Assembly (NCBI RefSeq): GCF_006345805.1
Contig: NC_043014.1
Location: 36,394,001-36,458,000, forward strand
Direction: 5' to 3'
DNA length: 64,000 bases
From: Octopus sinensis
Lineage: Eukaryota
Part shown: positions 1-64,000 of the stretch, one piece after another
Layout of the letters: the number at the start of each line of letters is the position of its first letter
How positions within the stretch are numbered: position 1 is the stretch's first letter
The notes under the pieces: model-generated
Told to the model about the DNA's origin: nothing
Database searches by the model: none
The model's input: only the letters and a program-made list of their open reading frames with translations
Program-made: the position numbers and the translations under genes

Positions 1-528
1 GCAAAATACCAGGGGATGAAAATGGTAATATTGCCATCGATTCCATTTGTACCATTGTTAAGACGCCTTCTGATCTCAGAGATGCAGTGTTTCCAGATCT
101 ACAAGCTAATTATCAGAATATGGATTGGATTGGCAAAAAGGCTATACTGGCCCCGAGGAATAAAACTGTTCACCATATTAATGATGAAATGCTAAAACTC
201 ATTCCTGGGGAAGTCTATGTATATCAGGCTATCGATACAACTCCTGACCCAGAGGACGTCATCAACTATCCAATAGAGGTACTCAATTCCTTTGAGCACT
301 CCGGACTAACACCACACTTTCTAAAACTTAAAGTTGGTGCCCCTATAATGCTCATCAGAAATTTGGTTTCCCCAAAACAATACAATGGCACACGTTTGAT
401 CGTTAAGTCCTTATCTTCCACCGTAAGCTTATATCAATATTTGCCTGAATAATCATCATAATTCAGTGCAATCATTAACTGTATTTTCAAGCAATTCAGC
501 CCCGAGCAACGCCGGGCAATTCTGCTAG
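1..528 (+). mobile_element. Helitron 3' fragment (PIF1-like helicase C-terminal part plus 3' terminus)
   Basis: ORF 87-452 (KAILAPRN...LKLKVGAPIMLIRNL...NGTRL) is typical Helitron helicase. It is followed by the subterminal hairpin ccccgagcaacgccggg and ends CTAG at 525-528 before a T. Confidence 0.9.
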
Positions 529-947
529 TCTTATGATAAAAGGCAGATTTCCTCTGCCTCCCAAATCGTTCGTTTTTTATACAATTGTACAATATAGAAT
601 TTCTTCAATTGGAATTTACCTATGATTTTTCTAAGTAGATTCCATTGGGTCATGGCATATAAAGTTTTTTCAATTTGACCCCCAATTTAGCAAAAATTCG
701 AGACAACTCAATATTTTACGATTTGCCTCTCTCATTTCAAGTGCTTCACTCCTTCCATTACCACTACACTTTCTCCTCCTTTCTCTTTGCAAGTGTGCAA
801 CAATTAAAATGAAAGTATTTATATAACAGGGATGAGTCATTAATACTGGTCGTTATTTTGCTAGAGGAAGATCCGCTATGGTCTTATATGCTACACCACT
901 GCTTTTCAATTCATATTAATCAAATTAATATTCAATTTTTCACCCTT

Positions 948-982
<35 letters not shown>

Positions 983-1619
983 TAGCAATTTGTATAAAAT
1001 TGCATCAATGACTTGAACTTGAATAAGTGCTTTCACATAAATGGGGATAAATTAAAAAGGTTTGTTGTTATTATTATTACTGTTTAACTATTGTAATCAC
1101 GTTTCTTGGTTCCTCGTCAGGGAAACGTTGTTGTGTTGCATTTGTTAAATAATTGTAAACCGCAACCCTCCCCCTTTCGGAGAAGGGGCTTTGGTTATTG
1201 TTTAAAAATTGAATTGTGTCCCTCTTTGGGGAAATTGACAATATTTTTACTGTCTTTACGGAAGCATTTTTGTTAAAATGCCTTCGATAGAAGAAAGTCC
1301 AAAAATGAATTTCGCTGCAGCCGTACACTTCTATACAAGAGGGAGGACAAGATCCAATTGATCGAAATTGCAAGAGACGGGCCTACAATTCCAGTCTGTT
1401 ATATATTTTGTGTATTGTTATCACTATCGATATCAAGATATAACTTTGTATTTTGTATTTTATGTGTAGATGTATATATATATATAGATGTACATGTAAT
1501 ATGTACTCATATATATATACACATATATACATGCATAATATATCTACCCATACACACACACACACACACACTCACACACACACATACATAGGGGCAGGTG
1601 TGGTTGTGTGGTAACAAAC

Positions 1620-2960
1620 TACGTTCGAAGATACTGTACTTGATATGGGCGGTAGTGCCTTGCCGGTCTATGGCCTACCTTCAACAAACCGGGAAGGCAC
1701 ACACACTCTGTCTTCACATTTGCTGCGTGAGACATGTTTTAATATTGACGAGCTTGCCGAGTACATAGTCGACAATGAGCCAAAGCTCCTTCCAGAACAG
1801 AAGTTCGCTTACAACTCCGTTGTTAATTCAGTCCGGGCCAAAGCTGGGGGGATTTTTTTCCTGGACGCTCCTGGGGGCACTGGGAAAACTTTTGTCAACA
1901 AATTAATATTGGCTGAGATTAGGCGAACACAAGACATTGCCCTAGCTGTGGCATCATCTGGAATTGCGGCTACTTTGTTGCCAGGCGGCAGGACAGTTCA
2001 CTCCACTTTCAAGCTCCCGCTTGACTTAGCAAAGACTGAGACACCAACTTGCAACATCAGTAACAGCTCCGATCAGGCAGAAGTCTTCAGACGATGCAAG
2101 CTTATCGTTTGGGATGAATGCACGATGGCCCACAGAGGTGCTCTTGAGGCACTAGATAGATCTCTCAGAGACATCAAACACTCTCAGCTCCCATGGGAGG
2201 CATAACACTTCTTGTTTCAGGGGACTTCCGGTAAACACTTCCCGTTATTCCCAAAGGGACTAGAGCTGATGCAGTAAGTGCGTGTCTTAAGTCATCCACA
2301 TTGTGGCCACTGGTGAAGACTCTCAAACTTCACACCAATATGCGTGCTCATATGCGACGTGATATCACATCAGCAGCATTTTCTCACACCCTCCTTGCAC
2401 TTGGCGAAGGCAAAATACCAGGGAATGAAAATGGTAATATTGCCATCGATTCCATTTGTACCATTGTTGAAATTCCTTCTGATCTCAGAGATGCAGTGTT
2501 CCCAGATCTACAAGCTAATTATCAGAATATGGATTGGATTGGCAAAAAGGCTATACTGGCCCCGAGGAATAAAACTGTTCACCATATTAATGATGAAAGC
2601 ACAAAAAACACAACAACGCGAGGACGTGGAACATTCCTGGGGATGTCTATGTATATAAGTCTATCGATACAACTCCTGACCCAGAAGACGTCAGCAACTA
2701 TCCAATAGAGGTACTCAATTCCTTTCACCCCACCCCCGGACTACCACCACACATTCTCAAACTTAAAGTTGGTGCCCCTATAATGCTCATTAGAAATTTG
2801 GTTTCCCCAAAACAATGCAATGGCACACGTTTGATCGTTAAGTCCTTATCTCCCACCATAAACTTATATTAATATTTGCCTGAATAATCATAATTCAGTG
2901 CAATCATTAACAGTACTTTCAAGCAATTCAGCCCCGAGCATCGCCGGGCAATTCTGCTAG
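1620..2960 (+). mobile_element. Helitron fragment with disrupted RepHel helicase and 3' terminus
   Basis: PIF1 motifs FFLDAPGGTGKTF, AVASSGIAATLLPGGRTVHSTFKLP and LIVWDEC in ORF 1645-2205, with frameshifts and stops downstream. 2409-2960 is a close copy of 1-528 with the same hairpin and CTAG|T end. The element may start as far left as 529. Confidence 0.9.
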
Positions 2961-2967
2961 TATATAT

Positions 2968-3170
2968 ATAAAGTTAATCCAAACAAGAAAGCACAAAAAA
3001 CACAACAACGCGAGGACGTGGAACAAATATAGTATTTTTGGACGTCCAGGAAAGAAGGAAAGAAGGAGGGTTTAACGTTTCGAGCGGAGCTCTTCATCGG
3101 AACCATAGGAGAAGGAAAGATCCAGGGAAGGGAAGACAGAGGGAAAAAATCGCCAACGGTACACACACAC
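2968..3170 (-). repeat. ~200-bp dispersed repeat carrying a minimal hammerhead-ribozyme-like core (Penelope/retrozyme-type)
   Basis: Minus strand 3070-3104 reads CCGAUGA-A-GAGC-UCC-GCUC-GAAA-CGUU-AAAC. Family members also occur at 32370, 37590 and 58460. It is flanked by (TA)n/(CA)n. Confidence 0.65.
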
Positions 3171-3459
3171 ATATATATATATATGTATGTATATGTGTGT
3201 GTGTTTTACAATAAACAGGGTAGTTTACACATATATACGATATTACTAAGGCCCCTATGAAGAGGTTTTGAGGGAAATATTCACCTCTTACTAAATTCAT
3301 ATTCTGACTCTCATACATGATTGTACATAAATTACACCCATGCTCCGCTCACATGCTTTGAAGTCCACCTCATACACCTCGATATGTACACTCACATAAA
3401 CATGCATACCTCTATATTTTCATGCACGTATCTACACGTATATACATAGATATATACAT

Positions 3460-3504
<45 letters not shown>

Positions 3505-3857
3505 CATATCAAAGTAAATAAATGGTACAACGAAGTACCGATATTTACTGGAAAATAGCGAGCGTAATAAATACGACGCTATTGTATAGCTTCAATGCGT
3601 ATATACTAGTAAAGACGTGTGTGTGCAACAAACATGAAAAAAATTTGTCTTACCTCTAGGAAGAACATCTGAAAAATGAAAAATCTAGAAACGGATAATG
3701 CAGTACCAGTTTCAGACTCTTCAAATACGTTTGCCATCGTAGATTTGATTTGTCTTCATCAGCTGCATATACCTCGACAATATATATATATATATATACA
3801 TGTGTGTATGTGTGTGTGTGTCTGTGCTCATACACGCGTATATATTTTCTAATATAA

Positions 3858-3904
<47 letters not shown>

Positions 3905-3905
<1 letters not shown>

Positions 3906-4412
3906 ACGACCATAAGGCCCCCCCCCGTACAACGGACGGTGCTGAGTTGTCAAACATTTAAACAAAATTTTCTCTAAACAACTTATCCGACCGACCCATA
4001 GGCCTCCCCTTTTAGAAACACTGATTTAACCTAAATTAAGGCAAATAAAATACACTTCTTGAAAAATCAAATAGTCTTTTCTTCCTTCATGGCAAGTTTG
4101 AAGAAAATATCTCTTTTGCTTCTTACATTTTTGGTCTCTTAAATATACTGCATTATGTGGCATTTTGTCAAGACAGCCGGTTTTTTGGCGAAAACTGCAC
4201 GTGCATTTTTCTCACGTACAGCTGATATACTTGCGCGTACAAATGCACATTCCCACGGCTTTATCGATCGCATCCTCACCTGGAATCGATTTTAGTAACT
4301 TTTTTCAAGATTTATACACGCCCTGCTACCGTTGGTATCTACATATCAAATTTGAGCGCAATCGGATGGAGGATGCCCGAGATCCTAGAAGACACACAGA
4401 CAGAACGGATTT

Positions 4413-4420
<8 letters not shown>
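3905..4420. mobile_element. Probable non-autonomous Helitron/Helentron-like repeat
   Basis: Non-coding element between (TA)n tracts, ending catatcaaatttgagcgcaatcgg...cacacagacagaacggattttatata. This style resembles DINE-1/HINE-type elements; the classification is from memory only. Confidence 0.35.
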
Positions 4421-4481
<61 letters not shown>

Positions 4482-4484
<3 letters not shown>

Positions 4485-4882
4485 GGCGTAGGAGTAGCTG
4501 TGTAGTAAGTAGCTTGCTTACTAACTACATGGTTCCGAGTTCAGTCCCACTACGAGACATCTTGGGCAAGTGTCTTCTTCTATAGCCTCGGGCCGACCAA
4601 ATCCTTGTGAGTGGATTTGGTAGACAGAAACTGAAAGAATCCCGTCGTATATATGTATATATGTATATGTATATGTATGTGTTTATATGTTTGTGTGTCT
4701 GTGTTTGCCCCCACCCCACCCGATGCTAGTGTGTTTACGTCCCCGTCACCTAGCGGTTCGGCGAAGGAGACCGATAGAATAAGTACTAGACTCACAAAAA
4801 ATAAGTCCTGGGGTCGATTTGCTCGACTAAAAGGCAGTGCTCCAGCATGGCCGCAGTCAAATGACTGAAACAAGTAAAAGAG
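4482..4882 (+). mobile_element. tRNA-derived SINE (octopus-type, internal microsatellite)
   Basis: Degenerate tRNA-like head (tagctgtgtagtaag...ccgagttcagtccc), internal (TA)/(TG) tract and conserved tail ...ggccgcagtcaaatgactgaaacaagtaaaagag. The same family recurs at 19040, 24500, 46430 and 50960. Confidence 0.85.
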
Positions 4883-4918
<36 letters not shown>

Positions 4919-5984
4919 TACACATACACACACACATATATGCACAATAGGTACATATATTTACGCATACACATGCAAACTTTTACATATTTATGCACAT
5001 ACATATCTATTTGCAAGTTCACCTAGACATATCGCTACTGATATCTACACACACCTATATGTAGTTGTCATAGATATAAGCGCATTACGGATATTAATTG
5101 CTATCGATAGACATACATATTCATGTTTCTTGAATATATAATGGTTACTCATTCTCATTGACGACTCGAAAGTCAGACTCATCCGGTTCATCTGGTTACA
5201 TTGTGTTCTCATTACTGAGTGTATCTCTAATTAAAAAATTAAAGAAAATGCTCGTGTAAAATTAATACAATCAAAGAAAACAAGTACATAAAGACAGGTT
5301 TTACGTCGTAGAAATAATGATGTCCATTTCCCTCGGATAGTGTATTAATCCGCATAATTGAATACAATGTACCAAACAACGCTCTCTATAGCCAGGCAAA
5401 TCTAGTAATTTCCACAAGCTGTGTCAATGTCTCCAGATATCAAAGAAATCGCGAAGGAAGTTGGGAATGGATGCGTTTAACATTCTGGCTAATCAATCCC
5501 ATATCCAATAGCAGTTCAATAGTTCTTGCAAAATGTTTTTTCTAAAACAATGGTGAAATCTAATAATTATTACGGAATGTTTATTAATAATGTTGTCCTT
5601 ACATTATAATATCCAGTTGGGGGTAATTTCGATACAGAAGTACAATCCTGATCATCTCCATCATAAGGAAAGGCTGCCTACAGTAATGAACAAAAGAATG
5701 AGCATCTTACATTGTCTTTATTGAGGTGACAAATTTGTCCTTTCATTTAAGGTGTTTCGTTCTTATTCTGGAATGAAGAAATGATGCTTTTCCATCAATT
5801 ATCGAAGTGATCCTCTGTCATACCTGTATACTGGTATATATTGCCTTGTGTTTGACAGAACATTGATGTGCTATGTCTCTACGTAGACATTTATTTTCAA
5901 AAGGGCGCTTATGACTATCATTACTTTTAGCATAACAACTACAGTTATATCCTCTATTTGACTATTACTAATTATACTACTAGT

Positions 5985-6290
5985 GGAGGCATGTGGCCTA
6001 GTGGTTAGAGGAGTGGACTCATAGTCGAGGGATCGCGGGTTCGAATCTCAGACCGGGTGATGAGTGTTTATGAGCGAAACACATATGCTCCACGAGGCTC
6101 CGGCAGAAGGTAATGGCGAACTTCTGCTGACACTTTCGCCACAACTTTCTCTCACTCTTCCCTCCTGCATCTTGCAGCTCACCTGCGACGGACCGACGTC
6201 CCATCCAGGTGGGGAACCTATACGCCAAGGAAACCGGGAAACCGGCCCTTATGAGCCAGGCGTGGCTCGAGAAGGAACAAACAACAACAA
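5985..6290 (+). mobile_element. tRNA-derived SINE with well-preserved Pol III A/B boxes
   Basis: A-box TGGCCTAGTGG and B-box GGTTCGAATC, followed by ~230 bp of non-tRNA body and an (AAC)n tail. Confidence 0.8.
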
Positions 6291-6429
6291 TTATACTACT
6301 ATCTCTATGATATTACTGTCATTATTATAATATAATTAACACTGTTACTATTACAGTTCCTACTATTATTATTACAACAATTATTAATGTGCTTAGAGTT
6401 GGTACAATCGTTAGCACGCCTGAACAAAT

Positions 6430-6860
6430 TCTTATGGGTAACAATTGATTGAGCACTGGGATCGTTTTAATTGTCTAAGCCTCATCCACAAAATGCTTGA
6501 CCTTAGTCCAGTTGTAGAAAGGACCATTACTATCACTGTTAACATTATTACTATTACTGGTACTACTACCAAATCTAACGTCTGATTTACCTTCAATAGC
6601 TGTGTTGTTGTCACTTCAGGAAATTGTTCGTGTCTCGCACCTTATGTACCTGTACCTTGAGTCCTGGTCTATGTTGCAGACATATACATACTTGTAAATC
6701 GTTTGATTTATGGAACGGTATACATAATCCTACATTGAATCTTGATATATCTAGAAAATTAGCTGATCTGTAATCTGCTTCTATTGTGATTGATAGACCA
6801 TGATTTCGAAAGAGTTTAAATAATATTTTCCAATACATTTCTACTTCTGCTACACTACAC
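6430..6860 (-). mobile_element. Penelope-like element fragment (late RT region)
   Basis: Minus ORF KLFRNHGLSITIEADYRSANFLDI matches the PLE RT C-terminal pattern. It is homologous to 35.7-36.85 kb. Confidence 0.6.
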
Positions 6861-6942
6861 CTATAAACAGAAAAGAGATTGTCATTCCCCTATATACTAT
6901 CACTAACATAGGAAAAACTGATTCTAGTTGGAAAAAGATAGA

Positions 6943-8180
6943 TACGAGGGGCGTTCAATAAGTAATGCCCCTGACCCACTTCCCATAGCAGTAGAGCAAC
7001 GAAACTTGGCACAGTTATTAGTCTGTTTCTACATAGGAACCACCCAGAGTTACGCATTTCTCCCATCGTTTGATGCGGCTCTGGAGACCGTTTTTGTAGA
7101 AGAACCCAGCTTGGTCCTCCAACCTCAACGTGACTTTAGAAATCAAGGCTGCCTCATCTTGGAAACGCTTTCCTTTCAAAAACAACTTCATGATTGGGAA
7201 GAGGTGAAAATCAGAGGGTGCAAGGTCAGGAAAGTAGGGAGGAGTTCATAGCCATACGCCTGTGCTTCTGATCTGGTGACAAGCGAGTTGTGGACCGGAG
7301 CGTTGTCCTGCAGGAGGAGGATGCCTTTGCTGATCTTGCCCCGCCTCTTGATTTTGATAACTTAATTTCCTCAAAAGTGAAGCATAATAGGCTCCTGCAA
7401 TTGTGGTACCCTTTGCCAGGAAATCTGTCATCACTACTCCGTCCTGGTCCCAGAAGACTGTGAGCATGACCTTGCCAGCGGAGGGCTGCACCCTTGCCTT
7501 CTTTGGAGGAGGTGAGTCACGGTGCTTCCACTGCATTGACTGGGCTTTGGTCTCTGGATCATCATGATTGACCCAGGTTTCATCCTGTGTAATCAGTCTT
7601 TTGAAAAATTTTGACTCATCTTCTTGGCACATCTCCAAATTCACCCTCGAGCACTCGACGCGTTCTTGCTTCTGGAAAGGCGTGAGCAACCTGGGAATCC
7701 ATCTGGCAGACACCTTTTGCATATGCAAATGGTCATGAATGATAGTTTCCACAGACCCGATACTAATCTTGACCTCATGGGCTGTTTGGCGAATAATTAT
7801 GCGTCGATCTTCCAAAATGGCAGCCTCAACTTGACGGACAGATGCCTCATCAATGGCAGAAGGGGGCGACCAGATCTGGGAGCTGTTTCCACAGAGTTCC
7901 GACCATGTTTGAATTCACAATGCCAGCGTTTTACAAGGTCATATGATGGGGCATCATCACCATAAGTTACTTTCATTTCATCAAAAGTCTCCCGTGGTGT
8001 GCGTCCTTTCAAATACAAAAACCGGATCACTGCTCGACACTGAACAGGCTCCATTTCACACTTGACTCAGTTCAAACACCTGTAAATCAGAAACCACAAT
8101 TAATTCAGAGCTGTAATTTGCCACTTACTCTATAGAGATATAAATGACTGCACATGCAAAATTTCAATGTACTTGCCTAT
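6943..8180 (-). mobile_element. mariner transposon, frameshifted transposase, one TIR lost
   Basis: TA followed by TIR cgaggggcgttcaataagtaatgcccctga at 6945. The transposase runs 8054->7018 with WIPRLL, QDETW and LLQDNAP motifs split by frameshifts. Confidence 0.92.
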
Positions 8181-8429
8181 AGGTGAAAATATGTACGCGT
8201 ATGTACACATATATATATATTGCACGCGCACACACATTCATATAATATGTTTTCAATATCAGAAATGAATGAGCAGTAACTGGAGAAAGCACTCAATATA
8301 TGGTGTTGAATCAAATATTTATTTCCGGAAAATGTGATTTGATTGCGACATGTAAGTGTTGCACAAGGGGTTCATCAGTTAGTAACCTGCAAAAAGGGAA
8401 GCGTTTTCAATTTAGAAAGTATGTATGTA

Positions 8430-11360
8430 TGTTTCTTCATCCCGCAAGGTGTCCAACAAAACCCTCCTCACCAAGCAAGCCTGGTGGGGTTGCAAGTTTA
8501 GTCGCCGACGATCCGACCACGCGATACATTTTGCTGGATTACAGGTTACCAGTAGCACTGAAGACCGACCTGTTTAAGCAGAAAAATAGATATAAAACCA
8601 CCTGGATGCACCCAAGATCTAAGCACTGGCATCTCATAAATTATATTCTGATCAGGAGAACGTGGTATGAAATACGTTTCTAGCGTTCGTGTCATGAGAG
8701 AACTGACAGAGAACTGGACTGACCATCATCTACTCCGTGGAAAAATAGATTTTTCGATAATGCCTAAAAATCGACAGTCTGGTCCTAAAGTATCCAAAAA
8801 GTTAAATGTTGCAAAATTTAAATTATCAAGCAACTTGCAAAGATTCCACAATACTATAATAGAAACAATCTATGGATGACTTCAAAACAAAATTATTTCA
8901 GTCTGCAAATCCGTCAGTGGGATTTAATCTCATAAATCCAGTGACTGGTTCTCAGATCAGCAGAAATTCATGATCTACTGTTAGAAAAACAAAACTTAGG
9001 CAATACAATTCTTTCTCAGTTCTTGAACCCCAACTCAAACGAAACTTACAGAAAGCTGTAAAGGAAGGTGTAGATTGCTCTAAGGAAAATTAAACAGAAA
9101 TGGTGAAATGATAGAACAAAAGGGTACAAGGAGCAGCTGATAGAAATGATGCCAAGGGTTTGTACTCTCATGTTAAGGCGGTATATGGCCCAAAATCTTC
9201 TTCAATAGCTCCAGTGAGAACAGAAAATGTTTTTCTTCTGACTGATATCACTTCTATTCATAAGCACTGGGTAGAACATGTTTCTGCACTTTTGAATTGA
9301 CCGTCATCTGCTGACATGAGGACGATAGAAAAAAATTGAACATCTTCCAGTTATAGAAGAGATGGCATTTGAACCAACTCTAAATGACATTTATTTAGCT
9401 GTGAATAAGCTGAATAACAATAAGTCTCCAGGGTCTGATGGAATCTGTGCAGAAATCTTGAAATATGGGGGTGATAAAATGTATGAACTCTTAAATATAT
9501 TAATTTGTCACTGTTGGAGAACTGATAAAGGGCCTCAAGACTGGACTGATGCCATTTTAGTATCTTTGTATAAATCGGGGCCAAAGGATCTGTGTGGTAA
9601 TTTTCGTGGGATTTCGCTTTTGGCTGTGGTTGGAAAGGTACTTGCCCACATTTTCTTAGAACGTTTAAATACCTTTATAGTTCCAAACATAGTGTCTGAG
9701 TCTCAGTGTGGTTTTCGTTCCTCTAGGGTCACAGCTGATTGTATCTTTACTGTCAGACAATTATAAGTGCATTGAACAGAATCTTGCTCTATACCATTGC
9801 TTTGTTGATTTGAGCAAAGCATTCTATACTGTTAATCGAAATGCTCTGTGGTTAATTCTAAGGAAAATAGGTTGCCCAGAAAAATAAACAAGGTCAGGGC
9901 TTCCATCAAGATATGAAAGCTAGAGTTAATTTTGGTGGTAGGCTCTCTGAATCTTTTGCTCTAGAAAATGGAGTAAAGCAAGGAGATATTGATGCACCCA
10001 CCCTCTTTACAATATACTTTCTGTTGTGTTGTCATATGCTTTTCAAAACTCTGAGGAGGGTATTTACATAAAATATTGAACAACAGGGAATGTTTTTAAT
10101 CTGGCCAGACTGAAATTCAAAACGAAGGTTTTTACTTCACTCATTAGGGAACTATTGTATGCTGACGATTGCAATCTTGTCAGTCATTCTGAAACAGGTC
10201 TGCAATCTCTTGTATCTGTTTCTGATGATTTTGGCTTGACCATCAACTTGAAAAAAAACCGTTGTAATGCATCAATCTGCGTGTGGTGCTGTTAGCAACA
10301 CCACTAAAAGTTTTGTTAAGGGAAAGTTACTTGAGGTAGTCGATTCGCTCGCCTATCTTGGAAGCTCTGTTCAAAATGATGGAAATTTTGATACAGAAAC
10401 ACAGATGCGAATTCAAAGAGCAGCAAAAGCATTTGGTGGCTTGGAGTCACACGTTTAGTGCCAGCGACATATAAACAAGAATACAAGGCTGGCTCTTTAC
10501 AAATCATTTGCCTTACCATCCCTGTTGTATTCCTATGAAACTTGGGCTTGTTGTGAAAGACATTTTAAACTGTAAGAACAATTCCAGCAAAAATTCCTTC
10601 GTCGGATTTTAAAAATTGAATGGAGTTCTTTTACACAGATGTCCTTGCATCTGCAGGCATCACCTCAATTATAGCTATGATTTTGAGGAACCAGTTGAGA
10701 TGGTGTGGCCATATTGTTCGAATGGCTGATGAACGCATGCCAAAACAGCTGTTTTATGATGGGCTTGCAGAGGGGAAACGCTATCGGCCTAAACCTAAAA
10801 AGAAAGGTTTAAGGACGGCATAAGGACTACTATGAAGTCACTTGGATTGGTTCCAGAAGATATAGAAACCCTTGCTTCGGATCGAGTTGGATGGCGAACA
10901 AAGGTGGTGAGTGAAGTAAAAGCATTTGAAGCGGCCAGGATAACGCATGTAAGACCCAAAAGAGATGTAAGGAAGAATGTAACGATCGAGAAGGTGAATG
11001 ACAATGATCTTTTCGTGTGCACAGTCTGTGACAGACCATGCCTGTCTTTGGCTGGCCTCAAATCTCATCCGCGAACGCTTGAAAAACGAACATCCACCAA
11101 CTATTCTGACTATATCTCTGTGCACACTTTTGAATGCAGTGTATGCCAGATGGTTTGAAAATCCAACGGAGGCCTCAAAAGACATGTTAAAATCCACAAA
11201 CAGCAGAACTTATCTGCAGCTCTTGGTGGTCCTAATCAGAGGTGCAATCTATGTGGGTGTCTTTTCAGAACATTGTCTGGTTTAAAAACCACATCAGACG
11301 CCATGATGGCGCAAGGTGTAGGTACAGGAGGTGGTCAAACTCTGTATAAGGAGTAGAAAA
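8430..11360 (+). mobile_element. RTE-clade LINE, degraded, with three C-terminal C2H2 zinc fingers
   Basis: Endonuclease end KTTWMHPRSKHWHLINY, RT motifs KSPGSDGI, NFRGISLL, QCGFR and YADDC, and LRWCGHIVRM. There are many stops and frameshifts, and (TATG)n follows the 3' end. Confidence 0.9.
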
Positions 11361-12229
11361 CATACACCACCATGTATACATGCATGTATGTATGTATGTA
11401 TGTATGTATGTATGTACGTACGTATTTGACCCCAGCCAGCGCTTGACAACAAGTGTTGCTTGTATACAGCCCCAACTCATAGTGGTTCAGCAAAAGTGAC
11501 CGATCGAATTAGTACCAGACTTAAAGATAAGTAGTGAGGTTAATTTGTTCCGTATTTCAAGGTTGTGGCCGAGCATGGTCGCAGTCCAATGACTGGAACA
11601 AGTAAAGGATGTTATGGGATGTTCAGTGCTCCAATACCTTTGCTTGATGAATGCCAATCTAATCATTAAAGAAGGACGATGACAACAACAGTGAGATTTT
11701 TAAAAAGGCAATGTATTAAGCACAAATTAAGCAGAAACTAAATCAATAAGATTTTATACAAGGATAACAAAATCACAGAAGAAAACAAAATGAAAAATAT
11801 TTTACTAACCAGGTTGATTCTGTTTCTTTATATTTTTCGAGATCCTTAACGCAAATTGCTAATAAAAAGCATGTATGTTGCAAATGTTACAATCTTAGTC
11901 ATAATATTTGCATTATACAATTTTTCTGTAACAGAGAGAGAAAATATATTTCATTCTAATTTTGATACAAGGGCAGAAAGTTTGGAGGAGGGGAAATCCA
12001 TTACGTCGACTCCAGTACTCAACATTTACTTATTTTATCGACCCCGAAAAGATGAAAGACAAAGTCAAGCCGGACAAAATGCCGCTAAGCATTTTTGCGG
12101 CGTGCACACGATTCTGCCAGCTCGCCGCCACAGAAAACATAATCAAGGACATTGGGAATTTACCTAAACATGTGTAAACAATGAAAAACAAAAACTATAA
12201 CAACAGGAAAATTATAGCAACAAATTTCC

Positions 12230-12880
12230 CTACCAGAGAGAAATGCATCCAGAGGCAACCAAGGAACCCACAGATCCTGAGTCACCCTGCTCACCAGTAG
12301 TGTCATAGTAAATGCTTCTCTCTCCGCCGTGTTTCTCAAACTACAAGCTCACGCTTAGTCTAGGGCAATTCATCCACTGTCCAACGAATTTACTTGGAGG
12401 AAGCACCTCCTTTTGCATGTTTATTTTCGTTTCTAACTGGAACTTGAAAAGTCATGAGAGTTTACCACACGATCACTTTCGCCATGACCTCCTGGTAGAT
12501 GTAATAAACGAAAAGTGACAGGGCGATTTTCATTATATAAAATATAACCGGATCCATCTGGCAAATGATTGCGGCTGCTCCACGTAAATCTTCAAGACAG
12601 CGACGCTCAAGAATTGTACGATCGATTGAAGGACACTTTTATGGCGCGGTGTGCTCTTGAGCGGATGTGGCTAAAGGCAATGCCACGCTTGTAGGCTTTA
12701 CCCCGTATCGGCAGTATCTTACAATATCACTGCCAGGCGAAGGATTTTTAGAATTAAATCATAGACTCCGGCTCGAAAGTTCTTCGGACAAAACAAGTGT
12801 ATTGTTTTTCCTACGCCCTCAGATTTCCCTCGACGACGTCGTTGCTCTTATTCCCCAGTAATCATTTATAGATTGGTTTG
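12230..12880 (-). mobile_element. Tx1/L1-clade LINE 3' fragment
   Basis: Minus strand encodes KEVLPPSKFVGQWMN. It is homologous to the Tx1 C-terminal pieces at 33130-33520 and 27110-27463. Confidence 0.55.
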
Positions 12881-12949
12881 GTTACACGCAGTATATAACG
12901 TAGTATAACATTTTCGCCGTTGTTAGCCCAGACCATGTTCAAATTGACA

Positions 12950-13325
12950 ACAGTATCGATCTATTGCATTTCAATCTGTTTTAGGTTTAGGGTTAGTCAG
13001 GGTTAGGGTTTGGGGTGGGGGGAAGGGTATCTTTTTTTCTTCAGAAATGTAAATAATCCCAATCTGTTTCTTAAACGAGGGACAGATTCATACGGCACAG
13101 AATATTTTTTACCTCAATAGATGTCATTGATTGGTTGAAATTGCAGAAATTGAAGAAGAAAAAACAACAACAAATAACCTACAAACTATAGAATTGTCTC
13201 AATAAAGCCAAGAGAAAAAGATGTCTTATAAACACATTCTACCAGCATACGAAGTTTCAAAGTGTTCTGTTGCGTGGAAATTATTTTTAAAAAACTGCCG
13301 TTCAAACCGAAAAGATCCCGTACCG
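12950..13325. mobile_element. MITE at the left duplication boundary (left part differs from the junction copy)
   Basis: Right TIR aaaactgccgttcaaaccgaaaagatcccgtaccg is present. The body is ~95% identical to 39574-39918, but the sequence left of ~12950 does not match 39487-39567. Confidence 0.65.
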
Positions 13326-13563
13326 TTTCATTTCCAATCCCTTCTGCTTCACCAGTAAGTTACCTTGTGGTATGTGTAGCAGCAATCCAGACTGCTCGGG
13401 GAGTGGAGTAAATCCTTTTTTTTTCTGAACTGCCTCGATGACCTTACAATAAAGAAGGAGCTTCGATAAGGTAGAAATCCTGGTAAGCCTACCACTCCCG
13501 ACGATTCCCTTTGGCATGAATCAACCGAGTCGGAAGAATGCTTAGGAAGCTGTTCAAGCAGCT

Positions 13564-13587
13564 AGGTCAGCAAGGTCAGCTAGGTCA
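13564..13587 (+). promoter_or_regulatory. Three AGGTCA half-sites with 3-nt spacers (DR3-DR3), ~1.55 kb upstream of the gene A ATG
   Basis: AGGTCA gca AGGTCA gct AGGTCA; identical at 40154-40177 in unit B. Function is not demonstrated. Confidence 0.3.
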
Positions 13588-14095
13588 TCTAGTGTCCAGT
13601 GTAGCGTCATATTGAAAAATCTATTAGAAAAATACCAAACAAATGTAGTAAAAAAAAGAAAATGTCTTGACTGCTCTTCTCTTTTTTCTCTCTCTCTCTC
13701 TTTCTCTCCTCCTACGTTCTTTCTCTATATCTTTGTCCCTTTCACTCCCTCCCTCTCACTTTTCCATGACGTTCTTCTTAATCTTTTACTATAACTCCTT
13801 CTTGCCAATCTTCCTTCTTCTCTCCCTTTCTTACTTTCATATCCTTATAACTTTCCCTCACTTTCCTCTCCCGCGTCCTAAGTCGGCGTCTTTTTCTTAA
13901 TCACAATACTTCTTTCACCCAATCTCTCAGTACTTCGAAATTCTCTATCTTTCTTTTCATCCTTGTATGTGTATATGTGTGAGTGTGTGTTTTTGCGTGC
14001 GCATGTGCGTGCGTGCTTGTGTGCGTGTGTGTGTACTTAAGTTTCCGTTTTTAAGAATATTTACTTCCGGTTTTCTAGCGTCCGTGACATTTATA

Positions 14096-14490
14096 TCTTT
14101 ATATATAAAAGTGAAGTTGTGTGTCTCTCTCCTACAATTTAGATCCCTAACTACTCCCACATTTTGCGGTGCAGTATAACCAAAACCGGGTATCTTATAG
14201 TCGTGATTCATATCCAGCCCTTCTGGGTATTAGCGCGCGTCTACGATGAGTCTACGATTTAAAAAAAATTAACATCATTTTTTTCATTTTAATGCATTTT
14301 TTCGCTATTATATAAGGGAAGTAACTCTCTAAAAATGTCTACGATGAGTCAACGATTTAAAAGAAAATTTACCATCATAATTTTTCCATTTTTAATGCAT
14401 CATTTTGCTATCTTTTGGCTATAACTCTCTATAAATGCATATATAGTTATTTCCCTTACAAACCCGAGCAACGCCGGGCGATACTGCTAG
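14096..14490 (+). mobile_element. Complete non-autonomous Helitron, unit A-specific
   Basis: 5' TCTTTATATATAAAAG, 3' hairpin cccgagcaacgccggg plus CTAG, inserted between A and T without a TSD. The empty site is at 40684/40685 in unit B. Confidence 0.92.
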
Positions 14491-14604
14491 TCTCTATATA
14501 TATCTCTTTATCCATCTATCTATTTATCTCAATCTCTCTATATTTCTCTATCTATATCTCACTATCTATCTGTCTATATCTTATCTATCTACCTATTTAT
14601 CTAC

Positions 14605-14718
<114 letters not shown>

Positions 14719-14748
14719 ACCTATTTATCTATCCATCTATCTATTTAT

Positions 14749-14835
<87 letters not shown>

Positions 14836-15125
14836 AGTTTTACCTTACTTCTCGGAGCAGAAAAGAGAAAGAGACAGAAAAAGACAGAGATAGAGAGAGA
14901 GAGGGAGAAAGAGAAAGATAGAGAGAAAAAAAGAAAGAAACAGAAAGATGGGACTTTCAGTTCACTCACACTTCAAGTTTGACTTGCGTTTTTCTCTCTA
15001 TTTCTGTTATGTTTAGCCATTTCGACTACGCTATTTGTAAGAGATATCTTTTCGTAAAATTTCTGCTTTCTGGAAGCCGACAATCATTTCTCCTCCTGCC
15101 TTATACCTGTGACACAAGATCAACA

Positions 15126-15171
15126 ATGTTGTTAGTTATGATGTTACTGATGTCTTCTTACACTTCGGCTT
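15126..15171 (+). CDS. Gene A exon 1: signal peptide MLLVMMLLMSSYTSA
   Basis: caacaATG context, hydrophobic 15-mer ending T-S-A, phase-1 donor T|GTAAGT, conserved in unit B. An in-frame upstream ATG (15009) is open in both copies, so the true start is uncertain. Confidence 0.8.
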
Positions 15172-15365
15172 GTAAGTTAATATTAAGAAACATAATATTT
15201 TTTTCTGTTACAAAACTGAATCTTCTTCTCTGAGATAACATGCTTTCATCTTTGAAAGACACAGTATACACACACGCACACACACTCACACACACACACA
15301 CACACACGCACACACACACGCACATTATCTACACAGCGACGTATACTTTTCAACAGCGTCACCAC

Positions 15366-15977
15366 AAATACCTATTTCTTTACTGCCCACAAGGGGCTAC
15401 ACACAGAGAGGGGACAAACAAGCATAGACATAGTTATTAAGTCGATTACATCAACCCCCAGTGCGTAACTGGTACTTAATTTATCGACCCCGAAAGGATG
15501 AAAGGCAAAGTCGACCTCGGCGGAATTTGAACTCAAAACGTAACGGCAGACGAAATACCTATTTCTTTATTACCCACAAGGGGCTACACACAGAGAGGGG
15601 ACAAACAAGGACAGACACAGGTATTAAGTCGATTACATCGACCCTCAGTAAGTAACTGGTACTTAATTTATCGACTCCGAAAGGATGAAAGGCAAAGTCG
15701 ACCTCGGCGGAATTTGAACTCAGAACGTAACGGCAGACGAAATACCTATTTCTTTACTACCCACAAGGGGCTACACACAGAGAGGGGACAAACAAGGACA
15801 GACATAGATATTAAGTCGATTACATCGACCCCCAGTAAGTAACTGGTACTTAATTTATCGATCCCGAAAGGATGAAAGACAAAGTCGACCTCGGCGGAAT
15901 TTGAACTCAGAACGTAACGGCAGACGAAATACGGCTACGCATTTCGCCCGGCGTGTTAACGTTTCTGCCAGCTCGCC
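15366..15977 (-). mobile_element. Second tRNA-derived SINE family, amplified to three 187-bp tandem units
   Basis: aaatac recurs at 15366, 15553, 15740 and 15927. The minus-strand head has tggcagaaacgtt and gagttcaaattc. Unit B has a single copy (41523-41757). Confidence 0.85.
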
Positions 15978-16681
15978 ACAAATACCATAATACGAACAAC
16001 ACAACACACTGTTTAATTCAGTACACACACCACACACCATCATGCACACTCTCACACCCACACAAACACATAATATCCAAACACAGAGAATATATAGATA
16101 CACACGCAACACGCATAAACACGCATTACACGCATTGACACGGATAACATTCGCTCACAAAAATACACTATAGATGTGCACGCTATTTGATTACAGATAA
16201 ACACACACACACACACACACACACATACACACGTGCACACACTACCTGAATAAGCTCACATGAACGGCTATACGTGCAACACAACAGACACACGCGCACA
16301 CAGACACGTTAACTTCACAAATATACACACGTCCATATGCACACACACACATGTCCATATGCACACACACACATGTCCATATGCACACACACACATGTCC
16401 ATATGCACACACACACACACACATACAGAGGAATACACAAAACACACATTTCTCCACACAACACATACACTAGGTTAATTTTACACACAAACACGAACAC
16501 ACACACACATACATACATACATACATATATGCATACATACATACATACATACATACATACATACATACATACATACTTACATACATACATACATATGTAC
16601 GTAAGTACGTACGTACGTACGTACATACATACATACATACATATATACATACATACATACATACATACATACATACATACA

Positions 16682-16716
<35 letters not shown>

Positions 16717-16821
16717 CCCGTTCTGTCAGTGTTTGTAAAAGTTTATAAAAACAGTATTTTTCAACTGATTTCCTCCTGACTGCGAACGTACGATACTTAT
16801 GTTCCAGGGATGGCTTTAGAC

Positions 16822-17118
16822 CAGTGGTTTTTAACCAGGGTTCCGCGGAACCTTCGGGTTCTACCAGTACAGTCCAGGGGTTCCGCAAGAAGTTACAAAA
16901 CAGCTAGGATCTTTTCATTTTGAAAGCCAGATTTTTCAGATTTTCTAATGAACTAAATAACGCAAGAAGTTACAAAACTGCTAAAATCGGCAGTAATTTT
17001 TAATTCTCCTGTGCAGATATGTGTGCATAAGACTATTAAATTATGGCACAGGGGTTCCTCGAGCCATTGGAATGTTTCCTTGGGGTTCCACTCCAGCAAA
17101 AAGTTTGAAAAGCACTCT
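16822..17118. mobile_element. hAT-type MITE (unit B copy 42385-42602)
   Basis: TIR cagtggttttcaacc...tttgaaaagcactg with 8-bp TSD ctttagac, clean in unit B. The unit A copy has an internal ~70-bp duplication/insertion. Confidence 0.85.
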
Positions 17119-17607
17119 CTTTAGACTCTTAAATTTTCTCACAATATCAGTAACGTGCCCCTTGGGAGCAGAAAAATACATACATCCGTACGCACACACT
17201 CACACCAACCAGTACATGGAATGCATGTCACTTCACATAATGTACACACTGACACACAGAAGTCCACATAATTTTCAGCTAACCCACTCACACACTAGCA
17301 TCCATTCACATAAACACATTCACAGACACCGTCCTCCCAAACACACATGCGCTTGTGCACCTAAGATCCTTGGATATTACCGTTATCGTTATTATTATTA
17401 TCTCACTTTCATTCAACCTCTATTTTCCGGTCATCTCGCCATGTTGGACAATTTTTCTCTGCACTTCCGTTTCTTTCCCAATTTTCTTTATTCTTTCACA
17501 GTTTTCATCATTCTCTCTCCGTTTTTTTCCTCTTAATTCTTTCTGTCGAAAAGCATAAGCTTTTGCTTTCATCCCGATAATAATACACCTGCTGTCTTCG
17601 TCTTCTG

Positions 17608-17676
<69 letters not shown>

Positions 17677-17957
17677 ATATATGTATATGATATTAGCCGG
17701 TGTTTTTCAAACGATGAGTAGCTTTGCGTAAACCATGGATCGTTTTGTTCTCTTACTTTGTTATCATCTTATAATCATCTCATAATAATGACTTTTATGA
17801 CTCGTATTACTACCCCAGTCAATCTAAATGTATATATTTGTCGTTACCTGTCATAATAGCCTTTTTTTAAATTTGCAATGTGCATTTTCGTAGATTTTTC
17901 ATATTTTACCCTTACATTTCCACGTGTATTTTATCTTTTCTTTTTATAACATATTTC

Positions 17958-18048
<91 letters not shown>

Positions 18049-18515
18049 TAAAGTTCAGCAAAATTTAGATCCAGATGAATATGGTACTTAAGTTAAAGGC
18101 ACCAGAATTTGGTATGGTATTATCCATATAAATCAAATGGGGTGATTATAATCAAAATAAGCAACAAGGATATCCAAGGTAGTGTAGTACAATTCTTTCA
18201 TGCTACTTCATTTTATTAAACATTGTAAGTATTACGTCAGTTGTTAAATGTCGAGCAATCTTCAGCCACATATAGAAGTTTTTTTTTAATTAAATGGACA
18301 ATAAACATATTTATACTTATTTCATTTGCCAACATTACAAAGAAGGTAGATATATAGACAAAGAGGTTAATTTCATCATTAAGAACGTGGTGATAGTTTG
18401 TCCTTCTCCATCGGTAGATTTCTTATCACTGGGTTCACTTTTCTATTTAGATCTATCAGTGGGGAGTGGGTTTTTTTTATCTTGGTTCAATGGAGACAAA
18501 CAAGAATTTTCTATT

Positions 18516-18670
18516 TATAGATAGAGGAAGGGGTAGTACAAATGTCAAAACCATAAATCCATCCTTATTATGAAGAATTTAACTTAAGCATATTTGAATG
18601 TATTTTAGCAAAAGTTTGTAGGCTGAAGTGTATGGTTTTGACATTTGTACTACCCTTTCCTCTATCTATA
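18516..18670. mobile_element. 155-bp MITE with 40-bp TIRs
   Basis: tatagatagaggaaggggtagtacaaatgtcaaaaccata and its reverse complement (1 mismatch). The paralog at ~44790-44950 has a decayed left TIR. Confidence 0.75.
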
Positions 18671-18949
18671 AATGTTAACATTTAACATTATTGACCGAGG
18701 TTACCGTGGTATTTTCCGAAGGCTTTTCTTTCCACGGATAAACCCTATTTACTTTCCCCCTTACACTTTACATCATGACATTACTGTGATACACGATCCC
18801 TATTGATCGTTATTTTTCTTTCTTTCCCTTTTACGATCCCTTTTGATCGAAAACCTACCCCACCATTTTTTCTCCCCCCCCATAAAGAACAGCTCTACTT
18901 TGTAATCCGTCCCGTCTGTGTGCAGCCCTGTGTGGCTAATAAAGAAACA

Positions 18950-18997
<48 letters not shown>

Positions 18998-19039
18998 CAT
19001 CTCTCTCTCTCTCTCTCTCTCTCTGTATTATATATATAT

Positions 19040-19403
19040 CTTTCATCTTTTGTCTTTTACTTATTTCAGTCATTAGACTGCAGTCATGCTGGGGCACCGT
19101 CTTGAGATTTTAATCGATTGAATAGACCCCATTACTTATAATTTAAGCCTGGTACTTATTCTATCGGTCTCTTTTGTCACACCCGTAAGTTACGGAGATG
19201 TAAAAACATCAACACCAGTTGTCAAGTGGTGATGGGGAGAAAAACACAGACATACACAGACAGATATATATATACATATATACATAGATAGACATATATA
19301 TACATATATTTGCAACAGGCTTCTTTCAGTTTCCGTCTACCAAATCCACTCACAAGGCTTTGCTCGGCTTGAGGCTATAGTAGAAGACACTTGCTGAAGG
19401 TGT
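19040..19403 (-). mobile_element. Octopus-type SINE, 5'-truncated (unit B copy ~46430-46792)
   Basis: Reverse complement of the 4482-4882 family. Confidence 0.8.
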
Positions 19404-19419
19404 CACTATTAATCAAAAA

Positions 19420-20500
19420 CAGCATTACATCTCTATACAGTCCACCTTTAATATCTGGAAATTTATTACTAAAATAAAATAGAATGTATAGATCAGAATC
19501 AGCAGATCCCATGGTAATGTCAAATAATCATTGCTACTTTCTCTAGCCCAGGACTTATTATCAACTAAAATAATAGATTTTTGAACTCCCAAACTTACTT
19601 TAATTTCTTTAAAATAACGTTAGATTTTTTTCTAGCAGATGAAAAGCATTATTAAGCACAACAGGATTAATAGAAGAATAATAGTTATTAATATATATCT
19701 GTATAAATTTACTTCTATTTTTATTATCCAGTCTAGCAAACCAATAAATAGTTTCCTGTGTATTAGACAAAAGTTCAAGTTTTATGTTTTTCTTGACTAT
19801 ATGTTTTTCTTAAGTATACACATATCAAGAAAATCTTTACTTAATGTACTCAGGTCAGATCGGCCTGGGAAAATTATTCTCACTTCAGAATTAAAAAAAT
19901 TGTTTTCCTTGTGATCTTTTAAAGTTATCCTAGGCCTCATAGATACAAAAGTCTCTGTTCTATCACCAATGTCCTTGTCATTCATAATTTTCTTAGCATC
20001 TAAGTTAATGAACCTTAAAACTTTTTACTTACTACTTTATAATTACTAGTAATCTCTTTCTTCATTTATTCATGATATTTTAATAGATCCTAATCATATA
20101 AGTTTCATTGCTCCATAATTCCATTTTTTTTTTTAAGATCACATAGTAGAGAATTTAGTTTCTTTAAATGTTCAATTTCTCAGAGGGAATATTTAACAAA
20201 TTTAATAGTCTTGACAATATTCCATAAATCGTCTTCAAAAGCCTCCAAATGGTGGTATGGTGGTGGAAATTTCTTCGTCTGAAAGTTCTTTTTAAAAAGT
20301 TCAGTAACTTCTTTATGAGGGTTATTTTCTGTTATAAAATCCTTTTCATGGTAAAAAGCCACCCTACGGATTCTATGAATGAATTCAAATGTCTTATTAA
20401 TCAGATCCTTCATGAAATCCTTTCTAGGTGGAATAGGAAAGTCTTGTAAAGATAAGTGAATCGGTAATTTCTCCATGGAGACCAGCGAAAATATGTTTTA
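19420..20500 (-). pseudogene. Penelope-like element ORF remnant (N-terminal region plus RT)
   Basis: DFPIPPRKDFMKDLINKTFEFIHRIRRVAF...EAFEDDL, ITLKDHKENN and a DITMGSAD-type RT motif, with many stops. The unit B copy (46800-47660) lacks ~215 bp. Confidence 0.8.
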
Positions 20501-21571
20501 ATATTCCTTAAATAATGTACAAATATATTATTATAAATCAAACCAAGAAAAAGAACCATTTCAATCAATATATAATAAACATTGATTTATGATGCTATTC
20601 TCCTCTGATAAACCAAGTAAATTTGTGTTACTTTCTTATTTACTAAGACTAAAGTTTATATTAGTACGAATAAATAAATTAGAACAATTATTATATATAA
20701 TTATATATAATTTTGAACAATTTTGCATATATGAATGTTTCTTGTAGACCCTATAAAATTTAGCATATATCATCATATGTTCTTTCGAACTTGTATATAC
20801 ACATAAAAACTAATGTGTACACTACGGTAGTAGTTGAATAATATTCTTAACGTAGCTTTTTGTTGCAGTTGGCGTCTTCCAAGTAGTCTCACTAATTCAG
20901 TTTTAATCCAAATCAAATTTAGTTTTTAAAAATTATGTTTGACTAGTGATAAGCTACATTTAGACATAAAATACTTAAAGTCTGGTGCAGTAGAACAAAA
21001 GAGAAAAAGCGTATAGACCAAACTGGTTGACTGACGGGTAATAAAGCCCGACATTGGCATTTTGAATCCACACCATTCTTTTAATTTTGATCAATAATTA
21101 TTATATTGATATTAATATGAAAGGAAATGTTAAAAGAATATATTGGTAAAGGTTTCGTAAAATGTTATCCATTAGAAAAAGTTATTAATTTTAATTCTTA
21201 AATTTGTATCAATTTTTGCGTGATATTAAAGGGACTAGACATGTATGAACTAAACTATTTCTTAGTTGCACACACAACAAAAGATAAACGACAACACAAA
21301 TCAATACAAAGTGTTCTATTTATTTTCTTTAGTATAAATTACTTTTTATAAAAAATGAATTTTTTTGCTTAACTTTTTGTAGTGTGGCTTTTTAAAGTCC
21401 ATTTTTGAATAAATTATTTTAACAACAAGATTATTTGATAAAAATATTTAAATTTTTTTATATTTTGTCTCTATGTGCATTTGTACTACCCTTTCCTCTA
21501 TCATGTTGTAGGGCTGCTCAGAAAAGGCAAATGATAAAAATTCTAATATTTTAAGACACTTGCTTCCCAGC

Positions 21572-22830
21572 TACGAGGGGCGTTCAATAAGTAATGCCCC
21601 TGACCCACTTCCCATAGCAGTAGAGCAACGACACTTGGCACAGTTATTAGGCTTTTCCTACATAGGAACTAACCAGAGTTATGCATTTCTCCCATCGTTT
21701 GATACATCTCTGGAGACCGTTTTTATAGAAGACCCCAGCTTGGTCCTCCAACCACGACGTGACTTCAGAAATCAAGGCTGCATCTTCTGGGAAACGCTTT
21801 CCTTTCAAAATCAACTTCATGGCTGGGAAGAGGTGAAAATCAGAGGGTGCAAGGGGAGGAGTTCATAGCTGCACGCCTGTGCTTCTGATCTGGCGACACG
21901 CGAGTTGTGGACCGGAGCGTTGTCCTGCAGGAGGAGGGTGCCTTTGCTGATCTTGCCCCGCCTCTTGATTTTGATAGCTTCTCTTAATTTTCTCAAAAGT
22001 GAAGCATAATAGGCTCCTGTAATTGTGGTACCCTTTGCCAGGAAATCTGTCATCACTACTCCGTCCTGGTTCTAGAAGACTGTGAGCATAACTTTGTCAG
22101 CGGATGGCTGCACCCTTGCCTCCTTTGGAGGAGGTGAGTCACGGTGCTTTCACTGCATTGACTGGGCTTTGGTCTCTGGATCATAGTGATTGACCCAGGT
22201 TTTATCCTGTGTGATCAGTCTTTTGAAAAATTTTGACTCATCTTCTTGGCACATCTCCAAATTCATCCTCGAGCACTCAACGCGTTCTTGCTTCTGGAAA
22301 GGTGTGAGCAACCTGGAAATCCATCTGGCAGACACCTTTTGCATATGCAAATAGTCATGAATGATAGTTTCCACAGACCGGGTACTAATCTTGACCTTAT
22401 GGGCTATTTGGCAAATAGTTATGCGTTGACCTTCCAAAATGGCATCCTCAACTTGACGGACAGACGTCTCATCAACGGCAGAAGGGGGGGCGACCAGATC
22501 TGGGAGCTGTTTCCACAGAGTTCCGACTATGTTTGAATTCACAATGCCAGCGTTTTACAAGGTCATATGATGGGGCATCATCACCATAAGTTACGTTCAT
22601 TTCATCAAAAGTCTCCCGTGGTGTGCGTCCTTTCAAATACAAAAACCAAATCACTGCTCGACACTCAACAGGCTCCATTTCACACTTGACTCAATTCAAA
22701 CACCTGTAAATCAGAAACCACAATAAGTTCAGAGCTGTAATTCGCCACTTTATCTATAGATGCATAAATAAGTGCAAGGCCAAACAACTGCAAGTGGGTC
22801 AGGGGCATTACTTATTGAGCGCCCCTCGTA
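21572..22830 (-). mobile_element. Full-length mariner (1255 bp between TA TSDs), unit A-specific, frameshifted transposase
   Basis: TA-cgaggggcgttcaataagtaatgcccctga ... tcaggggcattacttattgagcgcccctcg-TA, same family as 6943. The empty site is at ~48685 in unit B. Confidence 0.95.
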
Positions 22831-23053
22831 TATGGCTGGGAAGTAAGCGTCTTACAGTGACTCCTAGAGAGAGAGAGAGACAGAGAGACAGAGAGAGAGT
22901 GAGAGAGGCAGAAAGATTTCGATAAATAAATGCATAGATATGCATGCATATATACTAATGTATAGATGTATCAACCAATATATCTATATATATAAATCTG
23001 TCTCTCTCTTTCTATATATGATATACATGTATGTATGTATGAATGTATGCATA

Positions 23054-23098
<45 letters not shown>

Positions 23099-23411
23099 CA
23101 TACATATATTTATATGTATATGTGTGTGTGTGGTGTGTATGTGTCCGTAAATACATACTTATGTATCAAGTCATTTTCAACTGAGAGGTTAGATTTATGT
23201 GCATATATTTACCAGATTGATGACATCTATCAAAGGTTTTTCTCATTGTGTTGATGAACTATTTTCTATGATTAATAAAACTGTCGGTATTTTGACGACA
23301 CGGGTATGTTAGTATAATACAAAATATCAAAAACTATCTCCAAAGTTTTATTTGTGGATAGATGTAATCCGTATTCACAACAACCGTTATTTTTATGGGT
23401 TCTCTTTTTCC

Positions 23412-23467
23412 TACTTCTTCTTTTCTTCTTCTTCTTCTTCTTCTTCTTCTTTCTTCTTCTCTCTTCT

Positions 23468-23499
<32 letters not shown>

Positions 23500-23605
23500 C
23501 TTTTTCTTCTTCTTCTTCTTCTTCTTCTTCTCTCTTCCTCTTCTTCTTCTTCTTCTTCTTCTTCTTCTTCTTCTTCTTCTTCTTCTTCTTCTCTTCTTCT
23601 TCTTC
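23412..23605. repeat. Interrupted (TTC)n tract ~65 bp upstream of the V-exon acceptor
   Basis: Direct reading. Unit B has a pure (TTC)41 at 49370-49492. Confidence 0.95.
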
Positions 23606-23669
23606 CATAGTTACATTTATATATTTTTTATGACATCTATCTCTGATTTATGTTTTTTTTTCTATGCAG

Positions 23670-24002
23670 TTATTGAGATTGCAGATGTATTTCCTTCAAG
23701 AAATATTGATTTTGCACACAAAACATTCTTAACTATAAAATGTCGATATGATATAAAAAATTTTATTCAGTTTTTTCTCGTGCGAAATCACAGTGAAGTT
23801 GTTGTTCAAATGGATTATCTATTGAAGACAGGAAATTTTGTGATAGTAACCAGGAGAAAGGGTTTTCACTGTACTCCACCTATATCACCTATAAGTAAGA
23901 TAGGTGTGATTACCTGCTCGAAACCTTCTCCCTCTTGTGAGGATGCGACATACTACAAATGTTTAACAAATGAAGGATCTTCAGAACCTAGAGTTGTAAG
24001 AG
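23670..24002 (+). CDS. Gene A exon 2: V-like immunoglobulin domain (111 codons)
   Basis: Acceptor (T)n-tctatgcAG, donor G|GTCAGT, phase 1-1. It has the B-strand Cys (TIKC) and the F-strand motif EDATYYKC, 5 Cys in total, and Phe in place of the canonical Trp. Confidence 0.9.
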
Positions 24003-24094
24003 GTCAGTTTACTCGTTCTATTTTTACTTCCGTTTCTTTTTTTGCACGTATTCAATTCCATTATCATTATTTTTATTTCTATTGCGTGTTTCTA

Positions 24095-24478
24095 TTGCAC
24101 TATCGAACACAAGTTTCATCCAATCAGGTCAATTGCCCAGGCCAGCATGACTACCTCTCTCCATCACTCCCGATCTTCCATTAGTATTTTTAGGCCTTCA
24201 AATTGGCATCCAACATCTTCTGCAAGCTGTTGTATATATGTCTTCCGTAGTCTTCCAGTCGCTGTGGTACCGTGATTTGGTGCCCACAACAACTCGTTAC
24301 TAACAAGTTCTTCTTTACTTCTCCAGCAATGGTCAACAAAACCCAACGTCCGCTCTAAGATGATTGATGAGAAAGTTGATACATTCCCGTATAACCTTTG
24401 TTTTGTTGGGTTCTCCCTCCATTAAATGTTGGGCACTGCACGTAATATTCTGGTGTAGGTACCGTCCAGCATGCACTT
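24095..24478 (-). mobile_element. RTE LINE 3' fragment (unit B ~49995-50380)
   Basis: HCWRSKEELVSNELLWAPNHG..GRLRKTYIQQL.ED is a typical RTE C-terminus. Confidence 0.8.
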
Positions 24479-24499
24479 AAGTCCCTCTCTTTCTTTTCT

Positions 24500-24683
24500 C
24501 TCTTTTACTTATTTCAGTCATTTGACTGCGGCCATGCTGGAGCACCGCCTTTAGTCGAGCAAATCGACCCCGGGACTTATTCTTTGTAAACCCAGTACCT
24601 ATTCTATCGGTCTATTTTGCCGAACCGCTAAGTGATGGGGACGTAAACACACCAGCATCGGTTGTCAAGCAATGATAGGGGGA

Positions 24684-24730
<47 letters not shown>

Positions 24731-24927
24731 CTATATATATATATATATATATACATATATACGACAGGCTTCTTTCAGTTTCCGTCTACCAAATCCACTC
24801 ACAAGGCATTAGTCGGCCCGGGGCTATAGCAGAAGACACTTGCCCAAGATGCCACGCAGTGGGACTGAACCCCGAACCATGTGGTTGGTTAGCAAGCTAC
24901 TTACCACACAGCCACTCCCTGGCCTAC
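24500..24927 (-). mobile_element. Octopus-type SINE abutting the exon 3 acceptor (unit B 50960-51417, plus an extra 3' piece at 50400-50535)
   Basis: Full-length reverse-complement copy of the 4482 family; its head ends ~25 bp before the AG. Confidence 0.85.
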
Positions 24928-24952
24928 TCGTTTTTGTTTTTTTTCTTTTCAG

Positions 24953-25258
24953 TGAGATCTTTCATTAAGAAACTTGAATTTCTTAACCCGCCCGCTGAAG
25001 TAAACAAGTTAGCGATCTTCAGATGTTCAGCATACATCGGTGCACCTTTTGGCGCTACTGACTTTTTATGGAGTCATGAGACAAATCACCAGATGTGGAT
25101 AAATGTTAGTCAAGTGCATGTTCGACCTTATGGAAAGTGTTTATCTCCAGCAGTGTCAATTAAGAAAATCCTTATAAGAGAGGGGGACATTGGTAACTCA
25201 AGCGTCTCATGTTCTGTACACAGGATATCACGCACTCTACAACTCACCAACATAACAG
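24953..25258 (+). CDS. Gene A exon 3: C2-like immunoglobulin domain (102 codons)
   Basis: Acceptor ttcttttcAG, donor G|GTAAAC, phase 1-1. Motif AIFRCSA..GAP.G..FLW...C...SVSCSV. Confidence 0.9.
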
Positions 25259-25899
25259 GTAAACAAATTTTCTTTGTGTTATCTTCCTTAACGTCTTTAT
25301 ATATTCTTGTTCCTTAACGTCTCCTGAAGCAATATTTCTGGTTAAGTTACACCTTCCAGTAAATTTGTACATCCACTGACGGTTATATTAACAATTATAT
25401 TTATCCTTGACAGGTATATCATTTCGATTAACCAAATTTATATATTTGCTTTTTTAAGATTCTGGAGACATTTAGTTGATATAAGAAGCTGCATTCTTTA
25501 AATGCACTCTATATGACATGGTTTGCATAAAGTCCTCCTTATGGCGGAAATTGTAGTGAAAAGGTCCGTACAGCACGGAAAAGCGGACTTTCTCTTTATA
25601 AATACATACATACACATGCACGCTTGCACGTACACACGTATGCACACAGGAACGCACGCACACGCACACACACATGCATACACGCACGCACACACTATAC
25701 ACACAGTCGTAGAGAAATGGTGCATCCCGTCCCACGTGGCAAAGTGGTATGACTCAGCCACTATAAAGTCATCAATCATTTGTTGTTTGGTCAGTCAGTA
25801 GTAGCAGAGTTGTTATTTCATTTGCAGGCTAGTTAACATCTTGAATTTTTCTGTGATTTGAATTGGTTTTCACTGTGTTTGACTGTTTTGTGTCCAACG

Positions 25900-26800
25900 G
25901 CACATCGTTTTGCTGCCTCAGGCGGCTTTGTTGACGCTTTCCTCCTTTTTTGAAAGGGGAGGCGCGGTAATGGAGATCGAGAACTGAAAAGGTTAGATCC
26001 TCAGACTTGTCGTCCGAGGAGGATCTTGTTAAAAGTTTGAAAAAGATTGACGAGGCGATGGAGGCCAAGAACTCAAGGCGGTTAAAGATAAATGTGAGGA
26101 CGTATGCTTGGAAGAATTGAATCAATTCAAGGAAATCTTTGAAATTGAGGGGAACGATGTAAATGTGTCCCTTTCCAGTGAGACAACGGAACGAGTTAAA
26201 AGAAGAACCGTACTGTGCAGAACTTACGGTTTGTAATTGCAGCGAACACAGGTCGCAACCACAACACAGGTTGAAAAGGCATAGAGGAAGTGAAGGAAGT
26301 GAATATGGAAGGAAGTGAATTAACTTGCCAGAAGCAGAAGATATGCAACGGGGTAGGTGCGTTTTGCGTCGAAGGCTTGAGCCAGGTAGCATGGCGTGAC
26401 TCCCTTCAAAACGGGTGAAGTGGTCTTTCTAACCATTTACCTGCGAAGGCGTGCTTCTGGGGTAAGGGTAGAAGAGATCCCTCCTTAGGTGGGTGTAGCC
26501 TGGCTGGTTGCTGCCATCCCGTTGGAAATGGCAGATAAGATTGTGAGCTTCCAGGCCAAAAGTGTACCACAAAGAAATTGGCACTGGAAATGATAGTCCA
26601 GGCCGCCGTGGGAGATTCAGAGAAGATGGTAGAAACCATCACATTTGGAGAGGATATAAAGCTGAGAGTCTTAGTGGAGAGCAGGACTCACTGTTGCTTT
26701 AAATGCGGTCAAAAATGCACATAAAACAGGATACACTCCACCTGGCGCAAAGGAACCAACGAAAGAAACCGCACCTCCACCGCTTGCGATGTCATGTGTG
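25900..26800 (+). pseudogene. Tx1/L1 ORF1-like remnant with decayed zinc knuckle (unit B 52420-53260)
   Basis: MVETITFGEDIKLRVLVESRTHCCFKCGQ followed by a frameshifted HIKQD. Confidence 0.55.
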
Positions 26801-27079
26801 AGCAAAAAAGAACTGGAGAAGGAGGAAGATAATCAGGTGGCAGAAGAGAAACATGGATGGAATACGGCACCAAAGAAACTGAAGAATGGGAAAAGAAGAA
26901 ATCAAGGCGAAAATGTGAATTCTTACCCTAATCCCACCCTGCCCTACGCTGTCCCACCATCCTCCTGCAGTCACCAGCAGCAACTCAAAGAACAAGAACG
27001 ACTATTTCTTTATTGCCCACAGGGGCCAAACATAGAGGGGACGATACAAATGAGGGAGGAGTGGATAAAACGAATGATT

Positions 27080-28870
27080 TTAGAATAGATGAATAGTTAA
27101 AAATTTACGTTAAGAATTTTTATAAATAGGATGATACCAAACAATAACCATACAATGAAGTGGGGGACGGGTTTTGCTTCGACCCCGCAAGCCCCATGCC
27201 ACCATTGTAACCTTTTTGTATAATCTTATTGATATACTATGCGGATTCTTCATTCTCAACAAACTCGCTACAACCTTCCATCGTTTTCCGTATACATCAG
27301 GTGACAGGCATTTTATCTCCACCCTTATTTTTCTCTTAAGATGGTAGATGAGGAAATTAACCAGTCCAAGGCTGGAGATGAAGATGCCTCTCACGATTCT
27401 TTTCACGTGGGTCTTCCATACTACTTCTTTCGGTATAGCGACCACAATGAGAAAACGAGCCATGCCTTCTTTGTTAAAAGAGGAAGCAGGAACAATCTAT
27501 ATAATCGACTCGAAAGACAGTTGTACTCTTCCCAGCCTTGTCAGCTGGTGTACAAGGTAAACCCACATTTCGGAAATTTTGGGTCATTGCACAATCGCGT
27601 GCAGAACAGTTTCCCTGTCCTGCTCGCATCTTGGGCGCGCGGGTGCGCAAGGTGCGCCATGCTTTGCGAGTTTATCGCGAATTGGTAAGGCTCCTCAATA
27701 ACCCTGCCAGGCGGGGAATCTTTGGAAGTTATCCAGGGGTCCTGGCCCAAATGTCCTTCGGAACAGGCAGGCCAGTTGGCCATCATCAAAGCCTAGTCTT
27801 CCCCCACATCGTCGTCACACTGAACCTCAACCAACCCTCAATAAAAATACGAGGTGGAACCCCCTCCGCTGGCGTTGCCCATGTGACAGAGAAGCTTGAG
27901 TGCTTCACAACACTTCGCTTGCCAAGCACTCAACTTTCGTCTACACTTGACCCAAGGTCCTAGTTCACCCAAACTAGTAAGCTTAGTAAATAACAACCGA
28001 CCGGACGGAGACCACACCTGTTCACTATCCAGGTAGAGACACAGATTCCTCAGCATCAGCGCACGTCTGCGCATCAACAGCCAAGACATCCCTTGCCCAC
28101 CATTTAGCAGGTGCTGGCAGCAGACAGAGCGCTTTACAAGAGGACTTCGACTCCACAAAAAAAAAACGGAAGAGCAGCCCCTCTAAATTGATCAGCCACG
28201 AACGGGGGCAAGGCACGACGGTTAGGTGGTAGGTAATCACAGAAGCGATAAACACAACTGCGACCTAAAGCCGCCACTCAGACCTAATCTGAGTTAGCTG
28301 GATCACCCTGCTCGTCACCTCGCTCCAATTCTTTATCTGGAGATCTGGACAAACTAAACCCCTAGCATTTTAACCAGCCCCTCCGTCCAACGCCCTACGA
28401 CGTTATTGGGAGGTATCGTCTTGCCTTGCCAGGTGCCGAGTTGCAAGCCGACTGACTTATTCCAGTTAACTTTTGCTCCTGCCTCATAGCCTTTAATGGC
28501 GTTGCCTACCCTCTGTAGGTGTACCATTTCGGACACTATGATGGTGATGTCATTCGCATACGCCGAAACCTTCCCACTGCAACCTAGATCTCGTGGGACG
28601 CACTTTAATCTCTCCAACTTCCGCAGCAAGAACTCTAGAGCCAATACATACAGAAGTGGGGAGAGAGGACACCTTTGACGAACAGAGTGCTTGATGTTGA
28701 ACGGCTTCAAGAAGAACCCGTTCGCCCGAACGATGGAGTCAATGTTACTGTATAAAGCAATGATCCACCCTCTAAAGACGGGGCCGACCCCAAATGCTGT
28801 GAGGACCAACACCGGATACCGATGGTCAACCTTGTCAAAAGCTTTCGACTGGTTGAAATGGACCAGCACC
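27080..28870 (-). pseudogene. Tx1/L1-clade ORF2 remnant, RT to C-terminus (unit B 53550-55140)
   Basis: NQSKAFDKVDHRY, VRQRCPLSPLLY, SAYAND, and a C-terminal KEVVW...HLKRKIRVE..CLS...KRW. Confidence 0.88.
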
Positions 28871-30325
28871 CCACCCTTGCTAGGAAACTCGTTAACACGT
28901 GTTTTTACGCCAAACGGAATGTGCCGTTTATGGCGTTAGACCACGTGAATAAAGTGCTGGAAAGATTATGTCTTGATAAAATTGAAAAAGTCGACCATAT
29001 TAAGGCAAATTGCCCCCTTCTCGATAACCAAACACAAATGAGGGTGAGACAGGAGGAAAGCAGTAGCAACGAGAAGCTGAAGGAAGATACAGAGGAGGAA
29101 AATACAGATGAAGTCCAAGAAACACTACGGGAAAAGTCTCCAAGAACTCCCCACCCTCTAAGAACGCTGAAAAAAGAAGACAAAGTAACTGAGTGACACA
29201 CAAACGCCCACACAGCGACTAACACACGAAAATATATACCAGACAGTCCAAATATATACCAATATTCCAGACTTGCGCGAGCCAACTTTTGATACCGAAT
29301 GTTCAGGTTGCGCGAGTTGTATTCTCGACTTGCGCTTGTTGAGAAAATGTTTATTATCCATGGTTGCATTGTATTGTCTGTTATCTTGTTATCTATTCAT
29401 CATTTCAAATATACATAAAGTAAAAATAATTGTGTTTGAGTAATTGATAACAGTATCTGGTACTCGACTATCGCGAATTTCGAATTGCGCGTCCCCCAAT
29501 TACTCGCGCAAGTCGAGGAATCCCTGTATACACCACCACGTACATACAGTCCAGTAACACCAATAAATTATTCACAAGCACTCACAAACACTTCACGTAG
29601 TGACGGTACAGATTCACTAAGTGATTACGCACGGGCAGGCATACAAGCAGACACAAGAAACACAAAACAATGATAAAAACAGAGCATTTATAACACACTA
29701 CTGGATGAATGCAGCCATAGAGGAAAAAATAGGGAAGATGACGGCAGTAATTAGAGATATAGAAGAAGAAAACATGAGAGACCCAGGTATGGGATGAATT
29801 TTAATTGACAGGAAAAACTATAAAAAATTAAAAGCAAACTGTGGGGACGAAGTAAACCCATTAGGGGTAGAAATAAGACACGATCCTCTGCCTCCTGTGT
29901 TGGATTTCGAAAAACTGAAACCGCTTTCCATTTGCTAAGATAATTATTCGGATAAACGTTGGATTAAAAATAGTGTAATATATAGCTAAAATGGTACTAC
30001 ACGGAAGTGGGTTGGAGGAGTAGCCATTAAATCTTCATTTTTATAGAATTTCATTTCATTCATCCGTTTATGTTGTTTGTCCCACTTGTGCTGTCTAGTC
30101 TGTCCTTGTTCGTCCCCTCTCTGTATGCCCTTGTAGGCAATAGAGAAACAAGGTCAGTCAGTAGTAGAGAAACATTTGGGGAGTTAAAGTTGTATCATTT
30201 GCTGGCGTTATATTGTTGTTTAATTGTTGTAGTGTTCCTTGAACACTTAAGTTTGTGCTGTCTTGCGGCATTTTATATGTGATTTCCCTCCTCATAGAAG
30301 AAGGTAGACTGAATAAAAAGAAAAT

Positions 30326-31097
30326 ATGTCAGAAGAGGAAGATATCAGCTACTCAGAGCTGTCCTCGTCGGAACAGTCGGAGCAATCGTCGTCGTCAGAG
30401 ATTTCGTGGAGTACAATAGAGAAACTGAACGAAGAACGGATAACAGAGAAGAAAAACTTCGCAGAAATCGCAAAGTGTAAGGAATATCAAATCGGATGGG
30501 GAAAATGGAGAAATTACATGACAATGATGGGTCACGAAGGATTTAATGTGGAATTGAACCGCCTCAGAAGAAATGGTTAAAAATAGGAAGGAATGTACAA
30601 TTATATACAAGACGCATTCCGTAGATGCTGGGAAGATAGACATAATGACTACTTACAGAATAGAGAAGGCACTAAGGCCAATCTGGCAAGAGATAACGTA
30701 TCTTACCTGGGGCAAGTATGGAAATGTAGAGGTGAGATTTAAAGAGGCAGAAAAGGCAAGGGAGATCGCGGCAACCATTATAAAGAGTGATGAAGTGATA
30801 CTATTATATATGTACCATAGAAGGCGTGCTTTAAAAGTTAGCGTAGAGGGAATCCCACCAGAAGTTGACGTGGTCTGGATAGCAGCCCCTGTCCTACATG
30901 GAAATGAGAAAGAGATAGCGGTTCTCCAGGCCACAACGACGGAAAGTAGGCATTGCGAAGGCCAAACCTTAAACACGGTCATTCAAGCGCCAAAGAAAAC
31001 TATTGAGAAAATGCCAGAAACGATAACGATAGATGATGTAATAATGGCCCGATTTCAATCAAATTTTCAACATAGTAAAGTGGAAGCGGATTTGTAA
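30326..31097 (+). pseudogene. Tx1/L1 ORF1-like remnant (unit B 55682-56347, with internal deletion)
   Basis: Acidic Ser-rich N-terminus, then GNVEVRF..AEKAREIA and KVSVEGIPPEVD (RRM-like ORF1 style); broken by a frameshift. Confidence 0.55.
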
Positions 31098-32369
31098 TTT
31101 AAGCGTGGAAATGGGTTCAAAGTTTGAAAATTAAGGCAATATTTCTGAAGTTGAAAAAAAATTTCTCATTTTTACGTATTTTTGCTCTTTACTTTTTATT
31201 GTTTACAGTTTAGAGCTTTCATTTGCATGGCCAATCGTCGAAAACTTCACAAAATAAGTACTAAATTTAACAAAGAAATCCATTTTTTCCTTATTTTTAA
31301 TCACTCAAATAGTGACACGTACAAAAGGCATGTGTGCTTTCCGTTTTCACTGCCTGATATTTATGATTGATCTTTCAAAATATTTCCTTTCTCAACTTAC
31401 TCAAGATCTTTTGTTTTTTATAAATGGGAGAGAGATAGATAAAGAAAGATAGAGAGTGAGAGAAAGCGAGGAAGAGTCCGAGAGAAAGGAAGAGTAAGAG
31501 AGTGGGAAAGTGAGAGAGAAAAGAGAGAGAAACAAAGAGGGAGAATGTGGTGATAAGAAACAGAAAGGAGGCAACAGAAAGTAACACCACACCCTCACCC
31601 GCACGTATAGCGGGTCACCTTAAGCTAGTAACATATATTTTTGCGATTTATTTACTTTGTTTCTTTGTTCTATGTCCCCACAAAGAGACATAGAACAAAC
31701 GAAACAAATTAAAGACATCTTCGTTGGAGCAGAATACAGCTGAGTTTAGACAGCAAGAGAAAAGAGAACTACATGTCTGCATCCTGAAGGAATTTCTATG
31801 CGTTAAATAGCAGCTAAATCTCCCTGATGCCTATTCTATCGTACTAGTAAAAGAAAGTTTCATTCGACTATGAAGGCTTAGCTATAAAAGTAAAAATTCA
31901 AAAACACTAACATAATCTCTCTAATTATATCTTTTCATTTAAAAAGTATGAATAACTCTCGTTAATATAATTCAAACCATGTCTAAAGTAAAAGACAGGG
32001 TGTTTACGGAGGGAAAATCTTTGATCATAGGTCAAAGTTATCAGGAATGATCTTAAGATCAGCAACGTAATTCGACTGGTTCCAGCAATTTGACATAAGA
32101 AGAATACTTCACGAGAATGCTTCAGTTTGTCTGTCTGGCATACAATAGGTACTAGTTCATATTTCAGAGATGAGGAGCTTGCAGTAGAAAAATATAGAGC
32201 GTGGCAAGTCAACATAGAAATAAACAAGAACACATACTATAAACCAAAAATTTCAATACCGGTATAAAAGATTTATATTAAACAAAAGGAGAAAGATTGA
32301 ATGAATTTCAGTTCAGGATCAAAATTTGATCATACTTTTCGATTGTATATATATATATAATATATATAT

Positions 32370-32600
32370 ATATATATAGTTAATCCAAACATAAAAACAC
32401 AAAGAGAAAACACAACAACGCGAGGACGTGGAACAACTATAGTATTATTGGACGCTCAGGAAGGAAGGGAAGAAGGAGGGTTTAACGTTTCGGGCGGAGC
32501 TCTTCCTCTGAAATATAGGAGAAGGAAAGATCCAGGGAAGGGAGGACGGAGGAAAAAAATCGCCAACGGTACACACGCGGTCACATTTTGAATGATAAAC
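32370..32600 (-). repeat. Hammerhead-core dispersed repeat, decayed core (orthologous copy 58460-58680 retains CUGACGA)
   Basis: Same family as 2968-3170. Confidence 0.65.
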
Positions 32601-32715
32601 ATTTTGATTTCATTTCCAATTTGGAAAACAAAACTGCATTGAAAACTAAGATAAAAACATAAATATTATGTTTCTATATATTATTTTGTTTATAATTTTT
32701 AATTTTTATTTCTAG

Positions 32716-32748
32716 GTACTGAGCAGAAAGCAATCAGAGACAATGCAG
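32716..32748 (+). CDS. Gene A exon 4: 33-nt stalk (GTEQKAIRDNA)
   Basis: tttctAG|GTACTGAGCAGAAAGCAATCAGAGACAATGCAG|GTATCT, phase 1-1, identical in unit B. Confidence 0.65.
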
Positions 32749-33129
32749 GTATCTTTTATCTTCTAACTTTTGCTTCTTTCAGTTACTGGATGGTGGCCAT
32801 GCTGGGCTATTTTCTAATAGTCTTTGTCGTACTTATTCCCGAACTGATACGTTGTGGGCACGTAAACAAATCAACACTGGTTTTCCAGTGATGGTGGGGA
32901 ACAAACACTAATATACACATATATACATACATACATACACACGCTACACACACTCACACACACATACACACCGACAGCGCGCGCACACAAATATATACAC
33001 GACATTCTTGGGTCAAGCATAGACCTATGCAGGGTATCTGACACCTAGTGTGACATCAGGCGCTCACACCTCTGTCAGCAGGGTATTGGTCTTAGTGGAC
33101 GTTGTACCGAGACCATCTACACACAATTG

Positions 33130-33520
33130 GTGGAGAGTAAAAGTGACAACATCCTCTAGGAATCTCTGAGTGTCAATGAAGGCCAACTGCCTAGTCGTTT
33201 TCGAAGAAGATTTGCGCCGGGTTCCATTGATAATTTACAAAAATTCCTTGCCTGGCAGTGCTACAGAATAACATTGCCGATTCGTAATAAAATGAACCGG
33301 CATGATATTCCCCTCAGCTGCGCTTGCCCTTGATGCACATTGCATGTGAAAGATGATGCGATTAATGAGAAAGAGACCAAACCTTCATTGACGTTTCAAG
33401 TTTAAAAGAAAAGTGAGCGTGGAGTGCAAGGTCCTTCCTCCCAGTAAAACTGTTACACCGTGGATGAATATAGCAAGAATGGCTCGAGTGAATTGTCGTA
33501 ACCTAAGCGTGCCCATGTAG
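33130..33520 (+). mobile_element. Tx1/L1 3' fragment (unit B ~59190-59730)
   Basis: FAPGSIDNLQKFLAWQCYRITLPIRNK and KVLPPSK...WMNIARM. Confidence 0.6.
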
Positions 33521-33971
33521 TTACAGAAGCATGGAGGAGAGAGAAACACAACAGTATTCCTGGTAACAGGGTGACTCAGGATTACTTGGTTACTGTGAGG
33601 TTACTTGGTTACTGTGAGGTTACTTGGGTAGCGTTTCCCTTTTAATTGGGAATTTTGTTGTTTTGATTTTCTTCTGATTATTTATTGTTTACATGTGTTT
33701 ATGTAAATCTCCATTATCCCTGATTACTGTTTCTGAGGCTGCGAGCTGGTAGATTCATGAGCACGCCGTAACAAATGCTTGACGGCATTTTGTCCGGCTT
33801 TCTGCGTTAAAATGCCACCGAAGTTGACTTTACTTTTCATTCTTTCAGAGTCAATGAAATAAGCACCAATTGAATACTGGAGTTGATGTAATCGATGTCC
33901 ACCTTCACCAAAGTTTTTGGTCTTGTACCAAAATTAAAATGAAACGGGCTTTTTTTTTCTTTCTATTACAG

Positions 33972-34051
33972 ATAAATTATATGATGCAAATATTATTACT
34001 AAGATTTTGAAATTTGCAGCAACACTGCTTGTTATTGGCCATTTTCATTAA
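33972..34051 (+). CDS. Gene A exon 5: C-terminal GPI-signal-like tail DKLYDANIITKILKFAATLLVIGHFH*
   Basis: Strong polypyrimidine tract plus ttacAG. Phase 1 is the longest open frame, and it ends in a hydrophobic tail and TAA. The joined CDS is 798 nt, 265 aa. Confidence 0.7.
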
Positions 34052-34147
34052 GGATTTCGGAAAACAAGCCCCAGCAGAATCAAAAAGTGGTTAGTATTGT
34101 ATTTTTCATTTTCGTTCCTTTGATTTTGTTATTCTTCTATATAATAT

Positions 34148-34367
34148 ATTTCTTTACTACCCACAAGGGGCTAAACACAGAGGGGACAAAAAAGGACAGA
34201 TTAAGTCGATTACATCGACCCCGGTGCGTAACTGGTACTTAATTTATCGACGCCGAAAAGATGAAAGGCAAAGTCGATCTCGGTGGAATTTGAACTCAGA
34301 ACGTAACGGCAGACGAAATACGGCTACGCATTTCGCCCGCATGCTAACGTTTCTGCCAGCTCGCCGC
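34148..34367 (-). mobile_element. tRNA-derived SINE just downstream of the stop codon (unit B 60357-60590)
   Basis: Same family as 15366-15977. Confidence 0.8.
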
Positions 34368-35089
34368 CGTTCTTCTATATAATATTATTGATTAAGTTTG
34401 CGATTATGTCGCAGTGGAAATGGTATACCCCTCCCACGGGACAAATGGTATGATTCAGCCACTATAAAGTGCGACGACGTCAACCAGTACGGGTAGTCGT
34501 CTATCAGCCGTTGTAGAATCGTTGCACGAGTTCTCTGTTGGAGTTAAGTGTCAGTTAAGGGTTATATTCGAGTTCGAGTCAATAGTGATGGTAGGCGGCT
34601 CAAAGAGGCTGTTTTGCAGAGCTATCAGCAATAGCACGATAGACGAAGCGATGTATTACTACTCGGGTATAGAAGAGATAAACTGTATCCGATACCAGAA
34701 AATGGCCACTATAGTAGATACAAAAGCTACAGTCACAAGAGGCACCACACATTATAGATATGGAAAACACCACATCATAACAGCTTACTGCATTGGTTTT
34801 ATTCTAAACTCATCGTTATGGTCATTCTTCTTTAATATTTATATAAACATTCATCGAGCAAAAGCATTCGATTACTGAACATCCCATGTTTTCACGGGCG
34901 TAGATAATCTTGTTTACTTGTTTCAGTCATTGGACTGCGACCACGCTTGGCTACCAGCTTAAACTGTCGAACAAAGAGACCTCACTACCTATTTTTAAGT
35001 TTGATACTTATTCGATCATCACTTTTACCAAACCTCTAAATTATGGATCCGTATTTAAGCAACACCAGTCGTGAAGCGCTGGCTGAAGT

Positions 35090-35395
35090 TAAATACATAC
35101 GTACGTACATACATACATACATACATACATACATACATACATACATACATACATACATACATTCATATATACATACATTCATACATACATACATACATAC
35201 ATACATACATACATACATACATACATACATACATACATACATACATACATACATACATACATACATACATACATACATACATACATACATACATACATAC
35301 ATACATACATACATGCATACATGCATACATACATACATACATACATACATACATACATACATACATACATACATACATACATACATACATACACG
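35090..35395. repeat. (ATAC)n microsatellite
   Basis: Direct reading. Similar tracts occur at 16510-16710, 42190-42275 and 61320-61705. (TCTA)n occurs at 14600-14830 and 40790-40990, and long (TA)n occurs at many sites. Confidence 0.95.
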
Positions 35396-35699
35396 TATAA
35401 TTTCTTTCTAAGTTGGCAATGCTTTCTTTTTTACAGGTTATTTCGAAACTTCCAACCGAAAATTAACTCACGTTTTCTCCGGAAATAAATATTTGACTCC
35501 ATACTATATATTGTGTTCCTTCTGCAGTTAGTGCTTGTTGATTTCTGATATTAAAAACATACCTTAATGTGTGTTTGTGTGTATATGGGTACATATGTTC
35601 TGATACACATGAATCTAGAAAGATATAATAAAACAATTTTTCGCATATAAGTACACAATTTCTATCGTTTTGCAACAGCAACTATTTTCCCTAGGTTAG

Positions 35700-36850
35700 G
35701 GGAAGTATAAAGAGAAATGACATTGTTTTACGTTGACAGGTATAGTGTAGCGGAACTAAGATGGTATAGGAAAACGTGTAAAGTTTTTGAAAATTTTGGT
35801 CAATCAATCCCAATGGAATCAAATTACAGATCAGCTAACTTTATAGATGTAGCTTGCTTGAATGTAGGATTTTATGCAGCTTAGCATAAGCCAAACGTTA
35901 ATTTTAATGTTGATAGATTCTCAAATCATCCCTGTGCATTTATAATCTTTATTATTGATAGTTTCGCATATAATATCGAGCTGGTCTGCGTCGAATGCGG
36001 GTCATTATAAGGTAGCACTCGCTAGAGTGAAATATGTAGAAAAATTAGTTATATTCAAAGTAGTGAATCAGTTAACAGCCCTTCTTGCTTGAACACTTGA
36101 ATACTACAATTGGTAGACAAAGGTGTAGGTCTGGAGACGGAATAAATGAGGATATAATTAACAATAAGCGTGATTGGTGAAACACGTATGTATATATAGG
36201 ACATGTGCCCTACTATGAGAACCTAACTATTCGAACCCGCTACCTTGACTATAAGTAATAGCAAGAGAGGGGAATGATGGAAATTGAGGGATGTTAAGAA
36301 ATTATAAGGAGCGAAAATACTTAAGTAACGGAACTACAACTAGCAGCTGTATGAAAACATTAGGTAGTGGTGTAACGTATAAGCAAAACATTGCACACAG
36401 TAGGGAAAACAAGAATAGTAAAATCGGTAAAGGATTACGTCAGAAAAAATGATATATCCAGTATTTAAACTTGATGTATTCCCTCTGATTGCTTCCGCTT
36501 TCTTCGCTGCATTAGATAAACTCTTCAGTAAATCTATTAGATATCATAAAACATTTTAATAGACATATCGTTAATGTGTCTTACGCAACTACCCTATTAT
36601 AAGATATACCTCCAATGGAATAATAAAATCTTACTCAACAGTTCTTTTCTAATATTTATAATTGCAATGTAAATACTCTACAGGCTGCACATAGACCAGG
36701 AGTCGATGTATTGGTAGATAATGTGCGAGAGAATGGAAAGTATTTCAGATGTGACACCAACACAACTACTCAAGATATATCCGACGTTCGACTCAGTAGT
36801 GGTAATAGTAATAATGTTAACAATTACAGGAATAGTCCTTTCTACAATGG
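35700..36850 (+). pseudogene. Heavily decayed Penelope-like element (unit B ~62020-63200)
   Basis: KVFENFGQSIPMESNYRSANFIDV...HKPN...SNHP and YHKTFNRHIVNVSY are PLE RT/linker-like motifs. Confidence 0.6.
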
Positions 36851-37567
36851 GTTCAAGACCAAATCTTGTGGAAGGGGATAGTCGATTCTATCTAAGCCAG
36901 TTCTAAACTGGTTATTATTTTCTCGACCCCGAAACTGTGAAAGACAAATTCGAGATCGAAGATATTTGAACTTAGAAGGTAAAAGACAAGAAATGTCGAT
37001 AAACATTTGTTCCGTTGTTGTAACGATTGTGCCAACTCTCCGCATCAGCATTTACCGTATTAATGATGGTAGGAGCAGCATAATATTAGTTCTAGTTATT
37101 ATAATAAATGAAATTAATATCATGAAGATAGTAGTAAAAATAGTGAAAATATTTGTGATGCTAATAGTAATGCCAGTTATGACTAGAATAATGCAATAAA
37201 ATTGGCAACTTTAGAATTACGGATAAATATACACTGGTACTTCACCATCTCTCTCCTGCTCTCTCTCTCTCTCTTTCTCTCTCTGTCTTTCACCTTTGCT
37301 GTTTCCTACTCCTTCTCTCTCTCCCTCGCTCTCTCTTGCCCTTTTGCTGTTTCCTTCTCTCTCTTTCCTTTGTTCTTGTCTCTGGCTGGATAGCCATATA
37401 TCTCCTCTACAGCAGCACACCTATTTCTGCTCTCATTCTTGGTCTCTCTCTCTCACTGGGTAGCCATGGAGCTTCTCTATAGCAATACCCTATTTCTACT
37501 ACTCTATTTCTTTGTAAGACACTAACCTTTCATCATCAGATATCGGGCCACCTCCTCCAATGGTTCC

Positions 37568-37589
<22 letters not shown>

Positions 37590-37599
<10 letters not shown>

Positions 37600-37790
37600 A
37601 CCGTTGGCGGTTTTTTTTCCTCTATCTTCTCTTCTCTGGATCTTTCCTTCTCCAATGTTTCCGATGAAGAGCTCCGGTCGAAACTTTAAGCTCTCCTTCT
37701 TTCCTTCTTTCCTGAGCGTCCAATAATACTATATTTGTTCCACGTCCTCGCGTTGTTGTGTTTTTTTGTGCTTTCTTGTTTGGATTAACT
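37590..37790 (+). repeat. Hammerhead-core dispersed repeat, opposite orientation
   Basis: 37657-37690 reads GUUU-CCGAUGA-AGAGCUCCGGUC-GAAAC. Confidence 0.6.
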
Positions 37791-38133
37791 CTCTCTATAT
37801 ATATATATACAAATAAATAAATATATATATATATATATATATATGTATAAATAGAGGAATTTATCTCTTAATGTTTTATGCGAATTATTCTGTAGCCATG
37901 ATAAAACTCCGAGAAAAAAAGCAGGTTCAGAGTAACGATACAGAGAAAAGGCATATGGGAGTATACAAAGAGTAAACCACGTCTATATACGCACATACAA
38001 TTATGCACGCGCACACACACGCCTATATGCGACATACCCGCACACGTCTATACACTCACACACGCCATTAAGGAAACTATACTCTATGAAACATTTAGAG
38101 AAAATTAGAGACCTGATTATGCGCATAAGATGG

Positions 38134-38203
38134 AAGGTATTATCCATATAAATCAAATGGGGTGATTATAATCGCCCCATTTGATTTATATGGATAATAC
38201 CTT
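38134..38203. repeat. 70-bp near-perfect palindrome
   Basis: 29-bp perfect arms aaggtattatccatataaatcaaatgggg / ccccatttgatttatatggataatacctt around a self-complementary tgattataatcg centre. Confidence 0.95.
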
Positions 38204-38218
38204 ACTAAATTCTGGTAC

Positions 38219-38264
<46 letters not shown>

Positions 38265-38429
38265 GATAAAATTAGGGAGTATGGCTCCAAACTTACAGGG
38301 AAAAATTAGATTTAGGATTAAATCAAATTTCACAGTATAAATATATAAAATATGAATTAGAGATAAAACCACTATTAGGCAACTCAAACAGTTTGAGTTG
38401 CCTAATAGTGGTTTTATCTCTAATTCATA

Positions 38430-38502
<73 letters not shown>

Positions 38503-39486
38503 AATGTAAAAAAATACAAACTGGGACAAGAACATGAAACATTTAGAAGTCGATTATGATAACGATAGTCACTGTGGTTTGAACAATTAGCTTAAGGTCC
38601 ACTCCACTTCAATAGCGAAATTCTTTCCCAAGCCTTCGAACATTCTTTCAATCAACGTACCCTTCCCACTCCACTTCTTCCCTACCTACTATTCCTTTAA
38701 CCCTTCTCTTCCTACTATCTATCTTTGACGTCAATTCTTCTAACGATTTTTTAAAAATCACTCATTATCGTTTTGTTTACCATGTAGGCAGTCATTTGGA
38801 ATGAAACCATGTTGTCTTCGAAACATATGTCGAGAGTAAAGGAATTTTGCTAACATCTTCGTTCGACTCCATTCTTTCATTTATTCATATACAACACACA
38901 AATTTCTGCACATGAACCCGGAGTTTCTACCGTTGAACAGGTCGCTTCAACCGTGTTTCTGACGTGAATTTGCTACCCTGGTTTCGGTTCAACGAATTTT
39001 CCATGCTTACGATAAACATAGATAATTCATTCACCTATTTAAATATATATATATATATAAATATATATAAATTGTAGCCAACCTGCCGACTACTTTAATA
39101 TGCTTGTATATCCAACCAAATACAGTGTTGATCAGCAGGTAAATGACCTCTACGAAGCAACAAGAGTGAGTGGCAGAAATTTCAAAATTATGTTTGCAGG
39201 ACCGAACGGTCAGTGGGTAAGGTGATGATGGTTGACGGCTCAGGCTGGAGATAACTCTCGTTGTTGGCAAAGCAGTTGCCAGATTCAGCATCATTGACGT
39301 ATGTAACAATAATTCCTACAGATAAACCTGCTCGCTTACCGAATATATTTATGGTAGGAGGAATTGAGAACTTTCAAAGGATCCAGTGGAGGGGAACGCC
39401 AATCAGCTAAGCAGAGTTATGAGATATTCTGTTGAAGAAACAGTGAGCTTGTTGCTAAGCACAACGTCAGAATTCGAAGAGATGAA

Positions 39487-39918
39487 CGTACCGTGAATCT
39501 TTGCGGTTCGAACGGCAGTTTTTTCTTGCGGTGTCATATGAAATTGTCACCCATAATTATGTCCCTGGTATCGATCTGTTTTAGGTTTAGGGTTAGTTAG
39601 GTTAGGGTTTGGGGTGGGGGGAAGGGTACCTTTATTTCTTCAGAAATGTAAATAAACCCAATCTGTTTCTTAAACGAGGGACATATTCATACGGCACATA
39701 ATGTTTTTACCTCAATAGATGTCATTGATTGGTTGAAATTGCAGAAATTGAAGAAGAAAAAACAACAAATAACCTACAAACTATAGAATTGTCTCAATAA
39801 AGCCAAGAGAAAAAGATGTTTTATAAACACATTCTACCAGTATACGAAGTTTAAATGTTTTGTTGCGTGGAAATTATTTTTAAAAAACTGCCGTTCAAAC
39901 CGAAAAGATCCCGTACCG
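39487..39918. mobile_element. Complete MITE spanning the A/B junction
   Basis: Imperfect ~35-bp TIRs (cgtaccgtgaatctttgcggttcgaacggcagtttt / aaaactgccgttcaaaccgaaaagatcccgtaccg). It has an internal TTAGGG-like G-rich tract. Confidence 0.75.
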
Positions 39919-40802
39919 TTTCATTTCAATCCCTTCTGCTTCACCCGTAAGTTACCTAGTGGTATGTGTAGCAGCAATCCAGACTGCTCGGGGAGTGGAG
40001 TAAATCCTTTTTTTCTCAACTGCCTGGATGACCTTACAATAAAGAAGGAGCTTCGATAAGGTAGAAATCCTGGTAAGCCTACCACTCCCGACGAATCCCT
40101 TTGGCCTGAATCAACCGAGTCGGAAGAATGCTTAGGAAGCTGTTCAAGCAGCTAGGTCAGCAAGGTCAGCTAGGTCATCCAGTGTCCAGTGTAGCGCCAT
40201 ATTGAAAAATCAATTAGAAAAATACCAAACAAATGTAGTAAGAAAAAGAAAATGTCTTGACTGCTCTTCTCTTTTTTCTCTCTCTCTCTCTTTCTCTCCT
40301 CCAACGTTCTTTCTCTATATCTTTGTCCCTTTCACTCCCTCCCTCTCACTTTTCCATGACGTTCTTCTTAATCTTTGACTGTAACTCCTTCTTGCCAATC
40401 TTCCTTCTTTTCTGCCTTTCTTACTTTCATATCCTTATAACTTTCCCTCACTTTCCTCTCCCGCGTCCTAAGTCGGCGTCTTTTTCTTAATCACAATACT
40501 TCTTTCACCCAATCTCTCAATACTTCGAAATTCTCTATCTTTCTTTCCATCTTTGTATGTGTATATGTGTGAGTTGTGCTTTTGCGTGCGCATGTGCATG
40601 CGTGCTTGTGTACGTGTGTGTGTAATTAAGTTTCCGTTTTTAAGAATATTTACTTCCGGTTTTCTAGCGTTAGTGACATTTATATCTCTATCTATATCTC
40701 TTTATCCATCTCTCTCTATTTATCTCAATCTCTCTATATATTTCTCTATCTATATCTCACTATCTATCTGTCTATATTTTATCTATCTACATATCTACCT
40801 AC

Positions 40803-40889
<87 letters not shown>

Positions 40890-40894
40890 CCTTC

Positions 40895-40993
<99 letters not shown>

Positions 40994-41252
40994 GTTTTAC
41001 CTGCCTTCTCCTACTTGAAGAAGAAAAGAGATAGAAAGAGAAACAGACAGACAGAGAGAGGGAGAAAGAGAAAGATAGAGAGAGAAAAAGAAAGAAACAG
41101 AAAGTTGGACTTGCGTTTTTCTCTCTAATTCTGTTATGTTTGGCCATTTCGACTACGCTATTTGTAAGAGATATCTTTTCGTAAAATTTCTGCTTTCTGG
41201 AAGCCGACAATCATTTCTCCTCCTGCCTTATACCTGTCGCACAAGATCAACA

Positions 41253-41298
41253 ATGTTGTTAGTTATGATGTTACTGATGACTTCTTACACCTCGGCTT
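41253..41298 (+). CDS. Gene B exon 1: signal peptide MLLVMMLLMTSYTSA
   Basis: caacaATG and T|GTAAGT donor; 2 nt differences from gene A. Confidence 0.8.
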
Positions 41299-41398
41299 GT
41301 AAGTTAATATTAAGAAACATAATATTTTTTTCGGTTACAACACTGAATATTCTTCTCTTAGATAACCTGCTTTCATCTTCGAACGACACAGTATACAC

Positions 41399-41454
<56 letters not shown>

Positions 41455-43124
41455 ACACGCATGCACACACACACACACACATTATCAACACACCGGCATA
41501 CACTTTTCAACAGCGTCACCACAAATACCTATTTCTTTACTGCCCACAATGGGCTACACACAGAGAGGGGACAAACAAGGACAGACATAGGTATTAAGTC
41601 GATTACATCGAGCCCAGTGCGAAATTGGTTCTTAATTCATCGACCCCGAAAGATGATAGGCAAAGTCGACCGCGGCGGAATTTGAACTCAGACCTTAACG
41701 CAGACGAAATACGGCTAAGCATTTCACCCGTCGTTTTAACGTTTCTGCCAGCTCGCCACGAATACCATAATACGAACAACACAACACACTGTTTAATTCA
41801 GTACACACACCACACACCATCATGCACACTCACACCCACACACACACATAATATCTGAACACAGAGAATATATAGATACACACGCAACACGCATTGACAC
41901 GGATAACATTCGCTCACAAAAATACACTCTAAATGTGCACAATATTTGATTACAGATAAACACACACAGACACAGACACACATACACACGTGCACACACC
42001 ACCTGAATAAGCTCACGTAAACGGCTACACGTGCAACACAACAGACACACGCGCACACAGACACGTTAGCTTCACACATATACACACGTCCATATGCACA
42101 CACACACACAGGGGAATACACAAAACGCACATTTCTCCACACAACACATACACTAGGTTAATTTTACACACAAACACACACACACACATACATACGAAGG
42201 TACATACATACATACATACATACATACATACATACATACATACATACATACATACATACATACATTCATACATACATATCCCGTTCTGTCTGTGTTTGTA
42301 AAAGTTTATAAAGACTGTATTTTTCAACTGATTTCCTCCAAACTGCGAACGTACATTACTTATGTTCCAGGGATGGCTTTAGACCAGTGGTTTTCAACCA
42401 GGGTTCCGCGGTACCTTAGGGTTCTACCAGCACAGTCTAGGGGTTCCGCAAGAAGTTAAAAAACTGCTAAAATCGGCAGTAATTTTTATTCTCCTGTGCA
42501 GATATGTCTGCATAAGACTATTAAATTATGGCACAGGGGTTCCTCGAGCCAGTGGAATGTTTCCTCGGGGTTCCACTCCAGCAAAAAGTTTGAAAAGCAC
42601 TGCTTTAGACTATTAAAATTTCTCACATAATCAGTAGCGTGCCCCTTGGGAGCCGAAAAATACATACATCCGAACGCACACATTCACACCAGCAAGTACA
42701 TGGAATGCATGTCACTTCACATAATGTACACACTGACACACAGAAGTCCACATAATTTTCAGCTAACCCACTCATACTTACTCACACACTAGCATCCATT
42801 CACATAAACACGTTCATGGACACCGTCCTCCCAAACACACATGCGCTTGTGCACCTAAACGCCTTGCATATTACCGTTATCGTTATGTTTATTATCTCGC
42901 TTTCATTCAACCTCTATTTTTCGGTCATCTCGCCATGTTGGACAATTTTTCTCTGCACTTCCTTTTCTTTCTCAATTTTCTTTATTCTTTCACAGTTTTC
43001 TTCATTCTCTCTCCGTTTTTTTCCCTCTGAATCATTTTTGTCGAAAAACATAGTCTCGAGAGTTAAAAGACTTTTCCTTTCATCCCGAGCGTTAAAATAA
43101 TACACCTGCTGTCTTCGTCTTCTG

Positions 43125-43294
<170 letters not shown>

Positions 43295-43568
43295 TATATA
43301 TGATATTAGCCGGTGTTTTTCAACCGATGAGTAGCTTTGCGTAAACCATGTATCGTTTGTTCTCTTACTTTGTTATCATCTTATAATCATCTCATAATAA
43401 TGACTTTTACGACTCGTATTACTACCTCAGTCATTCTAAATGTATATATTTGTCGTTACCTGTCATAAATAGCCTTTTTCTATTTGCAATGTGCATTTTT
43501 GTAGATTTTTCATATTTTACCCTAACATTTCCACGTGTATTTTATCTTTTCTTTATATAACATATTTC

Positions 43569-43626
<58 letters not shown>

Positions 43627-43629
<3 letters not shown>

Positions 43630-44274
43630 TTGACTGCTATTTCTAAATTCGGTGTGTTGGTGAGGCAATTCGTTGCTAAACCCTTAATTACTTAGTATTA
43701 CTTAAATTTTCCTCGAATGGGGCTTTTACATGCCGAAATCTACTTGGTGTAATTGATAATTATTCCAAATTAATTAATTTCACCCTTTATTATTACTGAT
43801 AACCATATTTTATCCCAGTAAATGACCACAGCATTTTGTCTTGGCTACACGCGGGTGGAAGGGGGCTGGTGACACAAACTTTCATTCATACTTTGAATTT
43901 CGTGGTACTGGTCATGCTTTGGCTCGCTCTGACACTGAGTTGAGATAATGCCTTCTAGTATCTCAAAATTTAATATACAATTATTCATAATTGTAGTATC
44001 CTGCGCCGATGAGAAAAGAAGTTTGGGTAAGGTAGAATTTTCTAATTCTTATGCTTTCCTAAAACTTGATTTCGAAACGTACGTCCGTAGGTAACTTAAA
44101 ATTGTATGATAGATTGCCGTCATTTCATTCTTTCTTTCTTACCTGTCTGTGTTTGCCTTTCAAGTGCTGTGTTTTTACTGAGATCCCCCTTTTAGTAGAA
44201 GGAATAGCTATATCTCTTTGACTGCTATTTCTAAATTCGGTGTGTTGGTGAGGCAATTCGTTGCTAAACCCTTA
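43627..44274 (+). mobile_element. Retrozyme-like insertion: 588-bp unit plus 60-bp terminal redundancy, unit B-specific
   Basis: Identical 60-bp direct repeats at 43627-43686 and 44215-44274, inserted in (TA)n and absent from the paralogous (TA)n at ~17960-18045. It is non-coding and contains a hammerhead motif. Confidence 0.7.
44000..44091 (+). ncRNA. Type I hammerhead ribozyme (U4C core variant, long stem II)
   Basis: Stem I CCUGCG/CGUAGG; core CCGAUGA (44006-12) and GAAA (44074-77); stem II 44013-44073 closed by G-C; palindromic stem III ACGUACGU; GUC cleavage triplet, cutting after 44085. Confidence 0.75.
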
Positions 44275-44277
44275 TTG

Positions 44278-44338
<61 letters not shown>

Positions 44339-45231
44339 TTCAGCAAAATTTAGATCCAGATGAATTTGGTACTTAAGTTAAAGGCACCAGAATTTGGTAT
44401 GGTATTATCCATATAAATCAAATGGGGTGATTATAATCAAAATAAGCAACAAGGATATCCAAGGTTGTGTAGTACAATCGTTTCATGCTACTTCATTTTA
44501 TTATACGCTGTAAGAATTACGTCAGTTGTTAAATGTCGAGTAATCATCAGCACATATAGAAGATTTATTTAAATTAAATGGACAATGTGCATATTTATAT
44601 TTATTTCATTTGCCAACATTACAAAGAGGGTAGATATATAGACGGAGAGGTTAATCTCATCATTAAGAACGTGGTGATAGTTTGTCCTTCTCCATTGGTA
44701 GATTTCTTATCACTGTGTTCACTTTGCTATTTAGATCTATCGGTGGGGAGGTGTTTCTTATCTTGGTTCAATGAAGAAAAACAAGAATTTTCTAATTATT
44801 GATAGGGGAAGGGGTAGTACCAATTTCAAAACCATAAATCCATCCTTATTATGAAGAATTTAACTTAAGCATATTTGAATGTATTTTAGCAAACGTTTGT
44901 AGGCTGAAGTGTATGGTTTTGACATTTGTACTACCCTTTCCTCTATCTATAAATGTTAACATTTAACATTATTGACCGAGGTTACCGGGGTATTTTCCGA
45001 AGGCTTTTCTTTCCACGGATAAACCCTATTTACTTTCTCCCTTACACTTTACATCATGACATTACTGTGATAAACGATCCCTATTGATCGTTATTTTTCT
45101 TTCTTTCTCTTTTACGATCTCTTTTGATCGAAAACCTACCCCCATTTTTTTCTTTTCCCCCCATAAAGAACAGGTCTACTTTGTAATCTGTCCCATCTGT
45201 GTGCAGCCCTGTGTGGCTAATAAAGAAACAA

Positions 45232-45282
<51 letters not shown>

Positions 45283-45289
45283 ATCTATC

Positions 45290-45372
<83 letters not shown>

Positions 45373-45376
<4 letters not shown>

Positions 45377-46411
45377 ATGGTTTGGCTAGTGCAGTATTTC
45401 TTGACCCACTTTGTGGGAGTGGCGCCTGCAGGTCTGGAGTCAAAACCGAAAGGCCTTTGTTTACTGGAAGGGTAATGGCTTTTGGAGGGACCTTTGGCCT
45501 TGTGCGGTCGATTGGAAGTCGTTCTAGACACCCCTTGAAGAAGAGGAGGAGGAATGTAGTGAGAAAGATAGAGTAAGGAATCTGAGAGCAGATAGAGAGG
45601 ATGACAGCAGCAGCGCCGATAAAGATAGGGACATAGGACCAGGCGGAATAGAGAGAGTATAAGACTAAGAGACAGATTGAGGGTAGTGATAAAGACAGTT
45701 GGTATTCGGTCGTCAAAGCGAGTAGTTGGAATTTTGGGAGCAGGCGTTTGGGATGCAGGAGCTTGGCAAGTTGGAGTTAGCGGCACGGAGAGAGATATAT
45801 ACAGAGGAATAGGCGGCTGTTAGAGAGGAACTACAATATGGGACACTGGCTATTCAATTAGGAATTAAGGTATTTAATTGTATTGATACGTGCTACGATG
45901 TAAAAGAAAAAAAGAAAGAAGAGAGACAAAAAGGACTCTGATGTAGTCGTTAAAGACATTGAACTGTATATGACTTGTTGATGTGTTTTGAAATAGAACT
46001 GTGTTTTCGGACGTATACCTTTGAAATTCTGATGTATTGACCTTGTTGTGTCATACCGGACGGTTATATTGTTACTTGCATGTTTAAATGCTTTGATCTG
46101 TTGTATGCCTGTATTGATTTGTTGTTTCCTTTAAATGCTTTGATCTGTGGCATACCCGTATGATGTATTGAGTTGTCACGTGCATGTCCTCCTTTAAATG
46201 TATCTGAAATGTATTTGATGTAACAATTGATTGTCATATAAACTAGTTGTTAAATGTAAGCCAGTGGCGCCTTGCCTCTTTGTGTCTCTCTCGGTTGCCT
46301 CTGTATCTCTCTGTGCTGCTGCTGCTGTTGTTGCTGTCTCTCCTCTCTCCTCTTTGTGTTCCGTGGCGAACTTGCCCGTTCGGGCGTGCGACGGTGGGTG
46401 ATTCCGTAACA
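45373..46411. mobile_element. Solo LTR (probably Gypsy-type), unit B-specific
   Basis: TGTTATGG...CCGTAACA termini, ATAT flanks within (TA)n, non-coding 1039 bp, absent at ~19030 in unit A. Confidence 0.8.
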
Positions 46412-48733
46412 ATATATATATATCTTTCATCGTTTGTCTTTTACTTACTTCAGTCATTAGACTGCAGTCATGCTGGGGCACCGTCTTGAGATTTTAATCG
46501 ATTGAATAGACCCCATTACTTATAATTTAAACCTGGTACTTATTCTATCGGTCTCTTTTGTCAACCACTCTAAGTTACGGAGACGTAAACACCAACACCA
46601 GTTGTCAAGTGGTGATGGGGAGACAAACACAGACATATACACATAGATATATATATACATATATACATAGACATATACATATATATACATATATATGCGA
46701 CAGGCTTCTTTCAGTTTCCGTCTACCAAATCGCCTCAGAAGGCTTTGCTCAGACCTGAGGCTATAGTAGAAGACACTTGCTGAAGGTGTCACTATTAATC
46801 AAAAACAGCACATCATCTCTATACAGTCCACCTTTAATATCTGGAAATTTATTACTAAAATAAAATAGAATGTATAGATCAGAATCAGCAGATCCCATGG
46901 TAATGTCAAAAAATCATTGCTACTTTTTCTTGCCCAGGACTTATTATCAAATAAACTAATAGATTTTTAAGTATATGTTTTTCTTAAGTATACACATATC
47001 AAGAAAAACTTTACTTAATGTACTCAGGTCAGATCAGCCTGGGAAAATTATTCTCACTTCAGAATTAAAAAAATTGTTTTCCTTGTGATCTTTTAAAGTT
47101 ATCCTAGGCGTCATTGATACAAAAGTCTCTGTTCTATCACCAAGGTCCTTGTCATTCATAATTTTCTTCGCTTCTAAGTTAATGAACCTTAAAACTTTTT
47201 ACTTACTACTTTATAATTACTAGTAATCTCTTTCTTCATTTATTCATGATATTTTATTAGATCCTAATCATATAAGTTTCATTGCTCCATAATTCCATTT
47301 TTTTCTTTTAAGATCACATAGTAGACAATTTAATTTCTTTAAATGTTCAATTTCCCAGAGGGAATATTTAACAAATATAATATTCTTGACAATATTCCAT
47401 AAATCGTCTTCAAAGGCCTCCAAATTGCGGTTTGGTGGTGCAAATTCCTTCGTCTGAAAGTTCTTTTAAAAAGTTCAGTATCTTTTTTATGAGGGTTATT
47501 TTCTTTTATAAAATCCTTTTCATGGTAAAAAGCCACCCAACGGATTCTATGAATGAATTCAAAAGTCTTATTAATCAGATCCTTCATGAAATCCTTTCTA
47601 GGTGGAATAGGAAAGTCTTGTAAAGATAAGTGAATCGGTAATTTCTCCATTGAGATCAGCGAAAATATGTATTAATATTACTTAAATAATGTACAAATAT
47701 ATTATTATAAATCAAACCAAGAAAAAGAACCTTTTCAATCAATATATAATAAACATTGATTTATGATGCTATTCTCCTCTAATAAACCAAGTAAATTTGT
47801 GTTACTTTCTTATTTACTAAAACTAAAGTTTATATTAATACGAATAAATAAATTAGAACAATTATTATATATAATTATATATAATTTTGAACAATTTTGC
47901 ATATATGAATGTTTCTTGTAGACCCTATAAAATTTAGCATATATCATCATATGTTCTTTCGAACTTGTATATACACATAAAAACTTATGTGTACACTACG
48001 GTAGTAGTTGAATAATATTCTTAACGTAGCTTTTTGTTGCAGTTGGCGTCTTCCAAGTAGTCTCACTAATTCACTTTTAATCCAAATCAAATTTAGTTTT
48101 TAAAAATTATGTTTGACTAGTGATAAGCTACATTTAGACATAAAATACCTGAAGTCTGGTGCAGTAGAACAAAAGAGAAAAAGCGTATAGACCAAACTGG
48201 TTGACTGACGGGTAATAAAGCCCGACATCGGCATTTTGAATCCACACAATTCTTTTAACTTTGATCAATAATTATTATATTGATATTAATATGAAAGGAA
48301 ATGTTAAAGGAATATATTGGTAAAGGTTTCGTAAAATGTTATCCATTAGAAAAAAGTTATTAATTTTAATTCACAAATTTGTATCAATTTTTGCGTGATA
48401 TTAAAGGGACTAAACGACAACACAAATCAATACAAAATGTTCTATTTATTTTCTTTAGTATAAATTACTTTTTATAAAAATTGAATTTTTTTGCTTAACT
48501 TTTTGTAGTGTGGCTTTCTAAATCCATTTTTGAATAAATTATTTTAACAACAAGATTATTTGATAAAAATATTAAAATTTATTTTATATTTTGTCTCTAT
48601 GATCAGTATTCTATCATGTTGTAGGGCTGTTCAGAAAAGGCAAATGACAAAAATTCTAATATTTTAAGACACTTGCTTCCCAGCTGTATGGCTGGGAAGC
48701 AAGCGTCTTACAGTGACTCCTAGAGAGAGAGCA

Positions 48734-48767
<34 letters not shown>

Positions 48768-48937
48768 TGAGAGAGAGAGAGAGAAAGAGTGAATGAGGCA
48801 GAAAGATTTCAATAAATAAATGCATAGATATGCATGCATATATACTAATGTATAGATGTATCAACCAATATACCTATATATATAACTTTGTCTCTCTCTT
48901 TCTATATATGATATACATGTATGTATGTATGAATGTA

Positions 48938-48999
<62 letters not shown>

Positions 49000-49571
49000 C
49001 ATATATTCATATGTATATATGTGTGTGTGTGTGCGTATGTGTAAGTCCGTGTGTGTGTCCGTAAATACATACTTATGTATCAAGTTATTTTCAACTGAGA
49101 CGTTAGAACCGTATTTAATACTTGAAGAGCTTAAATTGTGTGCATGTGCATATATTTACCAGATTGATGACATCTATCATAGGTTTTTCCCATTGTGTTG
49201 ATGAATTATTTTCTATGATTAATAAAACTGTCGGTATTTTGACGACACAGGTATGTTAGTATAATAATAAATATCAAAAACTATCTGCAAAGTTTTATTT
49301 GTGGATAGATGTAATCCGTATTCACAACAACCGTTATTTTTATTGGTTCTCTTTTTCCTACTTCTGTCATTCTTCTTCTTCTTCTTCTTCTTCTTCTTCT
49401 TCTTCTTCTTCTTCTTCTTCTTCTTCTTCTTCTTCTTCTTCTTCTTCTTCTTCTTCTTCTTCTTCTTCTTCTTCTTCTTCTTCTTCTTCTTCTTTTCTTC
49501 TTCTTCTATAGTTACATTTATATATTTTTTTATAACATCTATCTCTGATTTATGTTTAATTTTCTATGCAG

Positions 49572-49904
49572 TTACTGAGGTTGCAGATGTGTTACCTTCA
49601 AGCAATATTGATTTTGCAAACAGAACATTCTTAACTATAAAATGTCGGTATGATATAGAAAATCTTCTTATGTTTTTTCTCGTGCGAAATCACAGTGAAA
49701 TTATTGTTCGAATCGATTTTCAATTGAAGACACGAAGTTTTGCGGTAGTAACCAGGAGAAGGGGTTTTGACTGTACTGTACCTACATTCCCTGCAGATAA
49801 GAAAGGTGTGATTACCTGCTCGAAACGTTATCCCTCTTGTGAGGATGCGACATACTACAAATGTTCAGCAAATAAAGAATCTTCAAAATCTAGACTTGTA
49901 AAAG
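49572..49904 (+). CDS. Gene B exon 2: V-like Ig domain
   Basis: tctatgcAG acceptor, G|GTAAGT donor, 333 nt open, all 5 Cys and EDATYYKC retained. Confidence 0.9.
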
Positions 49905-51150
49905 GTAAGTTTACTCGTTCTATTTTTACTTCCGTTTCTTGTTTTGCACGTATTCAACTCCATTGTCTTTATTTTTATTTCTATTGCGTGTTTCTATTGC
50001 ACTATCGAACACAAGTTTCATCCAGTCAGGTCAATTGCCCAGGCCAGCCTGACTACCTCTCTCCATCACTCCTGATCTTCCATTAGTGTTTTTAGGCCTT
50101 CAACTTGGCATCCAACATCTTCTGCAAGCTGTTGTATATATGTCTTCCGTTGTCTTCCAGTCATTGTGGTACCGTGATTTGGTGCCCACAACAACTCGTT
50201 ACTCACAAGTTTTTCTTTACTTCTCCAGCAATGGTCAGCAAAACCCAACGTACGCTCTTAGATGATTGATGAGAAAGTTGATACATTCCCGTATAACCTT
50301 TGTTTTGTTGGGTTCTCCCTCCATTAAATGTTGGGCACTGCACGTAACATTCTGGTGTAGGTACCGTCCAGCATGCACTTAAGTCCCTCTCTTTCTTTTC
50401 TCTCTTTTACTTATTTCAGTCATTTGACAGCGGCCATGCTGGAGCACCGCCTTTAGTTGAGCAAATCAACACCGGGACTTATTCTTTGTAAGCCCAGGAC
50501 TTATTCTATTGGTCTCTTTTGCCGAACCGCTAAGTGCATGTCTGTATATGCATGCATGAATGTATGTAAATATGTTTGCGTATGTGAATATATATGTATC
50601 TATATATGTGTCCACATATTCATACATGCGCACACACACACATACATACACGCACACACGCAAATATATATAATTGCACACAAATACATGCTTATGTGTA
50701 AGTAAATATACACGTGTATGAATGTGTCATTCATCTGTTGTGGAGTTATTGCTAGTCTTTGGTTCCACACAGCCTTAGCACTGCTTACACAGTTAACCAC
50801 TTCTAAGCAACAGTTCCCAAAGTCCAGGATTAACAATAATTGGAGTGTTGTCAAATGTTTTAGTCTTGTATGAAGATTGTAGTTTACATTAGTGAAACTA
50901 CTCTTTGATTGTGAGGCCCTTTGTTCGAAGATAAGCATATTTCGATTCTCTTTACTCTTTTTACTCTTTTATTTGTTTCAGTCATTTGACTACGGCCATG
51001 CTGGAGCACCGCCTTTAGTCGAGCAAATCGACCCAGGGACTTATTCTTTGTAAGCCCAGTACATATTCTATCGGTATCTTTTGCCGAACCGCTAAGTGAC
51101 GGGGACGTAAATAAAACAGCATCGGTTGTCAAGCAATACTAGAGGGACAA

Positions 51151-51252
<102 letters not shown>

Positions 51253-51441
51253 GACAGGCTTCTTTCAGTTTCCGTCTACCAAATCCACTCACAAGGCATT
51301 AGTCGGCCCGGGGCTATAGCAGAAGACACTTGCCCAAGATGCCACGCAGTGGGACTGAACCCCGAACCATGTGGTTGGTTAGCAAGCTACTTACCACACA
51401 GCCACTCCCTGGCCTACTCGTTTTTGTTTTTTTCTTTTCAG

Positions 51442-51750
51442 TGAGATCTTTCATGAAGAAACTTGAATTTCTTAACCCGCCCGCTGAAGTAAACAAGTTA
51501 GCGATCTTCAGATGTTCAGCATACATCGGTGCACCTTTTGGCGCTACTGACTTTTTATGGAGTCATGAGACAAAACACTACAATTGGATAAATGTGAGTC
51601 AAGTGGATGTTCGACCGCATGGAAAGTGTTTATCTCCAGCAGTGTCAATTAAGAAAATCGTTATAAGAGAGGGGGACATTGGTAACTCATGTTCCGTCTC
51701 ATGTTCCGTATACAGTGATTCACGCACTCTACAGCTCACCAGCAAAACAG
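51442..51750 (+). CDS. Gene B exon 3: C2-like Ig domain (103 codons)
   Basis: ttcttttcAG acceptor and G|GTAAAC donor; in-frame +3 nt relative to gene A adds a Cys. Confidence 0.9.
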
Positions 51751-54700
51751 GTAAACAAATTTTCTTTGTGTTATCTTCCTTAACGCCTTTATATATTCTT
51801 GTTCATTAATATCTCCTGATACAATATTTCTGGTTAAATTACACCTTCCAGTAAATTTGTACATCCACTCACGGTTATATTGACAATTATATTTATCCTT
51901 GAAAGGTATATCATTACGATTAACCAAATTTATATAGTTTCTTTTTTAAGATTCTGGAGATATTTAGTTGATATAAGAAGCTGCATCCTTTACATGCACT
52001 CTATATGACATGGTTTGCATAAAGTCCTCCTTATGGCGGAAATTGTAGTGAAAAGGTCCGTACAGCACGGAAAAGCGGACTTTCTCATTATAAATACATA
52101 CATACACATGCACGCTTGCACGTATACACGTACCCACGCAGGAACGCACGCACACGCACACACACATGCATACACACACGGACACACTATACACACAGTC
52201 GTAGAGAAATGGTGCACCCCGTCCCACGTGGCAAAGTGGTATGACTCAGCCACTATAAAGTCAGCAATCATTTGTTGTTTGGTCAGTCAGTAGTAGCAGA
52301 GTTGTTATTTCGTTTTCAGGCTGGTTAACATCTTGAATTTTTCTGTGAGTTGAATTGTTTTTCACTGTGTTTGACTGTTTTCTGTCCAACGGCACATCGT
52401 TTTGCTGCCTAAGGCGGCTTTTTGACGCTTTCCTCCTTGTTTGAAAGTGGAGGCGCGGTAATGGAGCGAGAACTGAAAAGGTTAGCTCTTCAGACTTGTC
52501 GTTCGAGGAGGATCTTGTTAAAAGTTTGAAAAAGATTGACGAGGCGATGGAGTCCAAGAACTCCAGGCGGTGAAAGAGAAAAGTGAGGACGTATGCTTGG
52601 AAGAATTGAATCAATTCAAGGAAATCTTTGAAATGAAGGGGAATGATGTAAAGGTGTCCATTTCCAGTGAGATAACGGAAGAAGTTAAAAAGAAGAACCG
52701 TACTGTGCAGAACTTACAGTTTGTAATTACAGCGAACAGAGGTCGCAACCACAACACAGGTCGAAAAGGCATAGAGGAAGTGAAGGATGTGAATTACCTT
52801 GCCAGAAGCAGAAGATAGACAACGGGAGTGGTGCGTTTTGCGTCGAAGTCTTGAGCTAGGTAGCATAGCGTGACTCCCTTCAACACGGGTGAAGTGGTCT
52901 TTCTAACCATTTACCTGGGAAGGCGTGCTTCTGGGGTAAGGTTAGAAGAGATCTCTCCTTAGGTGGGTGTAGCCTGGCTGGTGGCCGCCATCCCTTTGGA
53001 AATAACAGATAAGTTTGTGAGCTTCCAGGCCAAAAGTGTACCACAAAAAATTGGCACTGGAAATGATAATCCAGGCCGCCATGGGAGATTCAGAGAAGAT
53101 GGTAGAAACCATCACATTTGGAGAGGATGTAAAGCCGAGAGTCTTAGTGGAGAGCAGGGCTCACTGTTCCTTTAAATGCTGTCAAACAGGCACATAAAAC
53201 AGGATACACTCCACCTGCCGCAAAGGAACCAACGAAGGAAAGCGCACCTCCACCGCTTGCGATGTCATGTGTGAGCAAAAAAGAACCGGAGAAGGAGGAA
53301 GATAATCAGGTGGCAGAAGAGAAACATGGATGGAATACGGCACCAAAGAAACGGAAGAGAGGGAAAAGAAGAAATCAAGGCGAAAATGTGAATTCCTACC
53401 CTACTCCCACCCTGCCCAACGTTAAACCACCATCCACCTACAGTCACCAGCAGCAACTCAAAGAACATGAACGACTATTTCTTTATTGCCCACAGGGTCC
53501 AAACATAGAGGAGACGATACAAATGAGGGAGGAGAGGATAAAACGAATGATTTTAGAAAAGATGAATAGTTAAAAATTTACGTTAAGAATTTTTATAAAT
53601 AGGATGATACCAAACAATAACCATTCAATGAAGTGGGGGACGGGCTTCGCTTCGACCCCGCAAACCCATGCCACCATTGTAACCTTTTTGTATAACCTTA
53701 TGGATATACTATGCGGATTCTTCATTCTCAACAAACTCGCTACAGCTTTCCATCGTTTTCCGTATAAATCAGGTGACAGGCATTTTATCTCCACCCTTAT
53801 TTTTCTCTTAAGATGGTAGATGAGGAAATTAACCAGTCCAAGGCTGGAGATGAAGATGCATCTCACGATTCTTTTCACGTGGGTCTTCCATACTACTTCT
53901 TTCGGTATAGCGACCACAATGAGAAAACGAGCCATGCCTTCTTTGTTAAAAGAGGAAGCAGGAACAATCTATATAATCGACTCGAAAGACAGTTGTACTC
54001 TTCCCAGTCGCGTCAGCTGGTGTTCAAGGTAAACCCACATTTCGGAAATTTTGGGTCATTGCACAATCGCGTGCGGAACAGTTTTCCTGTCCTGTTCGCA
54101 TCTTGGGCGCGCGGGTGCGCAAGGTTCACCATGCTTTGCGAGTTTATCGCGAAATGGTAAGGCTCCTCAGTAACACTGCCAGGTGGGGTATGTTTGGAAG
54201 TTATCCAAGGGTCCTGGCCCAAATGTCCTTCGGAACAGGTAGGTTAGTTGACCCTCATCGAAGCCTAGAGTCTTCCCCCACATCGTCGTCTCACTGAACC
54301 TATACCAACCCTCTATAAAAATACGAGGTGGAACCCACTCCGCTGGCGTTGCCCATGTGACAGAGAAGCTTGAGTGCCTCACAACACTTCGCTTGCCAAA
54401 CACTCAACTTTCGTCTACACTTGACCCAAGGTCCTAGTTCACTCAAACTAGTAAGCTTAGGAAATAACAACCGACCGGACGGAGACCACACCTGTTCACT
54501 ATCCAGGTAGAGACACAGATACCTCAGCATCAGCGCACGTCTGCGCATCAACTGCCAAGACATCCCTTGCCCACCATTTAGTGGGTCCTGGCAGAAGACA
54601 GAGCGCTTTTCAAGAGGACTCCAATTCTTTATCTGGAGTTCTGGACAAAACTAAACCCCTAGCATTTACACCAGCCCCTCCGTCCAACGCCCTACGACGT

Positions 54701-56625
54701 TGTTGGGAGGTATCGTCTTGCCTTGCCCGGTGCCGAGTTGCAAGCCGACTGACTTATTCCAGTTAACTTTTGCTCCTGCGTCATAGCCTTTAATGGCGTT
54801 GCCTACCCTCTGTAGGTATACCATTTCGGACACTATGATGGTGATGTCATTCGCATACGCCGAAACCTTCCCACTGCAACCTAGATCTCGTGGGACGCAC
54901 TTTAATCTCTCCAACTTCCGCAGCAAGAACTCTAGAGCCAATACATACAGAAGTGGGGAGAGAGGACACCTTTGTTGAACAGTGCTTGATGTTGAACGGC
55001 TTCAAGAAGAACCCGTTCGCCCGAACGATCGAGTCAATGTTACTGTATAAAGCAATGATCCACCCTCTACAGACGGAGCCGAACCCGAATGCTGTAAGGA
55101 CCAACACCGGATACCGATGGTCAACCTTGTTAAAAGCTTTGATGAATTTTAATTGACAGGAAAAACTATTAAAAATTAAAAGCAAACTTTTAATGGTATA
55201 CCTGGGGACGAAGTAAACCCATTAGGTGTAGAAATAAGACACGATCCTCTGCCTCCTGTGTTGGATTTCGAAAAACTGAAACCGCTTTCAATTTGCTAAG
55301 ATAATTATTCGGATAAACGTTGGATTAAAAATAGCGTAAATATAGTTAAAATGGTACTACACGGAAGTGAGGTCGAGTAGTTGCCATTACATCATTTTTA
55401 TAGAATTTCATTTCATTCATCCGTTTATGTTGTTTATCCCACTTATGCTGTCTAGTCTGTCCTTGTTCGTCCCCCTCTGTATGCCCTTGTAGGCAATAGA
55501 GAAACAAGGTCAGTCAGTAGTAGAGAAAAATTTGGTGAGTTAAAGTTGTATCATTTGCTGGCGTTATATTGTTGTTTAATTGTTGTAGTGTTCCTTAAAC
55601 ACATAAGTATGTGCTGTCTTGCGGCAGTTTATTTGTGCTTTCCCTCCTCATAGAAGAAGGTAGACTGAATAAAAAGAAAATATGTCAGAAGAGGAAGATA
55701 TCAGCTACCCAGAGCTGTCCTCGTCGGAACAGTCGGAGCAATCGTCGTCGTCAGAGATTTCGTGGAGTACAATAGAGAAACTGAACGAGGAACGTATAAT
55801 AGAGAACAAAAACTTCGCAGAAATCGCAAAGTGTAAGGAATATCAAATCGAATGGGTAAAATGGAGAAATTACATGACAATGATGAGTCGCGAAGATAGA
55901 CATAATGACTACTGACAAAATAGAGAAGGCACTAAGGCCAATCTGACAAGAGATAACGTATCTTACCGGGGGCAAGTATGGAAATGTAGAGGTGAGATTT
56001 AATGAGGCAGAAAAGGCAAAGGAGAACGCGGCAACCATTATAAAGAGTGATGAAGTGATACTATTATTTATATGTACAATAGAAGGCGTGCTTTAAAAGT
56101 TAGCGTAGAGGGAATCCCACCAGAAGTTGACGTGGTCTGGATAGCAGCCACTGTCCTACATGGAAATGAGAAAGAGATAGCGGTTCTCCAGGCCACAACG
56201 ACGGAAAGTAGGCATTGCGGAGGCCAAACCTTAAACACGGTCATTCAAGCGTCAAAGAAAACTATTGAGAAAATGCCAGAAATGATAACGATAGATGATG
56301 TAATAATGGCCCGATTTCAATCAAATTTTCAACATAGTAAAGTGTAAGCGGATTTGTAATTTAAGCGTGGAAATGGGTTCAAAGTTTGAAAATTAAGGCA
56401 ATATTTCTGAAGTTGAAAAAAAAATTCTCATTTTTACGTATTTTTGCTTTTTACTTTATATTGTTTACAGTTTAGAGCTTTCATTTGCAAGGTCAATCGT
56501 CGAAAACTTCACAAAATAAGTACTAAATTTAACAAAGAAATCCATTTTCCCTTATTTTTAATCACTCAAATAGTGACACGTACAAAAGGCATGTGTGCTT
56601 TCCGTTTTCACTGCTGATATTTATG

Positions 56626-57430
56626 TTACTTAGTTAGTTAGTTAATTAGTTAGTTAGTTAGTTAGTTAATTTAGCTCAAAAGCAAATAGCAAGGCCATGT
56701 AGGGGGACATGGAGTTAAGTACAGGGTGGTGTTCATGTAAAGAGTTGAGGCCACTTGAGGTCCAGGGAGGCTTTGAACAAAGCGGTCGTCGGCATCTTCA
56801 CCATCTCGTCTGGCAGCTTGTTCCACGGATCCGCAACCCGGACGGAGAAAGCTCCTCTCCTTCGATTGAGATGAAATCGTCGCAGGTAGAGCTTTTCGGA
56901 ATGACCCCGCAGCCGACGCTCTGGAGCAGGAGTGAAGAACAGCTCTTTCGAGAGGTTACACTTTCCGCTTATGATGTTGTGGGCGAGAATGAGATCACCA
57001 CGGCGGCGGCGTTTTTCAAGAGAATAAAGGTCGAGCGTCCTCAAATTTTTGAGACCGTGAACCATGCGGGTAGCCAGCTTCTGGACCCTTTCGAGATGCT
57101 GTATGTCTTTGAGGAGATAAGGAGAAGAGGTTTGAATCCCATACTCCAATATGGGTCTCACCAGCGTGACATAGAGTGGTAGGAATATGGCTGCTGTGAG
57201 CATTCCGAATGACAGTCGAATCAAGAACAGAATTCCGCGTGCTTTGTTGGCAGCATGGACGCACTGGGCCGAAGGCGAAAAGGAGGAATCCACCAAGATA
57301 CCCAGGTCCTTTACCTGATCGGTCCTCTCCAGCAGCAGACGACCCGGGTCGAAATCAAGTTGAGTTGCAGGAGTAGAGCCGACAGGCAGATGACAGCACT
57401 TTGACACGTTCAGACACAGGTCCTAATCGT
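56626..57430 (-). mobile_element. CR1-clade LINE 3' fragment, unit B-specific
   Basis: 224-codon open frame (KDLGILVD, LYVTLVRPILEY, LERVQKLATRM, RGDLI, FSVRV..PWNKLP) and a (TAAC)n tail. The empty site is ttatgattgatc at ~31375. Confidence 0.92.
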
Positions 57431-58794
57431 TGATTGATCTTTCAAAATATTTCCTTTCTCAACTTACTCAAGATCTTTTGTTTTTTTATAAATGGGAGAG
57501 AGAGAGATAAAGAAAGATAGAGAGTGAGATAAAGCGAGGGTGAGTCCGAGAGAAAGGAAGAGTAAGAGAGTGGGAAAGTGAGAGAGAAAAGAGAGAGAAA
57601 CAAAGAGGGAGAATGTGGTGATAAGAAACAGAAAGGAAGCAACAGAAAGTAATAACCACACCCTCACCCACGCATAGAGCGGGTCACCTTAAGTTAGTAA
57701 CATATATTTTTGCGATAGAGCGGGTCACCTTAAGTTAGTAACATATATTTTTGCGATTTTTTTACTTTGTTTCGTTTGTTCTATGTCCCCACAAGGGGAC
57801 ATAGAACAAACGAAACAAATTAAAGACATCTTCGTTGGAGCAGAATACAGCTGAGTTTAGACAGCAAGAGAAAAGAGAACTACATGTCTGCATCCTGAAG
57901 GAATTTCTATGCGTTAAATAGCAGCTAAATCTCCCTGATGCCTATTCTATCGTCCTAGTAAAAGAAAGTTTCATTCGACTATGAAGACTTAGCTATAAAA
58001 GTAAAAATTCAAAAACACTAACATAATCTCTCTAATTATATCTTTTCGTTTAAAAAGTATGAATAACTCTCGTTAATATAATTCAAACGATGTCTAAAGT
58101 AAAAGACAGGGTGGTTACGGAGGGAAAATCTTCGATCATAGGTCAAAGTTATCAGGAATGATCTTAAGATCAACAACAGGTTTCGACTGGTTCCAGCAAT
58201 TTGTCATAAAGAGAATACTTCACGAGAATGCTTCAGTTTGTCTGAATGACATACAATAGGTACTAGTTCATATTTCAGAGATGAGGAGCTTCCAGTAGAA
58301 AAATATAGAGCGTGGCAAGTCAACATAGAAATAAACAAGAACACATACTATAAAGAAAAAATTTCAATACCGGTATAAAAGATTTATATTAAACAAAATG
58401 AGAAAAGATTGATCATACTTTTCGATTGTAGCTCTGGTTAAATATATATATATATATATAGTTAAGCCAAACATGAAAACACAAAGAGAAAACACAACAA
58501 CGCGAGGACGTGGAACAAATATAGTATTATTGGACGCTCAGGAAGGAATGGAAGAAGGAGGGTTTAACATTTCGAGCGGAGCTCTTCGTCAGAAACATAG
58601 AAGGAAAGATCCAGAGAAGGGAAGACGGAGGGAAAAATCGCTAACGGTACACACGCGGTCACAGTTTGAATGATAAACATTTTGATTTCATTTCCAATTT
58701 GGAAAACAAAACTGCATTGAAAACTAAGATAAAAACTTAAATATTATGTTTCTCTATATTATTTTGTTTATAATTTAAAAATTTTTATTTCTAG

Positions 58795-58827
58795 GTACTG
58801 AGCAGAAAGCAATCAGAGACAATGCAG
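58795..58827 (+). CDS. Gene B exon 4: 33-nt stalk
   Basis: Identical to gene A exon 4, with AG/GT intact. Confidence 0.65.
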
Positions 58828-60179
58828 GTATCTTTAATCTTCTAACTTTTGCTTCTTTCAGTTACTGGATGGTGGCCATGCTGGGCTATTTTCTAATAGT
58901 CTTTGTCATACTTATTCCCGAACTGATACGTTGTGGGCACGTAAACAAACCAACACTGGTTTTCCAGTGATGGGGGGAACAAACACTAATGTACACATCT
59001 ATACATACATACATGCACACGCTACACACACTCACACACACATACATACACACAGATATCGCGCACACACAAATATATACACGACATTCTTGGGTCAAGC
59101 ATAGACCTATGCAGGGTACCTGACACCTAGTGTGACATCAGGCGCTCACACCTCTGTCAGCAGGGTATTGGTCTTAGTGGACGTTGCACCGAGATCTGAG
59201 TGTCAAGGAAGGCCAACTGCCCAGTCGTTTTCGAAGAAGTTTTGCGCCGGGTTCCATTGATAATTTACAAAAATTCCTTGCCTGGCAGTGCTACAGAATA
59301 ACGTTGCCGATTCGTAATAAAGTGTACCGGCATGATATTCCCCTCAGCTGCTCTTGCCCTTGATGCACATTGCATGTGAAAGATGATGCGATTAATGTAT
59401 TAGTATAGTGCTTGAGCATCGTTGATTTCTGGAGTTATGTCTACCAGCTGCAATCACTTCTCGGACGGATCTGGTTATAGGTCGACTCCAAAGTGAAGAT
59501 TGCTTCCTTGCTTTCCTTTGATTTTGAAGGGTTGGCAGATTTCCTCTATTAGGTGCTTATGGTGAAAGATGATGCGATTAATGAGAAAGAGACCAAACCT
59601 TCATTGACTTTTCATGTTTAAAGGGAAAGTGAGCGTGGAGTGCAAGGTCCTTTCTCCCAGTAGAACTGTTACACTGTGGATGAATATAGCAAGAATGGCT
59701 CGAGTGAATTGTCGTAACCTAAGCGTGCCCATGTAGTTACAGAAGCATGGAGGAGAGAGAAACACAACAGTATTCCTCGTGAACAGGGGACTCAGGATTA
59801 CTTGTTTACTGTGAGGTTACTTGGTTACCCTTGGGTAGCGTTTCCCTTTTAATTGGGAATTTTGTTGTTTTGATTTTCTTCTGATTATTTATTGTTTACA
59901 TGTGTTTATGTAAATCTCCAATATCCTTGATTACTGTTTCTGAGGCTGCGAGCTGGTAGATTCATGAGCACGCCGTAAAAAATGCTTGGCGGCATTTTGT
60001 CCGGCTTTCTGAGTTAAAATGCCACCGAAGTTGACTTTACTTTTCATTCTTTCAGAGTCAATGAATTAGGCACCAATTGAATACTGGAGTTGATGTAATC
60101 GATGTCCACCTTCACCAAAGTTTTTGGTCTTGTACCAAAATTAAAATGAAATGTGCTTTTTTTTTTCTTTCAATTACAG

Positions 60180-60259
60180 ATAAATTATCTGATGCAAATA
60201 TTATTACTAAGATTTTGAAATTTGCAGCAACACTGCTTGTTATTGGCCATTTTCATTAA
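60180..60259 (+). CDS. Gene B exon 5: DKLSDANIITKILKFAATLLVIGHFH*
   Basis: Polypyrimidine tract plus ttacAG, TAA at 60257-60259. The joined CDS is 801 nt, 266 aa. Confidence 0.7.
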
Positions 60260-63200
60260 GGATTTCGGAAAACAAGCCCCAGCAGAATCAAAAAGTGGTT
60301 AGTATTGTATTTTTCATTTTCGTTCCTTTGATTTTGTTATTCTTCTATATAATATATTTCTTTACTACCCACAGAGGGGTATGTATGTATGTATGTAAAC
60401 ACAGAGGGGACAAAAAAGACAGATTAAGTCGATTACATCGACCCCAGTGCGTAACTGGTACTTAATTTATCGACCCCGAAAGCATGAAAGGCAAAGTCGA
60501 CATCGGTGGAATTTGAACTCAGAACGTAACGGCAGACGAAATACGGTTACGCATTTCGCCCCGCATGCTAACGTTTCTGCCAGCTCGCCGCCGTTCTTCT
60601 ATATAATATTATTGATTAAGTTTGCGATTATGTCGTAGTGGAAATGGTATACCCCTCCCAAGGGACAAATGGTATGACTCAGCCACTATAAAGTGCGACA
60701 ACGTCAACCAGTACGGGTAGTCGTCTATCAGTCGTTGTAGAATAGTTGCACGAGTTCTCTGTTGGAGTTAAGTGTCAGTTAAGGGTTATAGTCGAGTTCG
60801 ACTCAACAGTGATGGTAGGCGGCTCAAAGAGGCTGTTTTGCAGAGCTATCAGCAATAGCACGATAGACGAAGCGATGTATTACTACTCCGGTATAGAAGA
60901 GATAAACTGTATCCGATACCAGACAAATGTCCACTATAGTAGATACAAAAGCTACAGTCAAGACAGGGACCACACATTATAGATATGGAAAACACCACAT
61001 CATAACAGCTTACTGCATTGGTTTTATTCTAAACTCATCGTTATGGTCATTCTTCTTTAATATTTATATAAACATTCATCGAGCAAAAGCATTCGATTAC
61101 TGAACATCCCATCTTTTCACGGGCGTAGATAATCTTGTTTACTTGTTTCAGTCCTAGGACTGCGACCACGCTTGGCTACCAGCTTAAACTGTCGAACAAA
61201 GAGACCTCACTCCCTATTTTTAAGTTTGATACTTATTCGATCATCACTTTTACCAAACCTCTAAATTATGGATCCGTATTCAAGCAACACCAGATGTGAA
61301 GCGCTGGCTGAAGTTAAATACATACATACGTACATACATACATACGTACATATATACATACATACATACATACTACATACATACATACATAAATACATAC
61401 ATACATACATACATACAGACATACTTACATACATAGGTACATACATACGTGCATGCATACATACATACAAGCAACGCCAGTCGTGAAGCGCTGGCTGAAA
61501 TTAAATACATACATACGTACATACATACATACATATATTCTCTCTCGCTTTCACTGACACAATTACATACATACATACACACATACATACATACATACAT
61601 ACATACATACATACATACATACATACATACATACATACATACATTCATATACACACCATCATACATACTACATACATACATACATACATACATACATACA
61701 TACACGTATAATTTCTTTCTAAGTTGGCAATGCTTTCTTTTTTACAGGTTATTTCGAAACTTCCAAGCGAAAATTAACTCACATTTTCTCCGGAAATAAA
61801 TATTTGACTACATACTATATATTGTGTGCCTTCTGCAGATAGTGCTTGTTGATTTCTGATAATGAAAACATATCTTAATGTGTGTTTGTGTGTATATGGG
61901 CACATATGCTCTGATACACATGAATCTAGAAAGATATAATAAAACAATTTTTCGCATATAAGTACACAATCTCTCTCGTTTTGCAACTGGCAACTATTTT
62001 CCCTAGGTTAGGGGAAGTATAAAGAGAAATGACATTGTCTTACGTTGACAGGTATAGTGTAGCGGAACTAAAATGGTATTGGAAAATGTGTAAAGTTTTT
62101 GAAAATTTTGGTCAATCAATCCCAATGGAATCAAATTACAGATCAGCTAACTTTATAGTTGTAGTTGGCTTGAATGTAGGATTATATACAGCTTAGCATA
62201 AGCCAAACGTTAATTTTAATGTTGATAAATTCTCAAATCGTCCCTGTTCAATTACAATCTTTATTATTGATAGTTTCGCATATAATATTTAGCTGGTCTG
62301 CGTCGAATGCGGGTCATTATAAGGTAGCACTCGCTAGAGTGAGATATGTAGAAAAATTAGTTATATTCAAAGTAGTGAATCAGTTAACAGCCCTTCCTGC
62401 AGGAACACTTGAATACTACAATTGGTAGACAAAGGTGTAGGTCTGGAGACGGAATAAATGAGGATATAATTAACAATAAACCTGATTGGTGAAACACGTA
62501 TGTATATATATAGGACATGTGCCCTACTATGAGAACCTAACTATTCGAACCCGCTACCTTGACTATAAGTAATAGCAAGAGAGGGGAATGATGGAAATTG
62601 AGGGATGTTAAGAAATTATAAGGAGCGAAAATGCTTAAGTAAACCGAACTCAACTTGCAGCCGTATGAAAACATTAGGTAGTTGGTTGTAAAGTGTAAGC
62701 AGCAAAACACTGCACACAGTAGGGAAAAACAAGAAATAGTAAAATCGGTAAAGGATTACGTCTCGAGAAAAATGATATATCCAGTATTTACCCTTGATGT
62801 ATCCCTCTGATTGCTTCCGCTTTCTTCGCTGCATTAGATAAACTCTTCAGTAAATCTATTAGATATCATAAAACATTTTATAGACATCGTTAATGTGTCT
62901 TACGCAACTACCCTATTATAAAATATACCTCCAATGGAATAATAAAATCTTACTCAACAGGTCTTTTCTAATATTTATAATTGCAATGTAAATGACTCTA
63001 CAGGCTGCACATAGACCAGGAGTCGATGTATTGGTAGATAATGTGCGAGAGAATGGAAAGTATTTCATATGTGACACCAACACAACTACTCAAGATATAT
63101 CCGACGATCGACTCAGTAGTGGTAATAGTAATAATGTTAACAATTACAGTAATAGTCCTTTCTACAATGGTTTCAAGACCAAATCTTGTGGAAGGGGATA

Positions 63201-64000
63201 GTCGATTCTATCTAAGCCAGTTCTAAACTGGTTATTATCTTATCGACCCCGAAATGGTGAAAGACAAATTCGAGCTCGATGATATTTGAACTCAGAAGGT
63301 AAAAGACAAGAAATGTTGATAAACATTTGTTCCGTTGTTGTAACGATTGTGCCAACTCTTAGCATCGGCATTTATCGTGTTAATGATGGTAGGAACAGCA
63401 TAATATTAGTTCTAGTTATTATAATAAATGAAATTAAAATCATGAAGATAGTAGTAAAAATAGTGAAAATACTTGTGATGCTAATAGTAATGCCAGTTAT
63501 GACTAGAATAATGCAATAATTTGCAACTTTAGAATTACGATAAATATACAACACTGGTACTTCACCATCTCTCTCCTGCTCTCACTCTCTCTCTCTCTAT
63601 CTCTCTCTCTCTTTCTCTGTCTTGCAGTTTTGCTGTTTCCTACTCCTCTCTTTCTTCCTTCTTTCTCTCTCTCTCTCTCTCTTCTCTCCCTCGCTCTCTC
63701 TTGCCCTTTGCTGTTTTCCTTCTCTCTCTTTTTTCCTTTGTTCGTGTCCTCTGGCTTGATAGCCATATATCTCATCTACAGCAGCACACCTATTTCTGCT
63801 CTCATTCTTGGTCTCTTTCTCTCACTGGGTAGCCATGGAGCTTCTCTATAGCAATATCCTATTTCTACTACTCCTATTTCTTTGCAAGACAACTACCTTT
63901 AATCATCAGATATCGGGCCACCTCCTCCAATGGTCCATATATATATATATATGTGTGTGTGGTGTGTGGTGTGTGTGTGTACCGTTTGCGATCAGATATC

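Follow-up and report, generated by a model that had tools for sequence, protein, structure and literature searches.

Which process made one exon of a tandemly duplicated gene diverge about three times faster than the intron beside it, and almost entirely by amino acid replacement? This question is raised by two neighbouring genes, A and B, in a 64,000-nucleotide stretch of Octopus sinensis DNA (the window), each of which carries a V-like exon (exon 2, Table 1). The two copies of this exon aligned without gaps and with no indel, and 45 of their 333 nucleotides (13.5%) differed. The intron next to the exon differed at 19 of 508 nucleotides (3.7%), and all non-coding sequence together at 897 of 19,903 columns (4.5%) in a global alignment of the two 25-kb units. 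Both exons were open in the frame starting at exon base 3; 38 of the 110 full codons differed in the encoded residue, while only two codons showed a silent difference alone. A preliminary description of the window had given the same nucleotide, replacement and silent counts and the same roughly threefold excess over the intron, and all of these were reproduced here.

The V-like exon belongs to a gene of five exons, encoding in order a signal peptide, a V-like domain, a second Ig-like domain, an 11-residue linker and a hydrophobic tail (Table 1). Annotated proteins of O. vulgaris confirmed this model at four points. The first exon of gene A, predicted from the DNA, was then matched by the N-terminus of CAI9737731 (MLLVMMLLMSSYTSAFIEIADV...), exon 3 was in frame with exon 2 as in CAI9737732 and CAI9737734, the mini-exon peptide was also found in CAI9737732 and CAI9737733, and the C-terminus of the O. 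vulgaris proteins was the same as the tail encoded by exon 5. The protein starts with MLLVMMLLMSSYTSA and ends with ...DAN-IITKILKFAATLLVIGHFH-stop, a tail of 26 residues, and the tails of its relatives are similar. This tail is probably a GPI signal, and a small GPI-anchored cell-surface protein would be typical for such an architecture. A transmembrane-like ORF at 34003-34239 was also considered as the last exon and was rejected, as it had no phase-compatible acceptor and the annotated relatives confirmed the other frame. Units A and B each have their own exon with ATG and signal peptide and their own stop exon, which would favour separate genes; the common phase of the internal exons and the O. 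vulgaris models that join units (see below) would rather fit an exon array of the Dscam type.

Table 1. Coordinates of genes A and B, of the duplication units that contain them and of a conversion tract, numbered from the first nucleotide of the window.
Feature	Position	Strand	Description	Basis
Tandem duplication unit A	12971..39570	+	~26.6 kb, contains all of gene A	self-BLAST and MAFFT global alignment
Gene A exon 1	15126..15171	+	ATG and signal peptide MLLVMMLLMSSYTSA, GTAAGT donor, phase 1	predicted from sequence
Gene A exon 2	23670..24002	+	V-like Ig domain (N-terminal domain), 333 nt, phase 1-1	
Conversion tract	24773..25073	+	recent, from B into gene A; covers the 3' end of intron 2 and 121 nt at the start of exon 3	
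Gene A exon 3	24953..25258	+	second domain, Ig-like by motif alone (C...W...C), 306 nt, phase 1-1	
Gene A exon 4	32716..32748	+	mini-exon GTEQKAIRDNA, 33 nt, phase 1-1, same in A and B	
Gene A exon 5	33972..34051	+	DKLYDANIITKILKFAATLLVIGHFH and stop; hydrophobic C-terminal tail without cytoplasmic part	
Tandem duplication unit B	39571..64000	+	contains all of gene B; ends with the window	
Gene B exon 1	41253..41298	+	signal peptide	
Gene B exon 2	49572..49904	+	V-like Ig domain, partner of gene A exon 2	
Gene B exon 3	51442..51750	+	second domain, 309 nt, one codon more than A	
Gene B exon 4	58795..58827	+	mini-exon	
Gene B exon 5	60180..60259	+	C-terminal hydrophobic tail and stop	

The preliminary description had called exon 2 V-like. 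That it is a real phase 1-1 coding exon was borne out by the gene model, and with moderate confidence its predicted fold is most like that of an Ig V domain. Among 37 V domains of the family, the Cys pair C24/C97, with a spacing of 73 residues, was strongly conserved (C97 invariant, C24 in at least 90%), and D91, Y95 and C97 of the F-strand motif were invariant. As described before, this motif (EDATYYKC) and all five conserved cysteines of the domain are fixed between A and B. The C-strand Trp is absent; the strand reads QFFLVRN here and follows F-x-L, with no W, in the family consensus. An AF2 model of the V exon based on a two-sequence alignment (pLDDT 62.7, pTM 0.55) was all-beta with seven strands, two of them between C and D (42-50 and 55-60, between 33-38 and 66-68). 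The best 50 Foldseek matches were all antibody VH or VHH domains (probability ~1.0, TM 0.45-0.60, E 0.008-0.08, none at or below 0.001), a list that is biased because the PDB is rich in antibodies. A profile of the family found TCR V-alpha as its best PDB match, over the full length (E=0.004-0.017); PDB sequence searches with two-sequence profiles gave noise only. The V exons of A and B showed no match to Pfam even at E up to 10, exon 3 was likewise without a Pfam match, and among the 37 family members Pfam matches stayed below threshold (ig 2.4e-5, Ig_2 3.6e-4, V-set 0.29). UniProt names one family member a V-set domain protein. In the second domain C24, W39 and C86 were invariant among 19 family members, with a Cys spacing of 62 residues. 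Its structure model reached a pLDDT of 35, its PDB profile matches were non-significant CL domains (E at least 0.23), and hhalign found no similarity between the V profile and the second-domain profile. The C2 label that the preliminary description gave to this domain is accordingly tentative.

Homology between the two units begins abruptly at 12971/39571 in both self-BLAST and MAFFT alignments. The right end of unit A was deduced from the repeat period, and aligned homology reaches 37609/63990, at the window end. Over 20,545 aligned columns the units differed by 4.7%, fairly evenly (3-7% across 25 kb), and many unit-specific TE indels separate them; no N gap was present at the A-B junction in the window. 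Compared with 44.09-44.16 Mb of chromosome OX597833.1 of O. vulgaris, the whole window differs by ~2%, so that the two probably represent sister species or divergent lineages, and unit B is orthologous to this chromosome at ~97.9% identity. In this chromosome assembly an A-type and a B-type gene are adjacent and in the same order, followed by units C and D, and the cluster as a whole holds at least 8 V exons in ~290 kb, with consecutive accessions for its annotated proteins. Both versions of the V exon are intact in O. vulgaris, where 109 of 110 residues are the same in A and 108 of 110 in B.

The excess of differences was confined to the V exon. It was the most divergent 333-column segment in the duplication, with 45-46 differences where the mean was 15.1 (SD 5.5), and the second most divergent segment (32 differences) lies within a microsatellite. 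The rise in divergence starts at the acceptor of the exon and stops at its donor, and the binomial probability of 45 differences in 333 nucleotides at the non-coding rate of 4.5% is 8e-11. Counting by NG86 (S=72.8, N=257.2, sd=2.5, nd=42.5) resulted in pS=0.034, pN=0.165 and omega=5.3, values that match the earlier rough estimate of pN ~0.17 and pS ~0.03-0.04 and that depend, like the selection tests below, on few silent changes (~3 in the A-B pair). Replacement exceeded silent change by Fisher's test (p=0.0009), and pN exceeded the non-coding divergence (p=6e-13). The differences were distributed over the three codon positions as 19:20:6. When 45 mutations were placed neutrally with the background spectrum, this pattern had P=0.002, at most two silent-only codons had P=0.007, and at least 38 changed residues had P=0.001. 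Exon 3 showed 12 replacements and one in-frame codon indel (nd 17.5, sd 4.5), in line with the 12 replacements and few silent changes previously noted.

A codon analysis of six V exons, consisting of A and B from the window and four from O. vulgaris, with the four in CAI9737731 left out, showed the same tendency. Under M0 omega was 2.84 (p=0.010 against 1), and the comparison of M1a with M2a gave an LRT of 9.38 (p=0.009), placing 48% of sites in a class with omega 5.3. The sites that stand out with omega above 1 lie at residues 32-33, 51-58, 69-75, 85 and 98-106. A branch model assigned omega 6.7 to the branches between paralogues and 0.25 to the orthologue tips (LRT 9.13, p=0.0025), and omega=1 on the paralogue branches was rejected (p=0.0003). 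These likelihood models were our own implementation, not PAML or HyPhy, and assume one tree and independent single-nucleotide changes, so that omega is inflated by gene conversion in the cluster and by multi-nucleotide changes. Replacement and silent changes counted per branch were 26:1 for A and 9:0 for B, and pN on the A branch was 0.104 against 0.026 in the intron. B compared with C and D showed pN of 0.077-0.088, pS of 0.030 and an intron divergence of 0.022-0.056; the upstream introns of the four paralogues were not usefully alignable because of TE insertions. Besides the A branch, the B branch and the ancestral branch of C and D each showed a replacement excess of independent origin.

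Between orthologues the picture was different. Across ~2% neutral divergence the pairs showed nd 1 and sd 3 for A and nd 2 and sd 0 for B, which corresponds to four and two nucleotide changes since the species split. The preliminary description had seen in the exon the pattern of diversifying selection, fast evolution and potential allelic hypervariability. The first of these held for the divergence among paralogues in the pairwise, site and branch comparisons, and did not hold as an ongoing process, with an orthologue omega of ~0.25. With only 1/110 residues in A and 2/110 in B changed relative to a genome ~2% away, the V exon is not evolving fast now, and the comparison of orthologues with this second genome gave no sign of allelic hypervariability. 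On these sequence comparisons, positive selection on amino acid replacement is supported as the source of the V-exon excess, and this selection appears to be episodic, with a burst after duplication followed by conservation of each copy.

The V exons of A and B belong to adjacent tandem paralogues (~26-kb repeat), and we consider it probable that they were diversified by selection after duplication. Each duplication in the cluster would then have been followed by a burst of positively selected replacements in the V exon (omega ~5-8), during which silent sites and introns gained only the neutral 3-5%. On the structure model, the replacements sit in the predicted BC loop, C'-C'' hairpin, D-E segment and FG loop. 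No replacement affects the cysteines or strands B, C, E and F. We infer from this model that the variable residues belong to loops, and the domain may bind a ligand. Since the split of the two genomes each V version has been kept by purifying selection (omega ~0.25), and gene conversion in the cluster has proceeded without homogenising the V exons. The outcome would be a germline array of recognition domains that are structurally alike and distinct in their surfaces.

Some features of the differences themselves might point to a local mutational process instead, such as clustered multinucleotide mutation, templated repair or slippage acting without selection. Five tandem dinucleotide changes are among the 45 differences, ten changes fall within 36 nucleotides (23867-23901), and in A one stretch of 18 nt consists of the same 9-nt unit twice in direct orientation (CACCTATA, at 23877 and again at 23886), perhaps the product of one templated event. 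The sense strand is also enriched in A<->G changes (19/45 against a background of 24%, p=0.013). Such a process would, however, neither spare third codon positions nor stop at the splice sites. The excess remained ~3-fold when adjacent differences were merged into single events and 2-fold when all differences within 5 nt were merged, it recurred independently on two further branches, and the few changes since the species split show no hypermutability. We therefore regard a mutational process without selection as unlikely.

Gene conversion is active in this cluster, and yet it has left the V exons distinct. The demonstrated case is the tract of ~300 bp that lies 770 bp downstream of the V exon (Table 1), where A and B differ at only 1 site in 300 nt; in the window, A shows 0-1 differences here from window B and from O. 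vulgaris B, and 13 from its own orthologue in O. vulgaris. Conversion from a third, more divergent paralogue might thus have imported the exon difference into A or B, an explanation that the preliminary description had set against selection. The mosaic sharing of 11 of the 38 variable residues with other paralogues would fit such an import, as would the 3' half of the second-domain exon of gene A, which resembles imported or older sequence with pN and pS both raised to ~0.11. A distant donor would, however, also have added silent changes, and this source is disfavoured for the V exon because pS was at the level of the intron and at most 0.051 in all 15 pairs of the six V exons. Among the 38 variable residues, 19 are unique to A and 8 to B with respect to the close known paralogues, and those unique to A are absent from distant paralogues too, except for one short shared motif. 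The informative sites of the V exon backed one tree by 9:1:1, which is identical to the tree of the intron, and the raised divergence ends exactly at the splice sites. Even if variants had been shuffled among copies, dN far above dS among the donors would still require positive selection. An import by conversion is for these reasons quite unlikely, and the reading of positive selection is not overturned by it.

The same conversion tract, together with a near-identical stretch at 27331-27530 (1 difference in 200 columns), could also be expected if the duplication were old and concerted evolution had homogenised the introns and other exons, with the V exon escaping conversion and showing the true age. 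An older exon would have diverged equally at silent sites, whereas third positions account for only 6 of the 45 differences and pS lies far below pN; had silent sites diverged at the replacement rate (dS=dN), ~12 silent differences should be present, and 2.5 were observed. The many independent TE insertions and the even divergence along the units are moreover unlike a mosaic of fresh tracts, which makes an old duplication very unlikely.

Most of the unique changes fall in A, which has also gained an internal consensus-like donor (GTAAGA at 23895). The O. vulgaris model of gene A splices at this cryptic donor, inside the V exon, and would thereby yield a truncated domain, so that A might be seen as a decaying pseudogene or as a gene under relaxed constraint. 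Relaxation cannot raise dN above the neutral level, though, and pN on the A branch is well above the intron value. Both genomes preserve the frame of 110 codons, the five cysteines and the two splice sites of A, stops were absent in only 18% of neutral simulations, and the single residue change since the split, with omega below 1, speaks for constraint; decay of A is accordingly highly improbable. Alternatively, the haplotypes of a single locus might have been misassembled in tandem as A and B, making the exon difference allelic. Apart from the risk that any assembly of a heterozygous invertebrate carries, nothing specific favours this, and it is hardly credible given that the independent O. 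vulgaris assembly has the same order of genes and that the two units carry many different TE insertions.

As far as relatives were found, the gene family appears restricted to the genus Octopus. A full HMMER scan gave 32 matches, and all 24 that were traced came from Octopus species or from sequencing-run assemblies. Neither the V exon nor the second-domain exon had a match in a word-index search of proteins; with the family profile such a search returned four distant members only and missed the close relatives that the full scan had found. The read-through ORF of exon A had no record in public assemblies. A literature search found no paper on the octopus V-exon family and no mention of its locus names, and one apparent match (PMC11703226) turned out to be irrelevant. 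Cephalopods are nowhere mentioned in a 2025 review of invertebrate IgSF proteins (PMC11999971).

If the two genes are paralogues diversified by selection, several known systems invite comparison. The Alr family consists of 41 genes with V-set and I-set domains in the allorecognition complex of Hydractinia (PMC11999971). Like the octopus family, it is a lineage-specific tandem IgSF cluster in which the membrane-distal V-set-like domain is variable and elusive to profiles. The Alr products span the membrane in type I orientation and carry a cytoplasmic tail; their domain 1, hypervariable among alleles, serves homophilic self-recognition. In the octopus, by contrast, the variation lies between paralogues, orthologues are near-identical, and the tail is GPI-signal-like as judged from its residues. 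In the FREPs of the snail Biomphalaria glabrata, N-terminal IgSF domains diversify by point mutation and by recombination or conversion among tandem copies (PMC11999971). They share with the octopus family that they form a molluscan multigene family with N-terminal IgSF domains and tandem copies. FREPs are secreted and defined by a C-terminal fibrinogen domain, and part of their diversification has been reported to be somatic. The octopus genes differ in that their diversity is germline and that no fibrinogen domain was found in the gene model or by Pfam in the window exons and ten relatives.

Receptors of the CD2/SLAM type, including the GPI-anchored CD48 and CD58, have a V plus C2 ectodomain with one domain per phase-1 exon and lie in tandem clusters. 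The octopus genes are similar in their signal peptide, V-like domain, second Ig domain and GPI-like tail, and likewise in their phase-1 exons of one domain each and their tandem clustering. Sequence homology is, however, not detectable, and with three additional conserved cysteines and no Trp on the C strand the V domain of the octopus departs from theirs; we regard the resemblance as one of design rather than of membership. Primate KIR/LILR and CEACAM and amphioxus VCBP are tandem receptor families with rapid positive selection after duplication. They have in common with the octopus genes dN above dS confined to the Ig domain that faces, or in the octopus would face, the ligand, young tandem paralogues and neutral flanks; they differ in having known ligands, often with selection driven by pathogens, and usually also allelic polymorphism.

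Cephalopods have large brains and, for invertebrates, long lives, and we know of no diversified recognition-receptor family described from them. The octopus locus is probably such a family, octopus-specific, tandemly expanded and V-domain-first, in which the outer domain alone would have been reshaped by selection after each duplication. It is possible, though doubtful, that it represents an octopod-only, germline-diversified repertoire of V-type receptors for immune, self/non-self, neuronal or gamete cell recognition. The two intact genes in the window and at least four more next door would offer targets for studies of octopus cell or haemocyte recognition, and with introns, silent sites, the neighbouring exon and the adjacent conversion tract as internal controls, the effects of selection and of conversion can be told apart. 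Should the locus represent no more than an adhesion molecule that diverged in the routine way after duplication, its value would lie mainly in annotation.

All internal exons are of phase 1-1, and the annotated O. vulgaris models join V exons across adjacent units, with four V exons in CAI9737731 and two in CAI9737733. Judging from exon phases and these models, cross-unit splicing could add combinatorial diversity. The O. vulgaris gene models of the cluster, now fused or truncated, could be corrected from the five-exon structure.

In the window, self-comparison revealed a head-to-tail duplication of two units, A and B, whose homology extends to the window end. The global alignment of the units spanned 20,545 aligned columns, 4.7% of them different, and contained many insertions private to one unit; among non-coding columns, 897 of 19,903 differed (4.5%). 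No other 333-column stretch of the duplication was as divergent as the exon encoding the predicted N-terminal V-like domain (V exon, exon 2), which had 45 differences where the mean was 15 (SD 5.5), and the divergence peak started at its acceptor and ended at its donor. The second most divergent window (32 differences) lay inside a microsatellite. Both V exons have one open frame, a canonical acceptor and donor, and phase 1 at both ends, and they align without gaps (45/333 nt different). Differences fell on codon positions 1, 2 and 3 in the ratio 19:20:6; 38 of 110 residues differ, and two further codons show nothing but silent differences. Nei-Gojobori (NG86) counts gave pN 0.165 and pS 0.034 (omega 5.3, Fisher p=0.0009), and the 508 nt of intron directly 3' differed by 3.7%. 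When 45 neutral mutations were simulated from the local spectrum, the replacement-to-silent pattern was rejected as neutral (P=0.001-0.007), and the V-exon excess was still 3-fold when adjacent differences were merged to single events. The preliminary description had reported an exon evolving about three times faster than its own intron, mostly by replacement; our recount and NG86 analysis reproduced all its figures for the V exon, the intron and the second-domain exon (exon 3). The V exon was enriched in A<->G differences as read on its coding strand (19/45, compared with 24% for non-coding columns; Fisher p=0.013).

For comparison we used 149 kb of Octopus vulgaris DNA (OX597833.1, 44,092,008 to 44,240,884), which matched the window at ~97.9% identity with conserved order; the window thus belongs to a close relative or to a divergent lineage and not to that assembly. 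It encoded four V exons, namely the orthologues of A and B (A' and B') and those of two further units, C and D, as well as five second-domain exons. All four V exons were intact, 333 nt long and identical in their splice sites. Between orthologues we found one replacement and three silent changes (A/A') and two replacements and no silent change (B/B'), with an intron divergence of 1.4-2.0%. Among paralogues dN exceeded dS in all pairs: A versus B, C and D showed pN 0.15-0.165, pS 0.034-0.051 and intron divergence 0.038-0.080, and B versus C and D showed 0.077-0.088, 0.030 and 0.022-0.056, respectively.

Codon likelihoods were computed for these six V exons with our own Goldman-Yang-type models (F3x4) on the tree ((A,A'),(B,B'),(C,D)). 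Model M0 gave omega 2.84 (p=0.010 against 1). Site models, a kind of test suggested in the preliminary description, favoured M2a over M1a (LRT 9.38, p=0.009), with 48% of sites at omega 5.3 and posteriors >0.9 for sites 32, 33, 51, 54, 69, 71, 72, 74 and 85. A two-ratio branch model estimated omega at 6.7 for the paralogue branches and at 0.25 for the four tips leading to orthologues; it fitted better than a single ratio (p=0.0025), and for the paralogue branches omega=1 was rejected (p=0.0003). Taken by itself, the A stem had omega 8.2 (p=0.004), and the remaining paralogue branches had 5.2 (p=0.027). Parsimony mapping placed 26 replacements and one silent change on the A stem (intron 13/497 sites), nine and none on the B stem (1/497), and 7.3 and 1.7 on the C/D stem (3/496). 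These results come from few sequences with very few silent changes, from our own model implementation and from a cluster with demonstrated conversion, and the V exon contains multi-nucleotide events of a kind known to inflate selection tests. They indicate that a burst came after each duplication and that purifying selection then set in. Of the diversifying selection proposed earlier for a putative ligand-binding domain, positive selection on the V-like domain was thus upheld, but an ongoing or allelic arms race was not, since orthologues are nearly identical.

A mutational hotspot striking the V exon has some evidence in its favour, because tandem dinucleotide changes are present and A alone carries CACCTATA in two copies at a spacing of 9 nt, which encode PPISPIS. 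Several clustered A-specific changes may have arisen from one templated or slippage event instead of independent mutations. A hotspot, however, cannot account for the bias among codon positions, for the sharp limits at the exon ends, for recurrence on three separate branches or for the quiet since the species split. Import of the V-exon difference by conversion from a distant third paralogue, the case that the preliminary description had set against its own reading, is excluded by low silent divergence in all 15 pairs; in addition, 19 residues are unique to A among the known close paralogues, and informative sites back one tree 9:1:1, in agreement with the intron tree. The same low silent divergence excludes an old V exon among homogenised introns. 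Relaxed constraint is rejected, as the neutral rate is its ceiling, and misassembled haplotypes are excluded by the second assembly, that of O. vulgaris.

Conversion did occur nearby. From 180 nt 5' of exon 3 to its nt 121, A and B differ at one site in 300 nt, and A of the window shows 0-1 differences from B-type sequence and 13 from the orthologous O. vulgaris copy. Here B-type sequence was recently converted into A, in the lineage of the window and at a distance of 770 bp from the V exon; conversion is therefore active in the cluster, and the V exons are nonetheless distinct. Exon 3 behaves unlike the V exon: its first 42 codons are almost identical among all copies, and its 3' part hardly varies between B, C and D. 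In this 3' part A differs from these with pN and pS both about 0.10-0.12; judged by sequence, this part of A looks like imported or older material. A missing codon and a TxIT ending are common to exon 3 of A and a fifth O. vulgaris unit, E. A further stretch of units A and B differs at 1/200 aligned columns, far under the 4.5% average, and may represent either another conversion tract or an element that is conserved.

Eight consecutive proteins of a single O. vulgaris chromosome (CAI9737731 to CAI9737738) confirmed the junction of exons 2 and 3. Together with the predicted exons and the mini-exon, they gave five exons and ~265 residues per gene. Internal exons are all phase 1-1 in the window genes and the family. 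Several relatives have a hydrophobic C-terminal tail that lacks a cytoplasmic part, while a transmembrane segment with a tail is present in one; we take the family to be small surface proteins, probably with a GPI anchor. A-specific substitutions created a consensus-like internal 5' splice site, where B has GATAAG and no GT. The O. vulgaris model CAI9737732 takes this donor and joins V residue 74 in frame to exon 3, which as annotated would remove strands E to G. Other O. vulgaris models link V exons of adjacent units: CAI9737731 has four V domains, and CAI9737733 two V domains and no second domain. CAI9737738 has five repeats of V, second domain and mucin. Such models are either fused mis-annotations or genuine cross-unit splicing.

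Coordinates of features in the window
Feature	Unit A or window	Unit B	Remarks
Start of unit	12971	39571	
Exon 1, gene A	15126-15171		signal peptide, GTAAGT donor, phase 1; predicted, N-terminus confirmed by O. vulgaris proteins
(CTT)n microsatellite	23425-23604	49372-49494	65-80 nt 5' of V-exon acceptor
V exon (exon 2)	23670-24002	49572-49904	
Repeated motif	23877-23893		copies at 23877 and 23886
Consensus-like internal 5' splice site	23895-23900		A|GTAAGA
Conversion tract	24773-25073		
Second-domain exon (exon 3)	24953-25258	51442-51750	
Exon 3, 3' part	25074-25258	51563-51750	
Near-identical stretch	27331-27530		
Mini-exon, 33 nt	32716-32748	58795-58827	revealed by O. vulgaris proteins, then located
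Terminal exon, gene A	33972-34051		hydrophobic tail; predicted, C-terminus confirmed by O. vulgaris proteins
Transposon content	1-2972, 6940-8152, 9115-11353, 21572-22828, 54669-55001		joint list for the separate elements

Pfam gave no match for the window's own sequences, and for relatives Ig matches below threshold in few members only. A 37-sequence family alignment showed an invariant core (F65, C67, C82, K84, C89, D91, Y95, C97), a nearly invariant C24, a B-F cysteine pair 73 residues apart and a D-x-A-x-Y-x-C motif; the C-strand tryptophan was absent from it. The family profile matched TCR V-alpha domains best in PDB (full length, E=0.004-0.017), followed by PD-L1, CRTAM and CEACAM V domains. 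An AlphaFold model from two-sequence input was all-beta with two strands between C and D (pLDDT 62.7), and with this mid-confidence query the best 50 Foldseek matches were all VH or VHH (E 0.008 to 0.08, TM 0.45-0.60). With moderate confidence we regard the V exon product as Ig V-like. If strands are assigned from the model, A/B differences would gather at the BC loop (29-33), C'-C'' hairpin (43-58), D strand/D-E segment (66-77) and FG loop (98-106), with strands B, C, E and F apparently fixed. The putative C2 type of the second domain, a label from the preliminary description, has a C-W-C motif as its sole basis.

A full HMMER scan with a two-sequence V profile, run against 1.84 billion representative proteins, matched 32 relatives. 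Those looked up came from O. vulgaris, O. sinensis or O. bimaculoides, save one from a sequencing-run assembly; their annotations read uncharacterised or 'Ig-like domain-containing', and in one case 'Immunoglobulin V-set domain-containing'. Our literature search found no paper on these loci. The locus resembles lineage-specific IgSF clusters with a diversifying outer V-like domain. Vertebrate CD2/SLAM-like and KIR/CEACAM-like families are such clusters, but have no detectable homology to the octopus locus. Others are the Hydractinia Alr complex and snail FREPs (PMC11999971). The octopus locus is not a FREP, as it has no fibrinogen domain, and unlike Alr it shows no sign of allelic hypervariability. 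Its interest would be greater if the family turned out to serve cephalopods as a recognition repertoire.

The DNA of the window is eukaryotic and carries (CTT)n microsatellites, SINE copies, and fragments of mariner, LINE and PIF1-helicase sequences. It contains LINE reverse-transcriptase ORFs, two PIF1-like (Helitron-type) helicase fragments arranged in tandem, and a Mos1/mariner element with HTH and DDE domains. A second mariner copy, 92% identical to this element, is inserted upstream of exon A, also in O. vulgaris. Both units carry private insertions of 0.5-1.3 kb. The long (CTT)n microsatellite forms a very long polypyrimidine tract before the V exon of both units, broken up in A and unbroken over 123 nt in B.
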